Below are positions 1 to 32,000 of a stretch of 32,000 nucleotides of DNA, piece by piece. The position numbers and the translations under genes are program-made. This DNA is from Nitrososphaerota archaeon (GTDB lineage Archaea; Thermoproteota; Nitrososphaeria_A; Caldarchaeales; Calditenuaceae), in NCBI GenBank assembly GCA_041641295.1, contig JBEPYO010000001.1:14574-46573 (forward strand). Reading direction: 5' to 3'. Below the pieces are notes generated by a model. The model was not told where the DNA came from. It ran no database searches and saw only the letters and a list, made by a program, of their open reading frames with translations. Positions within the stretch are counted from its first letter, which is position 1. Every line of letters starts with the position of its first letter.

Positions 1-521
1 TTAGCCTTCAAGAACTGGACGGCGAGTGTGCCAATGTTTATCGAGTCATCTATCCCGACTGCCATCCTAATGCGCCTCGCCGCGTTATAGGACCTGATAA
101 AGAGTTCCTTCGAAATCTGACTGTACCTTCCTATGCCATGAAATTTAGCGTCTCTCACCTGTTGTAATATCTGTGGCTCGCCGGGCGCGAGTGAGTCGAG
201 CCCACAAGCCACCTTTATCAGATGTTTTATCGCCTCCCTCCCCTCCATCTTGTAAAACTGGCCGTTGGATACGCCAACTTCTGTGAAAAGTGCCTCGATT
301 CTACGCCGTAACGCGGCCATCTTATCAGAAACCAAATACACCTCAAACCTATTACACGTGGATAGGATGGAAAGGCTGAAGTCGTCGCAGACCATGCCTA
401 AAGCTTGAACAACCTTATCAGGCGTAAGGTTGCTGACAAGCCTTTCCAAGACGTCTAGCGAGCAAGTCCTAAAATTTGACCCTACGAGCAATATCTCCGG
501 CTTAACCCCCTCCAAATCCAT
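1..521 (-). CDS. hemA: Glutamyl-tRNA reductase, N-terminal ~173 aa (partial, continues beyond the left edge; absent from the ORF track)
   Basis: Manual reverse translation from ATG at 521..519 gives MDLEGVKPEILLVGSNFRTCSLDVLERL...LSTCNRFEVYLV...ACGLDSLAPGEPQILQQVRDA... The TCNRxE and GLDSxxxGExQIL motifs are hallmarks of GluTR. No in-frame stop up to the window edge. Confidence 0.8.
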   Translation of the reverse strand, partial: MDLEGVKPEILLVGSNFRTCSLDVLERLVSNLTPDKVVQALGMVCDDFSLSILSTCNRFEVYLVSDKMAALRRRIEALFTEVGVSNGQFYKMEGREAIKHLIKVACGLDSLAPGEPQILQQVRDAKFHGIGRYSQISKELFIRSYNAARRIRMAVGIDDSINIGTLAVQFLKA

Positions 522-714
522 GCTGCATAGGCACTCCAACAGATTCTATATTACTTTTCACTTTCAACAAAAAAACCAGCTATAATTGTGGAATCCACAA
601 ACCAACCCACCATCACCCACACCAATATATAAAATGAGAATTAAAGAACCGGAGGAAAAGAAAAACTATTGGGTTTCACCCATTATATCCCTAAGTACTC
701 TCCCCTTCTAAAAA

Positions 715-955
715 CGCGTTAGAAGTAAGTGCTGATACTCAGGACAAGCGTTCTTCAGTCTATAAGAGAAAGCCCAACGAAACGGTCTACAGCTTCCATA
801 GCTGGAGGATTCTCGAGGTAGTCGGACTGAGCCGTGAGGATAAGGGTAAGGCAGAGTCCAGATACGTCATGTAGCCATGTTTACCCATTTCTGCCAACCC
901 CATCGCTGTGGGGTACGAGCGGCCGTAGCCTGAGGGAAGGCTATTATAACCTTTT
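715..955. ncRNA. Candidate structured non-coding RNA, class and strand unresolved
   Basis: The 488-bp ORF-free gap between hemA and the IOR gene has a GC-richer core. Hairpins read by eye: CAGCT(790-794)/AGCTG(800-804); GGGTAAGGCAGA(844-855)/TCTGCCAACCC(890-900) enclosing CATG(868-871)/CATG(876-879); CCCCA(898-902)/TGGGG(909-913); TAGCCT(926-931)/AGGCTA(938-943). Plus strand: TATA-like ATTATATCC at 682-690 and T-runs at 951-954 and 997-1003. Minus strand: TTATAATAG (complement of 941-949) and T5 (complement of 710-714). Confidence 0.2.
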
Positions 956-1027
956 AAAGCATTTTCGCAACATCCTCATCTATTGGTAGTTTCAGAATTT
1001 TTTTAAACCTCAAGGCAGGAACTATTA

Positions 1028-4000
1028 ATGAATTTGATTATTGATGAAAGATTTCTGAAGGAAAAAGGATATGATGTTTATAATGGAAACGAACTAATAA
1101 TAAAAGGCGCACTGGAAGCCGGCATACAAATAGCATCTGGCTATCCGGGTTCTCCGGTTGCTGAATTTTTCACATTCAGTGAGAAATACGCTGATTGGCT
1201 TATAGAAAATGGATTTTATTGGGAAGCTGCAAAAAACGAAGCCGAAGGGGCAGGTAGGCTTAACGGCGCAAGAATCATCAACAGGGATGCGATGGTTGTA
1301 ATGAAGAGTGTTGGGTTAAATGTTGCTATGGATCCTTTGGAAATTTCTAATTATCAAGCGGCTGCAACTATTGGATGGGGTGGAGTAGTTGTAGTTGGGG
1401 ATGATCCACATGCTTCTAGCACACAGGTTGCTTCGAGCTCAAGATTTCTGCTAAAGAAGCTTAGGATACCAATTTTAGAGCCAAGCACCCCACAAGAAGT
1501 GAAAGATTACGTTGGAGAAGCATTGGAATTATCACGGTCATCGCAGTTAATAGCCGGATGCATCATCCAATCATGGCAAGCTGATGGAATAGGGTCGGTC
1601 GAACTCTATAAAAACAAATACCCGCCTCGAGGTAAAGAAAGGATTGATATAAGCAAAATAAACGTAGAAAAGGAAGTAAGCCTCCCCCCAGTGACGGCAG
1701 AATTAGAAAGAGATATTGTCTTGAGGCGTCTTCAAGCTACAATACGTCATGCAAGAGCGAGGACTTTGAATAAAATACTTTATTCGAATGGTGGGAAAAG
1801 TAAAATTGGATTCGTCACCTCTGGATTGGCCTATTGCTATCTAGAACAAGCGTTGCATGAGCTTGGGGTGAGTTGGAGATTCCCTATTCTTAAATTGGGG
1901 CTAGTATACCCGCTTGATGAAATTCTGGTTAAAGATTTTGCGAGACAGGTTGAAAACATTTACGTGGTGGAGGAGAAAGAGCCTTTCATAGAGTCTGAGA
2001 TCTCTTTGATTCTGAAGAATGCATATCAAAACAGAGAAATCGGATATGTTAATGTCTGGGGGAAAAGATTCCCTAACGATAGGGAGGGCTTCCCTGAGCA
2101 TGGTGGCCTGAGTCCTACTGATGTGATCAGGACAATAGGCGAAGAACTACTCATAGTGTTAGATAATCTGTCACATGAGGAGAGAAGGAGGATAAAAGAG
2201 GTGCTCAATCTTGTCGACGGCGCGAGCAAATACGTATTACAGGCGCCGAGGAGGATTCCTAGCTATTGTGCCGGCTGCCCGCATAGGGGAACTAATAGCG
2301 TTCTTAAATATCTGAGGAAGTATCCTGATAACGATTTCCTCACAATACCAGACATTGGATGCTACTCGATGTCGGCTTTTACTCCTTGGAGGGAGGCCCA
2401 CGCCTTCAACGCGATGGGTCGCGCAGGGGCTTCTGCATATTCGATGGGGCTGGTCGAGAATAAGAAAGTGCTTCTCATGGGTGATGGAACCTTCCTGCAT
2501 GGCGGATACGTATCTGTCCAGGAAGCAATAGACAAGAATCTAGACGCCATCATTGTAATATTATATAACCACTATGTTGCTATGACAGGTCATCAAAAAG
2601 TCCAGATCAGAGATGCAAAAGAGTTGGAGGAAAAAATCAAAGCCATGAGCAGAGGCAAGGATGTTTACATCAGGATAATAGATCCAAATGATAGGCGAGG
2701 CTACATCGAGGAGTTGAAAAAGCTTATGAGTAAGAGAGGCACAGCCGTATTGATTTCTGATAAAGAATGCGGCATAACAAGGGAGAGGAGAAGGAGGGCT
2801 GAGAGGGCTGGAAGACCCAAGACGGAATTCATAAACATAACTAACGAAGTCTGTGAGAACTGTAGGGAGTGCACCATTAACACGGGCTGCCCAGGGCTAA
2901 CCCTTGTCAATACACCTTACGGCGAGAAAGTCGCGATAGACATGTCCGTATGTACCGAAGACGAGTATTGTGCGAAAATAGAGGCTTGCCCCTCATTCGA
3001 GAAGGTTAGAGTAGTCTATGCAGGAGGGAAACCGCAAGAGAGATTGCGTGATGCAGATCTGGATGACGTGCCGGAACCTGATGAAAAGGTGGAGTTTAAC
3101 GATACTTACTCCATATACACCGGGGCTATTGGTGGTATGGGTGGAGGGCTGCTCTCTGTCATTTTAGCCCGTGCAGGTGCGAAGAGCGGCTATAATATTG
3201 GTGGGTGGATAGGCCACGATAAGAAGGGTCTGGCTCAAAGAAATGGCGGGGTGTATAGTCATATAATGTTTACCAAAAACAATAATAGATTATCCCCTGT
3301 TATTGTATCTGGCAAGGCAGATCTGATAATCGGGCTTGATAAGCTGGAAGGCTTAAGGGGGTTGAAGTATGCAAATGCTAATACGAGATTTGTTTCGAAT
3401 CAAACAGAACTACCAACCATCCCTATGCTTGTTGGAGGTGAGGAGTATCCACACGATATAGACGATAAAATTAGAAGCAGGCTTGGTTTAGATAAATATT
3501 TTGGCCTACCAATTTCAGAGCTTGCTGAGTTCTACCTCGGAAGTAAACTATTCTCAAATATAGTCATGCTGGGTGTCTGCTACCAGCTAGGCTTATTACC
3601 ACTGGACTCTAAAGATATTGAGGCCGCAATAATAGAGTCTGTTAAGTTTGAGAAAGAAAAGAATTTGAGAGCATTTAGGTTCGGGAGGAAGCTTGTCCAT
3701 GACAAGAATTTCTTGGAGAGGTTGATGAATAACCCTGATTTCTTGAGAATATACCATGAAGACATCTGGTTTTCAAGAAAGTCGTTAGAAGAGGTGCTGT
3801 CTGAGAAAAAGTCGTATCTAAAGGATTACTATTTGATAAAGTCGAGAGGTGTGAAAATTGCAGACATGTATGAGAAGCTAGTAAGAGATTTTATGATCGA
3901 TAAAAAGTTGGATGAGGATACCCTGAAACATCTTGCAATACGGGTTTACGACTTGATCAGGTGGGGCGGTATAGACTATGCTAAGAAATACATTGATCTG

Positions 4001-4669
4001 GTCTCCAAGGTTTATTATAAAGACAGGGAGGAAAAAGGATTTGCGGCTACCATAGCAGTCATAGAAAATTTGTACAAAGTAATGGCTATAAAGGATGAGT
4101 TGTGGGTTTCCGAGCTACTACTAAGTAGAGAGAAGCTTGAAAGAGACAGGATTAGATATAACGTGAACGTGGAGAGAGGTGATAGAATTGAATACATCCA
4201 TTTGACAGAGCCTCAGATAGTTATCAGAGTGGGAAGACGTTTGGGGAAGATTATAAGTTTCTTGAAAAGACATTCGCCTAATTTGGCGAACAGAAAGGTT
4301 GAATTGGATGTCGAAAATGGCGTGCTCAAAATCAAATTTGTTATGAATACTAGAAACTGGCAGTTAAGAATTGTTAGAAGGATGAAGTTTCTCCGGAAAT
4401 ATTTGTTTAGACATAGAAAGGAAGAAGAATTCAGGGACTGGTACATTGAAAGAGTCATAAACTACTTCCTCGAAAACTCTGAACAGAATTATGGGCTCGC
4501 AGTAGAGTTTCTAAAGATGCCCCTTGGTTTAAATGTTCCGGGACGTGCTAAGGGAGTCACCGGCTTCAGGGAGGTCATATATCCTAAAATGGATCTGGCG
4601 AGAAGGACTTTTGAGAACCTGACTTCTTCCCACCTTATTTCCGAATTGGAGTCTTTAGGCAAGAAGTAA
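1028..4669 (+). CDS. Fused indolepyruvate:ferredoxin oxidoreductase-family protein (IorA-like TPP/Fe-S part + IorB-like part + long C-terminal extension), 1213 aa
   Basis: N-terminus GNELIIKGALEAGIQIASGYPGSPVAEFF is IorA-like. TPP-binding GDGTFLHGG. Two ferredoxin Cys clusters, CENCRECTINTGCP and CTEDEYCAKIEACP. IorB-like glycine loop IYTGAIGGMGGG. About 450 further residues resemble the C-terminal extension of the long bacterial-type IOR family. Confidence 0.8.
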   Translation: MNLIIDERFLKEKGYDVYNGNELIIKGALEAGIQIASGYPGSPVAEFFTFSEKYADWLIENGFYWEAAKNEAEGAGRLNGARIINRDAMVVMKSVGLNVAMDPLEISNYQAAATIGWGGVVVVGDDPHASSTQVASSSRFLLKKLRIPILEPSTPQEVKDYVGEALELSRSSQLIAGCIIQSWQADGIGSVELYKNKYPPRGKERIDISKINVEKEVSLPPVTAELERDIVLRRLQATIRHARARTLNKILYSNGGKSKIGFVTSGLAYCYLEQALHELGVSWRFPILKLGLVYPLDEILVKDFARQVENIYVVEEKEPFIESEISLILKNAYQNREIGYVNVWGKRFPNDREGFPEHGGLSPTDVIRTIGEELLIVLDNLSHEERRRIKEVLNLVDGASKYVLQAPRRIPSYCAGCPHRGTNSVLKYLRKYPDNDFLTIPDIGCYSMSAFTPWREAHAFNAMGRAGASAYSMGLVENKKVLLMGDGTFLHGGYVSVQEAIDKNLDAIIVILYNHYVAMTGHQKVQIRDAKELEEKIKAMSRGKDVYIRIIDPNDRRGYIEELKKLMSKRGTAVLISDKECGITRERRRRAERAGRPKTEFINITNEVCENCRECTINTGCPGLTLVNTPYGEKVAIDMSVCTEDEYCAKIEACPSFEKVRVVYAGGKPQERLRDADLDDVPEPDEKVEFNDTYSIYTGAIGGMGGGLLSVILARAGAKSGYNIGGWIGHDKKGLAQRNGGVYSHIMFTKNNNRLSPVIVSGKADLIIGLDKLEGLRGLKYANANTRFVSNQTELPTIPMLVGGEEYPHDIDDKIRSRLGLDKYFGLPISELAEFYLGSKLFSNIVMLGVCYQLGLLPLDSKDIEAAIIESVKFEKEKNLRAFRFGRKLVHDKNFLERLMNNPDFLRIYHEDIWFSRKSLEEVLSEKKSYLKDYYLIKSRGVKIADMYEKLVRDFMIDKKLDEDTLKHLAIRVYDLIRWGGIDYAKKYIDLVSKVYYKDREEKGFAATIAVIENLYKVMAIKDELWVSELLLSREKLERDRIRYNVNVERGDRIEYIHLTEPQIVIRVGRRLGKIISFLKRHSPNLANRKVELDVENGVLKIKFVMNTRNWQLRIVRRMKFLRKYLFRHRKEEEFRDWYIERVINYFLENSEQNYGLAVEFLKMPLGLNVPGRAKGVTGFREVIYPKMDLARRTFENLTSSHLISELESLGKK

Positions 4670-4710
4670 TAAAGTATTCCTCCTCCAGCTAAGTGAGGGA
4701 AATGTGCTTA

Positions 4711-4788
4711 TGGCGGGCCCGCTGGGACTCGAACCCAGGACTTCCGGCTCCGGAGGCCGGCGCCCTATCCATGCTAGGCCACGGGCCC
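4711..4788 (-). tRNA. tRNA-Arg (anticodon CCG), genomically encoded CCA
   Basis: The reverse complement folds as a cloverleaf: GGGCCCG TG GCCT AGCATGGATA GGGC G CCGGC CTCCGGA GCCGG AAGTC CTGGG TTCGAGT CCCAG CGGGCCC G CCA. Confidence 0.9.
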
Positions 4789-5541
4789 CTTACTCAAATC
4801 TTTCCTAATTTCCCTCATATAGTTAAGCATGATATCGGGGTGGTCTGTTGTGATGGTGTCGACGCCCATCTCGGCTAGTTTTGCAGCCTCTTCTACCTCG
4901 TTTATGGTCCATGCACCGATTGATAATAGCCTTTTATGGGCATAGGTTACGACTTCCCGGCTCACGTGCCCGCGGTATAGGGCGAGGGCGTTGGCTCTAC
5001 ATGCTAACGCCCAGTGGATTGGTAGTCCTTTCTTAACGTCTTCTGCATCCCTTAGCCACCCCACTATTAGGCTTCTCCCTACCCTCGGCTCTAAGGAGTA
5101 GGTGTTCTTGATTACCTCCGTGTGGAAGCTTGTGATCAAAACCCAGTCTAGGGCTCCGCATTCTTTGATGACTTTTAGGACCGCCTCCTCTTCACCCGGC
5201 TCCTTCACCTCGACGTGTAGTACGACTCTTCCCACTGTCTCGGCTAACACCTCGTCCAGCCTGGGGACAGGCTCACCCCTGAACTCCTCACCCTTCCAGG
5301 AGCCTGCATCCAGCCTCCTTATCTCGGGCCAGGTCAAGTCCCTAACCCTTCCCCTACCGTTCGTCGTCCTTTCAACCCTCTCGTCATGCATCAAGACAAC
5401 CACGCCATCACTGGTGGTCCGCGCATCCACCTCAATACCGTCAACTCCCAACCTCAATGCCTCCTTTACAGCCCTCAGAGTGTTCTCGGGGAACTTGCCA
5501 GAGAATCCTCTATGCGCCGTGATGAGGGGTTTATGGGGCAT
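4774..5541 (-). CDS. Glycerophosphodiester phosphodiesterase (GDPD family)
   Basis: ITAHRGFSGKFPENTLRAVKEALRLGVDGIEVDARTTSDGVVVLMHDERVERTTNGRG is the canonical GDPD N-terminal catalytic region (HRG...PENT...E.D...HD). The last 15 nt overlap the 5' end of tRNA-Arg. Confidence 0.85.
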   Translation of the reverse strand: MPHKPLITAHRGFSGKFPENTLRAVKEALRLGVDGIEVDARTTSDGVVVLMHDERVERTTNGRGRVRDLTWPEIRRLDAGSWKGEEFRGEPVPRLDEVLAETVGRVVLHVEVKEPGEEEAVLKVIKECGALDWVLITSFHTEVIKNTYSLEPRVGRSLIVGWLRDAEDVKKGLPIHWALACRANALALYRGHVSREVVTYAHKRLLSIGAWTINEVEEAAKLAEMGVDTITTDHPDIMLNYMREIRKDLSKGPVA

Positions 5542-5612
5542 GTCTCAAGCCTCTGACACTTTTCTCAAGCTTTTAGGCTTTCCCGCCCCACAAGCTAGGT
5601 TGCTGCCTAGGT

Positions 5613-6347
5613 CTAATCGATGAGGAGGAGTTCTGGCCTTGAGTTTATTCTGGGTTGAAGGCGCATTTGTCCAATGCCTCTGGAGACGTAGAGCATGGCT
5701 CCGCTTGGGAGATGATAGGTTCCACGTGTATATTTTGAGTTGGAGTAGATTGTCATGCCGAATAAATTTAAGCCCCCGTGAGTGTGGCCTGCTAAGACTA
5801 GCGAGTCTGCCTCAACGCTGTCGGCCGCGTTGGGGTCGTGGGCGACTACAAGCCCTTCAAACTTTATGCGGGGATAGGACCTATTTTCACTCCAGTCATA
5901 GCCGTAGAGCCTGCCGACTGAGGTCTCTGTAAACTCGTTGAATAATGTTTTATAGCCGTGCTTCTTCAAAAGGTTGGCTACCCTACCTGCATGGTCGCTC
6001 CAGTACTCATGGTTGCCTAGGACAGCAATGCTCTCCCGGCAGTAGATCTCCCTAAGTAGCCTCTCAAACCCCTCGAAATCGCTTGTCTCCTCGTCAACCA
6101 TATCACCTCCCAAGACTATGATGTCGGGCTCAGCCCTTCTTATCGCATCCATCGCCGCCTCGACGTGTTTTTCCCCGCTAACGTGGAAGTGCAGGTCTGG
6201 GACAAAAGCGAGTCTTACCCCTAGCCCAACCTCTATGCGCGTAACCTCTAGCTCGTTGCTGAGCTGCGGGGTTGAGGAGGCGACTGCCCCGACCGCGACT
6301 CCGAGGATGGCTACGCCTATGAAACCTCTCCTGGATAGGCGGCGCAT
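5613..6347 (-). CDS. Metallophosphoesterase (calcineurin-like) with a twin-arginine signal peptide
   Basis: MRRLSRRGFIGVAILGVAVGA is Tat-like. Phosphoesterase motifs are present in order: VPDLHFH, GGDMVDE, GNHEY, GHTHGG. Confidence 0.75.
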   Translation of the reverse strand: MRRLSRRGFIGVAILGVAVGAVASSTPQLSNELEVTRIEVGLGVRLAFVPDLHFHVSGEKHVEAAMDAIRRAEPDIIVLGGDMVDEETSDFEGFERLLREIYCRESIAVLGNHEYWSDHAGRVANLLKKHGYKTLFNEFTETSVGRLYGYDWSENRSYPRIKFEGLVVAHDPNAADSVEADSLVLAGHTHGGLNLFGMTIYSNSKYTRGTYHLPSGAMLYVSRGIGQMRLQPRINSRPELLLID

Positions 6348-6353
6348 GAGGGG

Positions 6354-7850
6354 CTAGCCTTTGACGACGCCTATAGGAACTAGTCTCGCAACTTTTGAGC
6401 TGATGCCCACGTTATGTGCTACTTCGACAACGTCGTCGGGATTCTTGTAGGCCTCCGGGACCTCTTCGACGATTGTGTCAATTGTGTCGCCCTTGACATA
6501 TATTCCCCTACTCTCTAGGGCGCGGACCACCTGATCGCCCCGATACTGCCTCTTCGCACCAGCCCTGCTCATCTGTCTCCCAGCACCGTGCACTGTGCTT
6601 CCGAAAGTTAAGTCAAGCGAGCCCGGCATACCCCGTAGTACCCAGCTTGCAGTCCCCATACTCCCTGGAACAAAGACGGGCTGCCCCAGGCCTCTATAGG
6701 TTTCAGGAATCATTTCGGAGTAGTATGTCACGCCGCCTGGGAAGCTTCTCGTTGCTCCCTTCCTGTGGACGAAGACGTCTCTGGTTTCGCCGTCGATCTT
6801 GTGTCTCTCAAGCTTTACAATGTTGTGGCAGACATCGTATACTATTCTCAGATCCATCTCCTCGGCCGGTCTCTTGAAGACCTGCTCAAAGCTCTGTCTA
6901 ACCCAGTGGCTTATCGCCTGCCTGTTGGCGAATGCGAAGTTGACTGCACATCCAAAGGCCTTGAGGTATTGGGAGGCCTCTGGGCTGCTGGCTGGGGTGC
7001 AGGCCAGCTCCCTGTCGGGGAGCCTGATGTTATACTTGTGGACAGCCCTCTCCATGACCTTAAGGTAGTCGCTGCATATCTGGTGCCCGTAGCCACGGCT
7101 TCCACAGTGTATAAGGATTGTTATCTGGCCCTCGGTGAAGATCCCCATGGCCTTAGCAGCCTCTCTGTCAAAAATCTTGTCAACCTTCTGGATCTCGAGG
7201 AAGTGGTTTCCACTTCCAAGCGTGCCTATCTGAGACTCTCCCCTGCTCTTGGCCTCTCGAGAGACGACAGAGGGATCTGGGTCGGGTATGTTTCCTGTAC
7301 GATACCTCGGGTATTTTCCCTCCTCCTCGATGTGTTTATAGTCTTCGTGCCATCCGAGGCCGTATCTCTCAACTACATACCTCGCCCCCTCAACAGCGAT
7401 TCTGTCTAGGTCTGAGTGGGTGACTACGAAGTCCCTCCTCCGCGAACCCAGCCCAGCGGGGACGTTTGCGAAAATGGTGTTGATAAGCTCGACGATCTTC
7501 GGCCTGACATCCTTCTCCGTGAGGTTTGTCACCATGAGCCTGACGCCGCAGTTAATATCATAGCCAACTCCGCCCGGCGATATCACTCCCTCCACCGCAT
7601 CCATGGCCGCTACACCGCCTATGGGGAATCCATACCCCTCGTGGGCGTCGGGAAGCACAGCGACATGCTTTTGGACGCCTGGCAAGGTTGCTACGTTCAC
7701 TCCTTGGAGAAGCGTCCGGTCGGTCTGCATCTTCTGGAGCAGCTTCTCTGAAGCGAAAACGTAAACAGGCACCCTCATGTCGCTCCTATATTCCCTAGGA
7801 ATAAGCCAAATGTCCTCAGCCACCCTTTGGAGAGGTATGCGGGCACTCAT
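6354..7850 (-). CDS. rtcB: RNA-splicing ligase RtcB (3'-phosphate/5'-hydroxyl RNA ligase)
   Basis: 498 aa with GYDINCGVR, GSGNHFLE, HCGSRGYGHQ, HRKGATR and a PGSMGT-type region. Full-length RtcB architecture with no intein-sized insertion. Confidence 0.95.
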   Translation of the reverse strand: MSARIPLQRVAEDIWLIPREYRSDMRVPVYVFASEKLLQKMQTDRTLLQGVNVATLPGVQKHVAVLPDAHEGYGFPIGGVAAMDAVEGVISPGGVGYDINCGVRLMVTNLTEKDVRPKIVELINTIFANVPAGLGSRRRDFVVTHSDLDRIAVEGARYVVERYGLGWHEDYKHIEEEGKYPRYRTGNIPDPDPSVVSREAKSRGESQIGTLGSGNHFLEIQKVDKIFDREAAKAMGIFTEGQITILIHCGSRGYGHQICSDYLKVMERAVHKYNIRLPDRELACTPASSPEASQYLKAFGCAVNFAFANRQAISHWVRQSFEQVFKRPAEEMDLRIVYDVCHNIVKLERHKIDGETRDVFVHRKGATRSFPGGVTYYSEMIPETYRGLGQPVFVPGSMGTASWVLRGMPGSLDLTFGSTVHGAGRQMSRAGAKRQYRGDQVVRALESRGIYVKGDTIDTIVEEVPEAYKNPDDVVEVAHNVGISSKVARLVPIGVVKG

Positions 7851-7978
7851 TTTAGAATCCTGAGTAAAAAGCTAGGTTGTTTTATTTAAGTTGGAATTCT
7901 TGACACGGCTGTCTCCGGCGATTCTATATAGTCTATATATAAGAAAATAGGATATATCTCACCCAATAGTCTATTTAC

Positions 7979-8683
7979 ATGATGGCCACGTCCCAGTCTG
8001 AACTAACAATATCCTTGGCAGGGGTTCTCGCAGGATTCTTACAAGAATTTGTTGGACTGGGCTGGAGCAGCATAGTACTTAGGACGCTACTCTTAACGGG
8101 TGAAAGTCCTGGGAAGGTACTCTCAACTACCCTCCTCTCAGATATTCTTCTTAATTTGGGTGGAAAAATATACACCACGAATAAGACAGTGGAGAAAGGC
8201 TCCTCAAAAGATGCTTCATTATTCTCAGGACTGAAACTATCAACTACCCTGCTTGCTAGTATAGCGGCCATGGGCTATATAGAGACTCCATATGAGAAGC
8301 ACTTGTTGGTCGCGCTGAACCTGATTCTCGCCTCTCTACTTGCCATACGCTGGAAGGTAGATGATAGGGATGTCTCGTCCGAATCACAGAAATCCTTTCC
8401 ACATGCCTCGGACAGAAGTAGTTGGCGGCTGAACCTGTATCCTATTCTGAATCAGCACTCAAGACTTTTACACCTATCGACCCTCCTGCCCAAAGTACTC
8501 GTCCTCGGACTTTTTGTACCACTACATGATGCTAACATGCTCTATGCTCTTTTCCTGACCGCACCTGCACTGCCAGCGCTCTACATTGCAAGGCGAATAA
8601 GAAGCAGGATTGGCGAATCGGTGATGGGCAGGCTGGAGGCAACGGTCTTTGCCCTTAAAGGTTTGACCACCTTCATAACATAG
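7979..8683 (+). CDS. Hypothetical multi-pass membrane protein (weak TauE/SafE-like resemblance)
   Basis: Several hydrophobic segments. The N-terminal LAGVLAGFLQEFVGLGWSSIVLRTLLL loosely resembles the TauE/SafE GFxxGxxGxGGG helix. No stronger motif seen. Confidence 0.3.
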   Translation: MMATSQSELTISLAGVLAGFLQEFVGLGWSSIVLRTLLLTGESPGKVLSTTLLSDILLNLGGKIYTTNKTVEKGSSKDASLFSGLKLSTTLLASIAAMGYIETPYEKHLLVALNLILASLLAIRWKVDDRDVSSESQKSFPHASDRSSWRLNLYPILNQHSRLLHLSTLLPKVLVLGLFVPLHDANMLYALFLTAPALPALYIARRIRSRIGESVMGRLEATVFALKGLTTFIT

Positions 8684-8729
8684 CTTTACACCCTGTATAA
8701 TGGATGGGCTGGCCCACGCTTTATCAAGC

Positions 8730-8738
8730 ATAAATATT
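8730..8738 (+). promoter_or_regulatory. TATA-like box for the uS14 gene
   Basis: ATAAATATT is centred ~26 nt upstream of the GTG at 8760, which fits a leaderless archaeal transcript. Confidence 0.4.
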
Positions 8739-8759
8739 GCCAAATGTCATCTTTTGGCT

Positions 8760-8924
8760 GTGGCGAAGATTCGGCCGCCGAAGAAGCGGAAGTTCGGTAA
8801 GGGTGTGGCAACCTGTAGGCGTTGTGGCACCAGCGTAGGCGTGATCAGGAAGTATAAACTCTACATCTGTAGGCGCTGCATAAACGAGGTCGGGCCACTA
8901 CTGGGGTTCAAAGTCTATAACTAG
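8760..8924 (+). CDS. rps14: 30S ribosomal protein uS14 (zinc-ribbon type, 54 aa); start corrected to an in-frame GTG
   Basis: From GTG 8760: MAKIRPPKKRKFGKGVATCRRCGTSVGVIRKYKLYICRRCINEVGPLLGFKVYN. This matches the archaeal uS14 pattern (KPPK..KFGKG..C..CG....I.KY.L..CR.CF.E....LGF.K). The track ORF (8700) adds 20 non-conserved residues. Confidence 0.85.
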   Translation: MAKIRPPKKRKFGKGVATCRRCGTSVGVIRKYKLYICRRCINEVGPLLGFKVYN

Positions 8925-9837
8925 GTTGGGGCGGAGGCCTCAACCCTTCAAATAGGTAGGAAAGCTCTAGTTCTTCTACTCGTCCACCGGCCGCCCTCTC
9001 ATAAACGTCTAGGAACATGTTTGACCGCGCAGTTAGCTCTGTGAGATAGGATAATATGTTCTGGCTTAGGTCCCCCTTGCTCAGCCAATTCTCAGCTATC
9101 TTGACGCTGACAAGGGAGGAGGCGGCTAGGTAGTCTCCTATCCAAGGAGGCTTTACAAGCCCACTTCTTACCCCTGCTAGGAGGAGGGGCATTACACCCA
9201 ATTCCACTCCCTTCCTCAGTGGGAGCGAGGCTCTGCACAGGACCCTTGGACGCCCCACTTCTTCGCCTACTTGAACATGGGTCTCAAGCCTGCTGTGAGG
9301 TACTGTGAGGCGGATGGATTGCCCGGAAAGGTCTAGAACCGCATCACCCACCGTTGGCAGGGAGGTTCCGATAACAATTCCCCCACCAGTCACCTTCCCA
9401 TATTCTGTATCAATCAACACCCTTGTTGTGCCTTTGAGTTTTTCACCCGTCCTAGTTGAGACTACATACTCAACCTCCTCTCCCTCTTTCCGCCATTTTA
9501 CATATCTGCACCAATGCTCCACCAAACCCTCACCGATCGAAAACAATCGTTCAGATACCTTCCTAGCATCCCCGACGCAGACCTTAATGGCTGGGAAAAA
9601 TCTCCCCCAAAAACTCTCCGAGGTCTTAAGCAGGATTCTATGCTCTTCAGAAAACTCATCCACACCCAACTCCTTGACGTATCTAGCCCACTCAGTCGTA
9701 AAGGGGAGGTAGGCTATCCGCTCCGAGACCCGCATCGACCTATGAGCCAGAAGCACATGAAACCCTTCCCTACTGAGCTCATACCAGATTAGGGCAGCGG
9801 AGAGGTCGGAGCCGTGGACTAGGATATCTACCTCCAA
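8908..9837 (-). CDS. Hypothetical protein with a degenerate Rossmann-like N-terminus
   Basis: 309-aa ORF. The N-terminus VDILVHGSDLSAALIWYELSREGFHVLL has a beta-alpha-beta pattern, but the GxGxxG loop is degraded (HGSDLSA). No other motif recognised. Confidence 0.35.
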   Translation of the reverse strand: MEVDILVHGSDLSAALIWYELSREGFHVLLAHRSMRVSERIAYLPFTTEWARYVKELGVDEFSEEHRILLKTSESFWGRFFPAIKVCVGDARKVSERLFSIGEGLVEHWCRYVKWRKEGEEVEYVVSTRTGEKLKGTTRVLIDTEYGKVTGGGIVIGTSLPTVGDAVLDLSGQSIRLTVPHSRLETHVQVGEEVGRPRVLCRASLPLRKGVELGVMPLLLAGVRSGLVKPPWIGDYLAASSLVSVKIAENWLSKGDLSQNILSYLTELTARSNMFLDVYERAAGGRVEELELSYLFEGLRPPPQPSYRL

Positions 9838-9852
9838 GCGTCAGCCAGCCCG

Positions 9853-10224
9853 CTAATCCATAGAGGCGGTTTTTAATACTTCAGGCGGTATTTTGTCCCC
9901 CCACCTTTCAATGAACTCTTTTTCACGCTTCCTATCCCTGAAATTGTCTGGAAGCATTATCGGTATCTCGTCGATAATCGCATACCACCTCCCACACCTC
10001 TTACAAATGAGAAGCCCATCCATTATCTCGTAGGAATAACACTCCACACATTTAGTCTCCTTTAACTGCTCAATCATGCCGTCGTGATAAGAGCAGTAGA
10101 GCTCACACTTCATCGCCTCATTGACGCTATATCTTGACTCCCTTCTAAATACGATCAGTCTTAAGGGGAAGTTCCTACACATCGGGCAGGCCAGAATATC
10201 CATTAACCTATACTTCAACTGCAC
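9853..10224 (-). CDS. Trm112-like zinc-ribbon protein with an inserted Cys-containing segment
   Basis: LMDILACPMCRNFPL ... LLICKRCGRWYAIIDEIPIMLPD is the Trm112/DUF343 signature (CPxC ... CxxCxxxYPIxdGIPxxL). The insert carries CELYC and CVEC. Confidence 0.6.
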   Translation of the reverse strand: MQLKYRLMDILACPMCRNFPLRLIVFRRESRYSVNEAMKCELYCSYHDGMIEQLKETKCVECYSYEIMDGLLICKRCGRWYAIIDEIPIMLPDNFRDRKREKEFIERWGDKIPPEVLKTASMD

Positions 10225-10274
10225 AAATCTATAATTACACCCCTATAAGAATATTCTCGGACTTGAGGTTGAAG

Positions 10275-11117
10275 ATGCTTGGCCACGAGGCGCTGCCACC
10301 AATAATCCTCACAGCCATTCTCTGGCTCTTCATCCTTAACCTTTTCCGTAGCGGGGTAGAGATGGAGCCTGTAGCCCCTGTTGTAGTGGTTGAGGAGCCG
10401 GCTGAGGCTCCTGCAAGCTCCCCAGCCCCGTACCTTAACACCCTTACACTACTCTCCGTTATAGCAGTCGCCGGCTTCACCCTATTCCTCATATTCAAAA
10501 AGTTTCCGAGACTAATATCGCTGATCTCGATCAGCGCCTTCTGGATAGTATCCTTCCTCACACTTCTGGTACACTTGGGATATGTCGGGCAACTATCTAT
10601 TATTATGCCGGAAGGAGCTATTTTGGCCATCTCCCTACTCTCCTCAACACTTCTAGCCTTTCTGGTCAGGAAGGCTTCAGGGCCAGCAGCCCTAGCCGCG
10701 GCTAGTGTCACTGCAGCGGCGGGTGGAACAATCATAGGATACATGATACCGTTATTCACGTTCATAGCCTTGACGGCTTCGCTGGCTGTCTTCGACCTAG
10801 TGATGGTTAAGCGCGGCTACCTCTCCCTCCTAAGCCAAGAACAGTATCGCGACAGGATATACCAGCTCAGAGGCCTAGTGGTTGAGGTGGGAAACATTAA
10901 TCTCGGCTTAGGAGACCTACTCTTCTACACAATAACCGTCACTGCAGCCTTCTTCAGACTTGGACTCGCCTCAGCAATTGCGTCAAACATAGCCATCGTG
11001 GCCGGATACTACCTAACCCTCCAACTCCTAAAGAAGTGGGACACCGTTCCAGGACTGACAATACCTCTCGCACTCGCACTACTCTCTGCCTTCGCCGTCC
11101 ACTACCTACAACTCTAA
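10275..11117 (+). CDS. Presenilin/signal-peptide-peptidase-like intramembrane aspartyl protease (A22 family-like); start moved to ATG 10275
   Basis: Polytopic membrane protein with LAVFDLVMV (YD-like), NLGLGDLLFY (GxGD) and a C-terminal VPGLTIPLAL (PAL-like) in the expected order. TATA-like CCTATAAGAATATT at 10241-10254 lies ~28 nt upstream of ATG 10275. Confidence 0.5.
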   Translation: MLGHEALPPIILTAILWLFILNLFRSGVEMEPVAPVVVVEEPAEAPASSPAPYLNTLTLLSVIAVAGFTLFLIFKKFPRLISLISISAFWIVSFLTLLVHLGYVGQLSIIMPEGAILAISLLSSTLLAFLVRKASGPAALAAASVTAAAGGTIIGYMIPLFTFIALTASLAVFDLVMVKRGYLSLLSQEQYRDRIYQLRGLVVEVGNINLGLGDLLFYTITVTAAFFRLGLASAIASNIAIVAGYYLTLQLLKKWDTVPGLTIPLALALLSAFAVHYLQL

Positions 11118-11162
11118 GGCTTGATTCAGACGCGCAAAATTTAGACCAACATACACATCTCG

Positions 11163-11171
11163 TATTTATTT
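11163..11171 (+). promoter_or_regulatory. TATA-like box for the BMP-family gene
   Basis: TATTTATTT is centred ~25 nt upstream of the in-frame GTG at 11192. Confidence 0.35.
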
Positions 11172-11191
11172 CGATTTGGATAGGGGGACGC

Positions 11192-12481
11192 GTGGGCTCC
11201 AGTAGTAACTCTCGAAGGAGTTTCTTAAACTCCGCTGGCAGGGCGCTTGTAAGTGGGCTGATTCTCGGTGGCATAGCCGGCTCGCTCGGCACCTACGTAT
11301 CAACGGGCGGTGGAAGGGTTACAACGGTTGAACGAGAGGTCACACTCACAAGGCAGGTTGAGAAGAAGATAAAGGCGGGCTTCGTATACATAGGCCCCGC
11401 GAAGGACTTCGGATGGTCATACTCCCACGACCAGGGGCGAAGATGGGCTGACAGCCGCGTTCGTGGGGTTGAGAGCGTATACATCGAGGGGGTCGGAGAC
11501 GCGGATGTAAAAGGAGCTATGAAAAGCCTCATAGAGGTTGAGGGCGTCGATCTGGTGATTGGAACTAGCTTCGGCTACATGGATCCCATGGCCGAGCTCG
11601 CTGCCGAATATCCTGAGAAATACTTCGTCCACATAAATGGCTTCAGGGCTGGAGCACTGGGTAACGCCCCTGAGAACATGTCTGTGGGAGACATCAACAC
11701 CTACCAGATCTATTATCTCGAGGGCCTAGCTGCCGGAGCTGTTACAAAAACAGGAGCGGTCGGAGTCGTCGCCACATTCCCTGTCCCAGTAATTACTAGG
11801 CTTGTCAACTCCTTCATACTTGGGGCTCGATACGCCTACAAGAAGAGGACGGGCAAGGAGATTAAGGCGAGGGTTGTCTGGTTGAACACTTGGTTCGACC
11901 CAACAAAGGCCCGTGAGGCAGTCATCTCACTAATAGACACGATAGACGCAGACGTTATATCCTCCTCCGAGGACTCACCCACCGCCCTCCAAGTGGCTGA
12001 AGAATACACCACACAGAAGGGAAGGCAGACCTGGTGCTTCAGCCACTACACCGACATGACGAGATTCGGCCCCAATTCTCATTTGACTGGCCACATAGTC
12101 AACTGGGGCGTGCTATATCTCGAGTTTTACAAGATGGTACTAACAGGTACGTGGCAATCCGTCGATATATGGGCTAAGCTGGGCGACTTCACGCCCTCTA
12201 GATGGGCCAAACCTCCAGAGCAGAGCACACTGGGCAAGCCGGAGGGTCCAGTCTACATGGCCCCGCTCAACCCCGCTGTCCCCGATGATATGCAGCTCCT
12301 CATCAAGAAGAGGTATGAGGAGATGAAGGAGGGACTCTTCGAGCCGATAAGCAGTGAGGGTAACATGGGTGAGCCCATTCATGACACAAAGGGTGTGGAG
12401 AGGGTAGGTGTGGGTGAGAGGGCAGACCGGACCATGCTAATGAACATGGACTGGATAGTAGAGTATGCAGCAGAGACATGA
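11192..12481 (+). CDS. BMP-family (Med/PnrA-like) substrate-binding protein with a Tat-type signal; start corrected to GTG 11192
   Basis: From GTG: MGSSSNSRRSFLNSAGRALVSGLILGGIAGSLG (twin-arginine signal), then KAGFVYIGPAKDFGWSYSHDQG... typical of basic membrane protein/nucleoside-binding lipoproteins. The track start (11036) overlaps the preceding gene. Confidence 0.7.
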   Translation: MGSSSNSRRSFLNSAGRALVSGLILGGIAGSLGTYVSTGGGRVTTVEREVTLTRQVEKKIKAGFVYIGPAKDFGWSYSHDQGRRWADSRVRGVESVYIEGVGDADVKGAMKSLIEVEGVDLVIGTSFGYMDPMAELAAEYPEKYFVHINGFRAGALGNAPENMSVGDINTYQIYYLEGLAAGAVTKTGAVGVVATFPVPVITRLVNSFILGARYAYKKRTGKEIKARVVWLNTWFDPTKAREAVISLIDTIDADVISSSEDSPTALQVAEEYTTQKGRQTWCFSHYTDMTRFGPNSHLTGHIVNWGVLYLEFYKMVLTGTWQSVDIWAKLGDFTPSRWAKPPEQSTLGKPEGPVYMAPLNPAVPDDMQLLIKKRYEEMKEGLFEPISSEGNMGEPIHDTKGVERVGVGERADRTMLMNMDWIVEYAAET

Positions 12482-13791
12482 AGGAAGAGGCTGACATCCT
12501 AATAAGAAAAATAACAGTACTCGACCCGGCAGGCTCAAAAGTCCTTCACGATGTAGACATAGCAATAAAGGATGGAAAAATAGCCCAGATAGGTGATAGG
12601 GTCAAGGCAGACGCGGCCGAGGAGATTGAGGGGGAGGGGAAGATAGCCATTCCGGGCCTCGTCGACGCCCATACACACGTCTTCCAGATATTTCTGAGGG
12701 GCGCCCTCTCCCTCAAGGAGCTCCAAGCTCACCCGATCTGGCTCCGAGTCCTAATCCCATTCGAGGCAGAGCTAACACGTGACGAGGCGAGGATAAGCGC
12801 TGAGCTCGCCTGTCTAAACATGATTATGAAGGGTGTGACGGCTTTCGCCGACGCCGGCGGCCCATACCCTGAAATACTGGCACAGGTGGCTACGGAGGCG
12901 GGTCTACGCGGACTGGTGACACACTCCACGATGGATGCTGGGCCCGAAAACTATAGGCGGACAGCCCATATGAATAGGGAGCTGGTCCGGAAATATAGGA
13001 AAGGGCGAGTAAGAGGGTGCTACTCCATCAGACAAATCATGACCTCAACAGACAGCCAGATAGACGAGACCTTCAAGTATGCGAGAGAGGACGACGCCCC
13101 AGTCCACATGCACCTAAATGAAGAAGTCTCTGAGATTCAACACAGCCTCAGCAGGTGGGGGTTGAGGCCGGTTGAATACCTCCATTATAAGGGATACCTG
13201 AACAGCAAGGTTATAGCAGCCCACTGCGCATTCCTAACCAGCAGAGAAATACAGCAACTCTCACAGTCAGGGGCCACCGTTGTTCACTGCCCAGCAATCG
13301 CGATGCTCTACATGAACTTCCCAAGAATCCCGGAGCTAATCTCAGCTGGAGCGAATGTAGCTATTGGAAGCGATGGCGGCAGCTACAGGCCCATAGACCT
13401 ATTCCTAGAGATGAACATCATGGTTAGCGGGCTCACAGGATACTACGGCACACCATACCACGACTTCAACATCATAGCACCCCAGACGGCACTAAGAATC
13501 GCGACATATAACGGATCGAAAGTGTTCGGAGACCGGCTCGGCAGGATCGAGGAGGGCTACACCGCCGACATAGCAATAATAGACACCCGCAAACCACACC
13601 TCACACCCCTCCACGACCCATCACTCATCCCCCTATACGCCACAGGCGAGGACATAACAGACCTGATAATAGACGGCAAAACAGTGATGAGGAATAGACA
13701 AGTCCTCACACTCGACCAAGAAAAAATCCTACAAGAATCCCGCGAAGCCCAGCTACAAATCCTAGAAAAAATAAAAAGGATACCCAAGTAA
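12478..13791 (+). CDS. Amidohydrolase of the ATZ/TRZ-MtaD-SsnA type (nucleoside/nucleobase deaminase-like)
   Basis: AIPGLVDAHTHVFQ (HxH), VHMHLNE (HxxE), IGSDGG (metal Asp region). Its ATG overlaps the upstream TGA (ATGA at 12478-12481). Confidence 0.75.
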   Translation: MKEEADILIRKITVLDPAGSKVLHDVDIAIKDGKIAQIGDRVKADAAEEIEGEGKIAIPGLVDAHTHVFQIFLRGALSLKELQAHPIWLRVLIPFEAELTRDEARISAELACLNMIMKGVTAFADAGGPYPEILAQVATEAGLRGLVTHSTMDAGPENYRRTAHMNRELVRKYRKGRVRGCYSIRQIMTSTDSQIDETFKYAREDDAPVHMHLNEEVSEIQHSLSRWGLRPVEYLHYKGYLNSKVIAAHCAFLTSREIQQLSQSGATVVHCPAIAMLYMNFPRIPELISAGANVAIGSDGGSYRPIDLFLEMNIMVSGLTGYYGTPYHDFNIIAPQTALRIATYNGSKVFGDRLGRIEEGYTADIAIIDTRKPHLTPLHDPSLIPLYATGEDITDLIIDGKTVMRNRQVLTLDQEKILQESREAQLQILEKIKRIPK

Positions 13792-13820
13792 TCGATAAGC
13801 CTCATCAAACCCAACCACCT

Positions 13821-13892
13821 AGCCCGGGAGGGGATTCGAACCCCTGTAAAGCGGCTCTGCAGGCCGCCGCCTAGCCGCTCGGCCACCCGGGC
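13821..13892 (-). tRNA. tRNA-Cys (anticodon GCA)
   Basis: Reverse complement: GCCCGGG TG GCC GAGCGGCTA GGC G GCGGC CTGCAGA GCCGC TTTAC AGGGG TTCGAAT CCCCT CCCGGGC T. The U73 discriminator is as expected for tRNA-Cys. Confidence 0.9.
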
Positions 13893-13961
13893 CCAAAAGA
13901 AACCAACCCGAAGCTAAGTTAAAGTCTTTACCCCCATCATTAGACAGTAAACACCGCAATA

Positions 13962-13969
13962 GTTTATTT
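13962..13969 (+). promoter_or_regulatory. TATA-like box for tRNA-Leu
   Basis: GTTTATTT lies ~30 nt upstream of the tRNA 5' end at 13998. Confidence 0.35.
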
Positions 13970-13997
13970 CCTAGGCGCCCCCACACTACCACTTGGA

Positions 13998-14128
13998 GCG
14001 GGGGTGGCCGAGCCAGGTCAAAGGCGGCGGGCTTAAGATCTCGTGGAACGAGATAGGGAGACCCGCTCCCGTAGGCCAGAAATCAAATCGGGCGGAAGGG
14101 TTCGTGGGTTCGAATCCCACCCCCCGCA
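13998..14128 (+). tRNA. tRNA-Leu (anticodon UAA) interrupted by two introns
   Basis: Exons give GCGGGGG TG GCCGAGCCAGGTCAAAGGC G GCGGG CTTAAGA CCCGC TCCCGTAGGGGTTC GTGGG TTCGAAT CCCAC CCCCCGC A. There is a ~23-nt insert after position 37 (about 14038-14060) and a ~22-nt insert inside the variable arm (about 14076-14097). Confidence 0.85.
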
Positions 14129-14168
14129 AATCTTAGATGGGATGGAAAAGGATACATTGAATAGATAT

Positions 14169-14187
14169 GCGTCTACAGTTCAGACGC
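14169..14187. terminator. Hairpin between convergent tRNA-Leu and the K+ channel gene
   Basis: GCGTCT(14169-14174) acagttc AGACGC(14182-14187), located between two 3' ends. Its function is not established. Confidence 0.25.
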
Positions 14188-14197
14188 TGAGTAGATA

Positions 14198-14992
14198 CTA
14201 TTTCGTCTTAGACATCCTGTAAAGCGCTCGGATAAGTTCCAAGACCTCTTCTAGCTCCTTATCCGATAGAGTGTCCAGCTGGTTTATCTTCTTCATCACT
14301 ACTTCCTTAACTTCTTCGAAGACCGTGTATCTTTTGGTCTGTTCTGCTGTGAGAAGCGCTGAGCCTAGGCTCGATATGAAGACACCCAGTATTGAGATCC
14401 CCGCTACCATTAGGATTGACCCTACGATTCTTCCGAACAAAGTGACCGGTACTATGTCCCCGTATCCTACTGTTGTTACAGTTGCTAGGGCCCACCAAAA
14501 GGCGTCTCCGAAATCCTTGATCCTTGACTCTGGGACATCCACTTCTAGCATAAATGCAGATATGGTCCCCATAAAAACTACTGCACTCGAAACAACTAGT
14601 AGATAGATCAAACGGCTTTTTCTCACCACGTCTGTAATGTGGGAAAGCGCTCGGCTGGTCCGTGCTATAGTTACGGCCAGTCTGAAAAACCTGAGAAGTC
14701 TCAAAGACCTAAAAACGGCTCCAATAAACGTCTGGGTTTCTAGAAAGTAGAAGAGAGCAACCGGAAGTAGGGCAAGAACTTCATACCAGTGCTCTATCAG
14801 GTACCTTGCAAATCTCCCGGATGACTTGGACCTTGAAAGGAGGTCTGTGAGAAGGACCAAGACTATTACGCCGTCGGCGATCATAATGGCAAAAAGCTCT
14901 AGAAAACTTGGCACGGTGAAATACTCTACTAAGATTAAACCAATAGAGATTATGGCTGCTACCCCAACGATTAGCTCTCTTTTTGATGTCAT
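14198..14992 (-). CDS. Voltage-gated-type (6TM, KvAP-like) potassium channel
   Basis: Selectivity filter TVGYGD. S4-like arginine repeat FRSLRLLRFFRLAVTIARTSR. Four preceding and two flanking hydrophobic helices. Confidence 0.85.
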   Translation of the reverse strand: MTSKRELIVGVAAIISIGLILVEYFTVPSFLELFAIMIADGVIVLVLLTDLLSRSKSSGRFARYLIEHWYEVLALLPVALFYFLETQTFIGAVFRSLRLLRFFRLAVTIARTSRALSHITDVVRKSRLIYLLVVSSAVVFMGTISAFMLEVDVPESRIKDFGDAFWWALATVTTVGYGDIVPVTLFGRIVGSILMVAGISILGVFISSLGSALLTAEQTKRYTVFEEVKEVVMKKINQLDTLSDKELEEVLELIRALYRMSKTK

Positions 14993-15290
14993 GGTTTGTA
15001 GCGGACAATTTTTGGATATAAGTTTTCGCGGATATTCATTGTTATTTCAGTGCAGAAGTGGTAGCTGCAGGCTCCAATGCTGTGATAGCGCATGGGATTA
15101 CTTCATTTTTTCTCCATGAAGCTGCTAGTTTTATATGAGAGTGTCTACGAATATTGCTTCACATATTATCAGCGCGCTAAGAGAGAATGATGAAAGTGTA
15201 GCGACGACACGCAACTTATTATAACTCAAGAATACGTTGTCGCCGCGTGCTTATATCCATGCGATAGTTGACCCTTGAGGCAGAACTGCT

Positions 15291-16076
15291 GTGCAAGTGT
15301 CTTCGGAGGGAGTGGATATTGTGTATGATGACGTGGGAAGGGGAGAGCCGGCCCTACTCTTTATGCCGGGCTGGTGTAGTAACCGAACTGTTTTCCAAGA
15401 CTTGATCCCACGTTGTAGTCTGAACCGTCGTACACTTGCGCTCGATTGGCGTGGACATGGGGAGTCGGGAAAGCCTAAGGGAGATTTTGGTGTCGAGGCG
15501 CTGGTTTCGGATGCTTTAGCTGTAATAAAAGCCAGCGGGTCGCAACAGGTCGTCCCAGTCGCTCTTGCCCACAGTGGCTGGGTTGCCATAGAGTTGAGGC
15601 GTAGATTGGGGAAGCGTATTCCAAAACTTGTTCTTGTCGACTGGCTTGTTCTCGAAGCACCTCAGCCTTTCTTGGAAGCCCTGAAGGGGATGCAGGATCC
15701 AGCTAAGTGGCGGCAGACAGTGGAGCAGGTCTTCTCTCTTTGGTTGCAGGGGGTAGATAATCAGCGGCTTATCGGCTTTGTTCGACAAGAGATGGGGTCG
15801 TATGGTTTTGACATGTGGGCGAGAGCGGCGAGGGAGATAAGTGCAGCCTATACAGAGGCGGGAAGCCCTCTCCAAGCCCTTTCCCGTTTGGACCCACCCG
15901 TGCCAGTATTGCATCTCTACGCGCAGCCACCTGACCCTAACTATTTGGCCGCTCAACAAAAATTTGCGGCTTCGCATCCATGGTTCAGTGTACGTAAGTT
16001 AGAGGCGCGCAGCCACTTTCCCATGTTCGAGGTGCCTGACCAGATGGCATCCGCTATTGAGCAATTTGTCGGCTAG
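15291..16076 (+). CDS. Alpha/beta-hydrolase-fold protein with a non-canonical nucleophile elbow
   Basis: LLFMPGWCSNRTVF, LDWRGHGESG, ALAHSGWVAIE (HSGW instead of GxSxG), LVLVDWLV, C-terminal SHFPMFEVP (catalytic His region). GTG start; exact start uncertain (GTGs at 15291, 15297, 15312, 15321). Confidence 0.7.
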   Translation: MQVSSEGVDIVYDDVGRGEPALLFMPGWCSNRTVFQDLIPRCSLNRRTLALDWRGHGESGKPKGDFGVEALVSDALAVIKASGSQQVVPVALAHSGWVAIELRRRLGKRIPKLVLVDWLVLEAPQPFLEALKGMQDPAKWRQTVEQVFSLWLQGVDNQRLIGFVRQEMGSYGFDMWARAAREISAAYTEAGSPLQALSRLDPPVPVLHLYAQPPDPNYLAAQQKFAASHPWFSVRKLEARSHFPMFEVPDQMASAIEQFVG

Positions 16077-16109
16077 TAGAAAAATGAAGAGGCTGATTTC
16101 CATCGAGCT

Positions 16110-17531
16110 TTATTCCACGCAGCAGCTCATGCGTGTGAGAGGCCTGAGGAACGATTGGGCGGCAAGTTTTATGACCTCGGCATATGTCGGAAAAACATGT
16201 ATTGTATCCACTATGTCCATCACTGTTCCGCCATGTTTCATATAGAGTGTTGCTTCAGTGATGAATTCTGCTGCGTTCGGTGAGAGTATGTGCATGCCCA
16301 GGACTCTTCCGTCGTTAGGACTTATGACAAGCTTCGCCAGACCCCTTCCACCGCCTATTCTAGCCTTGGCCACGTTTTCTAATCCCACAATCCTACACGA
16401 GCATGCCCCGAACTTCTCCACCACCTCCCTTTCAGTCAGTCCTACCATGCCAACCTGTGGTTCTGTGAAAACCACCACTGGTACAGTTGAATAGTCTATT
16501 ATGGAGGAGCCTTCTCTGACTATGTTGGATGCAGCGACGGCTCCCTCTCTAGCCGAGAGTGTTTCAAGCATCCATCGCTTGGAAACACAGTCGCCTGCAG
16601 CATAGATGCTGTGGTTGGTTGTGCGCATAGTCTCGTCAACCTTTATGAAGCCGCGTCCATCTGTCTCAACCCCCGCCACATCTAGGTTTAATTTGTCTGT
16701 GTTTGGTACTCTGCCTGTAGCCAGTAGTAGTGCATCAAATTCTACGGACTTAGGGCCCTCACTGGTTAATACCGTGGCACAGGCGTGGCCGTCATGTTTT
16801 GAAAGTTCTACTATACTAGCCTTCGTGATGATCTTCATCCCTTCACCCCTCAAAACCTCCGCAAGACTCTCAGATATATCGGGCTCCATCCCAGGGAGGA
16901 TCCTGTCTAAGACCTCTACTAACGTGACCTCACAGCCAATCCTCTGCATTGCCTGCCCTATCTCGAGTCCTACTGCTCCCCCACCCACCAGTAACAATCT
17001 CTCAGGCATGTCTTCTAAACTCCAAATAGTATCTGTCGTGTAGTATGTTACCTCTTCAAGGCCTTTAATGTTTGGTATTGCTGGTCTCGAACCCGTCGCT
17101 ATTAGGGCTTTATGGAAACCTATTTCCCTTGTGTTGTCGCCGGAAACTATTTGGAGGGTCCGTTTCGAGGTGAACGTAGCCCAGCCCTCGACAAACTCAA
17201 CATTACCATACTGCTGTAGAACCATCTCGTATTTTTCACGCCTCATTTCCTCTACGAACCTGCGGAGTGATTTCATGAGTTTTCTGAAGTCTAGGTCTGC
17301 TCCCTTGGGACTGACCCCCTCGAACAACACGCTATGTGATAGATGATAATGTTTGGCCGCCTCGATCAAGTATTTTGACGGGATGCATCCCACGTTGACG
17401 CATGTGCCACCCAAACTACCTGCCGACACCATCAAAATTTTCAGTTCACCGTTTGTGAGCTCACTCACTTTTATTGCAGCGGCGAAACCCGCCGCCCCCG
17501 CCCCAAGAATAACAAGGTCGTAACTACTCAT
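16110..17531 (-). CDS. merA: Mercuric reductase core (MerA without an N-terminal HMA domain); start moved to ATG 17531
   Basis: MSSYDLVILGAGAAGFAAA (FAD), redox-active GGTCVNVGCIPSK, NAD(P) site LLLVGGGAVGLE, and the tail VFPTYAEVIKLAAQSFLRPLTRMSCCVE with the vicinal C-terminal Cys pair diagnostic of MerA. Confidence 0.85.
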   Translation of the reverse strand: MSSYDLVILGAGAAGFAAAIKVSELTNGELKILMVSAGSLGGTCVNVGCIPSKYLIEAAKHYHLSHSVLFEGVSPKGADLDFRKLMKSLRRFVEEMRREKYEMVLQQYGNVEFVEGWATFTSKRTLQIVSGDNTREIGFHKALIATGSRPAIPNIKGLEEVTYYTTDTIWSLEDMPERLLLVGGGAVGLEIGQAMQRIGCEVTLVEVLDRILPGMEPDISESLAEVLRGEGMKIITKASIVELSKHDGHACATVLTSEGPKSVEFDALLLATGRVPNTDKLNLDVAGVETDGRGFIKVDETMRTTNHSIYAAGDCVSKRWMLETLSAREGAVAASNIVREGSSIIDYSTVPVVVFTEPQVGMVGLTEREVVEKFGACSCRIVGLENVAKARIGGGRGLAKLVISPNDGRVLGMHILSPNAAEFITEATLYMKHGGTVMDIVDTIHVFPTYAEVIKLAAQSFLRPLTRMSCCVE

Positions 17532-17552
17532 ATTCCCTTTGTAAAACATAAA

Positions 17553-17562
17553 GTATTTAAAA
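17553..17562 (-). promoter_or_regulatory. TATA-like box for merA
   Basis: The minus strand reads TTTTAAATAC, centred ~27 nt upstream of ATG 17531. This supports the shorter start. Confidence 0.4.
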
Positions 17563-17778
17563 CCTCTGGTAAAGATGCTTAACCTTTTTGAAATACTTGT
17601 AAAAATTTGCATTGGAAGAGTAACTTTGAGTTAACAACTCTTACAAGGTAGGGTTTTCCGCTAATGCTTTAACTCTTATCCTTCGGTTGGCTGTCTCTAC
17701 AATCTACTTCTCAGGATATTTCCATATTATAACGGAAGCGTTATATCCCACATATAATGACATTATGGTCGTAAGGTG

Positions 17779-18312
17779 ATGAATGGCTTGACTGAGCTTA
17801 ACGGCCTAAATCTGGAAAAGCTTGAGGAGCTTGTGAGAATAGTTGCTTCTCAGAAGGAGAAGGCTGAGGAACTCAATGTATGGAGGGCTAGAGTTAAGTG
17901 GACTGGAGGATTCCAAAGCAAGGCATACGTGAGGAACCACACCTTCATCATAGATGAGCCTGCTGATCTAGCGGGTGTAGACATGGCCCCCAACGCTGTT
18001 GAATATGTGCTGTCGGCACTGGGTGCATGCCTGACTGTAGGGTTTGTCCTAAATGCCACAAAGAGAAACGTCAAGATAGATGACCTAGAAATTAGCCTGG
18101 AGGGAAGGATAGACAATATACTTAATTTTCTGGGCTTGAGCGAGCAGGGTCATCCTGGATACCGTGAGATAAAGGCGAAACTATACGTTAGATCATCGGC
18201 CGATGCTAAAACCCTTGAAGAGATTTGGAAGAAGACGGTTGAGACATCTCCTGTGGGGAACACCCTCTCAAGAAACGTGAAGATAATTCCAGAACTATCT
18301 GTGGTGAGCTGA
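17779..18312 (+). CDS. OsmC/Ohr-family protein
   Basis: FIIDEPADLAGVDMAPNAVEYVLSALGACLTVGF and the C-terminal SPVGNTL region fit the OsmC-like fold pattern. Start at ATG 17779 or GTG 17776. Confidence 0.7.
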   Translation: MNGLTELNGLNLEKLEELVRIVASQKEKAEELNVWRARVKWTGGFQSKAYVRNHTFIIDEPADLAGVDMAPNAVEYVLSALGACLTVGFVLNATKRNVKIDDLEISLEGRIDNILNFLGLSEQGHPGYREIKAKLYVRSSADAKTLEEIWKKTVETSPVGNTLSRNVKIIPELSVVS

Positions 18313-18317
18313 TAAAA

Positions 18318-19478
18318 ATGGGCCGGCTGTTTACTACAAGTGTTGTTGGAAGCTGGCCTAGGCCCCCGTGGCTGCTTGCAGAGCTGAGGAGAAAGAACAA
18401 GGGCGAGATAAGCTATGATGAGTTCAGTGCCATAGCCGACGAGGCTGTTTTGTTAGCCGTAAAATACCAAGAGGATGCGGGCATAGAGGTTTTGACTGAT
18501 GGGGAGCAACGTAGAGATAACTTCTACTCCTTTGTAGCGGACAAGCTAGAGGGAATAAAGCTCATGACGGTGGCCGAGGTGATGGACTTTGTAGAAGACA
18601 GCTCAAGATATGAGCAGCTTTTAAGAGCCCTAGATGTCCCAGCCTTCGCCATCAAAAGCCCAGTAGTTGTTGGACCTGTCAAGAAGAAGAGACCAATTGC
18701 TCTAGACGAGTTGGAGTTCCTCCGTAGACACACAAAACATGAGGTGAAGGTAACGCTCCCGGGGCCCTACATGCTCACCAGGGCGAGCTGGATAGACCCT
18801 GTCTCACGTGCAGCCTACTGGAATAGGGAGGAGCTTGCGAGGGAGTATGTTAGGCTGTTAAGGGAGGAGATAATCCAGCTAAGGGATGCCGGTGCGTCAT
18901 TCATCCAGCTCGATGAGCCCACATTGACAGAAGTTGTGTACGGCGAGGCGTCCAAGCAGACATTCATGTGCGCTGCCATCTTCTCAAAGATCGACCCGAA
19001 GGAGGAGCTGAACTTTGCAACCGAGCTGATAAACAAAACAGTTAAAGGAATTGACGGCGTCAGACTAGGGATCCACGTCTGCAGAGGAAACTGGAGCACA
19101 AGGGAGGAGGCATTGCTGAAAGGCGACTATAGGCCGCTAATCCCATACTTCCAAGAGATGAAGGTGAGGCAATTTGTTCTCGAATTCGCAACACAAAGGG
19201 CTGGAGAACTCTCAGTCTTTAAAGACGTTTCAGGCATAGAAGAACTTGGGTTGGGAGTAATTAATCCGAGAGTACGTGAAGTTGAAAGCCCAGACTCGAT
19301 AGTCAAGAAAGCCGAGGAGGCTGTCAAATACTTCGACCCGGATAAAATCTTTCTAAACCCAGACTGTGGCTTCGGAACATTTGCAGAATCCCCTGTAAAC
19401 ACACCAAAAACGGCATTTCAGAAGCTGAAAAACATGGTTGAGGCTGCCTCGATACTCCGAAAAAGATACGGCGGATAA
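18318..19478 (+). CDS. metE: Cobalamin-independent methionine synthase, short archaeal form (MetE C-terminal-domain type)
   Basis: TTSVVGSWPRPPWL, TDGEQRRDNF, IQLDEPTL, IHVCRGN (His/Cys Zn ligands), NPDCGF (Cys ligand). Confidence 0.8.
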   Translation: MGRLFTTSVVGSWPRPPWLLAELRRKNKGEISYDEFSAIADEAVLLAVKYQEDAGIEVLTDGEQRRDNFYSFVADKLEGIKLMTVAEVMDFVEDSSRYEQLLRALDVPAFAIKSPVVVGPVKKKRPIALDELEFLRRHTKHEVKVTLPGPYMLTRASWIDPVSRAAYWNREELAREYVRLLREEIIQLRDAGASFIQLDEPTLTEVVYGEASKQTFMCAAIFSKIDPKEELNFATELINKTVKGIDGVRLGIHVCRGNWSTREEALLKGDYRPLIPYFQEMKVRQFVLEFATQRAGELSVFKDVSGIEELGLGVINPRVREVESPDSIVKKAEEAVKYFDPDKIFLNPDCGFGTFAESPVNTPKTAFQKLKNMVEAASILRKRYGG

Positions 19479-19537
19479 TCCTATTTAACTACATAGCATT
19501 TTTTCTCGTCTCATGTATAGATCCTTCATCATTGTGG

Positions 19538-20023
19538 TCAGGTTTTAGAAGTAGGTTGTTGCGGCGCTGTCAATTTAAAGGTGAAAACGCCCTTATCTGT
19601 GATGAGTGCTATGTTGTAGACTGTTCCGGGCTCCCAAGCAATCCCGATGTACAGATTTGTTATTCCGCGGGGAGGAATCACGCATTGCGAGCCAACTATG
19701 TATGAACATCTCCATCCCCCATAGGGGGCAAATACAGCCTCGCTCCCCCTAAATAACTGGGAGCTCGATAAAGGTTCAAACCTCAGCTCGACACCGTTCA
19801 CCTTGATGCTTTTAATCAAGACAGGCTCTACATGCTCGTTCGCCACTGCCAGAGATAGCTGCGAAAGACCTCTCGCAAAGTTGTATCCTTTGATATTTAG
19901 CGTCGTGGAAACAGTTGGACTGTATGGCTTCATAAAGTCCAGTATACCTATTGATACGACTACCAAGCCTAGAGCCGCGACCAGCATAAGGGCTAGTGAT
20001 GTCCGTCTTTGCGCGTCACCCAC
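19538..20023 (-). CDS. Membrane-anchored hypothetical protein (N-terminal TM + probable beta-rich ectodomain), last gene of the Fe-S/NrfD/cupredoxin cluster
   Basis: GTG start. MGDAQRRTSLALMLVAALGLVVVSIGIL anchor. Its start overlaps the upstream stop by 8 nt (GTGGGTGA). Confidence 0.4.
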   Translation of the reverse strand: MGDAQRRTSLALMLVAALGLVVVSIGILDFMKPYSPTVSTTLNIKGYNFARGLSQLSLAVANEHVEPVLIKSIKVNGVELRFEPLSSSQLFRGSEAVFAPYGGWRCSYIVGSQCVIPPRGITNLYIGIAWEPGTVYNIALITDKGVFTFKLTAPQQPTSKT

Positions 20024-20963
20024 GCGGCATCCCCTCCCGCCTCAGCCTGAGAATAGATCGGACAGTCCACAGCACTATCATCCAAGCCGTTACGACGACA
20101 GATGTGGCCAAGACGACCAAGACAGTATTTGCTCCCGCCTGAACGCCGACCAGCCTAGGGTCAGGCCACAGGTTCTCACCTCGAACGGATGTTTCAGAGA
20201 GATCGATTGGAAGCCGCGGTGGTGATGCAATAGTAGAGGTAATGGTGAGAGTTGCGTTCGCTGGCTTGAACCTTCCGCTTCCTCCAAAGACGGCTAAGAT
20301 TTGTCTTGGACCAATTTTTGGTGGCTTGTATTCCAAGGCGGCTATTCCATCTATGTTGGTAGGTATAGCCCCTATGCTCACATATCCTAGAGGGGTATAG
20401 TCTAGGAACTCGACTAGGATTCCTTGTACGGGTTGACCGTCCTCCGTCATAGCCTTGGCGGTGAGGAGATATATGCCGGGCTGACTCTCGTCGGCTAAAA
20501 TGGTCAGGCGTAAGGACTCGATGGATGTCTCGGTCTCCCTGACAACTAATACCCCGTTTTGAAGGTTCTCATGACCCCTACAGCGTAATATGCATCTAAT
20601 GCTGAATGCTCCGGGCTGGTTAATTGTCAGCTCTACAACCTTTTTCTCCTCCTCTCCGCTGAGTTCAACCTTTACACCAAATTTTTCAATCTCGATTATG
20701 TGGGGATTACCCATTTTCATGCCATGATCTCCGTACAAAAAGGTTATCCTAACCGTGTCTCCTTGGTTCACCTCTATCCTGAGTTCTGCTGAGCCGTTGA
20801 ACCCCATACTTGAGACGATTATTGTAAACTCCTTCACCGAGGGTTGAGTGTTCGAGCTTGACACCTCTATTTGGGCCACTGCCGTATGTGGTAGGTGTAG
20901 GGCTACGAGATACAGGCTACTCAACAGCATGATAATTGTGAGAAGAGTTGTAGACCTCCTCAT
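20016..20963 (-). CDS. Cupredoxin-like + Ig-like-domain protein with an N-terminal signal/anchor and a C-terminal TM; start moved to ATG 20963
   Basis: MRRSTTLLTIIMLLSSLYLVAL. Cupredoxin-type pattern: RIEVNQGDTVRITF...NPHIIEIEKFGV...PGAFSIRCILRCRGHENLQNGVLVV. Then a beta-rich segment and the TM VLVVLATSVVVTAWMIVLW. ATGA overlap with the NrfD-like stop at 20960-20963. Confidence 0.5.
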   Translation of the reverse strand: MRRSTTLLTIIMLLSSLYLVALHLPHTAVAQIEVSSSNTQPSVKEFTIIVSSMGFNGSAELRIEVNQGDTVRITFLYGDHGMKMGNPHIIEIEKFGVKVELSGEEEKKVVELTINQPGAFSIRCILRCRGHENLQNGVLVVRETETSIESLRLTILADESQPGIYLLTAKAMTEDGQPVQGILVEFLDYTPLGYVSIGAIPTNIDGIAALEYKPPKIGPRQILAVFGGSGRFKPANATLTITSTIASPPRLPIDLSETSVRGENLWPDPRLVGVQAGANTVLVVLATSVVVTAWMIVLWTVRSILRLRREGMPRG

Positions 20964-22903
20964 TTCAAGATCGCCTCCTCGATCTGCATGGCAAATCTCT
21001 TTAGTGCCTCCGCTCCGTAGTATCCAAGGATACTGACTTTGTAGTGGTTCTGCCACACCTCTAGCTTGGGCGGCGACGTTTTCTCATTTAGTAGGGCGAC
21101 GCTGCCCCTCGGAAGTTCGAATTTAGTCACGTTCGGCAAAATCGTCTCAGGAGGGCCTAACTTGTCGCCTATCCTCTGGATAAGGACTAGAACGGATACC
21201 GGCTCATCGTAGAGGGTTAGACTGCGTGTTGAGGGGTCATGGAATGCTAGAGATATTAGGGCTGCCTGCCGGTTGTATCTTATGCTAGTGAGTCTGGCTG
21301 AGCCCAGCTTTTGAAGGGCCTCCCTCCTGACTCTGAGTCCTAAGTCATTAAAAGCACTCATATCGGATGCGATCCCCAGGACACCCAGGCTTCTTCTTAA
21401 CGGCGTAGCGGCGCCTCTGCCGCTTGACAAAGCCTTTATGAGGCTCTTAAGCTGCGCGCCCCCAACAAGGCCTGCTACCAGCCCCACCGCTGCTACAGCG
21501 ACTGTCTTCATAGCACTCCTTCTAACTTCGATAGGCCTCTCAACCTGGGCTTCTGGATGTGGGACGATTAGTTTTAGAACTGGATAGGCAGAAGGCTCGG
21601 CAGCCAAGGCAGCCGGAGCCTGCTCATGGCCCACCGTCTCCCATATAGATACGATGGGGAAGAGCTTGGTGAAAACCAAGTAGATGAGCATGAAGAGTGA
21701 AAATGCGCCCGCGGTTATCGATAGCTCGACCCATGTGGGAACATATGTCCCCCAAGGATATGGGAGCTGAGGCACTGCTAGGCTGGGGACAACGATGTTC
21801 CACCTCTCTAACCACATGCCAATGTTGACTAGGATCGATGCAGCGAGGTAGCCCTTAATGTTGCGTGTGCCAGGGTAGGCGAGAAGGAAGGCCGGGACTA
21901 TGAGGCCGCCAACTATCTGTACCCAGAAGTATGGAGCATAGGAGCCCCAAAAGAGTGATGAGAGCCACACACCCTCAAGCTCTTTAGTGCCTAGATACTT
22001 GTAGCCGACCACCAAGTGTTCATTGATTGTCAGGTAGACGAGTATCAGAACTAGTGCGAGCATCAGTTTTGCCATTGTGTGTAGATGTTTTTCCGTGATA
22101 AACGCGTCTAGACCTAGAAGCTTTCTGACGAGGGCCATGATGATAATCACTGTTGCTACTCCTGAGAGGACGGCCCCAGCCACGAAGTATGGTCCGAAAA
22201 TTGTGCTGTTCCAGCCGACCCTCAACGTCATGGCAAAGTCCCAAGAGACAACTGTATGCACGGTTATCACCATGAATACTATTAGTATGGTGAGTATGCG
22301 CATGGCCTGCTCAAGTATTCTCCACTGTTCAGGCGTCCCCATCCAATTCAGAGACAGCAGGCTGTATAACCTTCTCCTCCATGATGATGCATCTTTCACA
22401 GAGTCTCTGAGTACTGCTATATCGGGAATCATCGGAACATACAGGTACAGAGTGGACGTTACGAAGTATGTTCCAATCGCTATGAAGTCCCATATTAGAG
22501 GCGACTGAATTCTTCCAAACATCAGTAAGTTCAATATCCGGTCCGGCCTGCCTAAGTCTATTAAAGGCATAAGCATGGCGACAAACAGTGAGGCAAAGGT
22601 TACGGCCTCCGCCATTCTTGTTATCGGGCGCCGCCAATCAGAGCCTGTCAGCCTGAGGATTGCAGAGATGAGGGCCCCTACGTGGCTTATTCCGATGAAG
22701 AAGACGAAGTTTATGATATAGAACCCCCAAACGACCGTTCTCAAGCCCGTAACTCCTAGACCTGTGGCAAGCTGTACGGACCAGGCGTAAACCCCCCAAG
22801 CCACCACAGCTAAGAGGGTGGCGAAGGCTACGTAGAAGAGGGTTCCATGACGCTGTACTGGCCTGATGAGAGCGTCAATCTTCAGATAGGTTGATGCGGT
22901 CAT
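20960..22903 (-). CDS. NrfD/PsrC/ActC-like polytopic quinone-interacting membrane subunit fused to a ~220-aa C-terminal extension
   Basis: Residues 1-~425: WGFYIINFVFFIGISHVGALISAILRL...RMAEAVTFASL...LIDLGRPDR... and about 10 hydrophobic helices, typical of the NrfD family. Residues ~426-647: linker, one extra TM (TVAVAAVGLVAGLVGGA) and an unassigned soluble domain. Confidence 0.8.
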   Translation of the reverse strand: MTASTYLKIDALIRPVQRHGTLFYVAFATLLAVVAWGVYAWSVQLATGLGVTGLRTVVWGFYIINFVFFIGISHVGALISAILRLTGSDWRRPITRMAEAVTFASLFVAMLMPLIDLGRPDRILNLLMFGRIQSPLIWDFIAIGTYFVTSTLYLYVPMIPDIAVLRDSVKDASSWRRRLYSLLSLNWMGTPEQWRILEQAMRILTILIVFMVITVHTVVSWDFAMTLRVGWNSTIFGPYFVAGAVLSGVATVIIIMALVRKLLGLDAFITEKHLHTMAKLMLALVLILVYLTINEHLVVGYKYLGTKELEGVWLSSLFWGSYAPYFWVQIVGGLIVPAFLLAYPGTRNIKGYLAASILVNIGMWLERWNIVVPSLAVPQLPYPWGTYVPTWVELSITAGAFSLFMLIYLVFTKLFPIVSIWETVGHEQAPAALAAEPSAYPVLKLIVPHPEAQVERPIEVRRSAMKTVAVAAVGLVAGLVGGAQLKSLIKALSSGRGAATPLRRSLGVLGIASDMSAFNDLGLRVRREALQKLGSARLTSIRYNRQAALISLAFHDPSTRSLTLYDEPVSVLVLIQRIGDKLGPPETILPNVTKFELPRGSVALLNEKTSPPKLEVWQNHYKVSILGYYGAEALKRFAMQIEEAILK

Positions 22904-23685
22904 ACAGAACCGGCACCCCTAGGCGGTAGATAGATCACGCGCGGCTCTGTGCCTAACTCTTCTTTCAACCTGAAGGGCGCCCTACCTTTAACGATCTCTG
23001 ACAGCCTGACAGTCTCATCGCCATTTGACACGACGTCTTCAGAGGCGTCTCCGAAGAATAAGGCCCTGTGTCCCGCCCTCGTACATGCCTCTACACAGGC
23101 GGGCAGTCTCCCCTCTAAAATCCTGTGCCTACACCATATACACTTTTCAACAACCCCACGCCTGTGGGGAATATTGTAGTCTGGGGAGTAGGGGGTGTTT
23201 GCTTCGTCTTCACTTTGTGGGGGGTCGAACCAGTTAAAGAAGCGGCGCTGGTAGGGGCATGCAGTTATGCATATACGGCATCCGATGCATCTCTCCTGAT
23301 CTATTAGGACTATATGGTCTTCTGAATAGAATGTTGCGCCTACCGGACATACTTTGGCACACGGGGCATTCTGGCAGTTCTGACAGAGCACTGGCAAAAA
23401 ATACCCATCCCTCTCAAACACCTCTATCCAAGGCTGTCGCCCGTTGTAGTTATGCTCTCCCCAAGCAGGAGGAACCCTCATCTCTTCCTGGCAGGCCTCA
23501 ACACATTTCATGCAGCCGTTACATCGATCCGTGTCTATGACGAATACCCACTTTCTCTCCTCTGCCCTTACCCTCGAAACCTCCAGCTCTGTTGGCTGAC
23601 TAGCCTCGGGAGTCGAGGCCGACGCTACAGTACCGGCAAGCGCCGATACTACTCCAGCTAAGAGTTCACGTCTCGAGATCTTCAC
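22900..23685 (-). CDS. NrfC/PsrB/DmsB-type four-cluster [4Fe-4S] ferredoxin subunit with a Tat signal; start probably GTG 23685
   Basis: MKISRRELLAGVVSALAG (twin-arginine). Cys groups CNGCMKCVEAC, CQNCQNAPCAKVCP, CIGCRICITACP and CIWCRHR...LPACVEAC. GGAGG lies 8 nt upstream of GTG 23685. ATGA overlap with the NrfD-like start at 22900-22903. Confidence 0.85.
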   Translation of the reverse strand: MKISRRELLAGVVSALAGTVASASTPEASQPTELEVSRVRAEERKWVFVIDTDRCNGCMKCVEACQEEMRVPPAWGEHNYNGRQPWIEVFERDGYFLPVLCQNCQNAPCAKVCPVGATFYSEDHIVLIDQERCIGCRICITACPYQRRFFNWFDPPQSEDEANTPYSPDYNIPHRRGVVEKCIWCRHRILEGRLPACVEACTRAGHRALFFGDASEDVVSNGDETVRLSEIVKGRAPFRLKEELGTEPRVIYLPPRGAGSV

Positions 23686-23801
23686 AGGCTCACCCTCCAA
23701 AACATGGATAGGCCTAGATATTCACCAGCGTGCGTGGCCGTAGGTTCTATGCGTCTTTGCCCCAACGGAAACGCTCCCATCAAAACTGCTGAGGAAATCA
23801 T
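23682..23801 (-). CDS. Speculative 39-aa small ORF coupled to the Fe-S subunit gene
   Basis: MISSAVLMGAFPLGQRRIEPTATHAGEYLGLSMFWRVSL. The ATG lies ~36 nt downstream of an A/T box (23831-23843, minus strand). Its TGA overlaps the GTG of the next gene (GTGA). Confidence 0.15.
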   Translation of the reverse strand: MISSAVLMGAFPLGQRRIEPTATHAGEYLGLSMFWRVSL

Positions 23802-23852
23802 AGTGAGAAGAATAGGAGTGATAATCAAACAATAATAAAAATTAGTGTGATG

Positions 23853-23859
23853 AAAAAAA
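23853..23859 (-). terminator. Oligo-T tract (T7 on the minus strand) downstream of the first cupredoxin gene
   Basis: A7 on the plus strand, 33 nt past the stop at 23892. Archaeal terminators are commonly oligo-T runs. It is followed by an A/T-rich box that could serve as an internal promoter. Confidence 0.3.
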
Positions 23860-23891
23860 GGTGTGGGAGACCTTGTCGAGTACACATCAAC

Positions 23892-24467
23892 CTACCCCTC
23901 TAATACGACCAAGTATCCAACCATGTATGCGTGATCTGCATCACAATCGTCTTTTTCATGATCAAATGGTATACCACATCTAAACTGGAACACTCCAGCT
24001 TTGTCGGCAACAAAGGACACCATCACGGTACGCTTAGCTTCGTCGGGCTGCTCCTCCTTCCCAGGTATCCTGCCTGTATCGACGCCAAAGTCTGCCAGAA
24101 CAAAGGAGTGCGCGTGGCTCCGCGGGTTCTTCACCGTCAGCTCCACCTTGTCACCCTTCCGCACAACTAGAACAGGCGGCTCCCATCTATGGAACTCGCC
24201 CGTAAGCTCCTCTTCCTCATTCACCTCTTGTACTATCTTACCCTCACCCAGTACGATTGTAAACTTTTGAGTCTTCGGGCCTACCTTTGCCGTTAATTCG
24301 TCAAGAGTTACAGCCTGCTCGTTCAGCTGTCCAGACAGCCTATTGAGCTGGCCTGATATTGCATCGAGCTGAGCCGTTGTAGACGACGTTTGTCCGACGA
24401 CTAGTGCTACCGCTGCGACGGCGATGACCAAGCTGACAAGACTGAGAACCAAGTACGCTCTGCTCAT
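23892..24467 (-). CDS. Membrane-anchored cupredoxin-like protein with a coiled-coil linker and a CuA-like C...CxxxHxxM motif; start probably ATG 24467
   Basis: MSRAYLVLSLVSLVIAVAAVALVVG anchor. AQLDAISGQLNRLSGQLNEQAVTLDEL heptad-like linker. VVRKGDKVELTVKNPRSHAHSFVLADFGV and GVFQFRCGIPFDHEKDDCDADHAYMVGYLVV. The track start (GTG 24530) would add 21 residues. Confidence 0.6.
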   Translation of the reverse strand: MSRAYLVLSLVSLVIAVAAVALVVGQTSSTTAQLDAISGQLNRLSGQLNEQAVTLDELTAKVGPKTQKFTIVLGEGKIVQEVNEEEELTGEFHRWEPPVLVVRKGDKVELTVKNPRSHAHSFVLADFGVDTGRIPGKEEQPDEAKRTVMVSFVADKAGVFQFRCGIPFDHEKDDCDADHAYMVGYLVVLEG

Positions 24468-24518
24468 GACCACATTCCCTCGCACATCTTGAACCGCTAA
24501 CACGGAAAAATGCGTTTC

Positions 24519-24613
24519 TAGGGAATACACTATGCAGGACCAAACGCAAACCCTATTCCCTACCAGAAATGCAACGGAAATTTTCTATTGTCGTAGGGAA
24601 AGAAAAATTTCCG
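24519..24613. promoter_or_regulatory. Cluster of inverted repeats in the divergent intergenic region (candidate operator sites)
   Basis: TAGGGAATA (24519-24527) with its perfect complement TATTCCCTA (24554-24562), and a third TAGGGAA at 24594-24600. CGGAAATTTTC (24575-24585) faces GAAAAATTTCCG (24602-24613). A related ACGGAAAAATGCG is at 24502-24514. Confidence 0.3.
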
Positions 24614-24694
24614 CTGGTTTTTCTCTCAAACCATCCTCTATCCTCGGAAAAACTTAAGTAAAAGGTAAAGATATTTCACCGGCGCCGGACATCG

Positions 24695-24704
24695 AATATA
24701 TAAG
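24695..24704 (+). promoter_or_regulatory. TATA-like box upstream of the HTH-RDD gene
   Basis: AATATATAAG is centred ~24 nt upstream of GTG 24724. Confidence 0.4.
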
Positions 24705-24723
24705 AGCCTGCATAACATTTACA

Positions 24724-25540
24724 GTGACCTTCTCTGAGCTCGAGGAAGCCTCAAGAAGATAAGGGGCAAACTGAGGATGATTTTTACCGCGTCCTCTGCC
24801 ACCCGCTTAGGCGAAAGATCATTGTTCTGCTCCACGAAAGAATAGAGCTGTCATATTCTGAGATGTTAAGAGAGCTTGCGGTGGAGGAGGGTCTCTTCAA
24901 CTTTCATCTAAGATCTATGCGTAAACTCATAGACATAACAGAGGATGGAAAATATGTCCTATCAAACATGGGAAGGCTTGCATACGACGTCATCACCAAG
25001 GTGCAGTCCAGCTTAGCCACCGTGGACACGCTCTTTCCGAAGCCAGCCCTCACCCACAACATATTGGCGAGAAGAGTCGCAGCCTTCCTTATCGACGGTC
25101 TAATCTTCTTCGTATTCAGCGGAGTATGGTTAGACCCATTCCTCTGGAACGCTCTTATGCAATCGATAATGCACATCACCGAGCTGAGAGTTCTCCACCC
25201 CTGGCTATTCCACCCAGAGCATATCCCTGAGATCGGGGGATTGATCTTTCGAGTAGTTGCAGCCTACTCACATATCTTCTTCGCCATATTCATCACGCTC
25301 ACACTACTGGATGCATACAAGGGTCAAACCCCGGGACGCTATCTTCTCGGGATAAGAGTGGTAACAATAGCTAATCGAAGGCTGGATCTAATAGAAGCAG
25401 GGATAAGAAACATTGGGAAGGTCTTTCTACTCCCGCTGGACCTAATCATAGGCCTTCTCTTCTTTTACAAGCGCGGCTACATAAGATTCTTCGACTACTA
25501 CACAAAAAGCAAAGTGGAGATGGTGAAAGGAGGTCTCTAG
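24724..25540 (+). CDS. ArsR-type winged-HTH fused to an RDD-family membrane domain; N-terminus interrupted by a frame change near 24760
   Basis: The in-frame region upstream of ATG 24863 (no canonical start) reads ...EDDFYRVLCHPLRRKIIVLLHERIELSYSEMLRELAVEEGLFNFHLRSMRKL, an ArsR-like HTH. Downstream, ARRVAAFLIDGLIFFVF...GQTPGRYLLGIRVV...LLPLDLIIG is the RDD pattern. GTG 24724 opens MTFSELEEASRR, then TAA (24760-24762) in the -1 frame relative to the main ORF. Confidence 0.55.
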
Positions 25541-25862
25541 CAAGCATTAAAGGGTCTTAACAGGATGTAACAAAGAATGTTTTAAGGGGCCCGGTCATAT
25601 CATCGCCTCCACACCAGCCTTGGCCAAGAGACATGTCTAGGCTGAAAGGCTTGGCAGAAGCGAAAAATGCGCCTCACCCCAGCTGCTGGGTATGATACAC
25701 ATCTATGCAGGATGGTTAGGATCTTCTCTTGACCCTTTTATTGGTTCCGGATACCTTTATAATTTATGGGTAAGGTAAGCAGATAACCATATCACAACAT
25801 CAAAGAATTACACATACCGTGGAGACATTGGTTTTAAATCATAGTTTTTATAGCACTGATGA

Positions 25863-26450
25863 ATGTTAAACGGTATCATGCACAATGTCACTATTAAGGT
25901 GTTAACACCAGCTCTGCTTGAGGATTATCTAAAATTTTTTGACGAATACGCGTTCGCAGATAACCCACAATGGTTCGGCTGCTACTGCATGTATTTTCAC
26001 TTCAACGGAAGTAATGAAGAATGGGACGCCCGCCCTCCTTTAGAAAACCGAGACGCGGTCAGCGAACTTATCCGTCGTGGTAAGTTTCAAGGCCTTCTTG
26101 CATATGTTGATGGCAAGCCTGTTGGCTGGTGTCATGCTGCACCACGTATGGAAATGTCTAGACTAGGCACAATCCCTGAACTGCGGATTGAGGATGCTGA
26201 AAGAGTTGGCTCGATCGTCTGCTTTATCATAGCTCACCCGTTTCGTCGCAGGGGAATTGCCCGCCTCTTGCTAGATGCTGCATGCGACTTGCTCTCTAGT
26301 CTGGGTCTCTCAATTGCAGAGGCCTATCCAGTTAAGGAGGCGAAGACAGATGCAGAGAACTATAGAGGGCCACTAACCCTGTACTTGTCGGCTGGCTTCA
26401 AACCCTTCAGAGAACTTAAAGACACGATAATAGTGCGTAAAACACTGTGA
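25863..26450 (+). CDS. GNAT-family N-acetyltransferase
   Basis: IVCFIIAHPFRRRGIARLLLDAA is GNAT motif A (R/Q-x-x-G-x-A/G), followed by the C-terminal LYLSAGFKPF motif B region. Confidence 0.75.
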   Translation: MLNGIMHNVTIKVLTPALLEDYLKFFDEYAFADNPQWFGCYCMYFHFNGSNEEWDARPPLENRDAVSELIRRGKFQGLLAYVDGKPVGWCHAAPRMEMSRLGTIPELRIEDAERVGSIVCFIIAHPFRRRGIARLLLDAACDLLSSLGLSIAEAYPVKEAKTDAENYRGPLTLYLSAGFKPFRELKDTIIVRKTL

Positions 26451-26679
26451 AGTAATTTATGACTTTGTTCAACCGCGGTCAGACATTTCGAGTGATTGGA
26501 TCACATCAAGTGATCGTATAATTTTAGATAACTCCTAAACTGTCTTCTGGCATATAGATATCACGCTTCGGAATACAAAACTAATGATTGGACATAAAAT
26601 GGCGCAGCAGTTAAGCCAAGAGCAGGCCTCTTTTTGGGATATTTGTTTTGCTTGTTAGGCCCGTTCATGATGTATGCCC

Positions 26680-27045
26680 TTATAGGGGTTTGGCGTATTT
26701 GGCTACAGTATCTTGGGAAAGCTCCAGTGCTATGAATGGCTCGTCTCCAACAACCCACGCATCATGGCCAGGCAAGATTTCATAGGCGCTTCCAGGCTGC
26801 AGCTCAGCGACTTCCTTGCCATCACTCGCAACCACCTTAAGACGACCTGAAATCACATATCCTATGTGATGTAACTGACAACTATCAGTCTTTGTAATCG
26901 GCTTGATAGACTTTGACCACCTCCATCCAGGCTGCAGGATCATACGCATTATAGAGAATCCTCCTAGATTCACCACCTCTACTTTCCCGTTCTCAAAGCT
27001 TCTCACATCATCCGGCGATTCTAATCGTTTATTCCTTATGCTCAT
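26680..27045 (-). CDS. Cupin-domain protein
   Basis: 121 aa. GWRWSKSIKPI...CQLHHIGYVISGRLKVV..DG...LQPGSAYEILPGHDAWVVGDEP fits the two-motif cupin beta-barrel pattern. Confidence 0.7.
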   Translation of the reverse strand: MSIRNKRLESPDDVRSFENGKVEVVNLGGFSIMRMILQPGWRWSKSIKPITKTDSCQLHHIGYVISGRLKVVASDGKEVAELQPGSAYEILPGHDAWVVGDEPFIALELSQDTVAKYAKPL

Positions 27046-27202
27046 GACTAACTCTTATTTACGTACATATTAAGTCTAGCTGGCCCACCGATTTTAACGT
27101 AGTTCAACATGGATTAATAGGTAAACCGGGAGCACGTATGCGTGCCAATCCGTGTAGGGATATTATCCTTTGCCGCGGCATAGTTACAGATAATTTATCA
27201 GG

Positions 27203-27832
27203 TTAGTTTGTTTGTTTTTGTTTGAGTTTCTTGATTCTGGTGCGATACTTTTCTCTATAGAGTTGGAGGCATGAACGGCAACATAAGAAGGCGTATGCGC
27301 CTCCAGCCCTAAATGTAAGCGGCTCCCCTCTGATGGGTCCGCCACAGTAGTCACACTTCAGCTCGACCACTACCCCTTCTTCCAGTGGGAAACCTGGCTC
27401 ATCCCTCAAACTACGGATAATCATGATTACATTGTTTATCTCAAGTCCTTCGATGCGTGCTAGCTCTTCCTCGAACCGCTGGAATCCAACAAGGTCCTTG
27501 CAGGCAACCTTGATCAGTAGGTTACTTTCCCCACTTATGAGAAAGACACCACGTACCTGCTGCATAGCTAATATGCGTTCAATTATTTCTCTTGCCGTAT
27601 TGCCTTTCACCTTGGCGAATATTAGGCCGGCGGCCCCCCTGCCGAACGACTCAAGGTCTAGAACTGGAATGAAGCCTTTGAGCAATCCAGCCTTCTTGAG
27701 GCGCTCGACCCTATATGCAATTGTAGGCGTTGTTGTTCTCAGGGTGCGGGCTATTTGTCTATATGATGCCCGCGCATCCCGCATGAGAGCCTGCAGTATT
27801 GCTATGTCTAACTTGTCAAGAGTTAGGGGCAT
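27203..27832 (-). CDS. Lrp/AsnC-type HTH regulator with a C-terminal TRASH metal-binding domain (CopR-like); start moved to ATG 27832
   Basis: MPLTLDKLDIAILQALMRDARASYRQIARTLRTTTPTIAYRVERLKKAGLLKGF (Lrp HTH), an RAM-like middle part, and C-terminal CDYCGGPIRGEPLTFRAGGAYAFLCCRSCLQLY (CxxC...CxxxC TRASH pattern). Confidence 0.75.
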   Translation of the reverse strand: MPLTLDKLDIAILQALMRDARASYRQIARTLRTTTPTIAYRVERLKKAGLLKGFIPVLDLESFGRGAAGLIFAKVKGNTAREIIERILAMQQVRGVFLISGESNLLIKVACKDLVGFQRFEEELARIEGLEINNVIMIIRSLRDEPGFPLEEGVVVELKCDYCGGPIRGEPLTFRAGGAYAFLCCRSCLQLYREKYRTRIKKLKQKQTN

Positions 27833-27853
27833 GCACAACATCATCACTATGGG

Positions 27854-27864
27854 GATATATATGG
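27854..27864 (-). promoter_or_regulatory. TATA-like box for the Lrp-TRASH regulator gene
   Basis: The minus strand reads CCATATATATC, centred ~27 nt upstream of ATG 27832. Confidence 0.4.
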
Positions 27865-27894
27865 TTGCGGTACTTTTCATCCATAGAGCCCTGC

Positions 27895-28842
27895 TTATTC
27901 TGAAGCCATCTCCTCTACAAAATTCCATTCAAAGACCCTGTCAACACCGTACAACCCTTTCAGGATAAGTCTGATAGAGCGGGGTTGGTAATCTAATGGT
28001 GGGAATGTTAGTATCCCGTCTCTATGATGACCGCCCGGAGGAGATCCATTCCATGACTTTGGATAATAAATTCTACCATTATCGTCCTGAAGTATGGCGA
28101 CAGAGAGCATGTCCCAATATAGGTCACCTACGTGAGTATCCATTTTAATATTGAAGGAGAGTTCTTTGCCTACCGAGTATGGGAGTGGGGTCACCTCTAC
28201 TGTCAGCCCATTTGCCTCACTGACTTGCTTGGGGAGCATTATCACGTTGCTGCTCTCCTGCTCTGATGACATGGCGACAGTACCTAGAATTCCCCAGCCC
28301 AGCATAAACGAGCCTATTATAACAGAAGTTACTAGTGCCGTATTTTTAGCCTTAGCCATATTTATACGCATCAATCCAGCTAGGATACCCTTGTCTTCAT
28401 AGAGTCTGTGCCTCTGTATCAGGTTTAGCATGAAGGTGATGCCAACAACATTTGATAGCAGCCCTACGACGATGAGGTATGGTTGGTAGGCTGTAAGGAA
28501 TATGGCCGCGGCCGTAAACCCTACCAGGGGCAAAACATCAGTTATGTGGTGGATGCAGCAAGCTAACATGGCGGTTGTTGAAACCCCTCCCGTTATGGAT
28601 ACGCAGGCAGTGCCTTCGTGTAGGGTTGCGGCTCTGTGTCTCGCGTAGGAGAAGAGTGAGACTTGGACACCAAATCCCGCCAACAATGGAATCATCAGAG
28701 GCGAGAGGAGAATAAACTGTTCAACGGCGGCCGCTAGAGACTGTGCAATAACCATTATGAAGAAATAGACGGTGAACAAAGCCCCGGCAGACAGCAAGCC
28801 GATGGCTACGTGCCTGTTCAAATAATTTGGCTTAGCTACCAT
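27895..28842 (-). CDS. Uncharacterised membrane protein with an intramembrane CC-HH motif and a C-terminal beta-rich ectodomain carrying GGHH
   Basis: About 5-6 hydrophobic helices. GGVSTTAMLACCIHHITDVLPLVGFTAAA carries a vicinal Cys pair followed by PLV..GF, reminiscent of MerT/MerF helices. C-terminal VEVTPLPYSVGKELSFNIKMDTHVGDL...SPPGGHHRDGILTFPPL. GGAGG lies 9 nt upstream of the ATG. Confidence 0.45.
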   Translation of the reverse strand: MVAKPNYLNRHVAIGLLSAGALFTVYFFIMVIAQSLAAAVEQFILLSPLMIPLLAGFGVQVSLFSYARHRAATLHEGTACVSITGGVSTTAMLACCIHHITDVLPLVGFTAAAIFLTAYQPYLIVVGLLSNVVGITFMLNLIQRHRLYEDKGILAGLMRINMAKAKNTALVTSVIIGSFMLGWGILGTVAMSSEQESSNVIMLPKQVSEANGLTVEVTPLPYSVGKELSFNIKMDTHVGDLYWDMLSVAILQDDNGRIYYPKSWNGSPPGGHHRDGILTFPPLDYQPRSIRLILKGLYGVDRVFEWNFVEEMASE

Positions 28843-28912
28843 GGGGCATCCCCTCCAAAGAGATACCTTGTACTGCGCAACAATAGTCTGAAGACAGGCT
28901 GGGCAGCATCAT
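28832..28912 (-). CDS. Speculative 26-aa ORF with a vicinal Cys pair upstream of, and overlapping, the membrane-protein gene
   Basis: MMLPSLSSDYCCAVQGISLEGMPHGS. AGGAGG (28924..28919) lies 6 nt upstream of ATG 28912. The stop TAA (28834..28832) overlaps the downstream start by 11 nt. Confidence 0.15.
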   Translation of the reverse strand: MMLPSLSSDYCCAVQGISLEGMPHGS

Positions 28913-29017
28913 GCATTACCTCCTTTCATACATTAAATCCTTAAACTAAAAGATATGCCTTCCTTGTTACAAATAAAAAGTGTGAGACTCGCATACTTTA
29001 CATGTGTAAAGACGGAT

Positions 29018-29028
29018 GTATTTATTGG
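29018..29028 (+). promoter_or_regulatory. TATA-like box for the cupredoxin-like gene of the cop locus
   Basis: GTATTTATTGG is centred ~26 nt upstream of ATG 29049. It lies inside the over-extended track ORF. Confidence 0.4.
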
Positions 29029-29048
29029 AGCAGGTCTTATACTATTTG

Positions 29049-29522
29049 ATGAAAGGTAAGAAAACAAAACGAAGGCAGCGAGGCCTCCTTGATGCATTGA
29101 AGGCAGCTCTTCCACTTATTCTGTTTATTATCTTCTTGGGTTGGCTGCTCTGGCCTCAGACACCACAGTCATACTCACAGTCGCAGATAACGTCGCAGTC
29201 CCCGGCACAGTCTGGAGCTGGCAGGGTAGTAGAAGTCCAAGCAGATATGGCTGGCTTTAGACCAAATATAATCCGAGCAAGGGTGGGAGAGAAACTGACT
29301 GTAAGACTTGTCAGTCTAGACAATGAGTACCACGTTGATGGAGGGGGCAAGCACCAATTTGCCATCGACGAGATGGGTGTGAATATAGTCGCGCCTCCCT
29401 TAGGCGCAAGTGAAGCTTCCTTCACACCTACTCAGGCAGGAACCTACGTATTTTACTGCGATATCTGTTGCGGCGGCCGTAATAACCCGTCAATGAGGGG
29501 CCAGTTAATAGTCGAGAGTTAG
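29049..29522 (+). CDS. Membrane-anchored cupredoxin-like protein with an atypical Cys-rich site (CDICCGG), start moved to ATG 29049
   Basis: MKGKKTKRRQRG + TM LPLILFIIFLGWLLW. FRPNIIRARVGEKLTVRLVSLDNEYHVDGGGKHQFAIDEMGV ... GTYVFYCDICCGGRNNPSMRGQLIV has cupredoxin topology and a MxGxLxV tail. Asn sits where the second His ligand is expected. Confidence 0.5.
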   Translation: MKGKKTKRRQRGLLDALKAALPLILFIIFLGWLLWPQTPQSYSQSQITSQSPAQSGAGRVVEVQADMAGFRPNIIRARVGEKLTVRLVSLDNEYHVDGGGKHQFAIDEMGVNIVAPPLGASEASFTPTQAGTYVFYCDICCGGRNNPSMRGQLIVES

Positions 29523-29698
29523 AAACGACTTCACGATTGATCGGTCTACTGCGGGTCACGTATTAAAAATCCGCCTAATAGGTTCCTCTCTTAAATGTGT
29601 ATTCGTATAGTCTGATACATGTTAGATTTTTAGTCCCCATTCTTTACATTCGTAAAGAGCTAGCTTTTTACTCGACTGTGCTCAATATTGTGGTGAAG

Positions 29699-29917
29699 AT
29701 GTTCGGGTTCGGGAAAGCTAAGGATCCTGTGTGTGGCATGAGCGTAGAAAAGAAGAAAGCGATCAAGAGAATTGTCGGAGGTGTTGAGTATTATTTTTGT
29801 AGCGAGCATTGTGCAAATGAATTTGAAAACAAGCATGGGGGGTCAGTTGAACTTGAAGAGGACGAGCTGCACAGCCACGGTGGACATAGAGGGCACCATC
29901 ATACGGGCTGTTGTTGA
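29699..29917 (+). CDS. YHS/TRASH-domain metal-binding protein with a His-rich, Cys-terminated tail (CopM/CopT-like); start moved to ATG 29699
   Basis: MFGFGKAKDPVCGMSVEKKKAIKRIVGGVEYYFCSEHCANEF (DPVCGM...YYFCS..C), then ELHSHGGHRGHHHTGCC. Confidence 0.75.
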   Translation: MFGFGKAKDPVCGMSVEKKKAIKRIVGGVEYYFCSEHCANEFENKHGGSVELEEDELHSHGGHRGHHHTGCC

Positions 29918-29972
29918 TAACTGGTGCGGCTTACAAGACTTTTTGGACGTATCTCAGTAGAGGTGTAATTTT

Positions 29973-32000
29973 GTGAAGGAGAAGAAAATAGACCTGCAGA
30001 TTGGTGGAATGCACTGCGCCTCATGCGCTCAGACGATAGAGAAGGCTCTAAGAGGCTTAGAAGGAGTGATAGATGTGAGTGTTAACTTCAATGCTGCTAA
30101 AGCTTACGTCGTGTATGACCCGGGTAAAGTGCACCTCTCTGACTTGAAGAGGATTATAAGTGATGTGGGGTATAGAGTTCTCACAAATAAGGTTACCTTA
30201 AAGATTGAGGGGATGACTTGCGCCTCCTGCGTCCAGAAGGTTGAGAATGCGCTCAGAAATGTGGATGGAGTCTTTGATGCTACGGTAAATTTGGCCTTGG
30301 GTAAGGCAACAGTCGAATACGCATCTGACGTTAAAATTTCGGAGATGGTTAAAGCGGTCAGGGAGGTAGGTTATGAGGCGTCGGAGGCTGTTGAGGCAGA
30401 GCTGACGATTGACAGGGGAAAGCTTGAGAGGAGGAAGGAGATAAGACGGCAGACAATCAACCTTGCCCTTGCAACTCCACTAGCGTTGATAGTTATGCTG
30501 GGAGAGTTCCGCATGTATTGGCTGAACTATTTTTATGTTCCCGAGTTTATGGAGAATAAATTCTTCCTCCTTGCTATCACTTCTATAGTAGTGTTTGGTC
30601 CTGCTAGGCAGTTCTTTGTTAACTCCTTTAGAGGGCTGATGCACGGCGCAACGGACATGAACCTTCTCTACGCCACAGGTATAGGCGCTGCATACTCAGT
30701 CAGCGCTTTCAGTACATTCTTCCCCTTCGGGGGTGGGCTCCCAAGCGTCTGGTTTGAGGCAGCAGCCCTTCTAACAGCCTTCATAGTCCTAGGACGCTTC
30801 CTAGAGGCTATAACGCGTGGAAGAACCTCAGAGGCCATCAGGAGGCTCATGGAGATTAAGCCTAAGACTGCGAGGGTGATCCGGGATGGTGAAGAGGTGG
30901 AGATATCAGCGGATGATGTTCAGATCGGGGATGTAGTCTTAGTGAGGCCAGGTGAAAGGATTCCCGTAGACGGTATAGTGATTGAAGGATACTCCTCCGT
31001 AGATGAGTCCATGATCACGGGGGAAAGTATGCCAGTGGACAAGAAGGTAGGTGATGAGGTTATAGGTGGAACGGTGAACAAGGCAGGCTTTCTCAAGTTT
31101 AGGGCAACTAAAGTTGGTAAGGATACCGCTTTAGCACAAATTATAAAGCTTGTTGAGCAGGCTCAGACCTCTAAGCTCCCAATTCAGAGGCTGGCAGACT
31201 GGGTTGCAGGAAACTTCATCTTCGCCATACACGTTTTAGCTCTGATAACGTTTCTCTTCTGGTTCTTCATTGGCTATGAAGCATTCTTCGTACCTAAGGG
31301 CGAGGAGATCTTTACTGGGTTCTGGTACCGCGTCGTTCCCCAAGCCTCTCCAGCCACACTCGCCCTGCTTATCTCAATAGCTGTACTAGTCATCTCATGC
31401 CCATGCGCCGTGGGCCTCGCCACTCCCTCAGCTGTTATGATGGGAACAGGCAAGGCGGCGGAGAACGGGATACTGATAAGAAGTGGTGAAGCCCTAGAAA
31501 TGGCCCATAAGCTTGACGTCATCATCTTCGATAAGACAGGTACTCTAACTAAAGGGGAGCCGTCAGTAACCGATGTAGTGCTAAAGGCAGCACCAGCTAT
31601 ACGCGCCAACCCACATCCTCGTGACGAGAGATGGCTGCTCTTGATGGCGGCTATTGCTGAGAAGAGGTCGGAGCACCCGCTAGCGAAGGCAATTGTGAAA
31701 AGGGCTAGGGAACTTGGTCTCGACATACCAGACCCAGAGTCATTTGAGGCTATACCGGGGCAGGGGGTCCAAGCAGCATACAATGGAAAGACAATCCTTC
31801 TAGGCAACAGAAAACTGATGACCAGCAAGGGAATAAGGATAGACGATCTGGAGGAGAAGATAGCAGCCCTGGAGGACGAGGGGAAGACAGTTATGATCCT
31901 CTCTTATGATGGCGAGGCCTGCGGAGTTATAGCGGTCGCAGACACTCTTAAGGAACACTCTGCAGAAGCCGTTAATATTATTCAGGAGATGGGCATCGAA
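29973..32000 (+). CDS. copA: Copper-translocating P1B-type ATPase, N-terminal 676 aa (partial, continues beyond the right edge; absent from the ORF track)
   Basis: Manual translation from GTG 29973 (GAGGTG lies 7 nt upstream): [26 protein letters not shown]... plus a second HMA domain, [23 protein letters not shown]-region ITGESMPV, the CPC motif [12 protein letters not shown] and the phosphorylation site [10 protein letters not shown]. Open to the window end. Confidence 0.9.

Follow-up and report, generated by a model that had tools for sequence, protein, structure and literature searches.

Five co-directional genes in the genome of a Nitrososphaerota archaeon of the Caldarchaeales, analyzed within a 32,000-nucleotide stretch of its DNA (the window), probably encode a membrane-bound quinol:cupredoxin oxidoreductase, a “mini alternative complex III” that would be free of both haem and molybdenum and built on a core resembling ActB2 and ActC of alternative complex III (ACIII). 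A preliminary description of this DNA had suggested such a quinol:cupredoxin enzyme by analogy with ACIII. The suggestion is now supported by the ActC and ActB homology, by the cupredoxin folds and their ligands, and by the lack of a MopB gene at loci with the same type of partner protein, while the analogy has turned out to be actual homology, with ActC as the closest solved relative (E=8e-71). No description of such a complex was found in the open-access literature.

In minus-strand order, the cluster comprises an anchored cupredoxin gene (cup1, 23892-24467, ATG start, 191 aa), the gene of an Fe-S subunit (22900-23685, GTG start with GGAGG upstream, 261 aa), an NrfD-family gene (20960-22903, 647 aa), a gene for a cupredoxin and Ig-like protein (cupIg, 20016-20963, 315 aa), and a gene for a small protein with an N-terminal anchor (19538-20023, 161 aa). 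All five open reading frames are present at the positions first assigned to them, and the independent gene calls of the NCBI and JGI records match each one. The reported translational coupling of the last four genes was also read directly in the sequence: the Fe-S and NrfD genes share an ATGA at 22900-22903 (GTATGACC), the NrfD and cupIg genes share another at 20960-20963 (AAATGAGG), and the cupIg and small-protein genes overlap by 8 nt at 20016-20023 (GTGGGTGA). Coupling is limited to these four genes. Between cup1 and the Fe-S gene lies a 206-bp spacer (23686-23891, minus strand), with a run of seven T residues about 35 nt past the cup1 stop, an AT-rich stretch after it and, just upstream of the GTG start at 23685, the GGAGG element; from these features we infer a terminator and promoter role for the spacer, so that cup1 may be transcribed separately from the Fe-S gene. 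The small fifth protein matched no family in Pfam or NCBIfam; it has homologs in Caldarchaeales, and in Bathyarchaeia a protein at the equivalent position shows weak homology to it (pairwise E=6e-5). At the opposite end of the cluster, a divergent plus-strand gene (24863-25540) encodes an RDD-family membrane protein (PF06271, E=2e-12), the equivalent of which in archaeon HR01 additionally has HTH_20 and DUF7347 domains, and its context hints at a possible role as a regulator or accessory protein associated with the cluster.

The initial NrfD and Fe-S assignments held in profile-HMM searches, in which the membrane protein matched PF03916 (E=8e-34) and the Fe-S protein matched Fer4_11 (E=2e-16) and related families. 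The best PDB sequence matches of the NrfD protein were ActC subunits from four ACIII structures (E=8e-71 to 2e-63), and PsrC was not among its PDB matches at E=1e-3. The predicted quinol-binding membrane domain (21614-22903, minus strand, aa 1 to ~430) is ActC-like: the protein is 39.6% identical to Rhodothermus marinus ActC, and three of the four quinol-site residues are retained, with Ser164, Asp169 and Asp253 of ActC kept as S134, D139 and D222 and the fourth, His139, replaced by Asp116; the gate residue Arg395 is also kept, as R367. A C-terminal extension (20960-21613, minus strand, aa ~431-647) adds an extra predicted transmembrane helix and a domain of ~155 aa, which, judged from the topology of ActC (PMC8076601), would lie outside the membrane. 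This extension matched no Pfam family and has homologs only in the “long” NrfD forms of Caldarchaeales and Bathyarchaeia, and at one locus (L008) it is encoded as its own open reading frame. Annotators label the membrane protein “molybdoenzyme membrane anchor subunit”.

The Fe-S subunit is of the NrfC/PsrB/ActB2 type and carries a SRRELL motif for Tat export and 16 cysteines making four complete cluster motifs, so that four [4Fe-4S] clusters are predicted. Its residues 44-253 align with the C-terminal half of ActB (796-1022 of 6f0k_B, E=3e-26). Among NCBIfam models, the best for the Fe-S protein was DsrO (188.7 bits, under the curated cut-off of 200) and the best for the NrfD protein was DsrP (104.7 bits vs a cut-off of 350); the QrcC and QrcD models were also below threshold (135.9 bits vs 400 and 59.2 bits vs 570, respectively).

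Two proteins of the cluster had been described as cupredoxin-like, and structure models, Foldseek and profile searches support this fold in both. In cupIg, a cupredoxin domain (20538-20840, minus strand, aa 42-142, model pLDDT 75-84) is followed by an Ig-like, Big_1-type domain (20229-20516, aa 150-245, pLDDT 85-90) and by a C-terminal transmembrane anchor with a basic tail (20034-20132, aa 278-310), the helix of which is seen in the model. The Ig-like domain has weak matches to Big_1 and Big_3_5, and PF02369 is found in its homologs. The N-terminal domain has no Pfam match on its own sequence; by Foldseek it is closest to CuA domains, superposing on that of Thermus ba3 oxidase (2cua_A, TM 0.65, rmsd 3.2 A, 26% identity), and it also superposes on NirK. 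Its profile matches the cupredoxin domain of a NirK (6tfd, E=1.6e-4) in an alignment that puts H88 and C124 at ligand positions. In a set of 108 sequences drawn from 50%-identity clusters, H88 is conserved in 108, C124 in 106 and C128 in 107, and position 131 is His in 62 and Met in 44. By sequence, the putative site is a two-cysteine one with CuA-like spacing and is not of the classical blue-copper kind. Its loop (His…Cys-x3-Cys…His) resembles that of CuA, and the span from the first Cys to the axial residue is equal, whereas the order Cys124-x3-Cys128-x2-His131-x3-Gln135 differs from the Cys-x3-Cys-x3-His-x2-Met of CuA in that the His is one residue closer and, as noted, often replaced by Met. 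The two Cys are separated by 3-6 residues in Thaumarchaeota. Being non-canonical, the site might instead coordinate a different metal or be another kind of centre.

The model of cup1 is of higher confidence (pLDDT 92.5) and consists of an N-terminal transmembrane helix, a long helical stalk and a cupredoxin domain at ~aa 64-190. The protein alone scored 24 bits against Cupredoxin_1 (cut-off 27), many of its homologs carry PF13473, and its family profile matches solved cupredoxins (E=2e-16 and 6e-14). Foldseek matches were nitrosocyanin (TM 0.76), the type-1 copper domain of NirK and the CuA domain of NosZ. His120, Cys164, His179 and Met182 are the candidate ligands, together with an additional loop cysteine, Cys175, conserved in the homolog alignment; a His, a Cys and a second His occupy canonical ligand positions, H120 and C164 fall on the canonical His and Cys ligands in the profile alignment, and the loop from Cys164 to His179 comprises 14 residues. 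Single-domain red and blue cupredoxins, such as nitrosocyanin and the extra domain of Hyphomicrobium NirK, are the comparison class for cup1, and its tail (Cys175-x3-His179-x2-Met182) resembles the second half of the CuA motif. In contrast to the CuA enzymes, neither cup1 nor cupIg belongs to an oxidase or N2O reductase.

The window had been said to lack both a MopB-type gene and a CxxCH gene, and two kinds of search agree. No CxxCH motif occurs in any open reading frame of at least 60 aa in the six frames of the window, and validated MopB probes returned only noise there (E>=0.47); the sole open reading frame longer than 650 aa encodes a POR-type 2-oxoacid oxidoreductase. DsrM, DsrK, DsrJ, other dsr genes and nos genes are likewise not encoded in the window, and a terminal oxidase or reductase is neither linked in the window nor consistently linked in related loci.

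A survey of 82 related loci, with about 8 kb of flank inspected per side, revealed which parts of the cluster are general. A partner protein with an Ig-like domain and an anchor was found in 53 of them, none of which has a MopB-like gene and only five of which have a multihaem gene anywhere in the flanks, so that the lack of such partners extends to orthologous clusters. Conversely, a validated MopB gene is present, always immediately adjacent, in 27 loci termed type-B, where the Ig-anchor partner never occurs (0/27); these MopB subunits are genuine (PF00384, PF04879, PF01568). Searches with an HMM of the anchor place it beside NrfD in many loci, and it is present in 79 of the 107 family representatives having a cupredoxin domain. 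The N-terminal module of the partner is a cupredoxin in 14 loci and a CxxCH cytochrome c in nine, with both in L017 and a DOMON domain in L019, whereas about 30 of the 53 partners lack a recognised redox module and some consist of Ig and anchor only. Each of the cupredoxin, cytochrome c and DOMON types is extracytoplasmic and has members known to transfer electrons, and this exchange of a cupredoxin for a monohaem cytochrome c or DOMON domain argues that the partner module transfers electrons. A separate small gene for a cupredoxin is found at 7 of the 14 cupredoxin-type loci, at none of the nine cytochrome-c-type loci and at 1 of the 27 type-B loci; cup1 is absent from many cupredoxin-type loci. 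The quintet is conserved only in part: the conserved core is the Fe-S subunit, the NrfD protein and the (redox module)-Ig-anchor protein, while cup1 and the fifth gene are lineage-restricted. Ig and TIG domains, which are typical surface modules, also occur nearby.

Among known systems, ACIII (ActABCDEF), a quinol:cytochrome c/HiPIP/auracyanin oxidoreductase, is the closest. Besides the resemblance of the NrfD protein to ActC and of the Fe-S subunit, predicted on the outer face, to the C-terminal (B2) half of ActB, the proposed job is the same, namely electron transfer from quinol to a periplasmic one-electron carrier, and Chloroflexus ACIII reduces its carrier auracyanin, a blue copper protein. 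However, the window contains no MopB-like ActB1, pentahaem ActA, monohaem ActE, ActD or second NrfD-like subunit ActF, and the cupredoxin-Ig-anchor exit has no ACIII counterpart. The ActC quinol-site His139 is an Asp here, ActC is a distant outgroup to the clade of the window protein in a rough NJ tree, and ActB has, beside its quinol site, a [3Fe-4S] cluster (PMC8076601), in contrast to the four [4Fe-4S] clusters predicted from the 16 cysteines. The type-B loci, with pentahaem, MopB, Fe-S, NrfD and tetrahaem genes, share with QrcABCD and with our cluster an NrfC/NrfD-type dimeric redox module and an outer-face quinone site. Their NrfD proteins share 45-52% identity with the window protein and, in the rough tree, cluster as a single clade inside the group that also includes the type-A proteins, but they are combined with a molybdopterin subunit and multihaem cytochromes, and the Qrc models score far under their cut-offs. 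A possible precedent is NosGH, which is encoded in clade II nos clusters as a putative menaquinol dehydrogenase of the NrfCD type; it would feed a copper enzyme without MopB, with cytochromes c (NosC1/C2) and NosZ as partners, although the window has no nos genes. Orphan DsrO homologs beside NrfD genes have been noted earlier, “function not clear” (PMC10504309).

We propose that quinol would be bound and oxidised by the ActC-like NrfD protein at an outer-face membrane site, with electrons relayed by the ActB2-like, Tat-exported subunit along its four Fe-S clusters to a copper centre within the cupIg cupredoxin domain; cupIg itself would be tethered to the complex by its Ig-like domain and C-terminal helix. 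From there, electrons might reach the separately anchored cup1 and then a copper-accepting terminal enzyme, for example a haem-copper oxidase. The Tat signal, the N-terminal anchors and the C-terminal anchor with its basic tail predict that all soluble domains lie on the outer face. Subunit assembly, copper occupancy and nuclearity, electron direction, any proton translocation and the choice of terminal acceptor are all inferred in this scheme. Since cupredoxins have potentials well above those of quinols, the transfer from quinol to copper would be downhill.

The same consideration bears on the opposite direction, in which a cupredoxin:quinone oxidoreductase would pass electrons from an extracytoplasmic donor (e.g., Fe(II), a periplasmic dehydrogenase or a copper protein) to the quinone pool, either conserving energy like Qrc or driven by pmf for reverse electron flow. 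NrfCD modules run either way, as QrcABCD is menaquinone-reducing and electrogenic (PMC13059093); the sub-threshold QrcC and QrcD similarities point in this direction, and at a Thaumarchaeota locus (L046) EB_dh/DOMON proteins and a PQQ-type beta-propeller, which might donate electrons, are encoded after the cluster. Reduction of quinone by a typical cupredoxin would nevertheless be uphill, ActC oxidises quinol, and no donor enzyme is conserved in linkage across loci, which makes the reversed direction the less likely one. A conventional molybdoenzyme or Dsr-type module, with an unlinked Psr/Ttr/Arr-like MopB or DsrMKJ partner and the cupredoxin genes as unrelated neighbours, is unlikely. The top NCBIfam models, the annotators' name and the sister type-B loci would suit it, and the window covers 32 kb of a contig of at least 1.26 Mb. 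Yet the DsrO and DsrP scores fall under their cut-offs, the genes for such partners are missing from the window, and MopB, adjacent in 27/27 type-B loci, is found within ~8 kb of none of the 53 partner loci. Moreover, cupIg is coupled to NrfD via ATGA and cupIg-type partners are fused to NrfD in some bacteria, indicating that cupIg is no chance neighbour.

Copper homeostasis, in which quinone-linked oxidation of Cu(I) or reduction of Cu(II) would occur at the surface and the cupredoxin-like proteins would handle copper and not electrons, is suggested by a copper island 3-8 kb from the cluster that encodes an AsnC/TRASH regulator, another Cupredoxin_1 protein, a YHS protein and a P-type ATPase with an HMA domain. 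We consider it improbable, as the island lies beyond four unrelated genes and is itself on mixed strands, the HR01 cluster keeps OsmC and MetE neighbours with no copper ATPase within 8 kb, and the cytochrome c and DOMON swaps suit electron transfer rather than copper handling. Slightly less probable still are metal-free structural or adhesive beta-sandwiches, with the Fe-S/NrfD pair serving a soluble substrate or another partner directly. The weak or absent Pfam matches of cup1 and cupIg, the many partners without a redox module and the surface-type domains nearby are consistent with such a role, but the near-invariance of His88, Cys124 and Cys128 with His or Met at position 131, the coincidence of the ligand positions of both proteins with known copper ligands, and the cytochrome c domain in the same slot of relatives all argue against it.

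The window cluster belongs to a larger family that extends beyond archaea to Chloroflexota, Symbiobacterium, Actinomycetota and other bacteria. The early view of copper proteins as the only redox partners is true of this cluster, whereas some relatives carry a monohaem cytochrome c or DOMON domain instead, so that the use of copper rather than haem represents one variant within a modular family, other forms of which, with different exit modules, are widespread across archaea and bacteria.

The five minus-strand genes delineated in the preliminary description were recovered at the same coordinates, and the NCBI and JGI gene calls on the same contig are concordant with them: an N-terminally anchored cupredoxin (cup1, 23892-24467), an Fe-S protein (22900-23685), an NrfD-type membrane protein (20960-22903), a cupredoxin and Ig-like protein with a C-terminal transmembrane (TM) anchor (cupIg, 20016-20963) and a small anchored protein (19538-20023). 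The overlaps reported for the last four genes can be read directly in the sequence: the ATGA at 22900-22903 lies in GTATGACC, where the end of the Fe-S gene meets the start of NrfD, the ATGA at 20960-20963 lies in AAATGAGG, where the end of NrfD meets the start of cupIg, and the 8-nt overlap of the last two genes at 20016-20023 reads GTGGGTGA. The spacing between cup1 and the Fe-S gene is 206 bp and, as read from the sequence, contains a run of seven T (T7) and an AT-rich stretch, which suggests that cup1 may be transcribed separately. The nearest relatives of the sequence carry the labels Caldarchaeum, Caldarchaeales or Nitrososphaerota. The NrfD protein has its closest relative (P0001, 91% identity) on a 3.7-kb contig that NCBI labels ‘Thermosphaera sp.’, probably through an error of binning or taxonomy in that MAG; all other close NrfD relatives belong to Caldarchaeales or Nitrososphaerota.

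The membrane and Fe-S subunits proved to be of the types initially assigned. The former matches PF03916 over residues 55-377 (118.1 bits versus a cut-off of 25.8; E=8e-34), and the latter has the SRRELL Tat motif and 16 cysteines in four complete motifs, as expected of a Tat-exported four-cluster ferredoxin, and scores 60.5 bits against Fer4_11 (cut-off 26.2). When the NrfD protein was compared with all PDB sequences, strong matches were obtained only to ActC, the quinol-binding NrfD-family subunit, of four structures of alternative complex III (ACIII), with 6f0k_C first (8e-71), followed by 6lod_C, 6btm_C and 8k9e_C (all E<1e-63); ActF was a weak match. Identity to Rhodothermus marinus ActC is 39.6% over 396 aligned residues. 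The ActC quinol site comprises His139, Ser164, Asp169 and Asp253, and Arg395 is the proposed gate (PMC8076601); Ser164, Asp169, Asp253 and Arg395 are kept here as S134, D139, D222 and R367, and His139 is replaced by Asp116. Residues 44-253 of the Fe-S protein match the C-terminal (B2) half of ActB (6f0k_B 796-1022, E=3e-26). On the strength of these matches and of the kept quinol-site and gate residues, the Fe-S/NrfD pair is predicted to be an ActB2/ActC-like quinol module on the outer membrane face. The NrfD protein also carries a C-terminal extension of ~215 aa, with one further predicted TM helix and a domain without family assignment, which is common only to the Caldarchaeales and Bathyarchaeia relatives. 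In a related Caldarchaeales MAG (L008, 8001-9880), the NrfD gene appears as two ORFs of 416 aa and 238 aa; this split of the extension would reflect either a frameshift or a separable subunit.

Both putative copper proteins were found to have the cupredoxin fold attributed to them. The AlphaFold model of cup1 (pLDDT 92.5) superposes on nitrosocyanin with a TM score of 0.76, and also on NirK type-1 copper domains and the NosZ CuA domain. The cup1 family profile matches the extra cupredoxin domain of Hyphomicrobium NirK (E=2e-16) and nitrosocyanin (6e-14), with His120 and Cys164 on canonical ligand positions in both alignments; cup1 alone scores 24 bits against Cupredoxin_1, under the cut-off of 27, and PF13473 is present in most of 66 cup1 homologs. 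Among the homologs, His120, Cys164 and His179 are invariant and Cys175 nearly so, and the axial position 182 is variable. The candidate ligand motif, Cys164-x10-Cys175-x3-His179-x2-Met182, resembles the CuA motif without matching it.

In cupIg, a signal/anchor helix is followed by the cupredoxin domain (aa 42-142), the Ig-like domain (aa 150-245) and, at the C-terminus, a TM helix (aa 278-310). The N-domain, modelled with moderate confidence (pLDDT 75-84), finds its best single-domain structural match in the CuA domain of Thermus ba3 oxidase (2cua_A; TM 0.65, rmsd 3.2 A, 26% identity). At the profile level, the N-domain aligns with a NirK cupredoxin domain (E=1.6e-4), which places His88 and Cys124 at ligand positions, and weakly with CuA domains (E about 0.15). 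A word-indexed search with cupIg returned 10 relatives, and an exhaustive profile search revealed the family. Over the window protein and 107 cluster representatives (50% identity), His88 is conserved in 108/108 sequences, Cys124 in 106/108, Cys128 in 107/108 and Gln135 in 81/108, and position 131 is His in 62 and Met in 44 of the 108. Such strict conservation of Cys and His, in which one His alternates only with Met, is the hallmark of a metal site, and given the fold, copper is most likely the metal of this candidate site. The arrangement His88...Cys124-x3-Cys128-x2-His131-x3-Gln135 is similar to the CuA motif His...Cys-x3-Cys-x3-His-x2-Met, but does not match it.

The apparent lack of haem and molybdenum partners was borne out within the window. 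Across the six frames of the 32 kb, all ORFs of at least 60 aa are devoid of CxxCH motifs, and probes for the molybdopterin catalytic subunit (MopB), validated as PF00384, PF04879 and PF01568, yielded only noise (E of at least 0.47). A MopB gene beside the Fe-S/anchor pair, the arrangement of the complex iron-sulfur molybdoenzymes (Psr/Ttr/Arr/Dms), was not found in the window. The sole window ORF longer than 650 aa encodes a POR-type 2-oxoacid oxidoreductase, a 1213-aa single-polypeptide 2-oxoacid:ferredoxin oxidoreductase-like protein (1028-4669, plus strand) with TPP_enzyme_C, POR and DUF6537 domains; G+C content is lower around this gene (0.43-0.44 in sliding windows over 1-5000) than over 5001-14000 (0.50-0.54). 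It is possible that an unlinked partner is encoded elsewhere in the source genome, of which the analysis covered 32 kb.

A comparison of gene neighborhoods extended this picture to related loci. A search of 5.8 billion proteins returned thousands of NrfD relatives, and a scan with one genome per GTDB species gave 80 loci with flanks; in total, 82 unique loci were sorted by HMMs of the cupIg modules and the MopB probe, with ORFs taken as greedy longest-ORF calls, which may include mis-calls in high-GC contigs. In 53 loci (type A), an Ig-like partner with a C-terminal anchor adjoins or is fused to NrfD; none of these has a MopB-like gene in its flanks, and multihaem genes (at least three CxxCH) occur in the flanks of 5 of them. 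A genuine MopB gene adjoins NrfD in 27 loci (type B), all MopB-like positive, 25 of them with multihaem genes (at least three CxxCH), mostly penta- or tetrahaem, and none with an Ig-anchor partner. Two loci on short contigs (L043 and L077) belong to neither class; both lack MopB-like genes, and L043 has a multihaem gene (at least three CxxCH). The type-B loci have a gene set of their own, conserved in Acidobacteriota, Calditrichia, KSB1, Nitrospirota and Ignavibacteriales (L027, L036, L039, L051, L065, L066, L068, L071, L081, L082 and others), which encodes a pentahaem protein (~175 aa), a molybdopterin oxidoreductase (~825 aa) with an Fe4S4 domain, Fe-S and NrfD proteins, an ~80-aa TM ORF and a tetrahaem protein (~420 aa); the NrfD proteins of this set share 45-52% identity with the window protein. 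A rough NJ tree groups types A and B in one clade, to which R. marinus ActC forms a distant outgroup.

The N-terminal module of the type-A partner varies among lineages. It is a cupredoxin in 14 of the 53 loci (three from Caldarchaeales, two from Bathyarchaeia, three from Thaumarchaeota, five from Chloroflexota and one from Symbiobacterium), a CxxCH cytochrome c in nine (Chloroflexota and Acidimicrobiia) and other or unclassified in 30; the last group includes one partner with a DOMON domain (L019, E=7e-13, above the Pfam cut-off) and, in Terriglobia, NrfD-Ig fusions with multihaem genes after them. One partner of the cupredoxin group (L017) combines cytochrome c with cupredoxin, and in the rough NJ tree the cupredoxin, cytochrome c plus cupredoxin and cytochrome c types of Chloroflexota are neighbors. 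A small stand-alone cupredoxin gene lies beside 7/14 cupredoxin-type, 0/9 cytochrome-c-type and 1/27 type-B loci, and is cup1-like in Caldarchaeales and Chloroflexota and of the plastocyanin family in Thaumarchaeota. Two further variants were observed among the partners. In Thermoplasmata and Methanomassiliicoccales (L005 6208-7230, L018 9050-10264), the cupredoxin/cytochrome c slot is occupied by an N-terminal module with a conserved Gly-Cys-x-Cys-His (CVCH, CFCH), which has no confident family and is not a canonical haem c site; L005 adjoins Rieske/cytochrome b, Ccm and TatAC genes. In the Actinomycetota partners (L041 4912-6291, L061 3546-4808), the C-terminal region after the Ig domain and TM helix weakly resembles PSCyt1 (Planctomycete cytochrome C; E=0.04) and lacks CxxCH, and may be a haem-less relic or another cofactor site.

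Downstream genes also vary by lineage, encoding TIG-domain, EB_dh/DOMON, PQQ-like propeller and cytochrome c proteins or response regulators, and no consistent terminal oxidase or reductase was found in the flanking genes. In one thaumarchaeotal locus (L046, 10573-14734), the cluster runs into genes for two EB_dh proteins (ethylbenzene-dehydrogenase gamma-like, haem b-type DOMON) and a PQQ-repeat beta-propeller, which could be partners or electron donors.

Comparison with ACIII (ActABCDEF) delimits what the cluster is. An ActC-type quinol subunit with kept quinol-site and gate residues is present. However, ActB is a B1-B2 fusion with a MopB-like B1 half, whereas the Fe-S protein here has 261 aa and aligns only to ActB 796-1022, with no MopB-like sequence in the window; the pentahaem ActA and monohaem ActE face a window devoid of CxxCH in ORFs of at least 60 aa; and no second NrfD-like subunit, ActF, accompanies the single PF03916 gene of the window and of the 22-kb locus L001. 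The B1 domain, ActA, ActD, ActE and ActF are all without counterpart in the window. As four of the five defining features are missing, the cluster should not be filed as ACIII, and would be best placed within the NrfD-family/ACIII-like quinol oxidoreductases, being ACIII-like in its proposed working, sharing the ActB2/ActC core and having a new kind of exit subunit. Polysulfide reductase was rejected, as PsrC is absent from the PDB matches at E=1e-3, among which the four ActC chains stand at E<1e-63, and no MopB is present in the window. DsrOP was likewise rejected: DsrO and DsrP are the top NCBIfam models of the Fe-S and membrane proteins, respectively, but both scores fall below the cut-offs (188.7 versus 200 bits and 104.7 versus 350 bits), and no dsrMKJ genes are among the called window genes. 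The QrcC and QrcD scores (135.9 versus 400 and 59.2 versus 570) are also below the cut-offs, with no genes for QrcA (multihaem) or QrcB (MopB-like) in the window, and no nos genes that would indicate a NosGH-type context are among the called window genes. The characterised NrfD-family complexes comprise Psr, Nrf, Ttr, Dms, Arr, Sre, Soe, Hyd-2, Qrc, Nhc, Mcc, DsrMKJOP and ACIII, in which the partner of the Fe-S/NrfD module is a molybdopterin, [NiFe] or haem protein, and neither a copper-linked nor a partner-less class appears in that review (PMC8076601). A study of Dsr evolution noted NrfD genes with neighboring DsrO homologs whose ‘function is not clear’ (PMC10504309). The suggestion that the complex is undescribed agrees with full-text searches of the open-access literature, which gave no description; mention in subscription journals is possible.

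The most economical model, whose functional statements are computational, is that quinol would be oxidised at the ActC-like site. The electrons would pass along the four Fe-S clusters at the outer face to the putative copper center of cupIg, the anchored subunit, and from there by way of cup1 to a copper-accepting terminal enzyme. That a single slot can hold a cupredoxin, a cytochrome c or a DOMON domain is the strongest available argument for an electron-transfer station at this slot, and the slot sits in a subunit translationally coupled or fused to the ActC-like quinol subunit. A chance association of cupIg was rejected because of the ATGA coupling, the presence of the partner in 53 loci and the fusions to NrfD; for cup1, given the 206-bp spacer and patchy distribution, chance neighborhood is possible. 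The direction from quinol to copper was inferred from general redox potentials and the relationship to ACIII, and the main rival is electron flow in the reverse, Qrc-like direction. The kept gate arginine and polar residues of the ActC-like subunit would allow proton coupling. Even in ACIII, the pumping of protons has yet to be proven (PMC13059093).

The surroundings of the cluster raise another reading, in which it would be a copper-homeostasis operon. A copper-homeostasis island on mixed strands (27203-32000) lies 3-8 kb from the cluster and comprises an AsnC-type regulator with a C-terminal TRASH domain (27203-27928, minus), an overlapping gene for a 315-aa membrane protein without family match (27895-28842, minus), a third cupredoxin, above the Pfam cut-off (29016-29522, plus), a YHS-domain protein (29597-29917, plus) and a CopA-type P-type ATPase with an HMA domain, whose gene extends beyond the window end. 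This reading was down-weighted because the island does not adjoin the cluster in the related archaeon HR01 (locus L003) and because cytochrome c or DOMON takes the cupredoxin slot elsewhere. Other neighbors are shared with HR01. The OsmC-family gene (17776-18312, plus) and the cobalamin-independent methionine-synthase-like gene (Meth_synt_2; 18318-19478, plus), which flank the cluster, adjoin it there too; also flanking is a pyridine-nucleotide disulfide oxidoreductase gene (16110-17612, minus), whose product we read as MerA- or dihydrolipoamide-dehydrogenase-like. Divergent from cup1 lies a gene for an RDD-family membrane protein (24863-25540, plus), whose HR01 equivalent (L003 5687-6433) also has HTH_20 and DUF7347 domains. 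This points to a possible membrane-tethered regulator whose place beside the cluster is conserved in Caldarchaeales; in Thaumarchaeota, a plastocyanin-family protein is encoded at this position.

Returning to the quinol-to-copper model, we tentatively propose, as possible rather than probable, that the cluster is the founding example of a large, unrecognised family of respiratory complexes with three subunits, in which an ActB2-like Fe-S protein and an ActC-like quinol subunit combine with an Ig-anchored exit subunit, the exit being swapped among cupredoxin, haem c and haem b (DOMON) by lineage. In archaea, the complex would contain neither haem nor molybdenum and would have a new two-cysteine (CuA-like, His/Met-variable) copper center, and might provide a proton-motive link from quinol to blue copper in archaea without c-type cytochromes. 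A cupredoxin-type cluster is present in a MAG assigned to Symbiobacterium thermophilum, a species with cultured strains, and experiments therefore appear feasible, provided that the cluster is present in a cultured strain. If true, the copper-only partners would constitute a new class within the NrfD-family complexes, and the minimal system of approximately three subunits would be suitable for asking whether ActC-type subunits pump protons. In addition, a new type of cupredoxin metal center may be revealed, and the swaps of cupredoxin, cytochrome c and DOMON in one slot are a clear natural example of modular redox-protein evolution. For the copper-based chains of Nitrososphaerota and related archaea, the cluster would, if the model is true, represent a second route from quinol to a blue copper carrier besides Rieske/cytochrome b.

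Follow-up and report, generated by a model that had tools for sequence, protein, structure and literature searches.

The 32,000-nt window, the whole stretch of DNA that was analysed, contains a genuine archaeal cop locus (CopR-type sensor, YHS chaperone and CopA pump), which appears on balance to be enlarged by an accessory copper-handling module. We tentatively propose that a five-helix "CC-HH" protein of this module defines a hitherto undescribed class of small membrane transporters, or transmembrane metallochaperones, for copper(I) (soft metals); it would pass metal from a cytoplasmic YHS or HMA donor to its own three-histidine ectodomain and then to an anchored, remodelled CuA cupredoxin and a CYCXC protein. 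The features of the locus are:

27203-27832, minus strand: CopR-type regulator, 209 aa, with a Lrp/AsnC HTH, a RAM domain and a C-terminal TRASH domain
27895-28842, minus strand: 315-aa membrane protein; residues 1-197 form the five-helix CC-HH domain and residues 200-315 a beta-sandwich placed facing outward
28021-28140, minus strand: DTHVGDL (residues 235-241) and GGHHR (residues 270-274) of the ectodomain of the 315-aa protein, with three invariant histidines
28546-28563, minus strand: ACCIHH motif (residues 94-99) in helix 3 of the 315-aa protein, proposed intramembrane soft-metal site
28832-28912, minus strand: 26-aa Cys-Cys open reading frame, unsupported as a gene
28996-29011, no strand assigned: palindrome CTTTACATGTGTAAAG, putative operator, 37 nt upstream of the cupredoxin ATG
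29049-29522, plus strand: signal-anchored, CuA-derived cupredoxin, 157 aa, with a Cupredoxin_1 match; alternative starts at 29016 and 29025
29454-29495, plus strand: metal-site loop of the cupredoxin, YCDICCGGRNNPSM, defined by residues invariant in homologues and by alignment to the NosZ CuA domain
29642-29657, no strand assigned: CTTTACATTCGTAAAG, the palindrome's second copy, 42 nt ahead of the YHS ATG
29699-29917, plus strand: YHS/TRASH-type metallochaperone, 72 aa, with a Pfam YHS match
29973-32000, plus strand, truncated at the window end: CopA, a copper(I) P1B-type ATPase, assigned from its domains, its motifs and a copper-ATPase model

Every open reading frame named in the initial annotation was present at the position given there, and the regulator, YHS protein and CopA were confirmed by their domain matches. 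The regulator matched HTH_AsnC (PF13404; 3.9e-13, 49 bits against a cut-off of 27), AsnC_trans_reg (PF01037; 1.1e-9, 38.5 bits against 25) and Arc_trans_TRASH (PF08394; 3.3e-10, 40 bits against 27) in Pfam, and its cysteines (C160-X2-C163-X20-C184-X3-C188) fit the TRASH pattern C-X2-C-X19-22-C-X3-C. An orthologue of the regulator (1e-46) is present in a Caldarchaeum locus (L001), the closest relative. About 25 nt ahead of the regulator ATG is a ATATATAT box, so the gene may have a separate promoter. The YHS protein (PF04945; 4.5e-11, 43 bits against a Pfam cut-off of 30.3) has a His-rich tail that terminates in GCC, and a similar His-rich tail was found in 8 of 33 small YHS proteins of related loci. 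Its open reading frame is directly upstream of copA, with 55 nt from its end to the copA start. The GTG start of copA is preceded, at a distance of 7 nt, by GAGGTG, which suggests that the two genes are co-transcribed.

The part of CopA within the window contains two HMA domains, the E1-E2 ATPase and hydrolase domains and a CPC motif (Pfam and motif scan). The locus was read past the window end from metagenomic DNA (L168) with 100% identity over 12,976 nt. The full-length CopA has 843 aa, would end at window-equivalent position 32504 and carries CPC, FYNATAVP (YN) and MALSS, in keeping with P1B-1 copper(I) ATPases, which are defined by N-terminal HMA domains and by CPC, YN and MxxSS in helices 4, 5 and 6, respectively; it scored 595 bits against the NCBIfam copper-ATPase model TIGR01511 (cut-off, 397).

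The cop clusters of Saccharolobus, Thermococcales and Ferroplasma consist of a CopR/CopT regulator, a CopT/CopM TRASH chaperone and CopA (PMC7830388). The locus here shares with them a Lrp-type TRASH regulator, a small YHS/TRASH protein and a copper P1B ATPase, with chaperone and pump apparently co-transcribed. The published clusters comprise two or three genes, whereas here two more lie between regulator and chaperone and others follow copA beyond the window end, at a minimum those for a CYCXC protein and a Cys-motif membrane protein, the latter bearing two Cys motifs. Where two or three extra genes had been postulated between regulator and chaperone, two are real and the third, the 26-aa Cys-Cys peptide, lacks backing as a gene. 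Its open reading frame exists as one of 78 of at least 25 aa in 7 kb, is preceded by GGAGGT, overlaps the start of the membrane-protein gene and has no counterpart in the Caldarchaeum locus.

The 315-aa membrane protein had no family match in Pfam, NCBIfam or PDB. The CC-HH and GGHH motifs first recognized in its sequence are both invariant across the family. In the AlphaFold model (pLDDT 87.9), the ACCIHH motif sits within the helix spanning residues 79-107; this helix 3, which bears the motif, is modelled with the lowest confidence (pLDDT 64-77). C95, C96, H98 and H99 are invariant, with M92, D102 and P105 close by (family alignment A1), and the conserved residues of the membrane family fall inside predicted membrane helices. 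In the ectodomain, the T, H and H-H columns are invariant (alignment A3), which gives three invariant histidines, and an outward-facing location of this domain is supported. Homologues bear N-terminal fusions (two HMA domains, one HMA, YHS, or YHS plus HMBD), which put the N-terminus in the cytoplasm along with a metal donor or acceptor. The 315-aa protein is membrane-spanning with a cytoplasmic partner site, and hence is not purely extracytoplasmic. The earlier suggestion that the locus may encode an additional extracytoplasmic route for copper, mercury or silver beside efflux is supported by the linkage to copper genes and by the predicted outward location of both ectodomains; mercury is disfavoured.

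Structural matches of the ectodomain were weak (Foldseek), among them DUF4426 (E 1e-3) and CrdA (E 2e-3, TM-score 0.53), a CopC-family protein (PMC9182242). The ectodomain had no Pfam match, and its three invariant histidines differ from the CopC or PCuAC motif. Like CopC-CopD/YcnJ and MerP-MerT, which pair an outer metal-binding domain with a small membrane permease, the 315-aa protein couples an outward beta-sandwich to a membrane domain that has putative intramembrane soft ligands, and genes of its family are found in resistance loci. Sequence homology to these systems was not detectable (Pfam; hhalign for MerT and MerC). The protein has five membrane helices, compared with eight in CopD and three in MerT, and the soluble metal-binding fusions of its family are cytoplasmic and N-terminal. 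CopC-CopD/YcnJ and MerP-MerT import metal, whereas the 315-aa protein may move it outward.

The membrane family was present in at least 593 species genomes and comprised 3420 clusters at 50% identity. A P1B ATPase was encoded in 39 of 80 membrane-family loci (no more than 300 nt away in 12) and lay within 5 kb in 19 of 35 loci whose flanks extended for 5 kb or more on each side. The neighbouring ATPases (n = 35) had CPC in 32 cases and MxxSS in 31, a combination that constitutes a copper(I) signature and predicts mostly copper-type pumps. Roughly half of the sampled loci had no cop gene within 10 kb. In the Caldarchaeum locus, the genes run copR-YHS-x-copA-x-x-gene on one strand, with the membrane-protein gene last. 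The membrane domain and the C-domain co-occurred in 73 of the 80 loci; they form one fused protein in 56 and have a gene each in 17, where the C-domain bears its own lipoprotein or anchor signal. The C-domain also follows Met-rich MGMMG tracts where CopA and YHS are encoded in the locus, and stand-alone C-domain genes neighbour YHS, HMA, DUF2933, CsoR and CopA genes.

The anchored cupredoxin, originally noted for its CDICCGG site, matched Cupredoxin_1 (PF13473) with 43.3 bits against a gathering threshold of 27, and YCDICCGG (residues 136-143) is invariant in homologues. The invariant residues of the homologue alignment are H95, D97, H102, C137, C140, C141, N146 and M149. The model consists of a helix (residues 19-42) followed by a beta-domain; eight Lys/Arg residues are found in the flank before the helix and none in the flank after it, which is uncharged, so the protein is predicted to be N-in, C-out and outward-facing. 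Foldseek matches included 4hcf, 2cua and CupA (4f2e), the best being a Bacillus anthracis Cupredoxin_1 protein (4hcg, TM-score 0.87). A complete CuA centre has two Cys, two His and one Met, spaced H-X34-C-X3-C-X3-H-X2-M. The cupredoxin profile aligned to the NosZ CuA domain (2.4e-8), and the protein shares the fold and the H-X34-C-X3-C...M spacing of the CuA domains of cytochrome oxidase subunit II and nitrous-oxide reductase. Part of the CuA ligand set is missing: the first His, the two Cys and the Met are aligned, but after a one-residue insertion an invariant Asn stands in place of the second His. Further departures from CuA domains are an additional invariant Cys adjoining the second one and an additional His/Asp upstream. 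The domain is also anchored, stands alone and occurs in a metal-resistance setting.

CupA of Streptococcus pneumoniae is a membrane-anchored, cupredoxin-fold copper(I) chaperone of the cop operon (PMC7558416). It resembles the cupredoxin here in its N-terminal anchor, fold, cysteine-based site and gene position beside copA (Foldseek against 4f2e: E 5e-7, TM-score 0.75, 26% identity). CupA faces the cytoplasm and uses Cys/Cys/Met/Met ligands, whereas the cupredoxin is predicted from its charge distribution to face outward and has His, His, CxxCC, Asn and Met with CuA spacing; unlike CupA, members of its subfamily mostly have a Cys-motif membrane protein as partner. CupA-type donation to the N-terminal domain of CopA is not expected, the cupredoxin being predicted C-out and the N-terminal domains of CopA being HMA rather than cupredoxin domains. 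CopI and other extracytoplasmic copper-stress cupredoxins also lie outside the cytoplasm and are encoded with copA (PMC7558416), as is the cupredoxin here, given its predicted location. In contrast, CopI is plastocyanin-like with a type-1 site, and the match of the cupredoxin to NCBIfam CopI (E 0.059, 13 bits) was far below the cut-off of 280. Another cupredoxin is encoded in the window at 23892-24530, and an NrfD/FeS/cupredoxin module lies 3 kb from the cop locus.

Among 80 loci of the cupredoxin subfamily, 43 contained a P1B ATPase and 38 a YHS gene, and a Cys-motif membrane protein, a homologue of which is encoded in the present locus, adjoined the cupredoxin in 79. The membrane domain was encoded within 1.5 kb in 11 of these loci, 10 of which also had the C-domain. 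Only 3 of the 80 membrane-family loci contained this cupredoxin type, so the pairing of membrane protein and cupredoxin is optional. Neighbourhood analysis of other genomes, a check proposed at the outset, thus found both extra families, which are widespread and so far unstudied, recurring near P1B ATPase and YHS genes in many archaea and bacteria, which argues that their presence here is not a chance juxtaposition; homology to an unrelated, characterized family was found neither for the 315-aa protein nor for the cupredoxin.

The palindrome pattern occurred twice in the 32 kb, against 0.06 occurrences expected, both times in promoter position and within a 38-nt block common to the cupredoxin and YHS promoters. 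Because it precedes both, co-regulation of the cupredoxin gene and YHS-copA is suggested, and CopR probably switches on the cupredoxin gene and the YHS-copA operon together when copper rises. The palindrome was absent from all 166 related loci examined, so the putative operator role is proposed for this window.

In the relay that we envisage, copper(I) on the cytoplasmic YHS protein (in homologues, on the YHS or HMA domain fused to the membrane protein) would be handed to an intramembrane site formed by Met92, Cys95, Cys96, His98, His99 and Asp102 of helix 3 with Gln60 and Asn131 of neighbouring helices. The metal would then move onto the protein's own outward three-histidine beta-sandwich. 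Outside the cell, membrane-anchored thiol-rich proteins, namely the CuA-derived cupredoxin (His, His, Cys-x-x-Cys-Cys, Asn, Met) and the CYCXC protein, may hold, buffer or redox-convert copper, and the polytopic membrane protein with two Cys motifs probably services both. The net effect would be to prevent exported copper(I) from re-entering or damaging the envelope. No energy-coupling element is evident, so outward transfer would require a thermodynamic sink, which we postulate. By analogy with CopC/CopD or MerP/MerT, the same architecture would fit import equally well. If the proposal is correct, a trans-membrane copper relay, so far unnamed and unstudied, would be widespread in Archaea, CPR bacteria, Chloroflexota and Nitrospirota.

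The CuA-fold descent of the cupredoxin and its adjacent Cys-motif membrane partner would also suit a role in cuproprotein maturation rather than detoxification. The ATPase would then feed copper to the outer face, the beta-sandwich would be PCuAC-like, the thioredoxin-like and Cys-motif membrane proteins would be Sco/TlpA/CcdA-like, and the client would be the CuA-derived cupredoxin or another, such as that at 23892-24530. TlpA-like thioredoxins in 23-29 of the 80 membrane-family loci, the molybdopterin/FeS oxidoreductase genes beside loci L081-L083 and the nearby NrfD/FeS/cupredoxin module are consistent with such a role. We nevertheless consider it rather unlikely: a copper-sensing CopR-type regulator governs the locus, the putative cupredoxin operator is common to the efflux operon, CopA bears two HMA domains and scores above the copper-ATPase cut-off, the CuA ligand set of the cupredoxin is incomplete, and other related loci contain CsoR and PadR-TRASH regulators and Met-rich tracts typical of resistance.

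The thioredoxin-like neighbours, the CxxC inside the CDIC of the cupredoxin and its pairing with a two-Cys-motif membrane protein could point instead to a Scs/CcdA-like thiol-disulfide system, in which the membrane Cys-Cys would send reducing equivalents outward for repair of copper-oxidized cysteines and the CxxC would serve redox chemistry instead of binding metal. This is improbable, since a vicinal Cys-Cys disulfide is strained and is not known to relay electrons. Metal ligation is indicated by the invariant His-His, Asp and Met residues around the Cys-Cys pair, the HMA/YHS fusions and the three-histidine ectodomain, and homology between the CC-HH membrane family and the Cys-motif partner was not detectable (hhalign probability 0.2%).

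That the 315-aa protein is a MerT-like uptake protein for mercury (or soft metals broadly), supplying the bona fide MerA encoded 10 kb upstream (16110-17612), is very improbable: the vicinal Cys-Cys pair within one of its membrane helices and the HMA fusions of its family recall MerT and MerTP, hhalign pairs GG-x7-ACC of MerT helix 1 with helix 3 of the CC-HH family and one stand-alone C-domain locus abuts a merR-merB-merA set, but the hhalign probabilities were 5.3% for MerT and 1.8% for MerC, none of 83 related loci had a MerA-like gene within 10 kb, copper-type ATPases and CsoR are the neighbours, and unrelated genes separate MerA from the cop locus. Membership of MerT/MerC was rejected on undetectable homology, the position of Cys-Cys in helix 3 rather than the first helix, and, for linkage to merA or merR, the lack of a MerA-like open reading frame in the 83 related loci.

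The genes past copA also encode an unplaced 203-aa protein and a small TM protein, which likewise follows copA in the Caldarchaeum locus.

All of the genes that the initial annotation had placed in the cop locus were recovered in the six-frame ORF list and the sequence, and the trio of regulator, YHS protein and CopA was, by domain content, of the published archaeal cop cluster type, which comprises CopR, an optional TRASH or HMA chaperone and CopA (PMC7830388). This core cluster is already known, and the accessory families that accompany it are unannotated. The genes within the window are:

27832 to 27203, minus strand: Lrp/AsnC regulator with a C-terminal archaeal TRASH domain, 209 aa (Pfam/NCBIfam)
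28842 to 27895, minus strand: 315-aa membrane protein (six-frame ORF list and sequence)
Overlapping the start of the membrane-protein gene, after a GGAGGT sequence: 26-aa ORF
29049-29522, plus strand: cupredoxin, 157 aa (ORF list; alternative starts at 29016 and 29025)
29699-29917, plus strand: YHS protein, 72 aa (Pfam/NCBIfam)
GTG start at 29973, running off the window, plus strand: heavy-metal P1B ATPase with two HMA domains and a CPC motif (Pfam/NCBIfam)

The regulator ORF lies 62 nt downstream of the 315-aa ORF on the minus strand. The 26-aa ORF, which had been put forward as a possible Cys-Cys peptide, was not retained; it has no counterpart in L001, a related locus of a Caldarchaeum MAG, and short ORFs are abundant here. 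A metagenomic contig (L168) that is 100% identical to window positions 19025-32000 provided the remainder of the ATPase. The complete protein has 843 aa, contains YN and MALSS motifs and scored above the NCBIfam copper-ATPase cut-off. The cop locus extends beyond the span described in the initial annotation, and L168 encodes four more proteins past the window end:

L168, past the window end: 72-aa membrane protein, homologue of the protein 3' of copA in L001
L168, past the window end: 203-aa membrane protein
L168, past the window end: 242-aa Cys-motif membrane protein, homologous to an L001 protein (3e-99)
L168, past the window end: anchored CYCXC/PCYCGC protein

The 242-aa protein also matched the bacterial partners of cupredoxins (7e-17). 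Literature searches found no functional study of the DUF2933, PCYCGC, CYCXC and DUF5676 families, and those run on the accessory families likewise found none. At the C-terminus of the YHS protein, a His-rich tail finishes with Cys-Cys (window 29864-29917; HSHGGHRGHHHTGCC; compare L001, 6133-6348). Of the small YHS proteins, 8 of 33 from membrane-family loci had a GCC-type tail vs. 0 of 27 from bacterial cupredoxin loci.

The 315-aa protein matched no Pfam or NCBIfam model and no PDB sequence; for its membrane domain, the profile search gave nothing below E 0.35 and Foldseek against PDB folds nothing below E 1e-3. All 122 homologues from the first search were annotated as hypothetical. At the species level, at least 593 archaeal and bacterial genomes encode the family, and its profile matched 3420 clusters at 50% identity. 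The family alignment contains the invariant residues G56-F-G-x-Q60, M92, A94-C-C-x-H-H99, D102, P105 and G108 and the near-invariant residues Y119, N131 and G134. The AlphaFold model (pLDDT 87.9) shows five long helices and, after them, a beta-sandwich (residues 206-307) within the C-terminal domain (C-domain, residues 200-315); helices 2, 3, and 4 hold the invariant residues. Some homologues have HMA, double HMA, YHS, or YHS plus HMBD domains at the N-terminus and lack signal peptides, which indicates a cytoplasmic N-terminus. When the C-domain is encoded by a separate gene it bears its own lipoprotein or anchor signal, indicating that it lies outside the cell. Both placements are compatible with five helices. 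The family is thus a conserved, unannotated (CC-HH) membrane family with an intramembrane Cys2His2 motif and natural fusions to YHS and HMA domains. One homologue (P0412) has an ICMT/PEMT-like methyltransferase fused to its N-terminus. Homology of the family to MerT and MerC was rejected (hhalign probability 5.3 and 1.8%, respectively; the MerT query was 100% identical to annotated MerT).

The C-domain contains three invariant histidines (one in a T-H motif and two in the H-H of GGHH); Gly and Phe positions are also invariant, and a Trp is nearly so. Among 80 loci, 56 had the membrane domain and C-domain fused, 17 had both as separate genes and 7 showed the membrane domain alone. Selenocysteine or read-through was rejected for six homologous loci with an in-frame stop between the two domains; these are ordinary two-gene splits, since all stops are TAA or TAG and a second Met, with a signal or lipoprotein sequence, comes after each of them. 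Stand-alone anchored C-domain proteins (140-165 aa) formed more than 2000 clusters, none annotated. Met-rich tracts of the MGMMG type are characteristic of resistance proteins that bind copper(I), and the C-domain also follows such tracts in loci that encode CopA and YHS:

L081 (related locus), 420-1205: stand-alone anchored protein, long MGMMG tracts before the C-domain
L083 (related locus), 5167-5985: stand-alone anchored protein, long MGMMG tracts before the C-domain

Genes for CopA, YHS, beta-propeller, DOMON and molybdopterin oxidoreductase proteins are also present in these loci. Foldseek found for the C-domain weak likeness to beta-sandwich proteins only, including CrdA, a CopC-family protein (PMC9182242). 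A match to DUF5643 was uninformative (E 0.044; 14 bits vs. a cut-off of 34). Genes for prolipoprotein diacylglyceryl transferase (LGT) are found immediately behind or near stand-alone C-domain genes (L164, 5474-6265; L166, 6572-7189), which fits the lipoprotein signals on split C-domains.

The genomic neighborhood of the membrane family links it to copper ATPases. A P1B ATPase gene was present in 39 of the 80 best membrane-family loci, 12 times within 300 nt and several times overlapping. In 35 loci the flanks reached at least 5 kb in both directions; among these, an ATPase lay within 5 kb in 19 and an ATPase or small YHS gene in 22. Prokaryotic genomes usually encode one to three P1B ATPases, so an ATPase neighbor would be expected by chance in approximately 1% of loci, a value inferred from that number rather than computed. 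The neighboring ATPases are of the copper(I) type (CPC in 32 of 35, MxxSS in 31 of 35). TlpA-like thioredoxins, PadR-TRASH regulators, DUF2933-like proteins and ICMT-like methyltransferases were repeated neighbors, as was CsoR in one case. In the closest relative (57% identity; L001), the order on a single strand is copR, YHS, small protein, copA, small membrane protein, ICMT-like and membrane protein. Genes for ICMT/PEMT-like membrane methyltransferases recur beside these metal genes (L001, 9345-9989; L165; L166).

The 157-aa protein exceeded the Pfam threshold for Cupredoxin_1 and belongs to a YCDICCG-marked subfamily detected in 239 species genomes, chiefly Chloroflexota and Betaproteobacteria. 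Its invariant residues, numbered on the 157-aa protein, are H95, D97, H102, C137, C140, C141, N146, and M149. In a PDB profile search the domain aligned with the CuA domain of nitrous-oxide reductase (2.4e-8), with H102 corresponding to the first histidine, C137 and C141 to the bridging cysteines and M149 to the methionine. Unlike that domain, it has an invariant Asn in place of the second histidine and an extra cysteine, C140; it is thus a candidate CuA-derived cupredoxin rebuilt to a three-cysteine site. The structural model (pLDDT 82) matched a Cupredoxin_1 structure from B. anthracis, CuA domains and the pneumococcal chaperone CupA. In contrast to CupA (PMC7558416), the domain is predicted to face outward because eight Lys/Arg precede the helix and an uncharged Ser/Gln/Pro linker follows it.

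The cupredoxin subfamily also occurs near copper genes, with P1B ATPases in 43 and YHS genes in 38 of 80 loci. The co-occurrence of the extra genes with cop genes elsewhere, which the initial annotation had proposed checking, was thus borne out for both. A gene for the CC-HH membrane domain lay within 1.5 kb of the cupredoxin gene in 11 loci, 10 of them with a C-domain gene alongside, and some of these pairs were divergently arranged as in the window. A polytopic membrane protein of approximately 280 aa with NPC and CTVPC motifs directly adjoined the cupredoxin in 79 of 80 bacterial loci (L084-L163), the two genes overlapping or abutting. It had no Pfam match above threshold (a weak SfLAP match only). 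The two genes form a near-obligate, unnamed module. Common ancestry of this partner and the CC-HH domain was rejected (probability 0.2%).

Over its first 52 residues, the cupredoxin shares 44% identity (E 7e-13) with the anchor of the locus's CYCXC protein, so that two different thiol-rich ectodomains share one anchor type:

Window 29049-29204 and L168 15553-15708: shared anchor, 44% identity

Since the anchor matches a protein of the same locus, whereas the ectodomain has its nearest relatives in bacteria (Chloroflexota), the sequences suggest either that domains were shuffled or that the ectodomain was acquired horizontally and joined to a resident anchor. A cupredoxin match in L001 (3e-6) was rejected; it reflects only the common membrane anchor, and the protein belongs to the PCYCGC/CYCXC family.

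The 32-kb window contains exactly two copies of the palindrome CTTTAC-N4-GTAAAG, vs. 0.06 expected:

28996-29011: palindrome copy 1, within a 38-nt shared block
29642-29657: palindrome copy 2, within a 38-nt shared block

An AT-rich box lies 3' of each copy, roughly 25-30 nt upstream of an ATG (29049 and 29699). This duplicated layout argues for a putative common operator/promoter design for the cupredoxin gene and the YHS-copA operon and favors 29049 as the cupredoxin start. The palindrome was absent from all 166 related loci examined, and the L001 upstream sequences differ from the palindrome block; its assignment to CopR is therefore one that we infer.

These data support a role of both extra genes in copper (soft-metal) homeostasis and a membrane-spanning path from a cytoplasmic YHS/HMA donor or acceptor through the intramembrane Cys2His2 site to the outer three-histidine domain. 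By analogy, such a path may serve metal import, like CopCD or MerTP, cuproprotein maturation, like PCuAC, Sco and CcdA, or thiol repair, like Scs. A mercury role is a weak alternative: a true MerA is encoded in the window (16110-17612), but MerA was found in 0 of 83 related loci and MerT homology was not detectable. The favored reading is an outward relay that would aid CopA, because the genes lie in efflux operons under copper-sensing regulators and the outer components appear sink-like. Copper(I) handling after expulsion by P-type ATPases is poorly understood, especially in archaea and single-membrane bacteria, and the locus offers candidates for it as well as concrete candidates for the metal recipients of YHS/TRASH proteins. 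The outward-facing three-histidine domain is a separate candidate family beside the membrane family and the cupredoxin; all three are small and directly expressible and testable, and naming them would improve how metal-resistance islands are annotated across thousands of metagenome-assembled genomes.

Other genes of interest were detected elsewhere in the window. The MerA gene (minus strand; TIGR02053, 531 bits vs. a cut-off of 454) lies 10 kb from the cop locus, its product has a C-terminal Cys-Cys tail (...MSCCVE), and merT and merP were not recognizable nearby. An OsmC-like gene (17776-18312) is divergent from it. A same-strand run (19538-24530, minus) comprises two unknown ORFs and genes for an NrfD/DsrP-like membrane protein of 647 aa, a 4Fe-4S protein resembling DsrO and a weak cupredoxin with an anchor (23892-24530); it resembles a quinone-linked membrane oxidoreductase that has a copper subunit. 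A tRNA match (13998-14128, plus strand, 46 bits) spans 131 nt for a 71-position model, suggesting an intron-containing archaeal tRNA. A gene for an RtcB tRNA-splicing ligase is present at 6354-7850.
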